From Alloascoidea hylecoeti (lineage: Eukaryota): 64,000 nt of DNA. Made by a program: the position numbers and the translations under genes. The notes beneath the pieces were generated by a model. It was not told where the DNA came from. It saw nothing but the letters and a program-made list of their open reading frames with translations, and did not search any database. The stretch is taken from the NCBI GenBank assembly GCA_001600815.1, contig BCKZ01000021.1:124001-188000 (forward strand), written 5' to 3'. Positions 1 to 64,000 of this stretch are shown here, piece after piece (the first letter of the stretch is position 1; each line of letters begins with the position of its first letter).

Positions 1-1113
1 AATGGGATCTTTTTGTTTCGTTAATATATGTCGACCATCAAGAAAAGGAGGTTCTAAATGATGGACAGTGAGAATTTCTCTGACTTCTCTATCATCATCA
101 AAGTTTAAATCAACATGGCCATTTTGAATAGTACCGGAAGTTAACATCCGATTTCGTTCCCATAAATCATTATCTCTTTGATTTTCTCGAGCTTTTGCAC
201 TCATTCTTTTTGCTATTTTTGCTTCTAGTTGAGCTTCTCGGACAGTATCATATACACTTTCATCTCCAAAAGGGTTGTGTGAATCATCACCTGCGACTTG
301 TCCAAACTCATCAGCGAGATACCAACCTCTCTCCTGAGTTAGCATAGACTCGGCATCATACTCACTATAATCCTTTTCTCTTGGATCTTCGTGGTTGTGG
401 TGATGTCTTCTGTCGTCTGTATTGCTGTTGGTGTGCCTTGAATTATACTCACTTCTTTCTTGATTTTTTGAGTTATTTTGGTGAATCCTATCATCATTAA
501 AACGATTTGAAGGAAATGTTTTTATAATAGGAGATGAATGTGCTGAACCTTCTTTTTTAAAAGTAGACTTATCAATCTTGGAAGCCCTTTGCTCACGAAT
601 TTGTCTTAATCTTTCTGATGCTGTACTACTTAATATATCACCTCCTTCTTCTATATTATCCCTTTCCCGTTTTGCTGCTATAGCTAAAGAATATGTATGG
701 CTTGGTTTTTTGAATTCAATCTTATTGCCTTGCTTTATAACTTTGTGTTCGGTATCATCACTTAATATATTATCTTCATTTTCATACTCTAATTTGATTT
801 TTTTGTGTATTCTTTGTTGATGAGGTTGCGCAAGACCATTATTGGTTCTTTTTATAAATTCTCCAATAGGCTTTATTATATCTCCCGAATGCGATTTTAT
901 TTCATTATAAATTTCTTCTAAAAATCCTCTATTAAATCTACCAAAAGCCATACAAGCAGACGCGAAACTTGTAGCATCTTTTTGATATTTAGCGATATTT
1001 ATAACCCTCTCGGCCAAAATATCACTTGAGTCTCTACCTAATTCCCTCCCTAACTTTGAAGCCAATTCATTTATAAACTGATTGATTTGTGAATCTTTAG
1101 AAGAACGGTTCAT
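1..1113 (-). CDS. PRP16: Pre-mRNA splicing DEAH helicase Prp16, N-terminal part (runs off the window edge)
   Basis: Manually read minus-strand frame from ATG at 1113 (MNRSSKDSQINQFINELASKLG) to the edge; contains DNDLWERNRMLTSG and VHHLEPPFLDGRH..TKQKDPI, typical of the Prp16/DHX38 N-terminus. Not in the ORF track because it has no stop in the window. Confidence 0.88.
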   Translation of the reverse strand, partial: MNRSSKDSQINQFINELASKLGRELGRDSSDILAERVINIAKYQKDATSFASACMAFGRFNRGFLEEIYNEIKSHSGDIIKPIGEFIKRTNNGLAQPHQQRIHKKIKLEYENEDNILSDDTEHKVIKQGNKIEFKKPSHTYSLAIAAKRERDNIEEGGDILSSTASERLRQIREQRASKIDKSTFKKEGSAHSSPIIKTFPSNRFNDDRIHQNNSKNQERSEYNSRHTNSNTDDRRHHHNHEDPREKDYSEYDAESMLTQERGWYLADEFGQVAGDDSHNPFGDESVYDTVREAQLEAKIAKRMSAKARENQRDNDLWERNRMLTSGTIQNGHVDLNFDDDREVREILTVHHLEPPFLDGRHILTKQKDPI

Positions 1114-1274
1114 TATACATAATATGTATTGTGAAAAATAAAAGTTTAATATATGGGTTAAACTATACAGTGAATATAAGAGAATGCCTAAGTAATACAC
1201 AGCACATCAGGTTTTTCAGTTTTCCAACCTCCAATAGATAAATTAAAAGAGCTTTCACAAGTGACAAGATTCAA

Positions 1275-1859
1275 ATGTTCAGACCAATTGGGAAGTATGT
1301 TAATGGTGTTGCTGGGAAACAACCTGTTAGGTTTCTCTCAACAAAGTCAAAGGTGAATGGTAAAAAGCAAGCTTATAAATTGACAGAAATTCCAAATAAG
1401 TTCAATCGAGTCCGTTCAAGTTATAATTTGCGACCAAATCTTCCAGGTGGTCTTGCTTATATTCCTCCACCTTCAGCTCCACCGCCTTCTCAAACACCAA
1501 GTGTCTTTTTACCAGAGTCAGACCCAAGAAAACATTCAAATCTTCAGACCCAATATGATATAGAAAACATGCCCGCACTAAATGAACTAAGGGAGAAAAA
1601 ATATCACCTCACAGATGCTGATGCTGAAGAAATCAGACGACTTCGAGCAGAGGACCCTGTTAAATGGACTAGAAAAGCACTCTCAAAGAAATTTGGATGT
1701 TCACCCCTTTTCATCTCACTATGTTCAAGTGCAAGTCCCGATCAATTAATAAAGATGAATCAAAGGGTAGAATTTATTAAGGAAGGATGGTCAGAAAGAA
1801 AGAAGGAAGCAAGTGAACTAAGAAAACGAAGAAGGGAAATCTGGAATCGGGATGAATGA
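1275..1859 (+). CDS. MRPL20: Mitochondrial large ribosomal subunit protein mL58 (Mrpl20)
   Basis: Basic presequence-like N-terminus; PPPSAP..TPSVFLPESDPRK, KKYHLT..EEIRRLRAEDPVKWTRKALSKKFGCSPLFI. Confidence 0.85.
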   Translation: MFRPIGKYVNGVAGKQPVRFLSTKSKVNGKKQAYKLTEIPNKFNRVRSSYNLRPNLPGGLAYIPPPSAPPPSQTPSVFLPESDPRKHSNLQTQYDIENMPALNELREKKYHLTDADAEEIRRLRAEDPVKWTRKALSKKFGCSPLFISLCSSASPDQLIKMNQRVEFIKEGWSERKKEASELRKRRREIWNRDE

Positions 1860-2033
1860 ACACATAACTGTAAATAAGTTCGCGCTTTGTTTCTAATGCT
1901 ACACAATATATAAAAGAATAAAAAAAAACGACACTAAAAATGTAAATAGAAAACATTTATCAAAGCAACAAATCTAACAAATTTAAGCTGATCTAATAGC
2001 GAAAGTCCATATTTAGTAGGTAATATAACATAG

Positions 2034-2822
2034 CTATTGAAAATCGCCAAAATCATTATCCTCGTCTTCTTCGGTCTGTTTAGCACTGGAAGGTGGAGGT
2101 GGTATCAGAGGAGGAGGATTAGCAGACGTTTTTTTCTTTTCATTTTCAAGTTCCTATAAAGGTTTAGTTAGTTGATGGTTATATTAGGATATTCGTAACA
2201 CACAAACATACTTTTGTTGTTTGTAAATTGGAATCGGGCGTATTTATATCTTCTTCAAGACTAGCCACATGTCTGTATAAACATTTTATATTATTGTTAA
2301 TAATGTAAGGTTTCCGTGGAGAATATATTCCATACCTTCGAAATGTTTGTAGGGCCGCACTGAATTCAACAGCTTGTGAACGTTTCGCAAAACCCATTCC
2401 AAGACCTATTTTCATTATTCCGTATGATACTAAGATGAAATAGTATTTGGATCCATCGATGGTCTATTATCAATGATATCAGTTAAACCAGAGTCAAGTC
2501 AACAAACATTACGCAAAAAGCATACAGGTAAAACTTCCACTCCACTAGAAGAGTAGCGAACAGAAGCAAATAATTCACCAGAGTCTGTATCTGAAAACTC
2601 AATTTTACAGGTTATTTTGTCATCAGGAGTTCCGATTCTATTTTCAATGAGATCCATATGTTCCTTTTCAACTACAACAGCCGTACCGGACCAAACAGGT
2701 TTATCGATTCTCCACCGAGACAAAGTGTGTACGTTGTTGGGCTTTAAAGGAGGAGGTATTAAATATAACTGAACATCATCGGTTTTGTATAGTTGAGTTT
2801 CTAGGATATCGTCTTGTTCCAT
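2034..2822 (-). CDS. NECAP-like adaptin ear-binding protein (PHear/DUF1681), 4 exons
   Basis: Exons 2822-2526, 2463-2336, 2272-2212, 2153-2034 with GTATG donors. LYLIPP..W..DKPVWSG, SGELFA, TIDGSKYYF, GLGMGFAKRSQA.EF, and an acidic C-terminus DDNDFGDFQ. Confidence 0.8.
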
Positions 2823-2978
2823 GTTTATTGTAATTGTGATAGAGAATTGTTATGAGTCTGAATGAGCACACACAACACACGTTTTTATCTTTAAATTCGC
2901 CCTTATCCACCATCAAAAATTATTTAATTACACCCTCGCACATCACCAGAAACACCAGCTAAAACACAAGAAGGGAAC

Positions 2979-5267
2979 ATGGATGAAACTGCCACAAATG
3001 GTACGCACATAATAGATCACTCTTGTAATTATACCCGTTTATCTAACCACAAGTTTTCAACCACAGCAATTGCAAATCATAGGAAGCCCTCAAAATTAGC
3101 TGCTCTTGCCAAAGCTAGAGCTCAAAAAAGAGAACAAAACTCTTCAAAGAGAAATGAATCCCTTCAATCTGTCGATATTTTAGATCGATTGGCATCCAAG
3201 AGTGTAACTGATACAAGTACATCACCTGTGAGACCCTCTAAACCACGCAAGTCCCCATTATCAGAAAAAAATATCCCTTTTAAGCGACGGTTAAGTCGTT
3301 TATCAAGATCTCAATCACCGGACCTTAAAATTTCAAATTTAAATCCCGATGAATTAAATTCTCCAGAATTGCGCTCTCAACCTGAAGCTAAGAAAGCACT
3401 CCCTCTGACTCTATTTACGAGTTATAAAGTAGATGATTTAAAGATCAGTCTTCTAGAACCATCAAAGTTTTCCGTTTTGTTCATAGGGGGAAATCAATCA
3501 ACGGATGTGTACAAGAAAAGAACAATTGAAACTAATATTGGGGCTAATTCTGCTTTTCTTCCCGCTGCCCGACATACAATTTCAGAGATTAAGGAGAATT
3601 TTGCTAAGCCAAGTCCTGATGATATCATTTTAAATGCTCAACAAAGTGCATTTGGTTCGAAACCGAAATCAGAAGAAATCGAAAAGGTTAGAGAAAATGT
3701 ATCATCTCTAAAGATTGACGAACAAACAGCTTCTAAGGAAGTAGGTGGGATAAAGAGATCAAAGGAATCACAATCTCAGAAATCAACTACTAGCTTAGTT
3801 ATAATTGGGCATGTTGATTCAGGGAAAACGACACTTTTAGGACGTTTATTACTCGACTTTGCTGCTGTAGATAAAAGAAGATACCAAATTATTCAAAAAC
3901 AATCTAGGCAAGCCGGGAGATCTGATGCTGCTTTATCATGGCTAGTTGATATAACCCAAGAAGAAAGAAAAAGGTATGTTTATAAAAACTACTAATATTT
4001 TATCATGTTTAATTAAAGCACTCACTAACATTTTAATATAGAGGGGTCACTATAACTTCTTATGAGACCAAAATTGAGACAAAAGATAGATCATTTCGAA
4101 TTTTTGATGCTCCTGGCCATCGCGATTTTGTTCCTGATATGATCAAAAGCACTTCACAAGTAAGATACTTCAAGACAAACTATAATTATATGAATGTTAA
4201 TTAATTTTATTAGTCAAGGTCAGTTATATTGGTTATTGATTCAAGGTCAGATAATTTTGAATCGGGATTTCAACTTAATGGCCAAACCAAAGAACATGTA
4301 ATAATTGCACGAAGTGTTGGTATTCAAAACATATTAGTAGCTATTAACAAAATGGATGATGTAAGTTTATCACTATGTTCATTCCAATACAAAATTCTCT
4401 TACTAACTTTACTCCCTCATCTAGATTAATTGGAATGAACACCGATATTATGAAATTAAAGATCAAATGACAGAATTTTTAAAGTTATTAGGATTTTCAG
4501 AACAAAGTATCTCTTTTGTTCCCTGTAGTGGCTTGAATGGTGATAATATATCGACAAAGTGCCCTAATCCTGATTCTAAATGGTATAAAGGTGATACTCT
4601 TGTAGATCATTTAAATATCCTTCCAATTGACCCATTGAAAAATTCAAATTCTCCTCTTTACATTGAAATCGCTAATATCAAATCAAATGACAAGTCGACA
4701 ACAATTGAGGGAAATATTGAAAGTGGTACTATAGAATTAGCTGAAGAAGTTAGTTTATTACCTAATAATGAATTAGGCTCAACCTCTATTGATTGCATCA
4801 CTCGATTAGGTACTAAAGTATCTACAGCCTCTGCTGGAGATGTTGTATCCTTACAATTTAATTCTATATCAAACCATCAAGCCTCCAAAATTCAAATTGG
4901 GGATGTGATAACTACACCAGACTCTAGTATTAAAGCTGTCACTAAATTCAAAGCCCGACTTCTTCTTTTTGATGTTCAGGACCCCATAATTGTGGGAAAA
5001 CCATTGATCATTTATAATACTATTTCATCAAGAGAAGTGAAGATTACAAAATTTATTGCCTTGATAGATAAATTAAATAGTAAGCTTATTAATTCAAGGA
5101 AGAAAGTACGAGTTCTACGTCCTCAACAATCGGCATTAGTTGAGTTGCAAATAAAGGGTAGAGCATTACCACTTACTAAATTTGAAGATAATTCAACTTC
5201 AGGAAGAATTATTTTACGCTCAAATGGAAAGACTGTTGCGGCTGGATTAGTAGAAGAATTGTTATAA
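2979..5267 (+). CDS. Ski7/Hbs1-family translational GTPase with Ski7-type N-terminus
   Basis: Introns 3001-3066 (probable), 3974-4041, 4160-4213, 4361-4424. G motifs GHVDSGKTT, RGVTI, DAPGHRDF, NKMD, CSGL; N-terminal ENFAKPSPDDIILNAQ matches the Ski7 exosome-binding motif. Confidence 0.85.
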
Positions 5268-5370
5268 CATGGCACACCTTCATTTATAATTATATATATA
5301 TATATAGCTATAGTAAAAAGTGCTTAAATACAAACATTAGTTTCATATTCTGATGAACTTTTTTCTCTTT

Positions 5371-6564
5371 TTAAAGCATACGATTAAAAAATAGAAGTAA
5401 TAATCCAAAGAAAATTGATAAAAGTACAATTAACCTTGAAGCAAATCTATTCCTTTCACCTGCTTTTTGTAATTGTTTATTACCCGATCCCATCTCTACT
5501 TCCACATTTGAAACATCATCCACTAATGATTCAATCATTGTAGATTGGGCCGATAAATGTGTTGCTAACTCATTTTGAAGATTTGAAATTTCAATTAAAG
5601 ATTGTTCTGCTTTCCTAGACACCGAAAAAGTTAATATTATTCATAAATTTAATATTATAAAACACATACTGTGCCTTGTTCAAAGTCATTTCTAGTTCCT
5701 CTAGAAGTTCATTATTTTCTTGTTCAAGTATTTGGACTTGTTCATTTGGTAAACTTTCAAAAGCTTCCTCTTGTTTCTCCAATTCTATTGCAGAATGATT
5801 GAAATTGATTGATTCTGGTAGCCGATTCAGCATACTATCGATTTACATATGATCGTTAGAGGATATAAATTTTGATAATGTGTTGTTTCGCAAATATATA
5901 CCTTCTATCTCTTTCGAGTTGCCTTTGCAGCCGTATACTCTGTTGTTCTGACTGAATATCTGATGTTTCTTTTAAAGTGCTATTTAAATAAAAGAGCATC
6001 CCTCTCCTGTGTCCTTCAATCGTTTTAGTGCTTCCCACATGTTTTAAATGAAACCATGTAGAATTTTCTTCCTCTTTTTGTTTTCGTTCTATGATTTATG
6101 TTAGTGGTGAACAATATTCAACAAATAATCATAATTTCTTACGTTTCTCGTATGCTTCTAAATGTTTCAGCTTGGTCATACAGTCCTGTAGTGATATTTT
6201 TACTTGATAATCTATTTCATCCTTTTCTTTCTCTGTTAATGATTTATCTGAATTTGTAGAGCTTTTCGATGAGCCTAGTGCAGTTCGTCTAGTTTCATTT
6301 GATGAAGAAACATAACTATTCCGCACGGATAAAAGAAATGAATGAAGTTCTTGTATATGTAAGTTCTGTATGAAATAGTTAGACGAGGATATACTATCAA
6401 TTAAATATATGTGTTGATGTACTTACCAAATCAGAGCACTCTTTTGAAAAAACGTCTGAACCAGGGGCATATCCTATTTTCTTAGGAGGTACCAGCTTTG
6501 ATCCTTTTCCTTCTTCCTTTGACAACCTTACAAACTCCAAGAATAAAGCTGTTATATCAGACAT
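5371..6564 (-). CDS. UFE1: ER Qa-SNARE Ufe1/syntaxin-18, 5 exons
   Basis: Exons 6564-6427, 6365-6143, 6088-5902, 5834-5670, 5614-5371. N-peptide MSDITALF, FSKEC, LTEKEKDEID, SNARE motif EISNLQNELATHLSAQ..GNKQLQKA, C-terminal TM. Confidence 0.88.
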
Positions 6565-6637
6565 AATTGCTGATTGTTCTTGTGCTGTTAATTATCAGAA
6601 GAGGTTAGTTGTTGCCGGTAAATGTGCTGCTAAACTT

Positions 6638-6684
6638 CCGGGTAACCAACCAGATCGCGTCGCGAAATACAAATAAACGCGAAA
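6638..6684. promoter_or_regulatory. Reb1-type site plus MCB/SCB-like cell-cycle boxes in the UFE1/CDC21 divergent promoter
   Basis: CCGGGTAA 6638-6645; TCGCGT-CGCGAAA 6655-6667; ACGCGAAA 6677-6684. CDC21 is a classic MBF target. Confidence 0.65.
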
Positions 6685-6763
6685 TTTTTCAATTATAAGC
6701 AGTAAGGTTTATCATCTTCCATCAACACTTAACTTCACCTTTTCTAAACTTATCTTTATTTAA

Positions 6764-7693
<930 letters not shown>

Positions 7694-7833
7694 TATGAAA
7701 ATGATATCGATTTTCATCTCGTTTACAGTTCATAAAATAAATACTGTATAAATACTGTATGTATCGAAAATACAATTGTGTGCATTGTTAACATAGAACT
7801 ACAAAATCTTTAAATTGATATAAATAATACGTG

Positions 7834-9688
7834 TTATGTTACTAATGTATGTCGTCTCCCTTTGGTTACTTTCTTAGTTACTTTAGCCCTCTTTGGATGA
7901 TCATTACCAGATTCTCCTGAAACTTCTGGATCTCTATAAACTTGATCTTTGTTAATTTCTTCTTCATCTGCAACCATCCTTGAGAATGTTCGCCGCCGGG
8001 AATCATTAGCTATTGGTTCTGAATTTATGTTCTTTAGATCACTCAAATGTATCTCTTTCTTTCGAATTCGAGGTAATTCATTTCCTTCTTTCTTTGGAGA
8101 AGAAGAGAAAGAAAAATCAATAACAGACTCCTCTTCTTTCACTTTAGGTGATTTAGAAGTTGGCGTAAAAGATACGCGTTTAATTTCTTGTGAATGAAGA
8201 ACACTAAGTTCTTCGTCTCCATTATCAACGGCATCGGCCAATTTTCCTGTTGGACGTCTCATTTTTGTTCTTAATGAAGGAAGTGCATAATTGACTTGTT
8301 TTCGGGATCTACTTCTCCTACGGTTGCTTCCAACATCAGGATCTTGCTTAGGCATGGTATCCTCCTTCATCGGTGCAGGTTTTAACTTCTTCGGTTTTGA
8401 ATGTTTTGTTCTAGAAGGTGTATTTGTATTCACTGCTTCAAAAAATGGTTAGATTTTTAAAGAACAAAAAAAAGTGCATCAAAAAATAAATAGATTGAGT
8501 ACTTACTACTTCCTAATGGTCTTCTTACAGGTGTAGAAGTTAAATCTTTCCTTGGTAAATTCACAGTTTTTTCAACAATATTTTCTTTTTCTTGGGATAC
8601 ATTTGATTCTACCTGAACAGTATTTTTTACAGGAGTTCGAACCTGTTGACCGTCTTCCTTTTCTGATCTGGGAGTTGGTGGGGGGATTTGCGTTTTGATG
8701 GTCATTACTAAAGATTTATTATTCGGTTCCATTGAAGCAGCATGTTGCTCATTTGTAATATTAGACTGCTTTTCTATAGCATCACCTTCATAAGTTTCTT
8801 TATTGTTTTCAGTAGCTTCAAGATTGTGATCTTGGAGATGTTCTTCAGGTAGTTGTTGTCGTACTTGTTCTTCTTTTATTTCAATGTGTTGCGATTTTCG
8901 ACAGACTGGGCTATTTATTATTGGTCCTTGTATATCTGACTTTATAGAAGGTAGTATGGCTGGAAACGTATGTTTAGGAAAATGGCTCTCTGCCTGTAGT
9001 TCTTCCTCTTCTGGTTGTTCATAAATAATGTCATCTCCTTCACCAGCATTAGGTTCTGAAAGTTCATACATCATGTCATCTACTTCATTATTGCCACTTT
9101 CCTCCTGTTGAACTGGAACTAGAGCATTTGAATCTTCAGTTTCCGTGAAAGGCTGGATAAATATCGATTGTCGTCTACCGCTTCTCCTATTTGTAATTAA
9201 ACTTTTTCGAGGTGATGGCGACTGAACTTCCGGTAAATCGTGATGTAAAGGATTTAATAGATCTAATTGTTCAACTTCCCTTAATCGAGTAAACAATTGT
9301 GAAATCTCCGCCATTTTATGACTGACCTCCAGTTCTAAATCAGTAAGCTTTTCATTAAACCATTTTTTCCGATCCATCTCTTCATTGATATTATTCATTC
9401 TTAAACTAATATTTTCAGCAGTTAATTGTGTCATGCAATTTTCAAGAGTTCTGACTTTCATGGAAAGGTTACTATTAACTCGAGCCAAAGCCTTATTCTG
9501 TGCCAAAAATCTTTTCCGGACTAGAGATTTAAGAAAGAAAGAAAAAATAAATGGTTAGATAAATGTCATCTCAGACCCCGAGACAATTTCAAATCTCTCG
9601 ATGTAAGGAAAAACATACTCTGTTCAACTTGCTCGTTTTCCGTGTTGTGCTTCTCGTTCGCTCTATTTATTAAAGATATTCTAACCAT
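7834..9688 (-). CDS. SGO1: Shugoshin, 3 exons
   Basis: Exons 9688-9619, 9520-8507, about 8432-7834. N-terminal coiled coil RKRFLAQNKALARVNS..VRTLE..LTAENISLR and basic SGO motif RRSRSRKQVNYALPSLRTKMRRP. Confidence 0.9.
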
Positions 9689-9959
9689 TGCCCATGGCCA
9701 TCAGTACACTTATGTAGTTTCGTAGTGTACGTGCTAGTAATACCGCTGAAAAGTGATAGAGGAAGTCTGAAAAGCTTACGGTAGTAAATGGGAAAAACTG
9801 TGATGGAGGTTTGGGTGAGTGTTTACCAGTCATGGTTGTCATGGTAACCGTCTACAAATATTACCCGGATCAAACGAGGACAATTTAACATTATAACCTC
9901 ATTATTATATCTTCTATAGAATACAAAAAAATCAATCTAGATGTCAGTCGACATACATA

Positions 9960-11054
9960 TTATTCCGATTTCTGTTTAGTTAGAAGAGAATTTCGGTATG
10001 TCTTATTGTCAATAAGTCTTAGCAGATTTCTAAGTAGCATGGAAATAGTAACCTTTCCAACACTAGGAACATAAAATGATGAGATTTCCTTAACCTTAGG
10101 ATCAAAGTTTTTAGCACTTGAAAAATTAATGCAAGCTGCTCCAGACTTGATATATTCCAAAGGAAATTTATAATCGGGATTTGGAACACCGGTGATAATG
10201 ACGTCGGATTGAGAAGCGGCTTCTTTTAAGGATACATCTACATCGGAAACTTGATGGCTTTTCAATTTGAGACCTTCACCACGGTTAAATCTTTGAATAC
10301 CAGTGATATCAACTGAGTATACAACCGCGCCGTCGTTTGCTAATAATGAAGCTAAGGGTCTACCAACAATTTCACTTCTATTAACAATAGTAATGGTCTT
10401 TCCATACAACCTATTACCGTAGGGAAGCAAAGAGTTGTAGATTCCAAGATGCTCAAGAATCTTGACCAAAGCCAAAGGAGTACATGGCAATATACTTTTT
10501 TGTTTCTCTTCTTTGTCCAAGTATCTAATGTTGTGATACATATTTTGGATATAAAGATGACTCAATCCTTCGACGTCTTTCTCTGGTGATCTGCCAATAA
10601 TTCGAGTGTTAATTTTCAATTGCCTACACATAGCATAGATATCTATTACTTACAGGACTTGTTGAATATATTGATCTTGTCCACCGCCAAATACAGGGAA
10701 GTAAATCATTATGCCATCAACTGCATCATCATTATTTGCCTTAACAATGGCTTCTTCCAAATCTTCTTTATCGACTTCTCTGAGTTCATACTTGAAACCG
10801 ATACTTTCGGAAGTCTTCCCAGTAAAGATGGCATACTCTTTGGCGGCAGGATCTGAATTTGCTAAGAATCCAACCAATGTTGGTTGTCGATTTAAACGAG
10901 AAACACCTTTTTTGAGTTCTTCGATGAATGGTTTTGCAATGCTGCTAGCCAAAAGGGTGCCTTTATAGTAGCACAAACAGTAGACAAACGTTTAGTACAT
11001 CGTATATAATTGGAGGCTAAAAAAGCGTCACTTACGTCCAGCGTGGGAGGTCAT
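9960..11054 (-). CDS. MTD1: NAD-dependent methylenetetrahydrofolate dehydrogenase, 3 exons
   Basis: Exons 11054-11036, 10960-10654, 10590-9960. GRTLLAS, VDGIMIYFPVFG, EKDVEGL, KSILPCTPLA, NRSEIVGRPLA.LLANDGA. Confidence 0.96.
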
Positions 11055-11454
11055 ATTTTGCAATTGTCGAATGAAAATATACTCATCTCAAGAAACAAAA
11101 GAATATGTCAAAAAAATTTAAAATACTGTAAAGTTTACCCGGACTCTTAAAATCCATGCATTTTGAGACAGTGGTATGGATCAAACGGTAAGGCTGTAGT
11201 GATAAATATCTTCATACAGTATAGACGGGACGATTTTGAGGACCGTGTGAAGTTCGTTGCAGTTGGTCTGGATTGTGCTGAATAGATATCTCGAAAAAAG
11301 CAATGGTTCCTTATGGTTATAAACCTCAGGTATGTAAAGTTGAAGTTGAAGTTGAGAAGTATGTGCAGGTCAGACACTAACACACAAATTACCATAGGAA
11401 ATGGTTCAAGTTCGTATGTAACACCTCCGAAATTAGACACTCCGTTGTAATATT

Positions 11455-13267
11455 ATGCCGTGGATTTCGAGATTGTGGAATACTAAGAAAGGCTCAAAAC
11501 CTAATCTAGATCGTTCAGAATATGTTTTTGGCGATAGTGGAGGAAAAGGCACACCCGCTGCCTCGTTCTTCAAAACGATAGCTGGAAATAGAAATAGACC
11601 GAAAACTGAAATGGCGTATGTTAACAGATTCGTTTTGTCTTCTCATCAGTTCCAACGAAGAGTTTTTGTTTTATTTTCATTTAAAACATCCTAACAAGAT
11701 TTCATTAAAAAGGGCTCCATCGAAAGTGGTCGGTGCTTCTTATTCTCACACAGATTTGAGGAAACAGTTTCAACCACACTCATTCACGTATGTTATCCTT
11801 TGTTCAAACAATGAAATACATAAATCTTCTAATACGCACCAAATAGTAAACCTATACATGCTACTCGGAGCACAGGCGACCTTCTTCAGGAAACGCGAAC
11901 ACCTGTTCACAAAGATGAAACCCAACGACCGACGCAAGATATGGAAAATGAAAATAATCCACGCGACTCGTATGCTGATCTAGATGATGATTGGGACGCA
12001 GATGTTAAGTCCATGGCATCCCCGGCAATCCAACAAAATGGTGTTATGGCAATGAATATGAATTCTGACCTTAATCAACAGAGGAAAGATTTATACCCAA
12101 AGGATCATCTTCAACATAGAAAGGGCCTAAGATCTCATATTGATGGTATTGTAGTTGACCCTGTTACTTCTTTATACACAATATATGGACCAAGTACTTC
12201 AACTAAATACAAAACACCAGCAGAAATTGAAGAACAGAACGCACGAATAGCAAAATTTGAAAGATTTAAGAAAATTCTTCAATGTCCAAATATTGATTTA
12301 AAAGATTTAAAAGCAATCTCTTGGGGTGGAATCCCTGATCAATTAAGATCGATGGCATGGCAATTACTCTTAGGTTATCTTCCTTCTAATGTAAATCGAC
12401 GAGTACCAACATTAGCAAGAAAAAGAAAAGAATATCTTGATGGAATAAGGCAAGCTTTTGAAAGCGGTGTTGATAAGTCAACTTGGCACCAGATAAGTAT
12501 AGATGTTCCAAGAACGAATCCACACATCAAACTTTATAGTTTTGAAGCCACTCAAAGAGTAAGTTATAACCCATCATTGAACTGAATGAAGTCTCTTAAA
12601 AACTAACTTCATATTTTAGTCACTAGAAAGAATACTATATTTATGGGCAGTTAGGCATCCTGCTAGTGGTTATGTCCAAGGCATTAATGATTTAGCAACG
12701 CCATTTTTACAGACTTTTTTATCGGCTTACATTTATGAAGATGTAGAGAACTTTGATCCTGGAACGCTTCCTGGTGCTGTAATGGATGTAATTGAAGCCG
12801 ATACATTTTGGTGTTTATCTAAAGTATTAGATGGTATTCAAGATAATTATATTCATGCCCAACCAGGAATAATAAGACAAGTTCAAGAACTACATGATCT
12901 AACACAAAGAATCGATAGTAAATTGGTAAAACATTTAGATAAAGAAAAATTACAATTTATTCAATTTAGTTTTCGATGGATGAATTGTCTTTTAATGAGA
13001 GAACTTAGTGTTAGAAATACAATACGTATGTGGGATACTTATATGGCAGAAGGTTCCAATGGATTTTCAGAATTCCATATTTATGTTTGTGCTGCCTTTT
13101 TGGTTAAATGGTCCGATGATTTACAACAAATGGACTTTCAAGAAATTATGATGTTTTTGCAATCTCCACCTTCAAAAAAATGGAAAGAACGAGATATTGA
13201 ATTGTTACTTTCAGAAGCATATATGTGGCAATCATTATATAAAAATGCAACAGCTCATTTACGATAA
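11455..13267 (+). CDS. GYP1: TBC-domain Rab GTPase-activating protein Gyp1, 4 exons
   Basis: Exons 11455-11615, 11713-11787, 11847-12558, 12620-13267 join in frame. IDVPRT, HPASGYVQGIND, IEADTFWCL, FRWMNCLLMRE. The 5' exons are less certain. Confidence 0.92.
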
Positions 13268-13748
13268 ACATCAACAATTAATATTGTTGAAAGGGAAATA
13301 GAAAACTAAAAAAATTAAAAACAAAACTGGATCAGGATATCGAGGCATTGATTTAAACTATTATTACTATTTCTTGAAATTATGTATTTAATTATAAACT
13401 GTACAGTAGAAAGATAGGCAATTGCAATTGAAGTTGATTTTAATAGGAGAGGCCTGGGAATGCTTGTATTTATCTTTCAGGATTAACAGCTCTAGTTATC
13501 GGAGCTAAACGATTTGCCTCAGAGGGGGCATATGCATGATACACGTTTAGGAATATTCAAGATCAAAATCAAGAGACAAGCACACTGGATCTCATCGACT
13601 CAAATTTATAATTAACGTTAATATTACAATTCAAATAACATTTTTATCATTACCATTTAACTCACATATAAGCTATGTTTATCATCCGCCGTAAATCCAT
13701 AACGTTGCCAATAATTTGTATAATTAACCTCAAATCAGATAGTTAATG

Positions 13749-16700
13749 TCATTTTACTATTTTACATATCAGATCCGAAGCATCAACTGAATCCCCTTCT
13801 TTAACTTCTATATTTGAAATTTTACCAGAAACAGGTGCGCTAATTACCATCTCCATCTTCATTGCTGAGAGTACCGCAATTGGATCTCCTTTCTTAACAT
13901 CCGTTCCATCATGAACTCTTAATTCAACAACAACTCCGGCCATCGGAGCCCCGATTTCATTTGGATTATGAGCATCCGCTTTTGATCTTGAGATTGTCTC
14001 AACGGCTGCATGCTTATCAATAACTGTAACCTTTCTCATCTCACCATTAAGCTCAAAAAAAACTTCTTTCGTTCCTGTTTGTGTTGATAAATCACCAATT
14101 GCAACAAGTTTAATATAAAGTGTTTTCCCTTGCTCAATTTCAATTGATATTTCTTCATTTAACTTGGGTGAGGATAAAAAGTATCGCGTTGGTATTATTG
14201 ATAAATCACTATATTTTTCCAAAAACTTTCGATAATTTTCATAAACTGTTGGATACATATTATATGAAGCAACGTCACATTCTGTGATTCTATTAAATCT
14301 ACTTTGTAAATCGCTTTTAATAGAAACTAGATCAAATTGCTTTAATGATTTACCTGGTCTCGTGTTCAGTTTTCTTCGTTTACCTCTTAAAACATCTGTT
14401 CGTAAAGGTTCTGGGAATCCTCCGTATGGTTGACCAATTAATCCTTCAAAAAAATCTAATACTGAATCGGGAAAATCAAGATCTGGTGCCCTCCTTCTAA
14501 TATCTTCGATTGTTAAATTATTTGACACCATAAATTGTGCTAGATCACCAACAACTTTTGAGGTTGGCGTAACTTTAACTATGTCACCTAATAATTGATT
14601 TGCTTCTTTGTATGCTACTTTTGTTTCAATCCATTTATTTCCAAGACCAACCTGTTGGGCTTGAAAGATTAAATTTGTTAATTGGCCACCAGGAATTTCA
14701 TGCTCATAAACCTCAGCATCTGGGCCTTTTAGGTCTGCTTCAAAACAAGAATATAATAATCTCATTTGTGACCAATATACATCAAGTTCTTTTACGTGAT
14801 CAACATTTAAGCCGGTTTCTGTCACACCTTCAACACAAGCCAAGAATGCACTTATTGATGGTTGGGAAGTCAGACCTGACATACTATTCGATGCCAAATC
14901 AATAATATCTGCGCCGGTTTCAGAAGCGGCAATCATCGAAGGTACTCCCGTTCCAGCAGAGTCATGAGTATGAATATGAATTGGTAAACTAGGATATCTT
15001 TCACGAATAGCACCAATTAATATTTTAGCAGCACTAGGTTTTAAAGTTCCGGCCATATCTTTAATACCTAAAAAATGAGTTCCTATTTTAACAATTTTAT
15101 CAACCATTGTTAAATAGTATTTTAAATTGTATTTTTTTTTCTTTGGATTTAGCATATCACCAGAATAACAAATTGTAGCTTCAACAACACCATTGACTTT
15201 TTTAACTGCATCAATACCAACTTTTAACTGATTCAAATCATTCAATGCATCAAAAATGCGAAATATATCAATTCCATTTTCTTTGGCTTGTTTTACAAAA
15301 TGATCAATTGCATTATCGGGTAATGTTGAGTACGCAACACCATTCGCACCTCTAAGGAGCATTTGAAATGGAATATTTGGTACTAATTTACGTAATTTTC
15401 TTAATCTTGACCATGGATCTTCATGTAAAAATCTCATTGACACATCGAATGTAGCACCACCCCAACATTCTAAAGCAAAAGCATTAGATAAAGCATAGGA
15501 TGTTGTTGGTGCAATTTGGCAAAGATCATATGTACGAACTCTTGTTGCTAACAATGATTGGTGAGCATCCCTCCAAGTTGTATCCATGATTAACGTTCCT
15601 TTATAATTATGAACCATTTTTGCAAATTCTTCTGGTCCTTTTTCTATTAAAATCTTCCTCCAACCTTTAGTACTTGGTTTTGATACATCTATAACATTAT
15701 CTTCTGAATCTTTAAGTGTTGGAATAATAGGATCACTTGTTAATTTTGGTGTACCAACCTGGCCTTTAATTGATGATCCATTGACTGTTAAATCAGCAAT
15801 ATAAGATAATATCTTAGATGCCCTATTTTGTGATGTCAACATATCAAAAAGTCTTGGAGTATCATCAATGAAAGTTGTCCAACATTTATTAAATATAAAT
15901 GTTTCGTGATTTAAAAGTGTAATTAAAAATGGTATATTTGTTTTTACACCACGAATTCTAAACTCAATTAACGCTCTAATCATCTTTCTTCGAACCATTT
16001 CGAATGTACTACCCGAGCATGTGCATTTAACTAATAATGAATCATAGTGTGGTGATATTATTGACCCAGCAAATCCATTACCACCATCTAATCTGACTCC
16101 ATTGCCACCTGCGGATCTATAAACTTCAATCTTTCCTGTATCCGGTTGAAAATTTTTGGAGGGATCTTCTGTTGTGATCCTACATTGAATTGAAAATCCT
16201 CTATAACCAATTCTATCCTGGGTTAACCCCAATTGTTTCAATGAAGCACCGGCTGCAATTTGAACTTGTGCAGCAACAATGTCAATTCCTGTTATTTCTT
16301 CTGTAATTGTATGTTCAATTTGAATACGTGGGTTAATTTCAATAAAGTAATGCCTACCTTGATTATCAACCAAAAATTCAACTGTACCAGCATTAATATA
16401 TTTTGCTTCTTTTGCAATTTTAACAGCATCATTTAAAATTGATGTTCTAATATTATCGGATAAATCTTTTGCTGGTGCAATTTCAACAACTTTTTGATGT
16501 CTTCTTTGAACAGAGCAATCACGTTCAAATAAATGGACAACATTCCCATAACTATCAGCAATAAACTGAACCTCTATATGTTTTGTTTTATCTACAAAAC
16601 GTTCAATAAAGACAGTACTATCACCAAATGAAGCCTTGGCTTCTGATACTGCCCTATTAAATAAATCTTCTAAATCTTCAAATTTTGTAACAATACGGAT

Positions 16701-17668
16701 ACCTCTACCACCACCACCAAACGCAGCTTTAATAATAATTGGAAATCCATACTGTTCAACAAACCTCTTTGCCTCTCCATATGTCTTAATTGGATCTGGA
16801 GTACCAGGAACAATAGGTACATTGCATTTATTTGCTAAATGTCTAGCGGAAATTTTATCACCAACTAACTCAATTACATCACCTGGAGGTCCAACCCAAA
16901 TCATTCCTGCATCAATAACTTTTCTTGCAAATGTCGGATTTTCTGATAAAAAGCCATAACCCGGATGAATCATATTAACACCAGTAGATTTTGCTATTCT
17001 AACAATTTCATCAATCTGAAGATATGCCTGTATTGGAGTAAATTGACCTCGTTTCCCTATTACATAACTGTATTTTAGTTTAATTTAGCACTGTATTATC
17101 ATTCGATCTTTGTTTTTAAAAAATCATTCACATACGCTTCATCGGCTTCTATAATGTTGAAAGATAAAAGAAAAAAGGTAAAGTTAGACATCGTAGAATA
17201 AATTCGGACTTTGGACTAGATAACATACTTTGTCGATGCATGGACATTCGGTCTTCATGTGAATATATGGCTACGGTTTGCATAGAAAGTTCATGGGCTG
17301 TCCTAAAAATCTAAAAAAATCGATTGCAATAGTTAATGACTGTTTGCTCCTTTAGTCAACAAAATTTCACACATACTCTAGTTGCTATAGAAGACGTGAA
17401 AATAAGCCCGATAATTAATTACTATTCAGGTACAACCAGACTATGTAACAACTTTCTAAAAAGACACACATACCAATTTCACCACGGTTTGCAACTAATT
17501 GGGAAAAGAAAAAAATAGAGTTAGAGTAATTGTTTTTACTATTGATCTTCAAATCATCTAATTTTTCAAAGCCATACCTAGAATTTTATTCATATCACCC
17601 ATTAGAGTATTATCGGCTCTAATTCTATCGAGAGTTTTTATATCATTATTTACCGCTGGGGCTGTCAT
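13749..17668 (-). CDS. PYC1: Pyruvate carboxylase, 6 exons
   Basis: Exons 17668-17578, 17494-17474, 17384-17377, 17310-17229, 17148-17136, 17067-13749 rebuild NKILVANRGEIATRIFRTAHEL..HRQKADEAY; also HPGYGFLSEN, RDAHQSL and the biotin site AMKM. Confidence 0.98.
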
Positions 17669-17960
17669 TTCGAAACCTGACCTATTTAACAAATTGAAAA
17701 TTGTGGAAGGATGGGCCTAAATATCAATCTCATCTCAGGGTAACCAATTTGTCACACTATTCGCATGCATAATGCATCCATGCATGGAATTATAACTCAC
17801 ATAGTGCCGGATAAATCATGAGACTCAATTATCTTATTAATCATAAATGTCCAAGTATTTATCAGCTGTGGATTGATATTATATCATACGTTCCTGTTTT
17901 CATTGATTTATTATGGTGCTATCTAAACTTGAATTTATGTTTTCATAATGCGATGTGTGA

Positions 17961-18091
17961 ATGAGTCATTTGAGTCATGCCATTAAACGAAGTTACCATA
18001 GAAAATGGTATACGTATAGTGTGCTACCGGTATACATGTACAGTATAGTTATGATATTCTAATTATAATTGAAGTTGATCGGCTGAGTCAT
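17961..18091. promoter_or_regulatory. Three Gcn4/AP-1 sites upstream of PYC
   Basis: TGAGTCA at 17962-17968, 17971-17977 and 18084-18090. Confidence 0.6.
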
Positions 18092-20152
18092 AACTAGTCC
18101 ATTATAATATTCATTACATGCTTCACTCAATCGCTATTATATAAGATTAATAGACTGATTCTGAATAAAGATTAATTTGAAAACTAAAAAGTATAGTATA
18201 CGACCTATAGATTTTATATAGATGATATCGATATCATTCATACTATAACTATATAAAATTATAAATCTAGAAGATAAAGAAGTAGATATTAAATTAATAT
18301 ATATACGTATACACTATAACTATTTCAGCAATTTTTATACGCACAGCTAGTATTCAATATATAAGCTTAATTATAAGTTATTCATACACCCGCTTTAAAT
18401 TTATATAATTATAAGTTGAAACTGTAATGTGATTCTAAATTTTCAATGTTAATACATAACTTATACTTATATCTGACTTCCAATAATACTATGCAATACT
18501 AATTTTAAAGGTAGAAAAATAATAATTTGTGATCATCATCAGCAATATATCATATTCGGATATCGATAGCACATCTATTTTTTGAATTAACTGGGCTAGC
18601 TGAATCAACTTGATTAGCTGAAGTAAATAAAATGCATATGGGTTCTCTAATAAATAGTTTGTTCTCATCATAAGTTTTATATAATTAATATTAAAGTGAC
18701 GGCAAAATAAGGAAAATATTGAAACTGAAACTAGAGGGAAATTCAGCTCCATGTAAGGTACTTTCTAAGCAGGGGGGGGATCTTTATGTTGGATATATTA
18801 CACTCTTAGAACAGTTCACTAAAGAGTCGATTGGCTTTTTAGCGCAACTGGGAGAACAGGCACTTTGGACTTTAACACTTTATGTATATGATATTTAGGT
18901 ACCAAATTGTTACTGATTTGAGCGATGCTTTGTCCTTAAAATATTGTATACTGTTCTGTAAGTTCTAGAGATCCTGTTAGTTTCGCAAATTATAATTATA
19001 AAATGACATTTTAAGTGAAGTATTTAGTGTTAGCGCCCGCAACTCTACAAGGCATATAGAGTATTAGGATCTCCAACCATGTACTCTAATTATAGTAAAG
19101 TAGGATCTCCTTTCCAAATTTCAATCCATACCATAAGTCTCATAAGGCAAAAGTTTCTAAAATATAAATATTTTAAGGTTAAATAGCCTAGAGTGACGGT
19201 TGTACTTTTCCAGATCCGGATGCTTAAAAGACAGAACTTTCAACACTAGCTAAATACAACACCACCCCAAACTTCCTGGGCCACTCGAATCTATCTTTAG
19301 ACCGTACCTTCTGTTACATAGCTTCTCATGTGGAAAGGAGCCTTTTATGTGCCGAAAAGTTCCATATCCATGTTTTTTCAGAAGGGTTCTTTGGATGGTC
19401 TTTCGAAAAAGGCACAATTTTAAACTTGACGCGTTCCCAGTATATATGGTAGTTGTAGATGAGCCTTACCATATGCATATTTATGTGAATGGCAGCTGTA
19501 TTATCATATCTTCTGTTTGTTAGCTGGTATGGATAGTGGACACAGTTATTGATATCAAATTTAATGTTACAAATTGTAGTGTGTACATACTAGTAAGTTA
19601 GTCTCCTATTTGAGGGATTAATGAATAGATGATTCTTCTAAAAAAAATCAATATTTATACTTCTAAAAACTTTATATCTTTTTACTAAATATGCATAGGT
19701 ATTCTTACAAAACGGGGTGTGTCGTAGATTACAACTTATAGTCCATCAAAGGTGCCAATTTCAGAATTAATACTTAAATATTGGAATTAAGTAGTTATCA
19801 GTATATCCAATGAACGATAGTTAATATGTTGCTCATATTCTTGTTTTATAATTCGTTAACCTTAAAATACTTTTATTCATTATTGATCTACCAATTCTTG
19901 TATAACATCTGATATCATGTAGTAAAGTGATATTTTTATAAGAATAAACACATTTTGAATGCAAGATAGATTTCTGATTGTTGACCATCTGATAAAGTTA
20001 TCCCACGTTCACTAAATTTCGTCTAATCACCAGTTATAACATATTCGACTTTTTTTTTTCATAGAGAAGTTTTTGGGTCGTTGATATCGTGATCAAGATT
20101 TTTATATTAGTCTACACATAATGACTAGGTTTTTAACGGATGTCATTGTTTT

Positions 20153-20434
20153 TTATTTTATTTTGAAGTTAATAAGAAGAAAAATTAACGACGAAGAGAA
20201 GCATCTTATTAGTAATAATAATATTGGAATATTATATATTTCAGCTATATTAGCTTCTCCAGCTTTTGAAACTAGTGATTTGCGAAAAATATGTTTAAAG
20301 TTTAGAGATGATAAAAACTGTTGGAAACGAACCCTGATAGCATGTTTCTTTTGTTGGTGTGAGTGGATAGATAAAAGTGATTTGTTATCATCTTTAATAG
20401 GAATAAGATCGTTTACAACTTCAGATTCTTTCAT
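20153..20434 (-). other. Small ORF of doubtful status (93 aa)
   Basis: A-rich start context (ATTACAATG); no recognisable family; overlapped by a 140 aa antisense ORF. Confidence 0.2.
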
Positions 20435-20505
20435 TGTAATTTATATTAAATCTGTCTGGGTTCGCTTTACTAAACACATCAATATACAATATATCGTAAT
20501 TGCTG

Positions 20506-20645
20506 AACTTATGTTTCGCAAACCAGTCGTAAATAAATTGTAATAATAAGAATTGAGAAGATTTAAACCACATATACTGATGACATTAATATCTATCTAT
20601 CTTAACTGGTAACTTATGTTTCGCAATTGGTTATAAATAAATTGT
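20506..20645. repeat. Degenerate direct repeat of about 35 bp
   Basis: AACTTATGTTTCGCAA-N7/8-TAAATAAATTGT at 20506-20541 and 20611-20645. Confidence 0.7.
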
Positions 20646-22286
20646 GATATATTTCTATTTTATTGTAGATTATTGATTGAAAGAAGTTCTTTAGAAAGAA
20701 GTGAACACAAGCTATTTAAATGAATAAACGACTTGTGACAATATCAATACAACATCTCAATATTAAAATGAAGATAAAAGAGATAATAGTTGAAAATAAA
20801 AATTATGATAACCAAACTCCAGCACTTCAGAATTAAGCTGGAAAATCATGGTAGTAAAATTTTATTACAATTATTACAAGATATTTATAATTCTACTCTA
20901 TACATTTTTATAGGTATTAGTATATAAGATTACTTCCTTACAAGGAAAGAGTTCCCACAGACACAATATCTCTCTGAATCAAAGCCAATTCTTTTCCGAC
21001 CTTTTCTTGCAACATACCATTTCCAATGGTTTTAGCAGTTTTCGACATCAGTCTTAACCTTTCCTCTAATATCTTCTACAATAGAAAGATATTTGATTAT
21101 ATCGCTGCCATTGTCAGTAAATTCAGTACGGTGAGGTTATTTACAGAATTCATTACCAAACTCAGCGAAGTTGGTGAACCAGAAACCAAAGCCAATGGAG
21201 ATTTCTTTCGGGCACATCAATCTCTTGAAAGCAGCTACTGAGGATTATACCTGGAAACCAATTGAGGATGCTGTTTTAACTGTTATGAACATGAAAAGGT
21301 ACGGTTGAGTGTGAATGAGATTTCCAGAGCTGATGCGACTCTTGAACTGGCAGATGAAGCGTGATTACTAAAGTGATTCTAGAGAATAGTGAAGGAGTTG
21401 ATGGTGGTTTCAAGAAGCTTCTGGGTCAGGTATGTCAGTGCACCCTCCCTTTTATGGAATATTGAGGAGAATTCCCCACTAAGGAAAGTAGATTTTTGGA
21501 GGGATATATAATTAACAAAGATATTTATTAATTTTTGGATAGTTTTCCTATATCTGTCTTTAACAATAATTTGTATTAAACATGGGTAACTAAACAGGTT
21601 CATTTATGTCACCAGGTGGCAGGTACGGTCAACTACTGGGGCTGTTCCTTATGGGAGCCACCTAGCTGATGACAATATAGTTGTCTTTCATATAAGCCAT
21701 TAATGATTATAAAAGGTGTAGCAATATAATGTCTTAGACATTCATGCTTGGGCAGACGTTGCAATGCTCATTATCAATAGATAAGTAATAAGTATATAAA
21801 TAGATCCAATCATCCAATTAAGATGAGCATGATACGGCTCATAGGCCTTAGGGGATATCAGAAATTAAAAAAATGAGTTTCATAGCCCATACCGATCATT
21901 TTTTTAGTGATCTAATTATAACATTTGGTATATTTTTCAATTGAGCCTCAGAATAGAAGATAGAGAACAGTTGCAGAACTACAATTACTATGTATAATAG
22001 TGTATATTGCGATAACGATGCTTGTATCTTAGCCTTCTAGTTGACATGAACATAGCCGATGTGTTCTCATATATACTCCGGTATGCTGAGTATTACGCCA
22101 AACGTTGGGGAGTAGGACGGCAGCTGACCACATTTCAATAAATATTCAGCCCCCTGAAACATGCTATTGCCAAGTTACTTATAATTAATTATATAAGTAT
22201 TCAGGAACCCTATTTATTTTTCTTTCTGTCCTCCATTCCAGTTCGCTACACTTTGAAATACTTTAAAAACAATCAAGATCATCAAA

Positions 22287-22889
22287 ATGTATATGTATTT
22301 TCCAACCTCAACCAGTGACTTATGTCCTTCCCGACTACTGGATCGTCGAAGCTTTGAATCAGACGTCACTTCAACCGCAAATTCTTTTAAACATTGGGAT
22401 ACATGCATGGATAATAAAGTCTGTAAAATCATAGCTATAGTGGGTATAGTTCTTGCTGTTATCCTTTTCCTATGGATAGTATTAGCCTTGGTTAGGTGTA
22501 TATGTATGGGAATTACTGGATGCTGTGAACTATGTTGTTTCTGTTGCATGTGCTGTCGACGAAACCAATCATACAGAAATATAGAGCAAAATAAGAAATA
22601 CGATGAAGCTATAAACAATCCTAATATGTACGGACAACCATTAGGACCTCCAGTTAAGAGTGCCTACCAGCCAAATACAATGGATGTCCCCCCTACTTAT
22701 GCTTCAAACCCAAAATATGATGATTCAGCTCCTTTATATCAGCATCAGGGTGGAGAAAATGAAGGTTATTATAACTTTAATAACACAAACAACTACAAAA
22801 ACCAAGGAGGAAATGATATGGAAATGGGTTATATGAATCAAAATACAGGATATATGAATCAAAATACGGGATACAAAGGTTATTCCTAA
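22287..22889 (+). CDS. PIN2: Pin2-like single-pass membrane protein with a prion-like tail
   Basis: SFKHWDTCMDNKVCKIIAIVGIVLA is nearly identical to S. cerevisiae Pin2 as I recall it; post-TM Cys cluster; N/Q/Y/G-rich tail with a 21 nt tandem repeat (GYMNQNT)x2 at 22827-22868. Confidence 0.85.
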   Translation: MYMYFPTSTSDLCPSRLLDRRSFESDVTSTANSFKHWDTCMDNKVCKIIAIVGIVLAVILFLWIVLALVRCICMGITGCCELCCFCCMCCRRNQSYRNIEQNKKYDEAINNPNMYGQPLGPPVKSAYQPNTMDVPPTYASNPKYDDSAPLYQHQGGENEGYYNFNNTNNYKNQGGNDMEMGYMNQNTGYMNQNTGYKGYS

Positions 22890-23921
22890 TTTCTAGAAAA
22901 TGCATCATCGTTTAACAAAGTTCGCATTTGCTTTAGTATTTAAATTTTATGATAAATCAAATCTTTGGAGAGCATTCCCTATCAGTTTGTCTGTTACTGT
23001 TTCTTCAATAATTATAGTAATTTTATGGACTAGTACCTGATTGAATTTTATGTTTATAACTATTAGTACCCCTAGTTATGTATTTTAGTCATTTTTTTTT
23101 CTGTTCATAAATATATTATTTGATAAGATTTAAATTGTATTCAAATTTAGTAAAATTAACATGACAAGTGGATTTGTATTTGAATAATTGGACTTTATTT
23201 GTTAGTTGGGAAACTTTTCAATGCGGATCATAAATCTCCATTTTTCATTCTTTAAAATCTCTGAGACCATCATGCTGACCCCCAAACACCATTCAGCACA
23301 AGTCTGGATATCTATTTCAGACGTTTTCTTCATGGTCCCCCTCAGTTTTTTAAAGATTCAATTAAGAATATCTTTATCTCATTACTACATAGTAAATAGT
23401 GCTATTGATAAAAATCTACTATGTCCAGGTTCCTTTTTTATTTCGAGAAAAACAAATTTAAACAAACCATGAAATGAATTCGATCTACAAGAAGAATATC
23501 ATATATTTGAGGCTCATTAACTAATCAATTTTCTTATTTGTAAGCCTATGATTACGATGTTATTTTTGAACGATCACGATCCCCGCGCTAATGTTGACTA
23601 CAGGAGGTACACGTTATTCTGAAACTTATATCAAAACTGTCTTAAGCTTTAATTTAAATCGACAGTCAGGCTCATGAGCTTATAATTATAGTGAAATAAT
23701 GCAAGCAGGTACTGAATTCTTTGATTTTCATATTTGATAATGTATAAGCCTCCATATTTGCCGACACCTCCATATCAGGTGCATATCCCAACTAGTAACC
23801 ATAAAAATCCACTCATTTCGTCATATATTTCCTACCACTGCGATCCATACTATAGCTAGACATAGGCTCTTCCTATTTTCCATCAATACTTTCTTTCTAA
23901 TGTTGGAACGCATCGCTTCAT

Positions 23922-24314
23922 CTACCAAAATCTAGCGGAAAATGGTTTCCAATTCCACCAATAAATGTAATAAAAAAACCTAGCTATACTTCTTTTCTTT
24001 TTCTTTTTTGAACTTTTCGTATAAATTGTTTCATCAAATACTGTCAGTCTATATGGATCATTTATTTCGTGATCATTTCTTGTTGTTGTAGTAGCAGTAG
24101 TAGAAGTTGCTATCGTAGTATAACTCATGTTGTTATCATAATTAGATTGTTCTCTAAATTTAGCTTTTGAATTTTCCTGCCTTCTATTTGAACTTAAGAA
24201 CCGAAAACATTTTATTTTATGATTGTCAATTTTCTTTGAATTTTTCTTTGATGATGATGAAGAAGTTTTACGTGTATGTGTATTGGGAATTTCACTATTA
24301 CTGGCCAAAGACAT
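23922..24314 (-). CDS. Orphan basic protein (130 aa from first ATG)
   Basis: ATG at 24314, T-rich leader and TATA-like sequence upstream; Ser/Thr/Lys-rich with an aromatic C-terminus. No family recognised. Confidence 0.45.
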   Translation of the reverse strand: MSLASNSEIPNTHTRKTSSSSSKKNSKKIDNHKIKCFRFLSSNRRQENSKAKFREQSNYDNNMSYTTIATSTTATTTTRNDHEINDPYRLTVFDETIYTKSSKKKKKRSIARFFYYIYWWNWKPFSARFW

Positions 24315-27300
24315 GCTCAAATTAAATATGAATTAATTTAAATCAGATAATTGTTATTTAGAAAAAGAAGAAAGAAGAAAAGTTTTGAAAATAACAGGGA
24401 AATATCATTAATAAACCAAAAAATGTGAATTTAAAGGTAAGAATACAGCTGTTATATATTAACATGCAAGTTATAATATCCGGAGTAAATGGGTCATAAT
24501 AATTACAGCTGATCATGATTACATGTAATATTAATTATGAACAGATTCGAGTAAGATTTACTCCTCAGCTATAAGCTTGTTGCAATTGTGCGGAGTTTGA
24601 ACTGCCTTTAAATTTTACTTTAGCTTCCTATCTGCAAACAGATCATTAATCAATGCCAAACAAATTTAACAAACAATCACTCTCAAAGATTCTAGACCTT
24701 TCATCACTATTGGCAACAATCACAAAGTAGAAGTAAGTATGTCAACTTATATTGACAGAAAAACATTAAATTTAAGGGCCTGATGAATCATTGTTAATTT
24801 TAAGGCTGGATCATCGCGATCGTATACGTAGCTTCGTTTCAAATACTTCTGACATAAACTATATTATAATTAATAATCTTACCACATTATGTTATCATTA
24901 TCACCAAATAAGAGCTCAGAAACAAACATTTAAATTAGGTCGTGTTTGGTATTTTGATTTCCTGATTCAATTTTTTTGGAAAATTGCTGTTTCTAATTAA
25001 TTATTAATATTCCAATATTTAGTATGGCGATTAATTAGATATCGCCGTACCCATTCTAAATCCTCTTTCTCTTTACCTTTATAACACTCAAAATATATCA
25101 CTACATACGTAAGAAACATGTTAATGTTACATGTTAACATTCAATATTGTTGTCAATTCCAAATGTAAACGAATTTACTTAATTTAATTTGCATAATTAT
25201 AAATTGTCAATTTAAGCATTTAAGCTATTTAAATAAATCTCAATTAGCTATAATTAAGCCTTTCAGTTTGATTTCGAAACATCACCTATTTTAATACACG
25301 CCACAATAGAAAAATGTCTAGCGATTACATGACAGGAAACTAATTATATTTATTCACAAGTACCCTTCTTTCGGTCATATTTATATAAATTTCTATATAA
25401 TTTCTATAGGTAACATAAATATAACTACATAACAGTTCATTTCTAGAATCGGGCATTTTTTTCATCTTCATCTTTTTTTTGTCGCTTTTATGCTGAAGTT
25501 CAGATGAACAATGAGAATTCGATAAGATATACTTACCTACGGCCTTATATCTTCATATTTCATTATGGCCAGGCTGAATATCAAAATATCCCTCCTATTA
25601 TATACGGCTTGTAGTAACTATCATGGAGAGATGTAGATATTCGCTAGAGAGGTATTTTGCCTATACGTATTATTAGGAGAGTTAATCAATAACTCTTGGA
25701 TATCCATTTGGGAACAGTGATAACTAGAGGACATTAGGAACCCAATAACTGACTAGGAAGCTCTACTTCGGGATAGTTAAGGGACCAACACCCAACTCAC
25801 CTTGATAATAACAACAGCATAAACCTTTAAACCGGCCAATATCTATTGAAGTAAATTCAGACTCCCTGGACTTATTAATATAATGATATTGACAATGAAC
25901 TCGACTAAAATAAATCTGTTCACTAATTCTTAATTTAAACAACATACAAGTATATATTCATTTCCTTTTGTAAAAAATGGGCGTGTATTAAGTCAATAGG
26001 TTCATAAAGAAATCATCATTATTATTCGATGAATATCCATTCAATCCTACAAGACAACTCATAAGTGATTTGAGCAAAAAATGTAATTCAAATCGATAAT
26101 AAAGAATATCATGAGCACCATACCACCTTTACCCGGACATTATTGTCATCTTATAATGTTAAACTATTTCAATGTATTTTCAAAGATGATAATTTATTAA
26201 GTATTTACTACTTCTTAAAATAAACTAAACGAAATAAAGTAATATATGCATAGAGCTACATTCAGCTTCGAACATATAACAAAGAGTTACTATATAAAGA
26301 TCTTCATTTAATTATAACACTTTCTTTAACTAGTTCGACAATAATAGCTACAAACATATTGTCACAGACCACGAGTTGGGTTCGATGGCCAGTTGGGATC
26401 ACCGTATTAGGAAAAGATTATATAAGCTTATAATTTCTTTCAGTAGCTAGTAATCGTTGTTGACAAGATCTAGTGTGCATCCAGCATGGTCTTTCACGAG
26501 TGATGAACCACCGACTCTCTAGAGTCATTAATGCCTTGGACAAATCAAATTTAACTCCTTTGCCATTATCAACTCTATAGAATTGAGGGTTCATAACCTG
26601 TGAAAGATTTGTGACTCCATTCATCTTTATATTGCAGATGTCTAATATTGAGGTGGATGAGGATATCAATCTTTGACAATCGTTATTTTTTAAAATTTCT
26701 TGAGTATTGATATTTTGAATTAGAAGTGCTGGTAGAGACCTTTTCTTGGTTTCTTGTTTTGGCTTTTAAATATAAGTTCAACGTAATGAGATATATTCAA
26801 ATTACTGAACCAAAATAATTTTTTGATGATCTCGGCTATAGATTCTTATCTTTCTTAAACGAATTACAATATGCTTATATCAACGTTAACTATTTAAACT
26901 TCAAAGCTAATTGTATTAATATGTAAAATCACAAATTCTCCAATTAATTTCAGGATACTATTCATCAGTATTCCGCAGTCTACTCAGAGTATTAATATTG
27001 ATTAAGCGCCTTCACCGCCAAGTGGTTGAAAAAACAAAAACAAAAAGGCTATTTTGTGCGATTTATGATATCAATTAGTAAAAATACTAGTATGGTACAC
27101 TCTTTTCTGGTTTATTGAATTGCCCGAAAAAAAATAATAATAATAAAAACTGATACAATTTAAGACAAAGTGTGATATATGGGAATTAATTCTCTATCAT
27201 TTTAGATCGTCTATTCTTTTTATACTTGCAAATTATTCTATACTGGAACAATTCAATTTATCTTACCTATACTGTACTTTGTAAAAAAAAAGTTATCCTC

Positions 27301-27748
27301 GATTGGGATCTTCTTGACTCTGTCAATCATTAGGCATGTGATGGCGGCAGTTTATATAAGGTTATGGTGTGCCACTGAAAATGATACGAATCTCGAGAGC
27401 GCTATGCATGCACTCATCTATATAAACTAGATTTATTGTTGATATGCACGCTATGTCTAATTCTATTTCTTAACGATGCGAAATCAGAAAAAATCCTACC
27501 GACGGCATCAATTTGCTTTACCCGTGGTTTAGAGCATAAATTAAAATTTAAAACTTTATGATGGATTTAGATCATAGCGATTTAATACCTTGAAATTGAA
27601 GCCCGATGTGACTAACTAAAGTAACTGCCATAATAGTAAAGAAGTACTAGTACTGTGACAACTAAATGATAAGATATAATCAATGTAAGCCCTTTTTCTC
27701 AAATTATTATACAATTAAATAATAGTAAAAGAGTCTAAAAAGTTTGAA

Positions 27749-27754
27749 CCTCGG
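27749..27754. promoter_or_regulatory. CCTCGG, FarA/Ctf1/Por1-type fatty-acid response element
   Basis: Exact CCTCGG about 215 bp upstream of a peroxisomal thioesterase. Confidence 0.45.
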
Positions 27755-27966
27755 TAGCATGGAAAAGATGACGTAATACCAAAAAGATGTTCAGTGTTAT
27801 TAATCACACATAGAAAATTTGCAAAGTCAAAGTTTAATATGCCAACTACATATATAACGTTTAAAATAACATGCCTCAAATTTCATATTAAGAGATTTTT
27901 TTTGCTCTATTTAAATCGTTTCTCCGCATTTTTCTTCCCAGCTGATAACAATATTATATATTAACA

Positions 27967-28925
27967 ATGCCATCAAACATATTAGATGATTTAGAAATTA
28001 AGGAATCACCAGATATCGGAACAGATACATTTCAAAATGTCTATCCGTTATGGAAAGATAACGGAGCATTAGGAGCGTATGGAGGTTGTTTGGTATCTCA
28101 GTCCTTAAAATGCTGTTTTCAGACATTGGGAGATCAATTTAGAGCTCATAGCATGCATTGTTCCTATTTAAAAGGAGTGAGTAACTTTGTATAGTGATTA
28201 ATTCATAGTTATTATATCTAACCTATCTTCATTTTGATCTATAGTGTGACGTTGCTAAACCGGTGGTTTATAAAGTCAATAGAGTGCGAGATGGGAGATC
28301 ATTCTGTACAAGAATCGTTGAAGCCTATCAGGATAACATTTTGATTTTTATAACAACAGCATCATTTCAAGTTCCAGCTAAGGACAAAAAACAGGTGAAA
28401 CACGGAAGGGATTTCCCAATTGGCAAATCCTTACAGAGAGAAATTGCTAGAATAGCTGAGGAAAATAAACAGCAAAACACTCCAGGACTTTGGAAATGGA
28501 TCTATGGACCATTTAATTCATCAGGTGAAATTGATAAAAGTGATTCTTTATTGACCGAAGAAAGAAGATCATTAATTTATTTAAAAACTGAAGTTCCCCC
28601 AAATGATAAACGATTAAATCAAATAATTTTAGCATATTTTTCGGATGCTTTTATGATGGCTTCTGCAGTTGCCGCAAATGATCTTAATGTTCGAAAGGAT
28701 ATTTCAATGCTTGTTAGTTTAGATCATACAATTTACTTCCATGAAGATGATTTTGATGGAAATGATGGACTTCTTCATATTGTTAAATCTCCTTGGACAG
28801 GTGACAATAGATGTGTTTCAACGGGAGGAATATATACAGATACAGGGAAGTTGCTTGCAAGTACTATGCAAGAAGGAGTTGTTAGATTTAGAAAGACCCC
28901 AGAAGAATCAAAAGCAAAGCTATAA
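27967..28925 (+). CDS. TES1: Peroxisomal acyl-CoA thioesterase II, 2 exons
   Basis: Intron 28177-28244. GAYGGCLVSQS, HSMHCSYL, RVRDGRSFCTR, LAYFSD, VSLDHTIYFH, QEGVVR; C-terminal PTS1 AKL. Confidence 0.92.
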
Positions 28926-29130
28926 TTTTCGAATTTGTAACTGCAACGTTGTGATTAATATTGATATAGAATAATAGGCTAATAGACTAATAGACTCATA
29001 AACTAGAATAATAGAGCGCGAAATAGAAATAACAATTAATCAATAGAGTAAGCTAAGTATTATATACTTGATAAATTATTCAATGGATTGAATATTCGGT
29101 TACCTCAATAGTGGCCGAAATTAGTATCTC

Positions 29131-29238
29131 TCGCCATTTGGCGATGCCAAGAACAAACGCACAGCCCGGGTATGCCCATTTACGAAGCAATACATTAATG
29201 CACCTGGTTCCAGCCACTCCGGTCACGTGGATCACGTG
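29131..29238. promoter_or_regulatory. Metallothionein promoter elements: 14 bp palindrome and tandem RTCACGTG E-boxes
   Basis: TCGCCA-TT-TGGCGA 29131-29144; GTCACGTG 29222-29229 and ATCACGTG 29231-29238. Confidence 0.55.
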
Positions 29239-29389
29239 GATATTGAGAGGTTTGTGCTTCCAAGAAAATTGTGCGCCAAAAAACTATAAGAACGGCCACA
29301 ATTGCACCTGTTTTTTCATCATTTCAATTTCAAATCATCAAATCAAATCATTTCAAATCAAATCAATCTTATCATAACAATAACCAAAA

Positions 29390-29575
29390 ATGGCCTGCGC
29401 TTGTTCTACACCATGTACCTGTGAAAAAATCTGTAAATGCGGCACCGAGTCAAAAAGCTGTTCTTGTGAATCTGAATGCTCCTGTGAAAAATCCTGTTGT
29501 TGCGATAACACCCCAGAACCTAAAAGCTGCTCTTGTGGAGATAGTTGCAAATGTGAAAATGAGTGCAAATGCTAA
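29390..29575 (+). CDS. Metallothionein (61 aa, 19 Cys)
   Basis: CxC clusters, no aromatic residues, strong AAAAATGG start context, A/C-rich leader. Confidence 0.92.
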   Translation: MACACSTPCTCEKICKCGTESKSCSCESECSCEKSCCCDNTPEPKSCSCGDSCKCENECKC

Positions 29576-29882
29576 TTATATTATACACATGAATCTTAAT
29601 GAGCTTTTAAACTCATAATTATGCCTGGTACAATTTAAATGATGTCTTATTTAATTTTTTTATATTTATATTATTATTTAATATTATTTTTTGGAAAATT
29701 TCACAATGTATTCCGTCGAATATAATAATTGTCACGCATGTGTGTTGTACTTTAGTCCTTAGCCCAGCCAATTGATCATCCCAAAGTAGTCGCTAGCTGA
29801 CTTTCGCTGACTTATTTTTATACATAAACGGAGAACAATCCTTTAATTTTCATCAACCCTTTTTTTCCTTTAAACTCCAAGC

Positions 29883-30503
29883 ATGCATAGTCTACTATCG
29901 AAATTAAATATAAAGAATTTTAAAAACAAATCTTCAGGCGAGGATGCTCCGCCCCCATATTGTGTTGTTGATCCACTACCACCTTATCAGGACAACAATT
30001 TCAAGTCCAAAAACCAAAATAATGCCACTTCAGTTATCATCAACGTGAATGTTGATAACGAAGACACTTACAGCACCATTATCACTGATCATGAGAGTAA
30101 CTTAATTTCTCACTCTCAACCACTTTTAGGTCTGGAAAAGAAACAAAACAGTCTAAAAGCAAACAAATCCTCAACTAAACAAGAATCTATATTTGACCTT
30201 ATTCCAGTCTATCTCCCACATTTAGATCCAAATAATACAAACAATTGTAAAGTATCAACTACTAGTATCCAAAGAAATAGGAGGTCAAACAATAATCCCA
30301 GAAAAAATATATCTAGCAAATCATATGCTAACGTTGGTTCAACCTTTGGAAAGAAGCCAACCAGACCGTTATATCAAAATAGTAATGGTCCTGTTGGTTG
30401 TATGCCTATAGGTGACGATACTTATTATACATATTATGGTAGAAAACCTGCTGTTTTGGCTTGTATCCCAATAGGTGACCATGATGATGATGGTGGTAAT
30501 TAG
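29883..30503 (+). CDS. Orphan 206 aa protein with two PY motifs
   Basis: Long ORF for AT-rich DNA; PPPY and LPPY near the N-terminus; duplicated C-x-PIGD motif at the C-terminus. Confidence 0.7.
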   Translation: MHSLLSKLNIKNFKNKSSGEDAPPPYCVVDPLPPYQDNNFKSKNQNNATSVIINVNVDNEDTYSTIITDHESNLISHSQPLLGLEKKQNSLKANKSSTKQESIFDLIPVYLPHLDPNNTNNCKVSTTSIQRNRRSNNNPRKNISSKSYANVGSTFGKKPTRPLYQNSNGPVGCMPIGDDTYYTYYGRKPAVLACIPIGDHDDDGGN

Positions 30504-33145
30504 GCTTAGGGATCTGTCTACCACGGCTGGTAGCTATAGCTAGTCTCATAATTAAGCACTCTTTTTTGTTATATTAGGACTAAATATGTATGCTAGTAAC
30601 TATAAGTTACTATTGCTAGTTTTGATTTATATACGTTTGAGGAAGTATTAGTTTCTTTTTTTGTTTCTAATTATAGATGGGTAATTATAAAGTATTACAT
30701 GGTCATGATTGTAGTAATAGCTATACTATATGTTTTGCGTCACCAGTGTTTGGTTTTACGTTTTAGATTAATAATTCGGTCACATGATGTAATAATATTC
30801 GACCAGTCATATCACCTAATTTCGGCCACCTTTATGTTCAAACAATAACATTATCAACACTGGTGCCCGGTTTTTCAAAAACTTGAAAGGTCTTAAAATG
30901 GTCGATATTAATCTAAAACAATGTACTTAATTTCATAATTGTCATAAATTAGTATAAAACACCTCAAACTTCGTGTTCATGTTTTTAGTCACTGCTTAAT
31001 TATTATATTCTGTGGGTGCCTGTGTTTTAATATTAATAAGTCAATAAGCGATTATACTCGCTTTTTCGCATTTCATGGAGATAATGTTATAAATAGAACA
31101 TCGATTTCTGCAATTGTAACATCTAAATTTTATATGAATACGATCATGACTACAGTAACAAAATATTACTAACATTACATAATTATAAACATCGATATAT
31201 ATCTGTGATCTTGGAGTTGAACCTTCTAGATTTCTATCCAATCTGATCTATATAAGTCTTGGTACAATTGTAACATGTCATATAAGATCTATATAGCTAG
31301 CTGAAGTAGATTTAGGCCCATACAATCAACTTAATTAATCCAATATTGCTGAGTGATTTTTCCAGTTTCATTTTTAAAATATAGCTACATGTGCTGCTGT
31401 ATGTAGTAGACATTGATAATAATAATACCGTTAAATGCACGCAAATCTTTGATAATATTGAGTAGATAATCAAGAAAAATATTCGGGCAGGATTGAGAAG
31501 AGTATCTGAGAGAGTTCATCGATAATTATTCTATACTATAACTGATAATAGTAATTAGACTTATAGCTCTAGGCTCTGTTTTTTAGTTTTCCCGGCTTAA
31601 GGTTCTCCGGTTTCTCGTTTCCGTCTCAAATTGATTCTCAATATAGGATTATATATACCTATTTTACTCTTTTACGGAAATTTAACTTAGATTATTGGTA
31701 CAGGTACATGTACCTGCTTTCCAACTTTTAATCTCCAATAAAGCTAACCAGTTTGTAAAACTAAACTAATATCCAATTCTAAGAGTTTGGAATAATTTAA
31801 TACATCGTTGCAATTGCAACCATAATTTTCCGATTTTGAATCTTTACATTTCAAATATTTAGTTCTACTTGGTTTTTTCTATAAGCGCTTAATTAAGTTT
31901 GAACTCTTAGAGTCAATATAACTTATACTCGTGTAGGGAACCACAATTAAATTGTGATTAAAAATTCATGATCAATTGCAATGGAAAGATCATACAACTC
32001 ATGATTTGATCAGAGATATTTCCGACACTTCCAATTTCTCACGACTAAGATCAGAATAGAAAATATAAATACTTTCAATACCTTAATTATTATAATACCA
32101 TATGTGGCTATATGTTCTAGAAATTCCCTGTTTAATCTTAAAAATTTATAATTATTTTTTTAGACTATATATGAGATATAATTAGTAATTAATTACCATC
32201 ATCCACAATGCGGATATGTCACTTATTATCAAGATAAGAGATCAAATATAATATTTGAAATATTCAATATAATTCCATTTACAATTAAAGAATTTCTATG
32301 ACTCCGGGTAATGAAACATTTAATAGCAGTTTTACTACATCTAAATAATTAATTTAAGTCTTTAATTTCAAAATGTAGTTGAGCAGCTCTTCAAGAAGTT
32401 CCTCGATCCTGGAATCAAATATTTCAAATTTAGTAATATGCATCTCTAGCTTATGGTTAACGATAATGTTGCAACTGTTTACAGTCTAATTATGGCCATA
32501 TACTTTATTGTGGCAAAGAACCACTGCTATACTATATTTATAATTAGTACCAATTTATAATAGTGGGCATTAATAGAGTAATTAATAATAACTGCAATAT
32601 TCATTGCATTACAATTGCGATATAATAGATCATCTAATATATTATCGGTTATATTTCCCCTTCCACATCTTCGTTGATTGTTTCTATCAAATACATGTCA
32701 GGATATGGCGCGGATCAAGTTTATTGTCATGCTTCTCGTGGTGATTGGCGGTATCGAGCTGGCGACATCTTACGTAAGTATTATATAATACGGAGGCTAC
32801 AGCTGGCCAATTGGAGAGGAGCACATACGCATCATATTCCAGAAAGATTCTTAAAGAAGGAACTAGTCGGCTTTCCAACCGATAAATTATTGAAAATGGG
32901 TAGCAATTGGCATGCGAGAGAACAGCGAACTCGAATCGGGAAATAATAATGCTATCGGATATGCCGTTCAGACGCACTCGGAGATGCCAACTTCTGGATC
33001 GGGAAGCGTGCGGTTGCCGTGCAGTTTCTGTTGCAGCGCCAAGTCCGTCACGTGCGACACTGCAATATATAATAACGAATATTAGTGGCTGCTGCGCTGC
33101 TTTTCTCTTTTTCTTTCTGATATCTGACAGAGAAATATTGAACAA

Positions 33146-34666
33146 ATGTCTTCCAAAGGATGTCGGCCCTGTTTGGCTTTTCTCAGCGAGTCCTCCACCT
33201 CCATCGCTGACTACCCGGACTCCGTTGACGGCGTGCACAGAGACTCCTCCGAGCTGCGGCGGCCTGCTTTGTATTCCATTGATAATATTGATGCCGTGCC
33301 ACGCTCCTACGATAATCCAATTGACACAACCTCAATCGTCAATAATGACCATTTCCACTCGGAAGAAGTGCTGGAAGTATCGTCCACGGGCAAGTCCCCT
33401 GAATATTTAAAAGATTTGTCCGGAAAGACGACGGTGACATACAAACAATCCTTTGAAGTGGACGCAGATCAAGCCTCTGAAGGTGTAACCACCCCCGTAG
33501 AGAATCCAACTCAGATTCCCCCCCAACAGTGGCAATCCTCTCCCCAATCGGCTGCCACCAATGTTTATAACTTCAAAATAACAGAACGAGAATTAACAAA
33601 TGATGACATGTCCTCGTCGTACGCCTCGCCTTACTCAATGACAAATCAGGGTATCGGTATTATGTCCAGTGTAAGCTCATATGGTGGAGCTAACTTGGAA
33701 ATATCGGAAGAATCTATCCATGACGGACTCGGGTTTAAGGTCTCGACGAAAGAAGTTGCTGCTTCGATATCTACTACTGGAACTTTTGAACAGCTATACG
33801 AACAATCAGCAAATCAAAACCATGGAACCCTGGAAGCTGATGACCAGGTGTCAATGGGTCCCTTAGATTTCTCTAACAATTATAGTCCTTGCAGTGTTGC
33901 AAGAGGTGATGTCACCGAAATCCAAGGATTAAACACCTTGTTAAATGAGCATACATACGCGCAGGATTATTTCAAACCGACAGGAAATTTAAATGAAAAT
34001 GTAACTTTTAATGCACATTATAATACTTATGATAATTACAAATGCGGAGATGAGGACATTGAAGACTTTCCACCAACTGTTGTCCCGACAAGACGAAATA
34101 CTGAAGCCTTTGTTTTATCTTATTCCGATGAACAACAGCAACAGCAACAAAAACAAAGACATCCAAGTGCTGGCCTTGACGATGAAGATCATAAATATAT
34201 AATAATGCAAATGGAAAAATTAGCTAAAAACAATAAGGATCAAGAAACAAATTCTCCATTTAGAAAATTAATTAAATCACGGAATTCACCGAAGACAAGA
34301 TCTTTTTCAACTAATTCATTTAATGATTTAAAACTAACAAAAAGAAAAACAAATCCAACAACTAGATCATCAACAAATATTTTTAAACCTTTAAGTATAT
34401 CAAGATCAAAATCAACAACTCAAATATCTAATAATATCAATGATAATAATACTTCTACAACAATAATTCATTTTGCAAATCGAGGATTAGAAGAAATTAA
34501 TGAAAATGAAAGACCTGATTTAAAATCATCAAATAGTACTGGATCAAATAACAGTAATAATAAAAAACATTTTAGAAGGCATCAATTTTGGTTTGAAAGA
34601 AAACCATCATGGAATGTTTATGGTCTTTTAAGAAATCGACATTCTGAAAAAGTTTCTTTAAGGTAA
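33146..34666 (+). CDS. Orphan 506 aa low-complexity protein (acidic Ser/Thr-rich, basic C-terminus)
   Basis: Long ORF with no recognised domain; possible upstream exon at 32705-32773 (see findings). Confidence 0.75.
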   Translation: MSSKGCRPCLAFLSESSTSIADYPDSVDGVHRDSSELRRPALYSIDNIDAVPRSYDNPIDTTSIVNNDHFHSEEVLEVSSTGKSPEYLKDLSGKTTVTYKQSFEVDADQASEGVTTPVENPTQIPPQQWQSSPQSAATNVYNFKITERELTNDDMSSSYASPYSMTNQGIGIMSSVSSYGGANLEISEESIHDGLGFKVSTKEVAASISTTGTFEQLYEQSANQNHGTLEADDQVSMGPLDFSNNYSPCSVARGDVTEIQGLNTLLNEHTYAQDYFKPTGNLNENVTFNAHYNTYDNYKCGDEDIEDFPPTVVPTRRNTEAFVLSYSDEQQQQQQKQRHPSAGLDDEDHKYIIMQMEKLAKNNKDQETNSPFRKLIKSRNSPKTRSFSTNSFNDLKLTKRKTNPTTRSSTNIFKPLSISRSKSTTQISNNINDNNTSTTIIHFANRGLEEINENERPDLKSSNSTGSNNSNNKKHFRRHQFWFERKPSWNVYGLLRNRHSEKVSLR

Positions 34667-35277
34667 AGAAAAAAGCAAATTAATAAAACATTTTTCATCA
34701 ATCGTTTATGTTTTGGTTTCTATGTTATTATTATGTTACCTTATCTTCACTTTTAAACTATTTATTATTATTAGTTATAACTTTTAATGAATATGTTTCT
34801 AAAGCTCATTCTATTTTAATGTTAAACTTTTCATATGCATAATAATTATAATATATAATATATAACATATTTTATATTTTGATTACATTTTGGTATTTTA
34901 TCTAAACATCTAAATTATTTTTGGTTTAAAATATATATATATATTTTAATTTAGTATTCACACACACACACTCATCATGATCATAGTTGATTAATTTCTC
35001 TAATTTATGTTTTTTATAATCTTTTGTCATTATCTTTATATATATTTAATGGGAGTATTCAATATTTAAACTTATATTTATATCTATATTCACAGGCAAT
35101 ATGTCAGCTTATTAATGTGAAATAATTAATTGTAGTACTATGTACCTTTATATCAATGAACAAAACAACCACTGAATTCAAATTTAAAGGAGGGTTGATA
35201 ATTAGAATGTATGGATGTATCAATTCCTCCACTATTCATCGTGTCAACAGTCACTTTTCATCAATATTAATACCTTA

Positions 35278-37491
35278 ATGACTTACACCATTCATACTAT
35301 TCCTGAACCTCATACAAGGACCGATCCGGAACGTCCTTGTTCATATTCAGATGCCCCGATACTTTTGGATATTGGTGCAAACACGACGCGTATAGGTTAT
35401 ACATCAACATCGTATCAACCCACTCATGTATTCCCTACACAGGTTGCCAAACATCGGGATCGTAAATTTGGAAGAACTTTTACATTAGTTGGGAATGATA
35501 TTGAATTAGATGCTGCTATCAAACCATCTGCACGATCTCCATTTGATGGGCCGTTTATAGCAAATTGGGAATTATATGAAAAATTATTAGATTATTCATT
35601 TCATATGCTTGGAGTTTCTCAACAAATAACACAACCTTTGATTATGACCGAAGTTCCTGGTCAATCAAAAGTACATAGACAAATGTTGTATGAATTGTTA
35701 TTTGAGGCATATCAAGCACCATCTGTTGCTATGGGAATAGACTCGTTATATTCTTATTATTATAATGGAGGAAACACTGGAATTGTAGTAGATTCTAGTT
35801 ATGAAGCAACTCATATCCTTCCTGTAATTCATGGGAAAGGAATAATGTCAAATGTCAAAAGATTAAATATTGGTGGGAGATTATCAACTGATTATTTGGG
35901 GAATTTGTTAGGTTTAAAATATCCCTTTTTACCAAATAAATTATCTCAAACTCAAGTAAATTGGGCTTTACAAAATTTCTGTTATATATCTCCATCATAT
36001 CAAGAAGAATTGAAAAATTATTTAGAATTAAATAATTTAGAAAAAAAAGATATAACAATGGAAATGCAATTTAATATAACAACTCATCAAAAAACTGAAG
36101 AAGAAATTGCAAGACAAGAAGCAAGAAAAAAAGAATCTGCTAAAAGATTACAAGAACAAGCTGTTAAAACAAGATTAACAAAATTAGTTCAAAAAGAACA
36201 TGATTGGGAATATTTTAAATTAGTTCAAGAAAATATTGAAAATGCAAATAAAAAAGATGTTAAAAAATTATTAGATGCTGAAGGATTTGAAGATTTAAAA
36301 GATTTTAACAAATATATATCTAATTTGGATAGATCAATTAAAAGAGCAAGAAGACAAGATATTGGAACTGATGAATCAAATGAACCTCCTTCATTTGCAT
36401 TAGTTGAAATACCTGATGATCAATTAGATGAATTACAATTAAAAGAAAAGAAAAAACAAAGATTATTAAAAGCAAGTTATGATGCGAGACAAAGAGCAAA
36501 AAGAGAAAAAGAATTACAAAAAGAACAATTAAAAAAGGATCAATTAATTGATGAAGAATTTAGAAAAAATGATTTAGATCAATGGATTTCAACAAAAAGA
36601 AATAAATTAAATGAATTATTAAAACGTGAAAGAGATAGAAAGAATTTAAAAAGAGATTTATCAAAAAGAAAATCTCATGCTGCACAATTAAGAATGAAAT
36701 CAATTGCTAATCTAGCATCTTCTTCTCCTACTTCTTCAAATTCTACTATAAATAAAAAACGTAGAACTATAGATGATGATCCAAATGATACATTTGGGGC
36801 TAATGATGATGATTGGCTTATTTATAGGGATATTGCTAATCCAAATAATTCAGAACAAGAAGAAGAAGAATTAAATGAAATTACCAAATTAGAACAACAA
36901 TTATTAGAATTTGATCCTAACTTTACATTTGAAGATACAAGAGCAGCACAATATGATTTTAGAAAATCAGTAATTCATAAATTTTTAAGAGGTCCAAAAG
37001 AAGCAAATCTTGAGGATTTACATCAACAACATCAAGTTCATTTAAATATTGAAAGAATTCGTGTTCCAGAAATTTTATTCCAACCATCTATTGTTGGGGT
37101 TGATCAAGCTGGAATTGTTGAAATAATGGGTGATTTCTTATTAAGAAAAGGTCATTTTGATTGGAGTACCACACCATATCAAACTGCTTCATTTGGTACT
37201 GAACATGAAGTTGTAAATTTGGAGTTGGCAAAGGATATTTTCATAACTGGAGGGCAGGCTAGCTTTAAAAATTTCGAACAACGTTTACAGGCCGAATTAA
37301 CGGCTATTTTACCAGTTTCTACACCAATTAACATTCGAAAAGCATCTAATCCATTATTAGATGCTTGGAAAGGAATGGCAAAATGGAGTACTGATGATAG
37401 ATACGTAAACGCTTATGTTACAAGACAAGAATGGGATGAGATGGGCAGTGGATATATTAAAGAACATGGATTGGGTAATTGGAATCTATAA
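35278..37491 (+). CDS. ARP5: Actin-related protein 5 (INO80 complex)
   Basis: ELLFEAYQAPSVAMGIDSL, charged insertion, RKSHAAQLRMKSIANLA, DTFGANDDDW, LNIERIRVPEILFQPS. Second ATG (35278) preferred as start. Confidence 0.96.
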   Translation: MTYTIHTIPEPHTRTDPERPCSYSDAPILLDIGANTTRIGYTSTSYQPTHVFPTQVAKHRDRKFGRTFTLVGNDIELDAAIKPSARSPFDGPFIANWELYEKLLDYSFHMLGVSQQITQPLIMTEVPGQSKVHRQMLYELLFEAYQAPSVAMGIDSLYSYYYNGGNTGIVVDSSYEATHILPVIHGKGIMSNVKRLNIGGRLSTDYLGNLLGLKYPFLPNKLSQTQVNWALQNFCYISPSYQEELKNYLELNNLEKKDITMEMQFNITTHQKTEEEIARQEARKKESAKRLQEQAVKTRLTKLVQKEHDWEYFKLVQENIENANKKDVKKLLDAEGFEDLKDFNKYISNLDRSIKRARRQDIGTDESNEPPSFALVEIPDDQLDELQLKEKKKQRLLKASYDARQRAKREKELQKEQLKKDQLIDEEFRKNDLDQWISTKRNKLNELLKRERDRKNLKRDLSKRKSHAAQLRMKSIANLASSSPTSSNSTINKKRRTIDDDPNDTFGANDDDWLIYRDIANPNNSEQEEEELNEITKLEQQLLEFDPNFTFEDTRAAQYDFRKSVIHKFLRGPKEANLEDLHQQHQVHLNIERIRVPEILFQPSIVGVDQAGIVEIMGDFLLRKGHFDWSTTPYQTASFGTEHEVVNLELAKDIFITGGQASFKNFEQRLQAELTAILPVSTPINIRKASNPLLDAWKGMAKWSTDDRYVNAYVTRQEWDEMGSGYIKEHGLGNWNL

Positions 37492-37630
37492 ACCTAAGTA
37501 AAAAGTAATTGTAACATTTAATCGTATAAGGATGAAAGAATTTAGACCTTAAGCTATTTATATATAATTATTTTATCTCTTAAGTATCTTTATTAAAGGT
37601 CCTATAGTATAATAATTATTTAAAGACTAT

Positions 37631-39547
37631 TTAAATTTTTTCTTTGTCGGCTGATGGTTTTTTTCTATGAGCGCTTTTTTTCTTAGCACGCTTAATAGAT
37701 TGTTTAATAAACTCTTCATCTTGTTCTTCATTGAATTCAGCAAAATCATCATTGATAAGATGTTCTTCTTCATCAGCTTCCGATTTGATAATATTTTCCT
37801 TTTCTTTGGCACTAGCCTTACTATTATCATGAGGACTTGGTGCAATTTTCTTAAATTTTGCAACATAGAAACCATCAACATTATATGTATGAGGATAATA
37901 CCTTCTTGTTAACGATAATTTAGGATTAAATACTTTTCCTCTAAAATTTGTAAAACCTTCCTTACCAATTTCAAGACCAGTTGGGACTAATTTAACATTT
38001 GGACGTTTACGTAAAGCATAATCAACAACTGATTCATTTTCATCAACCATGACTGAACAAGTTGAATAGACTATATAACCACCAGTTGGTGAATTTGCAT
38101 CAACAGAGTCAATGGCTGATAATAATAATTGTTTTTGTAAGAATGGTAATTGTATGAAATCTTTTTCAGTTCTTGCAACTTTAACTCTTTCATCCTTTGA
38201 AATAACACCAGTACCAGAACATGGAGCATCCAAAAGAATTCGATCAAATCCACCAATAACCTTTGGAAATTCTCTAGCATCATAATTACAGACAATTGTA
38301 TTTTTGCAACCAAGACGATGGATATTGGCAATCAAACTCTTTGTTCTTGCTTTGTTAGAATCATTAGCGAAGACGCATCCAGTATTTTTCATAAGAGCTG
38401 AAATATAGGTAGTCTTACCACCTGGAGCAGCAGCCATATCCAAAATACGTTCATTCTCTTGAGGAGCTAAAGCCATAACAGGTAAGAATGATGAAGCTGC
38501 TTGTAAGATATAATGGCCGGCTAAATATTCTGGGGTAGCACCAATTGGGACTTGAGAGTCAAATATTTGTAATCCAACTTTTGTCCAAGTACCAATAGGT
38601 TGTAAATTAACACCTCTATTCACTAATGCTTGTACTAGATCTCTCTTTCTAGTTTTAAGTGTATTTGTTCGAATCGTAATTGGTCTTGCAATTTCATTTG
38701 CTTCGAAAAACTCAATAGCTTCAGCTGGTGAGAAAAGATTAAACAATTTTTCGGCAAGGAATGGTGTATAACCATAATATTCACAAATATCAGCAATAAG
38801 CTGTTCTGTATATTCTGATCGACTCTTACCTTCTTCCGCAAGATTTTTGAAATCTTCCAAAACTTTAACAAGTTCTAATATACGGGTACGCACAACATTA
38901 ACATCCTGTGGTCCAGCACCCAATTCCTTCTTTTCCTCTTCAGTAGGTAAGATATGTGCACGGGGTTGATTTATATTACTTTGCAATAATTCATCTTCGG
39001 CATCTTGTTCCTCTTCTTCTTGTTCAATGTCTAATTGTCTGGATAAAGCTTCCATATTAATATTATTGAGAAGCTCTTCATCTTCATCGTCATCACTAAA
39101 CATCGGTTTAGCATTTTCTCCGTCATCTGAGTCATAAAATTCATCATCTTCAACTTCTGCCTCTAGGTCTGATAGTTTTTCAAATTCTTCTTCTTCAGAA
39201 TCAGAATCAAAAAGTTTCTTCTTCTCCTGTTGGATCACTTCATCATTTATTTCAGTAATTGTCTCGCCGTCAGACCCATCTTCTGATATTAGCTTTGACT
39301 TAGATTTTGATTTTTTCTTACTATCTTTATCATGCTTACTATGTTTAGAGTCTTTAGCTTTCTTTGCCTTTTTGTGCTTGACCTTAACATCTTTGGTAGT
39401 TTCATTATCATTCTTAACCTTTTCTTCAGAAAACGAACCGGACCTTTTTCGTTTAGAATCTATTTTTGTATCTTTCTTTGAGTATTTAGCTTGTACTTCT
39501 TCAAATGAAGCTGGGGCTCCCTGCTTATTTTTAGCCTTTCTACCCAT
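37631..39547 (-). CDS. NOP2: 25S rRNA m5C methyltransferase Nop2
   Basis: MGRKAKNKQGAP, PIGATPEYLAGHY, LDMAAAPGGKT, DAPCSG, VYSTCS. Confidence 0.99.
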   Translation of the reverse strand: MGRKAKNKQGAPASFEEVQAKYSKKDTKIDSKRKRSGSFSEEKVKNDNETTKDVKVKHKKAKKAKDSKHSKHDKDSKKKSKSKSKLISEDGSDGETITEINDEVIQQEKKKLFDSDSEEEEFEKLSDLEAEVEDDEFYDSDDGENAKPMFSDDDEDEELLNNINMEALSRQLDIEQEEEEQDAEDELLQSNINQPRAHILPTEEEKKELGAGPQDVNVVRTRILELVKVLEDFKNLAEEGKSRSEYTEQLIADICEYYGYTPFLAEKLFNLFSPAEAIEFFEANEIARPITIRTNTLKTRKRDLVQALVNRGVNLQPIGTWTKVGLQIFDSQVPIGATPEYLAGHYILQAASSFLPVMALAPQENERILDMAAAPGGKTTYISALMKNTGCVFANDSNKARTKSLIANIHRLGCKNTIVCNYDAREFPKVIGGFDRILLDAPCSGTGVISKDERVKVARTEKDFIQLPFLQKQLLLSAIDSVDANSPTGGYIVYSTCSVMVDENESVVDYALRKRPNVKLVPTGLEIGKEGFTNFRGKVFNPKLSLTRRYYPHTYNVDGFYVAKFKKIAPSPHDNSKASAKEKENIIKSEADEEEHLINDDFAEFNEEQDEEFIKQSIKRAKKKSAHRKKPSADKEKI

Positions 39548-39554
39548 ATTATTA

Positions 39555-39627
39555 TGAAAATTTTATAAAAACTATAAAAATGGAAATTTTCAGTTGAAAA
39601 AAAAAATTTTGGATGCGAAGAGATGAC
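39555..39627. promoter_or_regulatory. RRPE and PAC-like ribosome-biogenesis motifs upstream of NOP2
   Basis: TGAAAATTTT, TGA10TTTT and GAGATGA. Confidence 0.55.
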
Positions 39628-39831
39628 AAACATATTACATAATTACCACACCTGAAAAATTGGTCAGTGAAAATTGGCACCGAATTTGACGATTTTCTTC
39701 ATAGAAGGTAAAATACGTATTCTTTTACCATTTCTGATTCCAATCTAAACTTTTTGTGAGATGAATAGACAGCAATTAAATAAAATAGGCATTTTACCTC
39801 AAATATATCAAAAAGCAAAAGAATAAAAAAC

Positions 39832-39903
39832 AGGTCGTGCCCGGGATCGAACCGGGATCGCCAGAATCAAAATCTGATGTGCTAGCCATTACACTACACA
39901 ACC
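39832..39903 (-). tRNA. tRNA-Gln(TTG), intronless
   Basis: GGTTGTG...CACGACC acceptor stem, anticodon arm TCAGA-TTTTGAT-TCTGG, T-loop GGTTCGATCC, followed by a T6 Pol III terminator. Confidence 0.97.
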
Positions 39904-41195
39904 AATTCCATGCTACACGAATGATTGCGCAACGCTACATATGATTTTATGATTAGAACAAATTCTTATTCAGGAAAATATATGAAAAGTTAAAAAAAAA
40001 GGCTACATAAAGAAGAAAAATAATATGAAGACTTAAATATGATGATGAGGTAGAGGCTTTTTGAACCATGAGTATGAGTGATTTCCTTACTTAAGTTTCT
40101 AGTTAGAAGTTTTCATTGAAAATAATATGTGATTAAAAAAAACGTTACGAGTTGAATCTTTAATATTGATCTAGTTATCTATTTGTATGTATTTATTAGG
40201 ATAAGTGGGGGCGGATAATTAAAAATGGCCCTTCAAGAAGAATTATGTTTAGTCAAATTAAAATCCGTTTTATAATTAATATTAATTATAGTATTTTGAA
40301 ATGACTGAAGGGCTAAAATAATGCTCTGTGTATTCCAAGATCAGAATGCCAGTGTTGATCCTTTTTACCAGGAACTAAATATATATGTAAATCCAATATA
40401 GTAAATGTCATATGATGATATGTTTTGAATAGATAGATATATTAGATCTATCTATAATATTAACCCTTTCTATATTTTATATTAATTAAGTAAATTATCT
40501 TCTCCCAAGAAATGATGATAATTAAAAGGAATTATAATGGTATTATAATCAAAAAATTTATAAAATCTAGCGTCTTAGTCTATCCACCAATATTCATGTT
40601 CGTAAAACAAAAAAAAAGGTAATCGTTAATGTTATATGCACATATGCATATTACAATTGAGTGATAACGAAAGACTGAGTCTTTGAGTATTGTTAAGGAT
40701 TAAAAATTTAAGATTTGGAGGGAGTCCGAATCAAATATCGCGATTGAGATATTCAAGCCTAAGGAAAATAGAGTTAGTTAATTGATTCCAATTAATCTAA
40801 CTGGATTAGTAAAATATAAGTCAGATAATATTGATAGATAATACTTTATGAAGAACTCAAATCAGACTCAATTGGTATATCAGACAACTGCAGAAACTGG
40901 AACCTGTGCTAGCTATTTCAATTAATAGTAATGAACAACAAGAAAGAAGTACCTAGGCTTTTCTTTGTTGTATGCATATGACTAAATGTAGTAATTTGAT
41001 TTTGTGACACCTCTAAGTTACCCGACTTTGTTGAGCAGGTAAACAAACACATCCAAAAACAAAAATAAATGAAATTAGTATAGGATTTTGTGTTTTTTTC
41101 AACAAAAGCCTTTCATTACCAATTAGTCCTTGTCGAATTCCTCGACACTAATTTTACAAGGATTTTGGAACCTTGGGTGTATATAATTTCATATA

Positions 41196-44039
41196 ATGTC
41201 AGGTATTGCTGATCGAGAATGGGATCGAAATCGTGAGATCAAAAGAGGTGGAAATGGACAGGGGTATATGACGCGTTTTATTAGGAATTTATTACCTGAA
41301 GGGATGGGTGATTATGCTGAAAGTGTTGCTGATGAGGCAAGAGTGTTGTTTGATGAACTTCCGAGACGGGATCATGACATTCATTTGACAACGTCAATAT
41401 TATGTGAAAAATTCTATCAACAGGGTTATCCAGAGAAAGCTAATCGTTTGCAAAGATTGTCATCACTTTTATCCCGTTATTATACATCTGCTCAATTGGC
41501 CAGACAGTTGGAATCAAATTTCCCATCACAAGATCCTTATATGCCTGCTTATAGTACAAATGATTATGAGTTTGATAACAGATCTAGAGCTTCAAGTGCA
41601 TCAAGATACGATAATCGATATTCAACTCCAACACAACAGCCCTTTGGTATAAATTCAGCGCGAGAAGATAATAATAATCAACAGCCTTTTTTTCCGAATT
41701 CACGTCGTCCAAATGATACACCACCCGATGGAATGAGTGTTCGAAGTGGCGGAACAATGGGTGGTGGTGGCATTCAACCATTAAGTGAAATTGCTTCTCA
41801 TTATAAACCACAAGCAGATCCATCAGAATACCAAATCTTACAGACCTTACCTTATACATTACTCGGATCGACATCTGCTATTTTCCCCTTTTCAAGTGAT
41901 GGGAAAACAATTGAAATACCTGATACAATCTCTTATCCACAGAGTGGAATTCTTCATAAGTTATTTGAATCTGCATTATTATATCGACAATTACAAAATG
42001 TAAAATCAACAACTAGTAATAATAAACGAAGTCAAGTTAGAATTGCTTTTAATAGTGCTCTACAGGAAGAACTAGAGGGGTATGTTAGAATAGTGAATGA
42101 TTTAGCGGTTAGAATCCAACAACAATTATCATCTGATCTATTAATGTCCCCTAAAATAACTGTACTTAAATGTTTACTAGAATTGAAAGATGAAACAGTT
42201 AATTTAAGACTTCAATATACTCTACTACAATCAACACAAGAGTTAAAAGCTGGCGAATTTTTATCAAAATTATATGATATGGCAAGCAATGGAGATTATA
42301 GATTAAGCGATTTATCAATACGATTATTAAATAAATCAGCGGAGCCCTATTATCGAGTGCTAAACAAATGGTTATCTAGTGGTGATTTAGATGAAAAACA
42401 AGAAGAATTTTTTATAAAAAGAGTATATGATGAATCACAACAGCGGCTAAACATTCATAATAATAATCGACGACATAAATATACAAGCAGTTTAGACCGA
42501 TCTGATAGAATTAATATTAACGAACTAGTTTTATCAAAATCTGATGCTCCATGCTATTTTTCATCAGCATTATTAGATAAAATATTTCATATTGGGAAAA
42601 ATCTTAGTTTTTTAAAATACAATTGTAATGAATTAAAATGGGCAAATGCTCATACTGAAAAATATATCAATCAATTTTCAAGATTTTTCAAAACTGAAGG
42701 TCTTTATAGTAGAAACTTTTCACAATTTGATAAAACAGTTAATGAAGATTATAAAGATGTTATGGCAAGGTTAAATGAAATCGTATTTAATAAATTTAAA
42801 TTAAATTTACATTTAAATGGATTAAGAGATTATTTATTATTAAGAAAAGGAGATTTTATTCATAATTTAATTGAGATTAGTGGTGATATTTTAGATGCTC
42901 CTGCTTCCTCCCTATCAACACATCAATTAACACGAGTTCTTGAAGATGCTAAAATAAACACTAGTTCTTGTCGTTATGGCAATAATGAAGAAGTCGAGGA
43001 GGTCTTAAATAGCCTTGACGCTCGTGTTTTAGAATTATCTCATGGTGGTATAGGTTGGGATGTATTTACACTGGATTATCATGTGCCAGCACCACTTGAT
43101 TTCATTATTAATAAACAAAAACAAAAGGAATATCTAAAGATCTTTAACTTTTTATGGAAGTTAAAACGAGTTGAAGTTGAATTGGGTCTTCAATGGAGAG
43201 AAATCATAACTACTAGTGGCGCTAAATTTATAAGGACACCACCTAAATCTAGAAGATCAAATAATAATAATTCAGAATTTACTTTTATCACTGGATTTGA
43301 AAAGCAAATAATCAAGAAATGGCGTCGTTCAAATGTTATATGTTTTCAAATAATTCAATTTATTACAGAGATTCAATGTTATTTTGAACAAAATCTTTCT
43401 TCTGCATGGTCTATGCTTCAAAAATCTCTTATGGCAAGTTTTAAAAATAGAATTGTTATCAATGATGTATTAATACCTTATAATCAACCACCCTGTGATA
43501 TAAGTGATAATTATTTAACTATAGATGACTTCTTATTATTACATGGAAGCTATTTGGATGAGATTATAAATAAAGGCTTATTACAAGATGATAATACAGG
43601 TCTTTTCAGTAAAGAAGAGTTTAAGATTCAATTACACTGGATTCTTAATTTAATTACCAATTTTTACATTGGCTATGTTGAGTTTTATTCTTTATTAATG
43701 GAATTAAATAATGAAAAACGTATCAATAAAACAACAACTTCAAAAAATGGAGTATTTAATGGAATAAATGATATGGATATTGATATTGATATGGATTTAA
43801 ATATGAGTTCTGGAATGACTAATAATAACACTGAGAATAGATTAAAAACAGTTGCTGAACAATTAACACAAGTAGAAACACAATTTATGGAATTATTTGA
43901 AAAATTCAACTTTGATTTGTTAGCTTCTAGTGATCAAGATTTAAAATATTTGGGAATGAGGTTAAATGGTAATGGATTTTTTAAATTAAAGAAGAACTCA
44001 TATTCTAATGGCAGGGGGAAAATAGCTTCTAAAGGCTAA
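41196..44039 (+). CDS. SPC98: Gamma-tubulin complex subunit Spc98/GCP3
   Basis: LRDYLLLRKGDFI, LDARVLELSHGGIGWDVFTLDYHVPAPLD, EYLKIFNFLWKLKRVE, LGMRLNGNGFF. Forkhead-like GTAAACA near 41039. Confidence 0.9.
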   Translation: MSGIADREWDRNREIKRGGNGQGYMTRFIRNLLPEGMGDYAESVADEARVLFDELPRRDHDIHLTTSILCEKFYQQGYPEKANRLQRLSSLLSRYYTSAQLARQLESNFPSQDPYMPAYSTNDYEFDNRSRASSASRYDNRYSTPTQQPFGINSAREDNNNQQPFFPNSRRPNDTPPDGMSVRSGGTMGGGGIQPLSEIASHYKPQADPSEYQILQTLPYTLLGSTSAIFPFSSDGKTIEIPDTISYPQSGILHKLFESALLYRQLQNVKSTTSNNKRSQVRIAFNSALQEELEGYVRIVNDLAVRIQQQLSSDLLMSPKITVLKCLLELKDETVNLRLQYTLLQSTQELKAGEFLSKLYDMASNGDYRLSDLSIRLLNKSAEPYYRVLNKWLSSGDLDEKQEEFFIKRVYDESQQRLNIHNNNRRHKYTSSLDRSDRININELVLSKSDAPCYFSSALLDKIFHIGKNLSFLKYNCNELKWANAHTEKYINQFSRFFKTEGLYSRNFSQFDKTVNEDYKDVMARLNEIVFNKFKLNLHLNGLRDYLLLRKGDFIHNLIEISGDILDAPASSLSTHQLTRVLEDAKINTSSCRYGNNEEVEEVLNSLDARVLELSHGGIGWDVFTLDYHVPAPLDFIINKQKQKEYLKIFNFLWKLKRVEVELGLQWREIITTSGAKFIRTPPKSRRSNNNNSEFTFITGFEKQIIKKWRRSNVICFQIIQFITEIQCYFEQNLSSAWSMLQKSLMASFKNRIVINDVLIPYNQPPCDISDNYLTIDDFLLLHGSYLDEIINKGLLQDDNTGLFSKEEFKIQLHWILNLITNFYIGYVEFYSLLMELNNEKRINKTTTSKNGVFNGINDMDIDIDMDLNMSSGMTNNNTENRLKTVAEQLTQVETQFMELFEKFNFDLLASSDQDLKYLGMRLNGNGFFKLKKNSYSNGRGKIASKG

Positions 44040-45196
44040 TAACTAATGTCTAATGGCTAATGAGTGATGATTTTATTGATTCAAAACTACGTTAACGTAT
44101 AATTCTTTTTTTCTTCATAGCATCCAGTTTTTGCGAATAATATTTACAACACTATTTAATTTACCATCTTTTTTGTCTTGTATAATGAATGGATACGATA
44201 TTTTTTTTTGTAAGAATTATAGAAAGTGAGTTAGACAATCCTAGAGTTATATAACCAAGACGTATAACTTATAATCAAGCTCCAGAATTGATGTGGTAAA
44301 AGAAATGCGTTTGAAGAATTCTAGTGGAGTAAATCGTGTGCTTCATTCTTGTACCAAAAATAGTTGTTCGATTTGCCAACATTTAATAGAAATCCCGTGT
44401 CATGTACCCTATATCAAATTTAGGATGGTGATTGATGCTCAAAATTTCAATAACTAGATCTATAGAGAATTTGACTCGGTGATATCAATTTATACCGGTA
44501 TATCAGTAAACCATGCTTAGAAGTGGAGATGTGTAACTGGCTAATCAGCTGTTACTTAGATATTGGAGCCAATTAAAGGTCAAATTAAAAGACCGTAAGA
44601 TTAAGCACTCTATGTAGTTCGCTAAGATGTAATAGGTCTAGATATCTATGGAGTTACTTGGCTTTCATTCTATAAGGCCAATCAAGTTTAATGGAGCTCG
44701 TGTGTGTTCCTTATGTATATTGACATTTTAGATATTTGTCCTTTTCATGGTTATCATTAACGTTGCATTGCTAATATTATTATTGATGATTATAACGTTA
44801 ATTAATTATAACGTTACAAGTATAAATCTGTACAATTAATGCAGATCCTTGTTTATCTATCATATACATATATATATATTTATATGATCACAAGTTTATG
44901 GGTAAGCAAATGAAAAAAATACAGAATTGAAGACTTCGGTGTAATTGTAATATCAGCTCAACACAAATTCATATATATTTCTGATGTTTACTTTGCAATT
45001 GAATATAGTATAAATATATAATTATCTAATTATAAAGAACTCCAGAACTCCAGAACTCGATCTATTCTCTATTTTAAAGTCCGTGTTTAAATCAACCTAC
45101 AATTTTAATGCTTTTTCATTTTTTTCTTCATTTTTATTTAATATCATTTTTCATATTTCAATCGGTATACAAATACATATTTTGTTATATATAGAT

Positions 45197-46129
45197 TTAA
45201 AAGTACTTGTTTAAGAAATCAGCCGCCAATTCTACACCAACAAAAGTAGCAGCATTAGCAGGGAAAGATCTAGCTAAAGCAGGACCAATACCTGGGAAGA
45301 AAGCTTTAATACCACCATTTTTGTATATTTTCTTGGCAACAGAAACCAATGTAGAAGAAGAGTCTGAAGAAGATTGTAATGTTGATTTTATTGTATCAAT
45401 TGGGAAGACACCAATCCACATTGACATACCAGCCATACCACCAGCAAATGAAACAGCACCGAGAGATAATTTAGGCTCCTCACCTGGCTTAGCTTCGGGT
45501 GTTAATTTCTTCTTCAAATATTCATATGTTGCAAAGTATAGAGCGGAACCGGGACCATCACGAGCAACGGTTGCCAAAGATCCCTTGAAAATCGATTTTA
45601 GACCACCTTCTTTATACAAATGTTTAACGACATCAAAAGCGCCATTGAACTTTGGTTTACTAGCATCAGCAGATTGACCTTGAATTTGTAGAATGACCTT
45701 TATTCTTTCAAATGGGGCAGCAACTGCGGTGGTGGGAATGGCACTGAAGAAACCAGCAGCACTGATTTGTGCAATTGACAGAGCACCATTGGGTCCAGCC
45801 GGGTCGCTCACGGAGGAGACGAGTCTTTTTCCCAAGTCGTAACCCCAAAAGGACACGGCAAACATTGGGGTGACACCCAGCAATGGAGGCAGGACACCTC
45901 TGTATAAACCTCTCAATCCATCGGCGGCCACTGTTTTCTTGACACACTCTATGCCGTTTTTGTAGGTTCCTGGAGCAGCCGTTTGGAGTCTGACTTTGAT
46001 CAAGTCGAACGGATGTCCGGTGACAACGGCACAGACACCACCGAATCCACCGGCGGCGAAAGATTTGATCTGTCCGGCTAGAGCATTGGAGGTTGGGACG
46101 ACTTCGTCCAATTCTGGCATGTCAGACAT
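45197..46129 (-). CDS. CRC1: Mitochondrial carnitine/acylcarnitine carrier
   Basis: GHPFDLIKVRLQ, GVTPMFAVSFWGY, APFERIK, RDGPGSALYF, RSFPANAATF. Confidence 0.95.
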   Translation of the reverse strand: MSDMPELDEVVPTSNALAGQIKSFAAGGFGGVCAVVTGHPFDLIKVRLQTAAPGTYKNGIECVKKTVAADGLRGLYRGVLPPLLGVTPMFAVSFWGYDLGKRLVSSVSDPAGPNGALSIAQISAAGFFSAIPTTAVAAPFERIKVILQIQGQSADASKPKFNGAFDVVKHLYKEGGLKSIFKGSLATVARDGPGSALYFATYEYLKKKLTPEAKPGEEPKLSLGAVSFAGGMAGMSMWIGVFPIDTIKSTLQSSSDSSSTLVSVAKKIYKNGGIKAFFPGIGPALARSFPANAATFVGVELAADFLNKYF

Positions 46130-46453
46130 CTTTGTGTTGTTGTAGTTGAAAAGTGTCAGCCTGGAAAAGATGGGGACTTACAGTTTAATATATAAATACC
46201 TAGAACATTTATTATAATATTAAGTTGCGGGCAAACGGCAAATCAGCAGCCGTGCGCATGTGATTCCCTACTCGGACGGCTGCATCTCACGACACTTCTG
46301 GCAAATGTTGTATAATTTACCTGTTGTAGAAGAATTTAACAGGTTTAAGAAATAAATTATTCCTTAATCCAACAAAAGTGCCAGAAACAGAAATTAACAG
46401 TTTTTTATCATAAGATTCGGGTCGTATGCATTCACGTGTTGTTTAACGGTCCC

Positions 46454-46526
46454 GTTATCCGGCAGCACGCCGGATAACAAACACCGGAACCGTCGTCCAA
46501 ATGACTCGCATAAACGGATACATCCG
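46454..46526. repeat. CGG-containing inverted repeats in the CRC1/cyclophilin divergent promoter
   Basis: GTTATCCGGC-AGCAC-GCCGGATAAC (46454-46478) and CGGAT-AC-ATCCG (46515-46526). Confidence 0.8.
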
Positions 46527-46588
46527 ATAACACATTCATTGAACAAAACTTTTGCACCATTAAAATTTAAAAGTAAAGATAAACCCGA

Positions 46589-47305
46589 ATGTCTTACGTA
46601 AATCTGGAAACCTCATTTGTAAGAGATATCAATTACGTGTAATTACTTTTCATCATGCTACTCTAACACATCCATAGGGTACAATTATTATAGAGCTGTA
46701 TAACAATCACGCTCCAAAAACATGCCATAATTTCGAAGAACTGGTATGCTTTTTGTCTCTATCAACAATCTTAACGAATATTAATATGAACTAATGACAA
46801 TAAATCCCGCTTAAATATCTAAAAAGGCTCGGAAAGGATATTATAACAATGTGGTTGTAAGTTCAGCTATAATTATTGAAATGCTCCAAGATCCAATAAA
46901 GAAAACTAACTAAACTATCTTTAATCTGGTTAGTTCCACAGAATTATTCCAAACTTCATGATTCAAACTGGTGACCCAACAGGCACAGGAACAGGTGGTG
47001 AATCCATATATGGTTCTAAATTTCCCGATGAAATACATCCTTCGTTAAAACATACAGGTGCTGGTGTATTATCAATGGCTAATGCTGGTCCTAATACAAA
47101 TGGATCTCAATTTTTCATAACATTGGCTCCAACTCCTTGGTTAGATGGGAAGCATACTATATTTGGTAGAGTGTTTAGAGGTTTAAGTGTCGTGAAGAAA
47201 ATTGGAAATCTCAAAACTGATGAAAGTGATAGACCGGTTGAGGATGTTAGAATTCTGAAAGCATATCCTATAACAGAGTCGGATTTAGAGGAATTGGAGT
47301 TTTAG
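46589..47305 (+). CDS. Spliceosomal cyclophilin, PPIL1-like, 4 exons
   Basis: Exons 46589-46618, 46678-46743, 46827-46856, 46934-47305. [56 protein letters not shown]. Confidence 0.9.
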
Positions 47306-48051
47306 TTAACTGGAAAAGTTCCATTTTCAACTAATTAAGTTGGTAAATATTATTGTATATGAACAAATGAACATTTTATCAATGGGTTTCACTAAAAATA
47401 GCAAACAACACTATATCACAGTTAACGTTGAAATATAATTAAAAAATGAAACTTGCGTGTATCAATCAGGATTTCCAAACACGTTACACCTCCAATTACT
47501 ACCTATAACTCCGACAATTGTCAAAATATCTATATGAAACATTAAATGGACCATAATTATACCTAATTGACCTGATGTCTATTAAAGCGCTGTGAAACTT
47601 GAATCTAAATCAAAGATATAATTTTCAGTTCAAATCATCTTATTTGGGAAATGAATCCCTCGAAAATGATATTACTATTATATATATCATAGTAAAAGTA
47701 TTATAAACTTTACCTATGCATAGTTTTATATTTACAACACAGTGAACACACTAATATATCCTATAATATAGAAAATACATGAAAAACTGTTGGATAATTA
47801 ACGAGTAAAAACAGTGATCTAGAAAAGAGGATCAAATAAGATTAATCCTTATTTCCACTGAATTACCAGAGATTATCCTTTAATATTGGTGATGATAAAT
47901 TGTATTTAAGATGTTAAATGGTTATAAAAGCATCTTAGACAATTGAGGATAGACAAAAATTGTCAATTCCACCGATTACCACCGTTTCATTTGATAATTA
48001 CTCAGTAATATTGATTATTTATTATAAAATGGTGTTATTTATGGTTAGACC

Positions 48052-51000
48052 TTAAATATTTTGTTTTGCTCTTAATCTCGCTGTTTTAAATCTACTAAAT
48101 TTTATTTCTTCTCCATTTTCATCAATGGGCTCGAATTCTTTCTCTGCATCAGTTTTCATATACCCACCCTGTTTATAAATCAATTTTTGTCGTAATTGTT
48201 GATACTGGTAAGTTACTTCTCTATGAAGAACATCTGGATGCACACTATAATCATCATTATACTCATCATAATCATTTGTGGTTATATCTTCATCTTCGTG
48301 TTCAACAATTTCCGTAAGAACTGGCCCTTTTTCATCATCGCTGTTTACCTCTGATTCGATCTCATCTTCGTCTTCATTCTCTGGGGGATTAACTTTATTG
48401 AAATCATTTAACTTTTCGATGATTGTACCAGACGGTGTGACATCATCATCATAGACCCCAATGGAGTATGCCTTGGCCATCATATCGAGATCATCACCCA
48501 TTGATCGATAATCTACTGAAAGCTTTCCGTATTTTTGGGGATCAGTTGAAGTTGTGTCTTTTGTAGTATCAGATGTTATGATAGGATGTTCTTTTTTTGG
48601 TGCAACATCTTTATTTATAACTTTAGGGAAATAGCTACGACCATTAGAAGATGTAGATTTAGATGATGCGGCTGTATTTTTACTCCTATCGTTTACATTT
48701 TTTGGATGTGGTTTAAACTTTGATCCATTTTTGGATTTATCAGTATTTTCATCTTGAATAATAGTTGTCATATTTCCTAAATTGTTTGAATCCGATGATT
48801 CAGTAATAACTGAACTAATAATCTCAAAATTTGTATTATTATTATTATTATTATTATGGGTACTTGCGGGCTTAGAAATGGCTTTCCCTTTCGTTTTTGC
48901 TAAATTTGATTTAAATCTTGATTGTTTTTTAGGTTGATGATTACTATTGTTATTCAAATCATTAGATTCAGTGATTGGACGTTCAATGATTGTATTAGCT
49001 AAAATTGGGTTTGGTTTGGGTTCATTTTGTTTAATATCATTATTAATACTTTCTCCAGCTGGAGAAACAAAACTTTTAGGATGATGCATAATATGCCTTT
49101 TTTCATTCTGTGGCGTGTGTTTATTTTTCTTTAGACCAGATTTAAATACTGATACTTTTGGCGTTGACCTAAGAGATTCTTGAATTGAAGGATTTTTGCT
49201 GGAATTCATATATTTATCATCTAAAGATCTTGGAAGTTCATTTGGCCCAACTGTAAAATTTTCATTGATAATACTTGTAACTGGTTCATGTTCAGTAATA
49301 GTGTTTTCAACTATTTTTCCTGAGTCATTATCATCGTCTTCTGTCCGTTTAACCAACCTCTCGATTGGCATGTCTTTATGCCTATTAGCTTTAAAACGGG
49401 ATACTTTAGGTTTTGACCTAGGAGTTTCTTCATCTTCCATCTGGGGATTTTCTTCTTCATATGTTTCGTTTAAAAGATTTAAAATGCCTTGTTCAACACT
49501 GATATTTGATTTCTCATGCTCTAGATTTTGTCTAAAGAGCGAAGGTTTACGAATTTCTATTCTTTCTTCAATTGGAGGTTCCTTTTCAAACTCCTTAATA
49601 TCTAGATTCGTTGCAAAACTAACAGATTTTTTGGTGATTTTTTCTTTCCCATTCTTTTTATCATTTGAAACTGACTTCGAGTTAGATGTCGATTTCGTTT
49701 CTTTTTTCACTTCTAATTCTTCGATTTCGTGTATTTTCTTCTTCTCTCCATCTTGTTTCTTTTTCCTCATATTGGCTATTTGTGACCAGAATAAAGTTTG
49801 TGCATCTCCTCCTGGAATAGCAGAGACGGTACTATAATGTCCATTAAATGAATATGTACTTTCATCTTCATCATATTCGTCCTCATCACTATAAGGATAA
49901 TGATATTCATTATCACCCTCTATATATTCATCTTCTGTATCATCGAGATCATCTGCTATTATATTAAGCGTTAAGATACTCTCTGGATCAATTGCTGGCT
50001 TGTAACTATTGTCCAATTCATGTTTAGGCTCTTCATTTGTTTTTGACCCCAAGGAATTCGAATTTGCTTCAAGAGACGGATTTTTACTTTCAGCATTTTG
50101 TAACACAACTCGATTATCATCAATTTCTTTTTTAGTGATTGGAGCTTTAATTTCTTCCTTGGGGGTTTCAGGAATCTCTTTTGTATTGGGATGGGGTTCA
50201 TGTCTTTTTGAAGGATGAATAAATGCAGAGGATTTGTTTTCAGGAATTCTATTAACTTGTAAAAAATTCCAATGATGATTTACTAACTTCTTGAGTGAAA
50301 ATTCAATTTTTGATTGAAATATAATAAATGTGGATTTATTTGGATCAATTTCACTAGATAAATTATTAATTTGATGTGTATATGTGCTACCATTTAATAA
50401 AGGAAACTCAACTTTTATTGAATATGGTTTAAAAATAACTTTAGTCTTATCCTTTGGTGTATTTTTAATAAATAAGGATATATTGACTTCAGAAGGGGTT
50501 TGAAACCAATCATGATGAATTTTTTTAACCTGTGGTCCGGTGACGCTACTAATATTTGTTATTTTCGTTGAATTATTCTCTGTTGATGTATTAGAGCTTT
50601 TTTTATTTGCTTTAGAGGATAAATCGAGATATTTTGTTTTCTTATTTTTCTTGGTCGTATCAGACAAATCATTATCAACCTTTGTAGTAGGCTTATCAGC
50701 AGACAGATTATTGGAATTCCTGATTTCTCTATGAATAGAATTATTTTCCTTTTTCTGTGAAGACGAGGCTTTCTCCAGTGTACTAGGTTTATCTACTATT
50801 TCTTCAATTTTAGGAACAGTTTTAGTCAGGATCCCATCGTTCCCAGTTGGTTTATCAGCTATTCCCAAGTCTTTCATCATTACTCTTAAGTCATCAATTT
50901 GTAAGTCTCTTGTGTCAGGTTCCTGATGCCTTGTGACAGAGGAGTCTATAACATTTCCTTCCTCATCCAGTTGTTCCATTATATTCATGAAGGGTAATTC

Positions 51001-51443
51001 TTCATCGTTATTGTGATTAGGTACAGCTGTAGACTTTTCTTTCGATCCTTCATCAAGATAATCCAACATATCTTCTAATTTTTTCAGTGTTTCTTTTGCA
51101 GATTCTATATTTGTTTCAAATTCATCGATTGTCTTTTGCACACCTATAATGAACATTTGTTAGTCCAATTTTCATCGTAAATTTCATGACTATTAAAGAA
51201 CTTACCACTCAACCTTCTATTTAACATCACCTTAGCCTGTGGAGGGGATCTTTCAGCAAAATAGTTCTCCCCTAAAGCCATCATAATTTTACCATCTGCA
51301 GGGCTTGAATCAACATTTTTTTGTAGCAGTAGATATTCGTCTTTCCTGTCCTCAAGAGCTTTCTTTTTCTTGGTAAGACTTTCTATCGTTCCTGCCACCT
51401 TATCTCTAATAGCAGACAATGGGTCTATCGTAACCTTGCTCAT
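48052..51443 (-). CDS. BUD27: Bud27/URI unconventional prefoldin with an internal CS domain, 2 exons
   Basis: Intron 51205-51144. Alpha-prefoldin-like N-terminus (ALGENYFAERSPPQAKVMLNRRL), EELPFMNIMEQLDEEGNVI, DYRSMGDDLDMMAKAYSIG, EV..QYQQLRQKL, terminal SRFKTAR. Confidence 0.85.
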
Positions 51444-51533
51444 ACTATTATAAAATATACACTATGGGATGTACTCTACAAATATAAAGAAAATTTATAC
51501 ACCACGTGACTATGCTAATTAATTATCTGATAT

Positions 51534-52991
51534 TTAAAACCTACACAAGAATCTCTTTCCAATGCAGACATATCGGGCTGCAGCCCAAGCGAAAACTCCA
51601 ACAACAGCTAGAAGCCCGGTATAAATAACAAATCGATCATAGTGTTCTCCACTGGAACCGATTAAAGCTCCGGCAATGGGAATATCTATCAGGTTAGAAA
51701 AGGATATTACAAAATACATGGTTCCATATCTTTTACCAAAATCCTCTGTTCGGCACACTTGACCGCAACACGCAGGAGTAAGTGTTAACACTCCCCCAGA
51801 GCCAAATCCATATAATGCTGAAAATGCAAAGAGAACAGGTTTTTTATGCCCAAATGGAAGCCACATCCCAAAAGCCAAAATGGCCAAGTATGCAGTTGAG
51901 ATTACCATGGTATTAAACCTCCCAATTTTATCAGATATATAACCTGGACCCCATCTTCCTGCAATACCACCAATGTTCATAATTGATAATAAAAGATATG
52001 ATTCAGATATTGACATTCCATGCGCTAAACCATATGATGCTAAATATGTTATCACGTTAACCATACTCAGGTCGCTAAATAAAGCTGCTGCCACAGTAAA
52101 CATATATTTTGAGTCCTTTAAGGCAGCTATATCAATTGTTTTGGCTAAAAGTTCGTTTATTTTTAATGAATTTCTTGGTAATCTTCCTTTCATTAAAACA
52201 ATTGAGCACATTATGCAAAAGAAACAAATAAAACCTAATATCCTTACTGCCCATGGGAATCCAACTTTCGTATACAATGCTCTCAGCATGATTGGAAATA
52301 CAATCCCTCCAATTGATCCCCCAACAGTTGCCGTACCCAGTGCCATGCCTCGTTTTCTCAAGAACCAATGACTGACTATAGATATCATTGGTGTCGCAAG
52401 TAAAGAAGTTCCAATCCCACAACCAACTCCTAACGCTAACATGAATTGATAATATTCAGTGCAAAGGCTCACCATCATTAATGAAAAACAATAAATACTA
52501 GATCCAATTAAACATAATGTATTGACTCCATATGCATCAAATATTGGACCTACGAAAACGCCTCCAAAGTAGGACAGGAACAAATAAACTGAAAATATCC
52601 ATCCGATATTTGAGGAAGAGAACGCTTTTAATTGATTTTCTTGAACATATGCTTGTAAAGCACCAATAGAATTGATAAATCCAAAAGTTGCAATAAGACC
52701 CATAAATGAACCTAGAACAACCAACCAAGCTTTCGAGCCACCATCTGGAAATGTTTCAACATCATCAAGACCATATAAGAGGGAAGATGGTGTATCCGGC
52801 ACTGGTTCTTCAATTGTCAATTGTTCAAATGGTTGGTTGATATTCTTTTTATTATCTATTCCTGATGTAGCTGATTGTTGAATTGCCTTTGGTGTTGCTG
52901 GAATATGATGATCTTGATAAGAACCCAAAGATCCAGAGTCATCTAATGTCTGTAGTTGCCCATTGCTGAGAGAGAGAGTTACCAAACTCAT
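51534..52991 (-). CDS. MFS monocarboxylate-transporter-like protein (Mch4/Mch5 type)
   Basis: FPDGGSKAWLVVLGSF, GPIFD.YG, HWFLRKRGMALG, D.IGRFN, DFGKRYGT; about 12 hydrophobic segments. Confidence 0.9.
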   Translation of the reverse strand: MSLVTLSLSNGQLQTLDDSGSLGSYQDHHIPATPKAIQQSATSGIDNKKNINQPFEQLTIEEPVPDTPSSLLYGLDDVETFPDGGSKAWLVVLGSFMGLIATFGFINSIGALQAYVQENQLKAFSSSNIGWIFSVYLFLSYFGGVFVGPIFDAYGVNTLCLIGSSIYCFSLMMVSLCTEYYQFMLALGVGCGIGTSLLATPMISIVSHWFLRKRGMALGTATVGGSIGGIVFPIMLRALYTKVGFPWAVRILGFICFFCIMCSIVLMKGRLPRNSLKINELLAKTIDIAALKDSKYMFTVAAALFSDLSMVNVITYLASYGLAHGMSISESYLLLSIMNIGGIAGRWGPGYISDKIGRFNTMVISTAYLAILAFGMWLPFGHKKPVLFAFSALYGFGSGGVLTLTPACCGQVCRTEDFGKRYGTMYFVISFSNLIDIPIAGALIGSSGEHYDRFVIYTGLLAVVGVFAWAAARYVCIGKRFLCRF

Positions 52992-53860
52992 AATATTGAT
53001 CGGCGCTATGATGAAGGAAGTGACTCTAGCAAGTACAACTTTGGATTAAATAATGATGACTTGATTATATATGTATATTTTAACCAATCATCGATATAGC
53101 CCATACATAATCCGAACCGTAAGATTATTATTAATAATTATTTGTTTATATATCAACGCTCTTTAATCCTCTAACTACAACTTAACAACGAATATCTTCT
53201 ACTTTCTAGAACTTATAATTACAATATTTATTTAAATAGTTAATTAATTAACTAAAAAGCTTTCAGCCTGCGCAACTGTAGTATAGCTTGGTCAAAAAAG
53301 AGAAACGGATGAGACTTGCATCCAAAAATGAATTAGTGATCATAATTATAAGATTTTTTGAGCAGCATCTAGATTCTAGGGAAGTCGATTATTGGCCGTT
53401 ATTTTTATAAGCAATTAGTTAATTAATATTGAATTCCATAGCGCCGCTAGTTATAAGGAAGGAGAAACCGAGGAAATTTTCGTATAGGGTCAATGTAAAA
53501 GGCTTAATATATGCAGATATGCATATCAATTGGCTGAAAGAAACAAGCAATTAACGATAACGACAGATAATAAGTATTTAAATATAAAAAAGTATCAGAC
53601 TTTAAAATCTTATGACTCCACCTAGTACCACAATTTCAGTAGTTTTGTTTGACGAAAGGGAAAACACTTTTTTTATTCAGCAATCAATTGCATTTGAACT
53701 GATCATGATAGCTACCTATATCATGAGAGAGGAAAGAACTTTATTGTTTTTTAACAGGAAGAATATTTACAGTAAGTATTCAGATATCTATGGTACGTAT
53801 ACCGGTACTTAATATTTAAATAAAGTCTATAGCTAATATGGTAGAATTTCAAACTTTATG

Positions 53861-56800
53861 TTATTTTTTTTTTCCATGCTTTGAACTCTTCTTTTTCGGT
53901 TTTTTCAAACTCTTCATCTCTTCTTCATATATATCACTGGCCTTTTCAACCTTTCTTTTACTAGTTTTTTCTGCATTTTTTATGCTAATGATACCGTTTT
54001 TTTCAGCTGACTTGGTCAAACTCTTTTCAATTGCTTTCCATTCAATATCATCTGGAATAGCATATTTTTGAAGATCTTTGGATAAATCTTCCCGTAGAGC
54101 TGCTTGTTTTTCTCGAAGTGATGCATTTGTTTCCTTTGACCCTTCATCTAACTCATCAGTCAAACTTTGTTCAACAGGTTGAAATTTATCATCTGTTAAT
54201 TCTTCGCCATTTAGTTCTGCGACTGCCTTATCTTGAACTTGAGGAAGTGATTCACTAATATCCTCAATTACCATATCCCTAAAAGCATCATTGAACTTTT
54301 TCGCAACCTTTGCAAATATTGCTTCTGTTTGTTTAAAGGACAAATTCAATTCTTTGGCTGTTTCATCCATTGTTTTTTTTTGAATACTCATTGCCAATAA
54401 AATTGCACTTTGAACCCCAGATAATGATATTTCTGGCAGTTTCCCGAGGAAATACCATTCTCCAAATCTTGGTAACATGAATAAGATCCGATTATAATCC
54501 ATTCCATTTTTAATATATATATCCAAACCTTTCAGGAGATGGGGAGAAAAAATATCTAGTTCCGTTTTCGTTAATTTGGGAACAATTCGTGTTTGGAAGC
54601 CTGGTGCCTGTTTAACAGCTTGGAAAACATTTAAAGCCTGAACAGCTGTGTACTTTTTAAAATCATAACCGAGATAGAACATGAATTTTAGATAGAATGT
54701 GTTGGCATATTCTGCTAACCATTCAGATCTCCTACCAGCCAAAACTTTTAGCATTATGCAAGAATGTTCCCCAGTGATATCAGCAGCTGCCAACTTCAGG
54801 TACACAGGTGCAAATCCATCTTTCTTCCAGAATTCATTTAAAGAAGGTGTTAGACCAAATGAAACACCCAAGTAATGTAGATAATGTGGTGGTTTCTCGG
54901 AGAGTTTCATCAATAGTGGTGGTAAACTTTTTGGATCTCTATAGCTTAGATCATCAGTAGTGAGAGTTGCTTGTTCTAACTCAGCGTCAGTAACCCTTGG
55001 TAAGGATGGCTCTAAATCAGTAGCAGTGCCAGTTTCCTCAATGTTAGTGAACTTTCCTTCAAAATAATCCTGAAGAAGTTCAAGCGCTTTAGAACCATAT
55101 CCCATTCCAGTATAATTTGGGTTGGTTGCAATTCTTACGATTCTAGCACCACTTAATTCACCAAACTCAGCATCATTAAATTCGCTTGATAATGTCCATG
55201 GAATCATGTCACCGGCTGGTCTTTCACCTCTACCCAAACTATTGGCTACTGTCTTTTTCGCGATCTCACCTTCTAATGCAACTTGGATAACGACAAGAGG
55301 GTCGGGAATTCTTTTGGAATCTACATCCACTGGAGGTAATAAAACATATAGTTGATGAGCAGGTGCATCTGACATTAGTTGTAAGTCGTTAGGGGAGTTT
55401 TTGTAATGAGACGATACATATAAGGCCATCATTTTATGTAAGAAATTTTCAGAGACGGGATGATAAGAAAATAAAGTATCTCTGTTAACATTAAATAGAG
55501 TGCACTTTGAAGGGTGTGGTAGGCCAGTCGAAGTAATCCTTTTTGAAACTGTAGCATCCAGACAAAGTAGAGAATTCAGCCATTTTTCCACTGAATCGCC
55601 TGGAGCGTATCTGATTGGTTCTTCTAATGTCAATTCAGATAAGTACCTGTTATTCAAGTCTGCTTCTTTAAAATGATTGCTCTTGGTCCTTGAAATGATT
55701 TTTCCATCATTATTAGATATAGATTTACCACTTGACTGTTCACGCAACTGTTGGATTAATTTCAAGGATAAAGATCTTCCTGTACCTTCATATCCATGAA
55801 CAGTAGATGCCATAAAAACAACATAAGGTCCAAATAATTTCTTTACTACAGGTAAAGGAATAGCGGCTGCTTCATCAATTATAAGCAATTCAGCTTGACC
55901 CAAAACATGACTATCAGTTGGTTTAATATACTGAATTGTTTGTCTATGATCTCTGTGAATATCAACACGAACAATTGCTTTATGGAAGTCGGGATGTATT
56001 GATTGGGTAATATCATAGTCTTGATGCTCTTCGTATTGCAAAGCATCAAATCCTTTGAAAATAAATTCAAACAAAGTCCTTAGATTTTCAGGACTTGGTG
56101 AAGTAACAAAAATATTTGAATAACCGTGAGCAATTGCTGCGGATATAGCAATTCCCAAGGCAGCGGATTTTCCACGACCACGACTAGCAGTGAGAGTGAC
56201 TGTACTTCTTAAAGTTTTTTCAGATATGACATCAAAAAATTTAAGTAAGGCTTTTGCTTGGTCTGCTGTACGAGCTAAATCAACTAAAGGACCAGCTGGA
56301 CTGACATCTTTCAATCCTTCCTTGATAGATTTCAACTGAGTAACATGTTCCTTTGCTTCTTCTTCATCTGGATTTGGAGGTGGTAACCTTGTGACTTTTT
56401 TACCACCAGATATGGGTAATACATTTAGCTCATCATCAATAACTAAACATGTTTCACAAGAGCCTAAGGATAGAATGAACCTCTCATTAAATCGTGCAAC
56501 AACATCTTGATGTGCTGCAGTCCTATATCTCGAATGAACATCCATGGTCATTGTATATAATTGTTTTAAAGAATTCATTGATTTTAATAAAAGAACCACT
56601 AAACCACCACCTTCGACTGTTTCGACACATCGCGCTAAAATATTTGGGGTAACGGCTTCAAAATCTTGTAAAATACACATTCCAAAAGTATTACCCAGAA
56701 TCTTATCAGTCTCTTTATAGTAAACATATCGAATATTCTGTAACGAAATGAACAATTCAAATGGGTCTTCCTGGTTGACATCTCTAATACCTCTTTTAAT

Positions 56801-57114
56801 TTCTTTTTTAATTTTCATTTCTCTCTTCTTTCGATGTGAAGTAAATCCCAACAATTTATTTTTATAGGCCCAAAGAACCGATTTATTCATTTTTAGATCA
56901 TCTTGGGTCATAAGATAATGAAGAAATGGAAGTTGGTTTCTTCCTTTATCACCTACAATAACGAAAAAACTTCTGTGTTTCTCCTACAATAAAAAGAGAT
57001 TAGATCCAACCTTCACAAGTATGATCTTGTAATTATCAAAAAGTCAAGACATACCTGAAGACCATTTCTTATTAATGCGGGAATTCTGGAATCGATTTTC
57101 TTTCCCTTAGCCAT
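53861..57114 (-). CDS. KRE33: RNA cytidine acetyltransferase Kre33/NAT10, 2 exons
   Basis: Intron 57054-56984. SRGRGKSAALG, IDEAAAIP, GYEGTGRSLSLKL, SHYKNSPNDLQ, GARIVRIAT..GYGS. Confidence 0.97.
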
Positions 57115-57147
57115 GATTGAATGAAAAATGGAATAATAATATTAATA

Positions 57148-57239
57148 TGAAAAATTCAGCTTATTTTTAAATTTATCACTCCAAAAAATTTTGTAGATGA
57201 TGTAGGGTAACATCACATTGATTGTCTTGGTCATGTGAC
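57148..57239. promoter_or_regulatory. RRPE/PAC-like motifs and a Cbf1-type site upstream of KRE33
   Basis: TGAAAAATT, AAAAAATTTTG..GATGA (similar arrangement at NOP2), GTCATGTGAC 57230-57239. Confidence 0.5.
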
Positions 57240-58495
57240 TATCGATTAAGATCCAGGAACTGATAACACTGCACAACCAACCCCTGAACATGATCATTTC
57301 TATAATCCATCAAAGCAACAACGATATTATTCCGCGAAATAATTGGCAATTCCAACCTTTGAAAGTAAGAAGAAGTATAAGCCAATTATTTCATAAGGAA
57401 GTCATCAAAAATATACAAACTACTTTTAAAAACGAGACAGCAGGAAAATCATTTAGGAAATTTAATGGAATAGTAATTAATCCTAATTTCTGTATTCAAT
57501 TTGAGGAGAATGAACTACATAACTGATAAATGGCCTAGATCAATTGATTCTAATAGACTTAGGTAACCACAAGCTAACAGCGCTTAGCACGGTGTTCAAT
57601 TTGCAATTTTTGAACTGATATAACTAATGATGGATTAATGTTAGATGCAGGGTAGAAGCTTAACAATGCCTCTATATTGTAACCATTGTTAATTCTTTAG
57701 GATTGAGTTTTGGAGTCTTAAAAGCAAGTATAATTTACAAAGATATTCATTAATATTTCAAAATTTAGAACCCGCAATCTTTTAAGAAATTCTTCAGTGG
57801 TTGGGATAATCTGATAGAACATACTTTAGGTACCTATATACAAAATATATAATAAGTGAAGTCTTCCTCGTAATTTTAAAAATGGGAGAGTAACAACAAC
57901 CAAATTTAAAGACTGAAAGAATTTCTAAATATACAAATTACATAGGAGGAAATTCAGCTAATTATGAATAGTTCTACCGATCTCCTTGAAGTCTTCCATA
58001 GTTGAGACATTCTAGTAGACCTGGAAAATGAAGTTCATGCTTGGTCAATATACAAATATATATACATGAAAACTCATCGAGAAAGGACAGTGCCATAGTA
58101 TATGCATATGTAGTAGATGGCTTTCTGGGGAAATATACCTCAATTTAAAGTTTACAGCTATGCCTATATGCATAGGAAATACAAGCAACAATAGCATTAA
58201 ACGTATAGCTATAGGGATCGGTGTCCCCGAATTCTTCAGAATATATTTATTTTATCTATCTTTTGCAAGGAATTTAAATTGAATCAGATCCATTTGATCT
58301 GATACTATATACCTACGGTATTCGAGCCGGGGGCAGTTAACACGCTATATTAAATTTGTAAAGCTCAAACTTTAGGCTAAGGTTGGTTATGCATATACAT
58401 AAGACACGTGGGATGTATGTGACATAATAATTATAATTAATATTGCTAACTTCCCCAAGTGACATCATCGTATACACTCCAAATTCCAATTCAAT

Positions 58496-59587
58496 ATGTC
58501 TTCATCAAAATCCGTTGAGGACTTGGTTACTTTATTTCAATTTGAGAGGATTTTGCATTCAAGCCCATCGTCCAAAAACGTTTCCCTACTAGGTTTGATT
58601 GATTCCAAGCCTGCAATTGTCACCTTGGAAAAAACTCATTTCAACGTTGACAAGTTTAAAGAATATATTGAAGAAAATGAAAAGAAAGTTAAAGAATCTA
58701 AGCCAGCCGAAGATACATCGTTACTAAAACTTATTGATAAAATGAAATCTCTTGCTTCAAATGATATATATTATTGGTCATTAGCGACGGTATTTCAAGA
58801 TATAGACGTTAACCCACAAATAAAAGTTAACGTTATTTGGCCAGCAACACCAATTCACATTAGAAAATATTCATCTCAAGCATGTTATTTAATCACGGAA
58901 ACTCCAGAGATGTATAACGAAATTGTTAAACCATATATTCAAACCCAATTAGGGGATAGGATCAAATGGGTACACAATATTTTATACAATGGAGCTGAAT
59001 CAGATCGGGTTTTATACAACAGTCTTGATGATGAATCAAAACGTGAAGGTTTTTTATTATTACCCGATATGAAATGGGACTTAATAACAATGGATTCAAT
59101 GTATCTTGTGGCCCTATTCTATAGATCGGATATTCATTCAATCCGTGATTTAACACAGAAGGATCAACCTTGGCTAAAGAATATATATCGCAGCTTAAAA
59201 ACGATTGTTCCAAGTTTATATAAAGGAAAAATAGCATCGGATGAGCTAAGATTATTTATTCATTATCAGCCATCTTATTATCACTTTCATATACATATTG
59301 TTCATATTAACAACAATGGGTTAGGAGATGGTATAAATATTGGTAAAGCAATTTTATTTGAACAAGTTATTCAATGGCTTGATTTTGTACCCGATTTAAG
59401 TAAAATCGATATTACTTATTTAATTGGGGAATTTCATGATTTGTGGAGATTAGGTATTGCACAAAAACATTTGGAAAATATGAAGAAAAATGGATTAGAT
59501 TGTGGAGATGAAGAAAATGATCAGTTTGAATATGAAGAATTGGCTTTTCAACCTTCAAAGAACAAGATTGAAAATATGAGGGGATAA
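58496..59587 (+). CDS. DCS1: Scavenger mRNA decapping enzyme DcpS
   Basis: SNDIYYW, IWPAT..HIRKY, LLPDMKWD, SIRDL, HIT motif HYQPSYYHFHIH. Confidence 0.96.
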   Translation: MSSSKSVEDLVTLFQFERILHSSPSSKNVSLLGLIDSKPAIVTLEKTHFNVDKFKEYIEENEKKVKESKPAEDTSLLKLIDKMKSLASNDIYYWSLATVFQDIDVNPQIKVNVIWPATPIHIRKYSSQACYLITETPEMYNEIVKPYIQTQLGDRIKWVHNILYNGAESDRVLYNSLDDESKREGFLLLPDMKWDLITMDSMYLVALFYRSDIHSIRDLTQKDQPWLKNIYRSLKTIVPSLYKGKIASDELRLFIHYQPSYYHFHIHIVHINNNGLGDGINIGKAILFEQVIQWLDFVPDLSKIDITYLIGEFHDLWRLGIAQKHLENMKKNGLDCGDEENDQFEYEELAFQPSKNKIENMRG

Positions 59588-61219
59588 TGATTCCATAATT
59601 CATATAACATGATGCATGCATATATAGGAGTAACTGCAGGCTTCATATATGTGAACCAATATATATATAAAATATTCTAACCATAATATATCAGCCTCAG
59701 TCAGCTATGGCATACAGTTCAAATTTTTAACTTCAAGATTAAGTAGCTCTCAAGGAAGTATATGGGTTGAGAAAATGTAAATCTGAACTCAAACTCGATC
59801 GAGATGCCAATTACAAGAGGCCCTGCAGTTGCTGAGCAAATATAAACTAGTATCAAATCTGAAGTAATCTTAGTGGGGTGGCTCTGTTGTTACAAACTTG
59901 AAGCTTCTTAAAGTCTCAAAACTGATAATTAGGTTTGGTGCTTTATAAAAAGAAATGAAAATATATAAATTATAAACGTAGGGCATTAAAGAGAAAACTT
60001 GGATTAAAATGTAAGGGCAAATAAAACAAAACCCCTAAAGAATCAAGAAATTTCATTAGTGGCTTATCAATCATCTATAATAAACCCTAATACAGGAAAC
60101 TCCGTTTTTTTTTTTATAGGTACAATTTAACTGTTCTGCATAACTGAACTTGATCTGGCATATGCATATGAGTAGACACAGTATTGCCTAATATGGATTC
60201 AAATATTCAATAGCTGTTTGAAACGTATTTCAATTGCATGCGCAATTGTAACAATAATTGGGATTAAATTTTTTCTCATGGCATATAAATTATATTGGCG
60301 TTTCAGAAGAGTTATAAGTTATTATATATTTTGCGAAACCATCTCATTATTATTGTTTTAAACTTAAAAAATACTATGATTAGTATGTTACCATTTTCAC
60401 TTACCAAATTGAAACAAAAAGATCATATATCTCTGGCTAGATATTTATGGGCTATGGTTTCACATTAAAAAATTATAAATAGGGAAGATTTTACATCAAT
60501 ATCTTTTTTCATCATTTAAACATTCCCTTTTGACTACTCCATTGCAAACTACTATAGCTATATATAATTGCTTTCAAAAATAACAAATCCGACGAAGAAA
60601 AGAAAGAAAACTTTTTATGTAAGCATCATACACACTGGAAGTCATTTCAGAAGTAGTTTATAACTAATGATATAGTCGATGGACAAGTAATTCTTGCTAT
60701 CTGTGTTATTGCTTGATCGCATGACAATCATCAGAATTTTTTATGCTTTTTTTTCTACTTGTTTCTGGTTAGTTTTGTTTCCTTTTGTTTATAATACTTT
60801 TTTAACAGCATGATAATCATCATATTCAACTTTCGGTGAGTTACAGAATATTTGTAGCGATGAATAATTCATTAATTGTAATCGATAAATAGCACATCTA
60901 AAATTTCAATTTATAATACCGGTCTACATGAATCATTCTAACCCTTCACTATATAAATTGGTTTTATTAGTTTTACAATCATGGAAGTATTTTATTAGCT
61001 AATAAGGCCCAATAGAAACCAGCCGCCAATTGAAATCGGCCATAGTTAGGTCTATACAATGCTAGTTTATAATATACAATATAATGATGCTTGCTGGATC
61101 AATTTAGATTTATTATTTACCTGAAGTATAGACATATAAAATTAATTGACAAATTCCAGAATAAACTAACGATGATCCGATTGTATAATTTGTTTGAATA
61201 ATTGGTAGTAGAAACCTCC

Positions 61220-61809
61220 TTAAAATTGTAAGGCTTGACCTTTTTGTTTCTTGTCACCACCAAGTTCGAAATGCTTACATCTCTTTAAAGCAAGTTGTGC
61301 CTTAGATTTGCACTTGGTACATTCAAGACGTAAAACAATCTTCTTTGTAGTTTTGGCTTTCTTGTGGAAGACTGGCTTTGTTTGACCACCATAACCGGCT
61401 TGTTTACGGTCATATCTTCTTTTTCCCTGGGCAAAAAGTGAAGCTTTACCGGCTTTGTATTGAGTGACCTTGTGAACGGTATGAGAATTGCACTTCTTGC
61501 AATAAGTTTTTCTTGTCTTTGGAATATTAACTATTATCAACTTGTTAGTATCAAGCTTACGTATCCATAAATGACTTGGTAATGTATTAAAGCTATGCGT
61601 CCCTTAAATGAATGTTCAATTATATCATATAAATTTATTCCAACTACATCTTTTATCGTTTTAGATCGATAGACAAATATTGGATGAAGTTATCGAGTTT
61701 CAACATTCGAAACAATTTTAAATGAAAAGGTCCATTCAAAGAAAACAATATAATATCTGGTAGAAACTTTAACACACACCATTCAATCAAAACCTGTGAA
61801 CTTACCCAT
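61220..61809 (-). CDS. RPL42: 60S ribosomal protein eL42 (L44/L36a), 2 exons
   Basis: Exon 1 ATGG (61809-61806), 275 nt intron 61805-61531 with [36 protein letters not shown]. Confidence 0.98.
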
Positions 61810-61912
61810 TTTTGTTGTCCCTAATACTGTCTTGTAGGCAAGGGCTTTTGTGATGCAAACGAAGGGGGTTTGATGATATTTGTCCCGTGTTTCCCAAAGT
61901 GGAATGTAAATG

Positions 61913-61927
61913 TAGGGCTTGGCCCTA
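61913..61927. promoter_or_regulatory. Tbf1-like palindrome in the RPL42 promoter
   Basis: TAGGGC-TTG-GCCCTA about 105 bp upstream of the ATG; further CCCTAA and AGGGCT nearby. Confidence 0.55.
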
Positions 61928-63476
61928 TAGACTATACAACACAACATCAAGTGGGCACTACTGGTATTAATGATGACAATTACTCGGTAGGAGAGTTACG
62001 CTCTAATATAGACTCCCATACAAAAAAGTCAGTAAACGTGTTGTTATGGTAATTCTAATTCCTTCTACTGGTAATTGTTTACACTGCAGTCAGCGCAGTG
62101 CCAATGGATTTTTAGTGAAGCCAGACGCGTTTCGTGCTAATCTGGGGAACACCTATCATTCTACCAGTTTTAGCATAGGTATGACCTGATCCTACCAAAT
62201 AAACAATATACTTCTTTTTCTCTGTAGTCGTCGACCAAGTGGTTGAATATAGTTAACCATTTTATTTTTTCCCCAAATTCATCGATTTAATAACGAACCA
62301 AATTTAAAGTTAAACCCTCCACTCGCCGATTGGATTGTTAGAATCAATTGCTATTCCCAGCTCGGCACCCATGTGACAAGATCATACAATTGCAAAGAAA
62401 CTAGTGTAAAGCGTTACATACTTTGTACAACATTAAATATCCTAAATTAAAGTTTATCAAGAGGTTTATGCTGAATCTCTCGGATATCCCTGTAGTCTAA
62501 GAGATACGAAGTCGTAGTATAAATATTAAATATAACGTGCAAATATTAAAGTAAATATGTCATATAGTTTTACTAGGGAATACTATCGTAACACACTAAG
62601 GAGGAAAAGATAAATATTAACAACATTAAGATAACACACAATATCAAATATTGATTGATCTTCAAGGAATGAGGACTTTCCATTTATAATCGGGTGTAAA
62701 ATTTAAAACATATGTTCACAGACGACCACTGCGTATCGCCGAGCATTCGAGCAATTTCGGGGATTTTTTGTGAGCTTCAATCCAATTAATCTAAATTTCA
62801 CACCTCGCGAACTTTGACACGACTTAGAGACTACTTCGAGCCAAACTAAGTGAATGTCAGACCTGAAGTTCTTCGATGGGATCACGATCTCAAGCGAATT
62901 TCACACCAGTCGTGTTTCGATTCAAGCAAGATCCTGCTTATGTCATGAGCCCAACCAAATAACTCAAAGGAAGTTGAAATTTTGAATCAGTAAAAACGAC
63001 AGAAAAAATATGTATGACTCAAGCTCCTGGATCCTCAAAGGTTATAGTTTACCCGAGTTTCTCAGAATACGCAAATTTTAGAGGTATAGCAAGCTCAAGG
63101 CCTCTTAAAAGACCTCGCTTAAGCATTATTTTTCAAAATATTTTATTGTTATATTCGTTTTTTTAGGATTTTGAGCTCGACTCAAATTCTGAAGGTGCAA
63201 AAGGTCCAAGATTAGGCTTGAGTGCTAGCCGATTCGCGGCCTACTATATCGTGTAGGTGGTAGGGGACCTATACCTATAACTAGATGGCTATAATATTGC
63301 TATAGGTATTGTTGATCAAATCAGCTTAACGTCATCATTAACAATTCCAAATTTAATTATATTATATATAGGTTACCGTTTAAGACAAATTCGTCGAGTC
63401 CGATCAGATTTAAAATTAAAGTTATAATAGCATGCGATGCTCCTTGCTATTATTGTTCAATTTGATATGTTATACA

Positions 63477-63514
63477 ATTATATTATATTATATTATATTA
63501 TATTATATTATATA
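63477..63514. repeat. (TATTA)n microsatellite, about 7 units
   Basis: Read directly from the sequence. Confidence 0.9.
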
Positions 63515-63613
63515 CGTATATATATGATGTCACGACTCAGAAAGATATTCTGGAGAAAAAACTTAATATAAATATATGAAATCTTGCATTTTTTCCTCCT
63601 TTCAATTACAAAT

Positions 63614-64000
63614 ATGAAAATCTGTAACGTTTTTTTGTTTTTAACATGTTTAGTAATTTATTATTTTTCAGTTGTTGCTTCAGATAATAGCACCATATCA
63701 AGTTATCCTGGAAGTAATGAAGATGTTCCTGTTCGTCAAATTCATTCACATAATGATTTCTGGAGAAAACGTCCATTTTATGATGCTGTTGAAAAGGGGG
63801 TTCAAGGTATAGAAGCCGATGTTTGGCTTTTGGATGATAATGACACAACGTTATACGTTGGACATCATCCTTACTATTTGAATAAAGAGAAAACATTGGA
63901 CAAATTATATATCCAACCAATTCTTGAAAGACTTGATAATGTGAATAATCCTAAATATCATTTACCTCAGGTTAAGAATTCTTCAGATTATAATGGAAAG
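63614..64000 (+). CDS. AIM6: Aim6-like PLC/GDPD-fold phosphodiesterase, N-terminal part (runs off the window edge)
   Basis: Manual translation: signal-like MKICNVFLFLTCLVIYYFSVVA, then IHSHNDFWRKRPFYDA..GIEADVWL..LYVGH..TLDKLYIQPIL. Confidence 0.88.
   Translation, partial: MKICNVFLFLTCLVIYYFSVVASDNSTISSYPGSNEDVPVRQIHSHNDFWRKRPFYDAVEKGVQGIEADVWLLDDNDTTLYVGHHPYYLNKEKTLDKLYIQPILERLDNVNNPKYHLPQVKNSSDYNGK

Follow-up and report, generated by a model that had tools for sequence, protein, structure and literature searches.

A predicted Bud27/URI orthologue of Alloascoidea hylecoeti with an Sgt1-type CS domain in its linker: a putative Hsp90 dock

Bud27 is described as promoting the Rpb5-dependent assembly of the three RNA polymerases, and neither the protein of S. 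cerevisiae nor human URI1 is known to contain a CS domain. The locus described here lies on the minus strand of a 64-kb stretch of Alloascoidea hylecoeti DNA (the window) and raises the question of what such a domain is doing in a Bud27/URI-like protein, where it came from and whether it could bring Hsp90 to its host. An Rpb5-dependent role of yeast Bud27 in RNA polymerase assembly is also the only one that passages of two reviews cite it for (PMC9406135, PMC4341119).

Based on open reading frames, a splice model and domain matches, the Bud27/URI-like gene extends from start to stop codon over 48052..51443 (minus strand) and gives a spliced product of 1109 aa from two exons. Exon 1 (51206..51443, minus strand; 79 codons plus one base) encodes the N-terminal part of the prefoldin-like domain and is followed by a predicted intron of 62 nt (51144..51205, minus strand; GTAAGT ... 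GACTAAC ... TAG), while exon 2, supported by its ORF, profile matches and alignment, covers 48052..51143 (minus strand) including the stop codon. The single long BUD27 exon of the original prediction has thus to be replaced by two, although the CS block does lie inside the long exon 2. The intron interrupts the prefoldin region, and splicing restores the frame and yields a product that aligns without gaps to the homologue P0152 across the predicted junction. Because the domain is split by the intron, the match of exon 1 to the Prefoldin profile (PF02996) is only partial, with an E-value of 3.7e-5 and 24.1 bits (cut-off 23.2) for residues 48-78 and profile positions 56-86 of 120. After splicing, the N-terminus can be aligned with two homologues, P0001 and P0152, which themselves reach Prefoldin E-values of 1.3e-11 and 6.3e-7, respectively, and both contain DUF3835.

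Within exon 2, the end of the prefoldin coiled coil is followed by a conserved motif, a linker, the CS domain, acidic and basic low-complexity regions and finally DUF3835, so that the CS domain stands C-terminal to the prefoldin and LPFMNIMEQLDEEGNVI segments in the order first described. The motif LPFMNIMEQLDEEGNVI (50947..50997, minus strand; ORF residues 54-70 in the alignment) follows the pattern LPxxxIxEQLDEEGNVI and is common to all Bud27 homologues retrieved, with L54, P55, I59, E61, L63, D64, E65, G67, V69 and I70 as invariant columns; its counterpart in the ORF of the metagenomic relative L001 is LPLTEIMEELDEEGNVI. This stretch is the putative Rpb5-binding segment. DUF3835 (PF12927), the C-terminal conserved box of URI/Bud27, is found at 48073..48318 (minus strand; ORF residues 947-1028) with an E-value of 9e-21 and 74.9 bits over profile positions 2-78 of 78, and the region is conserved in the alignment with P0001 and P0152. 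The protein accordingly resembles yeast Bud27 and metazoan URI1 in its prefoldin N-terminus, the LPxxxIxEELDEEGNVI motif, an acidic low-complexity middle and the C-terminal DUF3835. Judged by these sequence features, the CS domain sits in a true Bud27/URI orthologue that is itself intact, in agreement with the identity first assigned to the protein.

The CS domain itself occupies 50260..50523 (minus strand), i.e. ORF residues 212-299 or residues 287-374 of the spliced product. The interval given earlier, 50255..50525, came within 5 bases of these limits and left the strand unstated. The long ORF matches the Pfam CS profile (PF04969) with an E-value of 1.4e-12 (48.9 bits; cut-off 21.3), the match covering 50287-50517 (ORF residues 214-290) and profile positions 2-78 of 78; with the 88-aa block alone (KIHHDW...HWNFL, minus strand), the E-value is 7.9e-15 at 56 bits. 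This is far beyond chance. An AlphaFold2 model of a 128-aa segment folds into a seven-stranded beta-sandwich with a core pLDDT of 92-98 over residues 21-110, and a Foldseek search against the PDB returned 28 matches at E<=0.001, those listed being CS domains (Sgt1, p23, USP19, NudC, Shq1) or alpha-crystallin-type small heat-shock proteins. The claim of a CS-type block of about 90 aa is therefore borne out by both profile and fold. The flanks also fit the disordered linkers foreseen, being low in complexity, rich in S, T, N and K and modelled with a pLDDT of 50-65. In the alignment of homologues, the insertion site falls into a variable, gapped linker between the conserved motif and the acidic region.

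Could such a combination be an artefact, arising from a chimeric assembly, from a gene model joined wrongly or from sequence that splicing removes from the mRNA? The gene does possess one intron elsewhere, but its 5' splice site at 51205 is the only GTAAGT, GTATGT or GTAAGA in the whole gene. The CS domain is bounded on both sides by Bud27-homologous sequence and lies in a single uninterrupted frame of 1034 codons (48052-51156, minus strand), while the plus strand opposite the block contains many stops. Sequencing runs X1, X2 and X3, originating from three studies, each yield one contig that covers 47800-51700 without a single difference or gap. Since three independent single contigs span the gene unchanged, the chimera that had been named as a possible refutation is not what is seen. 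The base composition of the CS domain is typical of the host genome (GC3 of 0.148; the remaining ORF has 0.233, and four other genes of the window have 0.175-0.269). An artefact of any of these kinds is hence very improbable. Two further runs, X5 and X6, were considered as relatives and set aside, as they share only small proportions of words with the locus and the one long piece in X5 is an identical 305-nt fragment.

Regarding its kinship, the closest relatives of the domain by sequence and fold are the CS domains of Sgt1, as the original prediction had it, and not those of p23, Pih1, Shq1, NudC or CacyBP. The best PDB sequence matches are the CS domain of human SGT1 (E = 4.7e-11) and the Sgt1 of 9q8o (1.9e-7), plant SGT1 structures reach 1.3e-5 and 2e-5, and CacyBP (8.6e-4), Ncb5or and USP19 come below the Sgt1s; no sequence match to p23, Pih1 or Shq1 was obtained in the PDB at E<=1. 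Likewise, the top four Foldseek matches are Sgt1 CS domains (TMt 0.82-0.89, rmsd 1.6-2.0 Å), with p23 at ranks 5-6, Shq1 at rank 20, Sba1 at rank 22 and the CS domain of PIH1D1 at rank 49 (E = 2.9e-3). These matches and ranks rule out a CS domain of Pih1, p23 or Shq1 type. Among the top matches scanned, 28 of 31 are proteins combining CS with SGS, and a local phmmer search detected an SGS in 112 of the 150 best matches. The domain thus corresponds best in sequence and fold to the Sgt1 CS domains of human (1rl1), Arabidopsis Sgt1a (2jki, 2xcm) and 9q8o.

The remainder of Sgt1, however, is missing from the protein. Profile searches of the long ORF detected neither SGS nor TPR at E<=1, and the PIH1 domain is likewise absent from the ORF. 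A tblastn search of the window with P0002, a CS plus SGS protein, matched 50152-50598 only, and its SGS part found nothing in the 64 kb at E<1. An SGT1 orthologue is consequently ruled out by the lack of SGS and TPR, and so is a fusion or merger of BUD27 with a whole SGT1 gene, considering also the Bud27 sequence on both sides. A component of R2TP of the Pih1/PIH1D1 type is excluded as well, given the absence of a PIH1 domain and of any Pih1 match together with the low rank of the PIH1D1 CS domain.

P0002 is at the same time the nearest relative of the CS domain (43% identity, E = 4e-30 in BLASTP). In a CS tree of low resolution, built from 95 columns, it is placed as sister to the query domain with a support of 0.77, and the next clade beyond this pair includes a plant CacyBP and a chytrid CHORD protein. 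Named close Sgt1s occur in Saccharomycotina (Geotrichum, Cyberlindnera, Sugiyamaella, Komagataella) as well as in Taphrinomycotina (Saitoella) and Pezizomycotina. With close Sgt1s spread over these three groups and a tree of such low resolution, naming one donor lineage fails. Most likely, the domain originated from a duplicated CS-coding part of a fungal SGT1 gene, the source probably being the SGT1 of the lineage itself. This capture was not recent, since the domain is about 43-50% identical to the nearest Sgt1 and has a fully host-like base composition.

How widely the insertion is distributed was approached through homologues and the literature. None of the three Bud27 homologues retrieved, P0001 (893 aa), P0152 (1170 aa) and the L001 ORF (592 aa), contains a CS domain, L001 having been judged by inspection of its translation only; by eye, L001 resembles a filamentous-ascomycete homologue. 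The 150 best CS relatives include no protein with a Bud27 context, and a CS-region search of proteins of 568-1810 aa gave no match among 80 candidates. Homologue searches with the whole ORF and with its C-terminal 135 aa returned one match each, P0001 and P0152, respectively. These searches ran via cluster representatives, and the ORF itself (P0180) sits under an unrelated representative of 34 aa; relatives may hide in the same manner, and absence from such searches is therefore weak evidence. No usable match to the whole ORF or the C-terminus was obtained in the ESM Atlas, whereas a metagenome scan produced at least 598 pattern matches, with L001 as the one confirmed relative among the matches listed. 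A Bud27/URI with a CS domain was not found in the literature searched either, in line with the original statement that none was known. On the basis of three distant homologues and representative-based searches, the insertion is likely lineage-specific, its range being unbounded because the sampling of relatives is thin.

The potential of the domain to bind Hsp90 was considered at contact residues known from Sgt1. In AtSgt1a, R153, E155, Y157, T166, F168, K170, K221 and E223 contact the Hsp90 N-domain, as described in a section of the corresponding study (PMC2556094). The query carries H, D, F, S, F, K, K and E at these positions, four of which (F168, K170, K221, E223) are identical to AtSgt1a, and in total seven of the eight positions of this predicted interface are either identical or occupied by residues common among Sgt1s. 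Among the 150 best relatives, the residue of the query is found in 84 at E155 (D), 36 at Y157 (F), 67 at T166 (S), 76 at F168 (F), 137 at K170 (K), 147 at K221 (K) and 146 at E223 (E). Text from the same source reports the polar residues Lys221 and Glu223 to be identical across all species, and terms Tyr157 "absolutely conserved", its hydroxyl making hydrogen bonds (PMC2556094). With Phe at this position, the query loses the hydrogen bonds of the hydroxyl. The His at the equivalent of Arg153 occurs in none of the 150 relatives, of which 114 have R and 30 have K.

On these grounds, a Bud27/URI orthologue whose linker-inserted Sgt1-type CS domain serves as a putative Hsp90 dock is the reading we favour, at slightly better than an even chance. 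A single Sgt1-type CS domain, without TPR and SGS, has been inserted into the disordered linker of Bud27, where it would anchor Hsp90 to the scaffold directly. A prefoldin-like module that holds clients and a dock for Hsp90 would thereby be united in one polypeptide. For yeast Sgt1, a portion of a recent preprint describes the CS domain as the main contributor to Hsp90 binding, via the middle and N-terminal domains, while clients are handled by SGS as its essential client function (10.1101/2025.04.24.648904).

The same residues bear on a second possibility, in which the CS domain is functional but serves general protein interactions or acts as a holdase instead of docking Hsp90. Shq1, for instance, binds Rvb1/Rvb2 through its CS domain. 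Possible partners in the present case would be another assembly factor, Rvb1/Rvb2, a CHORD protein or a part of Bud27 itself. Precedents are the CS domains of Shq1, Pih1, NudC and DNAAFs, which according to part of one review bind partners other than Hsp90 (PMC9406135); moreover, the unique His (Arg153) and the Phe (Tyr157) could weaken the N-domain contact, and no SGS helix follows the CS domain. Nevertheless, the domain is specifically Sgt1-like and not Shq1- or Pih1-like, and Lys221, Glu223, Phe168 and Lys170 are all retained, which leaves this explanation rather unlikely, though worth keeping in mind. Less probable again is a neutral passenger, i.e. a duplicated piece of SGT1 that came to rest in a tolerant disordered linker and contributes no function. 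The variable and gapped insertion site would suit such an insert, and the searches turned up no orthologue that shares it and would show its conservation. However, the insertion is old by its divergence from the nearest Sgt1, yet the domain still spans the full Pfam profile at 49-56 bits, is modelled with a pLDDT of 92-98, keeps seven of eight interface positions within the Sgt1 range and is well preserved between low-complexity flanks; the decay expected of a neutral insert is therefore not seen.

Compared with known systems, the putative Hsp90 dock in Bud27 has no exact counterpart among the homologues and papers searched. We know of no stable R2TP/prefoldin-like complex described in other fungi. 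In metazoa, URI1 reaches Hsp90 indirectly through R2TP (the TPR of RPAP3, the PIH and CS domains of PIH1D1) within the R2TP/prefoldin-like complex or PAQosome, as outlined in parts of two reviews (PMC9406135, PMC4341119). The A. hylecoeti protein resembles this arrangement in concept, since a URI scaffold is predicted to be joined to Hsp90 for RNA polymerase assembly. In contrast to R2TP, the putative link would lie within one polypeptide and run from an Sgt1-type CS domain to the N-terminal and middle domains of Hsp90, with neither TPR-MEEVD contacts nor Rvb1/Rvb2, and the CS domain of PIH1D1 is a distant structural match. From Sgt1 the protein shares the largely retained Hsp90 N-domain contact residues, but it differs in bearing the CS domain alone, in a different protein and with His at the Arg153 equivalent. 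From the Bud27 homologues P0001, P0152 and L001, it is set apart by the CS domain. A putative CS dock preceding a long disordered region is reminiscent of p23/Sba1 and NudC, in which, following a passage of the preprint, the disordered tail contains client-binding helices (10.1101/2025.04.24.648904), although p23 and Sba1 are the weaker matches in both sequence and fold.

A more far-reaching proposal, held tentatively and at somewhat less than an even chance, is that in this yeast lineage the capture of the Sgt1 CS domain turned Bud27/URI itself into a co-chaperone acting directly with Hsp90, which would couple RNA polymerase (Rpb5) assembly to Hsp90 independently of R2TP; the original prediction likewise supposed that R2TP might be bypassed or supplemented. 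In proteomic data of a yeast Hsp90 mutant, Bud27 is listed among the less abundant proteins in the section concerned (PMC11151932). If true, the fusion would testify, independently and from evolution, that Bud27 and Hsp90 are directly linked in function, and as a natural "Rosetta-stone" fusion it would suggest that separate Bud27 and Sgt1/Hsp90 cooperate in one pathway in other fungi. The CS domain of 90 residues offers a simple experimental handle, as its binding can be tested and the domain can be removed. The CS domain of Sgt1 would also emerge as a docking module that is portable to other proteins.

The gene that carries the CS (PF04969) domain, located at 48052-51443 on the minus strand, had been assigned to Bud27/URI in the original prediction, and its domains bear this assignment out. 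Pfam detects Prefoldin in exon 1 (E 3.7e-5; 24.1 bits vs a cut-off of 23.2), the match being partial because the domain is split by an intron, and DUF3835 (PF12927) at residues 947-1028 of the long ORF (E 9e-21). For comparison, three Bud27 homologues were retrieved, all of them distant: the proteins P0001 (893 aa) and P0152 (1170 aa), both with Prefoldin and DUF3835 according to Pfam, and a 592-aa ORF of the metagenome sequence L001, which shows the same end motifs when judged by eye. The motif LPxxxIxE(E/Q)LDE(E/N)G(N/G)VI, directly following the prefoldin domain, is common to the window protein and all three homologues. CS is absent from P0001 and P0152 at E<=1 (Pfam), these two displaying gaps or unrelated linker along the CS stretch in a three-way alignment, and no CS-like block was seen in the L001 ORF by eye. 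S. cerevisiae Bud27 and human URI1 are not known to have a CS domain either. Based on these domains, the common motif and the gapped linker position, we identify the window protein as an orthologue of Bud27/URI whose variable linker has received an additional domain. The domain is bordered by S/T/N/K-rich flanks with a model pLDDT of 50-65, in line with the disordered linkers described before.

BUD27 was previously regarded as a single exon, which has to be revised to two. The ORF search gives a long ORF of 1034 codons (48052-51156, minus strand) preceded by an upstream ORF of 99 codons (51144-51443, minus strand). A 62-nt intron is predicted at 51144-51205 (minus strand) in the prefoldin-coding part, with GTAAGT as 5' end, a GACTAAC branch site and TAG as 3' end. 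Its removal restores the frame with formation of a 1109-aa product, and the spliced N-terminus aligns gap-free with P0152 across the exon junction; the sole consensus 5' splice site of the gene is at 51205. The CS domain resides in the long second exon, where the block KIHHDW...HWNFL spans 50260-50523 on the minus strand (ORF residues 212-299). Hence, the interval of 50255-50525 reported earlier was at most 5 bases off, but needs to be corrected to these limits and to the minus strand; its plus strand contains many stop codons.

Other genes of the window, identified by Pfam at 46958-47305 (+), 13749-16973 (-), 2979-5267 (+), 9960-10631 (-) and 12782-13267 (+), also appear interrupted, which suggests that this genome is more intron-rich than that of a typical Saccharomyces-like yeast. 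A cyclophilin ORF begins at profile position 50, most of Biotin_carb_N is missing from a pyruvate-carboxylase ORF, two ORFs each hold part of an eEF1A-like GTPase, and MTHFD-like and RabGAP-TBC neighbours give partial matches. About 16 kb (about 17100-33100) hold short open frames only (longest 226 codons, stop to stop), two of which were scanned with no Pfam match at E<=1e-5. The sole Rfam match in the 64-kb window at gathering score is a tRNA gene (39832-39903, minus strand).

The inserted domain itself matches Pfam CS over the whole profile (ORF residues 214-290; profile positions 2-78 of 78; E 1.4e-12), as expected from the original prediction. In a sequence search against solved structures, it retrieved the CS domains of human SGT1 (1rl1, E 4.7e-11), of the Sgt1 in 9q8o (E 1.9e-7) and of plant SGT1 (2xcm and 2jki, E 1.3e-5 and 2e-5), followed by CacyBP (E 8.6e-4), Ncb5or (E 0.011) and USP19 (E 0.026); p23, Pih1 and Shq1 gave no match at E<=1. 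Modelled in AlphaFold2 with 29 relatives in the alignment, a 128-aa segment comprises seven strands with a mean pLDDT of 84.6, residues 21-110 falling in blocks of 92-98. Foldseek against the PDB placed four Sgt1 CS domains at ranks 1-4 (2jki_S, 2xcm_C, 9q8o_B and 1rl1; TMt 0.82-0.89, rmsd 1.6-2.0 A), with p23 at 5-6, Shq1 at 20, Sba1 at 22 and the PIH1D1 CS at 49. A HMMER search of 1.84 billion representatives yielded 448 matches at E<=0.001, headed by P0002 (E 1.7e-21, 47% identity). Pfam scanning of 31 of them (the top 29 and the two longest) revealed CS with SGS in 28 and CS without SGS in three, but DUF3835 or Prefoldin in none. Using local phmmer, SGS was found in 112 of the 150 best CS matches of the 448, and similarity to either Bud27 terminus in none of these 150. 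As the structure, fold and HMMER matches are mainly Sgt1, the proposed closeness to Sgt1 is supported. The window protein itself can be ruled out as an Sgt1, since Pfam finds neither SGS nor TPR in its ORF; the SGS part of P0002 has no match in the 64-kb window at E<1. The structural part of the earlier interpretation, an Sgt1-like CS in Bud27/URI, is upheld.

As an explanation for such a fusion, we give an artefact hardly any credence. Contigs from three sequencing runs (X1, X2 and X3), assembled separately from three studies, each span 47800-51700 unbroken with 0 differences and 0 gaps. X1 is a wood-decay metagenome, and X2 and X3 share one organism label. As the window may derive from any of these runs, they do not all count as independent support. 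With single contigs from three runs covering the gene without differences, an assembly chimera is very unlikely. Equally, the composition of the CS segment (GC 0.235) makes it very unlikely that the insertion is recent and foreign, its GC3 being 0.148 vs 0.233 for the rest of the ORF and 0.175-0.269 for four other window genes. The CS contains no CTG codon and would therefore be unaffected by a CUG reassignment. The splicing of the Bud27 gene with CS is a prediction from sequence. An A-rich stretch of 36 nt (51070-51105) has second contig matches in 4/4 runs, with 1 mismatch and small indels; these contigs continue into unrelated sequence beyond the 36 nt, and the match probably reflects another genomic copy of a short, low-complexity repeat.

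A full-text literature search found no description of a Bud27/URI with CS and nothing on DUF3835; in the passages it returned, Bud27 and 'CS domain' co-occur only in unrelated contexts, and those on Bud27 mention no link to Sgt1. This agrees with the earlier statement that no such protein was known, as does the comparison with the homologues (0/3, L001 by eye). InterPro domain-architecture tables might already list CS-bearing Bud27/URI. P0180, the database record of the 1034-aa ORF (48055-51156, minus strand), is stored in a cluster of 7 in which all others, the representative included, are unrelated peptides of 34 aa; searches based on cluster representatives are thus unable to retrieve it, so that the ORF did not find itself, and relatives may be hidden likewise. 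Judged from a small sample of relatives, the three distant homologues, the insertion is likely lineage-specific. It is a new domain architecture made from two known parts.

Regarding its origin, the best CS relative P0002 is a CS+SGS protein of 333 aa (BLASTP: 43% identity over 125 aa, E 4e-30). The CS tree proposed earlier as a check places the query as sister to P0002 (support 0.77; 50% identity over 94 aligned CS columns), but names no donor, because it was built on 95 columns and the next clade out includes a CacyBP from a plant and a CHORD protein from a chytrid. Named close Sgt1s stem from Geotrichum, Cyberlindnera, Sugiyamaella, Komagataella, Saitoella and several Pezizomycotina. An old duplication that brought the CS-coding stretch of a fungal SGT1 into BUD27 is consistent with the data. 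P0002 looks AT-rich and is recorded from 'NCBI, Logan' without accession, the same as P0180; possibly it is the Sgt1 of this very organism, in which case SGT1 would have been retained.

According to PMC2556094, Sgt1 CS contacts the Hsp90 N-domain through AtSgt1a Tyr157 and Phe168, supported by Arg153, Glu155, Thr166, Lys170, Lys221 and Glu223, and mutation of Tyr157, Phe168, Lys221 or Glu223 weakens binding. Equivalents were assigned by numbering 2xcm by hand in an alignment, which reproduces the paper's T166, F168, Y199, T220, K221 and E223. Lys170, Lys221, Glu223 and Phe168 are retained (same residue in 137, 147, 146 and 76 of the 150 best CS relatives of the 448), whereas Glu155 is replaced by Asp (84/150), Thr166 by Ser (67/150) and Tyr157 by Phe (36/150). 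Thus, seven of eight positions carry residues that also occur in real Sgt1s, and we regard a functionless passenger as improbable. The exception is His at Arg153, seen in 0/150 (R in 114, K in 30); a CS serving a partner other than Hsp90 is conceivable, if rather unlikely. Tyr157 is termed 'absolutely conserved' in the same paper; the Phe of the query (F in HDWFQ, about 50503-50505) also occurs in Cyberlindnera fabianii Sgt1.

A preprint (10.1101/2025.04.24.648904) describes the yeast Sgt1 CS as the chief contributor to Hsp90 binding, acting more strongly on the middle domain and weakly on the N-domain; its crystal structure of CS with the middle domain is 9q8o of the Foldseek listing. There, the essential client function of yeast Sgt1 is attributed to SGS. 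By analogy, we slightly favor a lone CS that would act as Hsp90 dock, with Bud27 contributing the client side via its prefoldin-like and conserved-motif regions. What the earlier interpretation proposes on evolution and function is plausible, and a CS-bearing Bud27 might be a natural connection of Bud27/URI with Hsp90.
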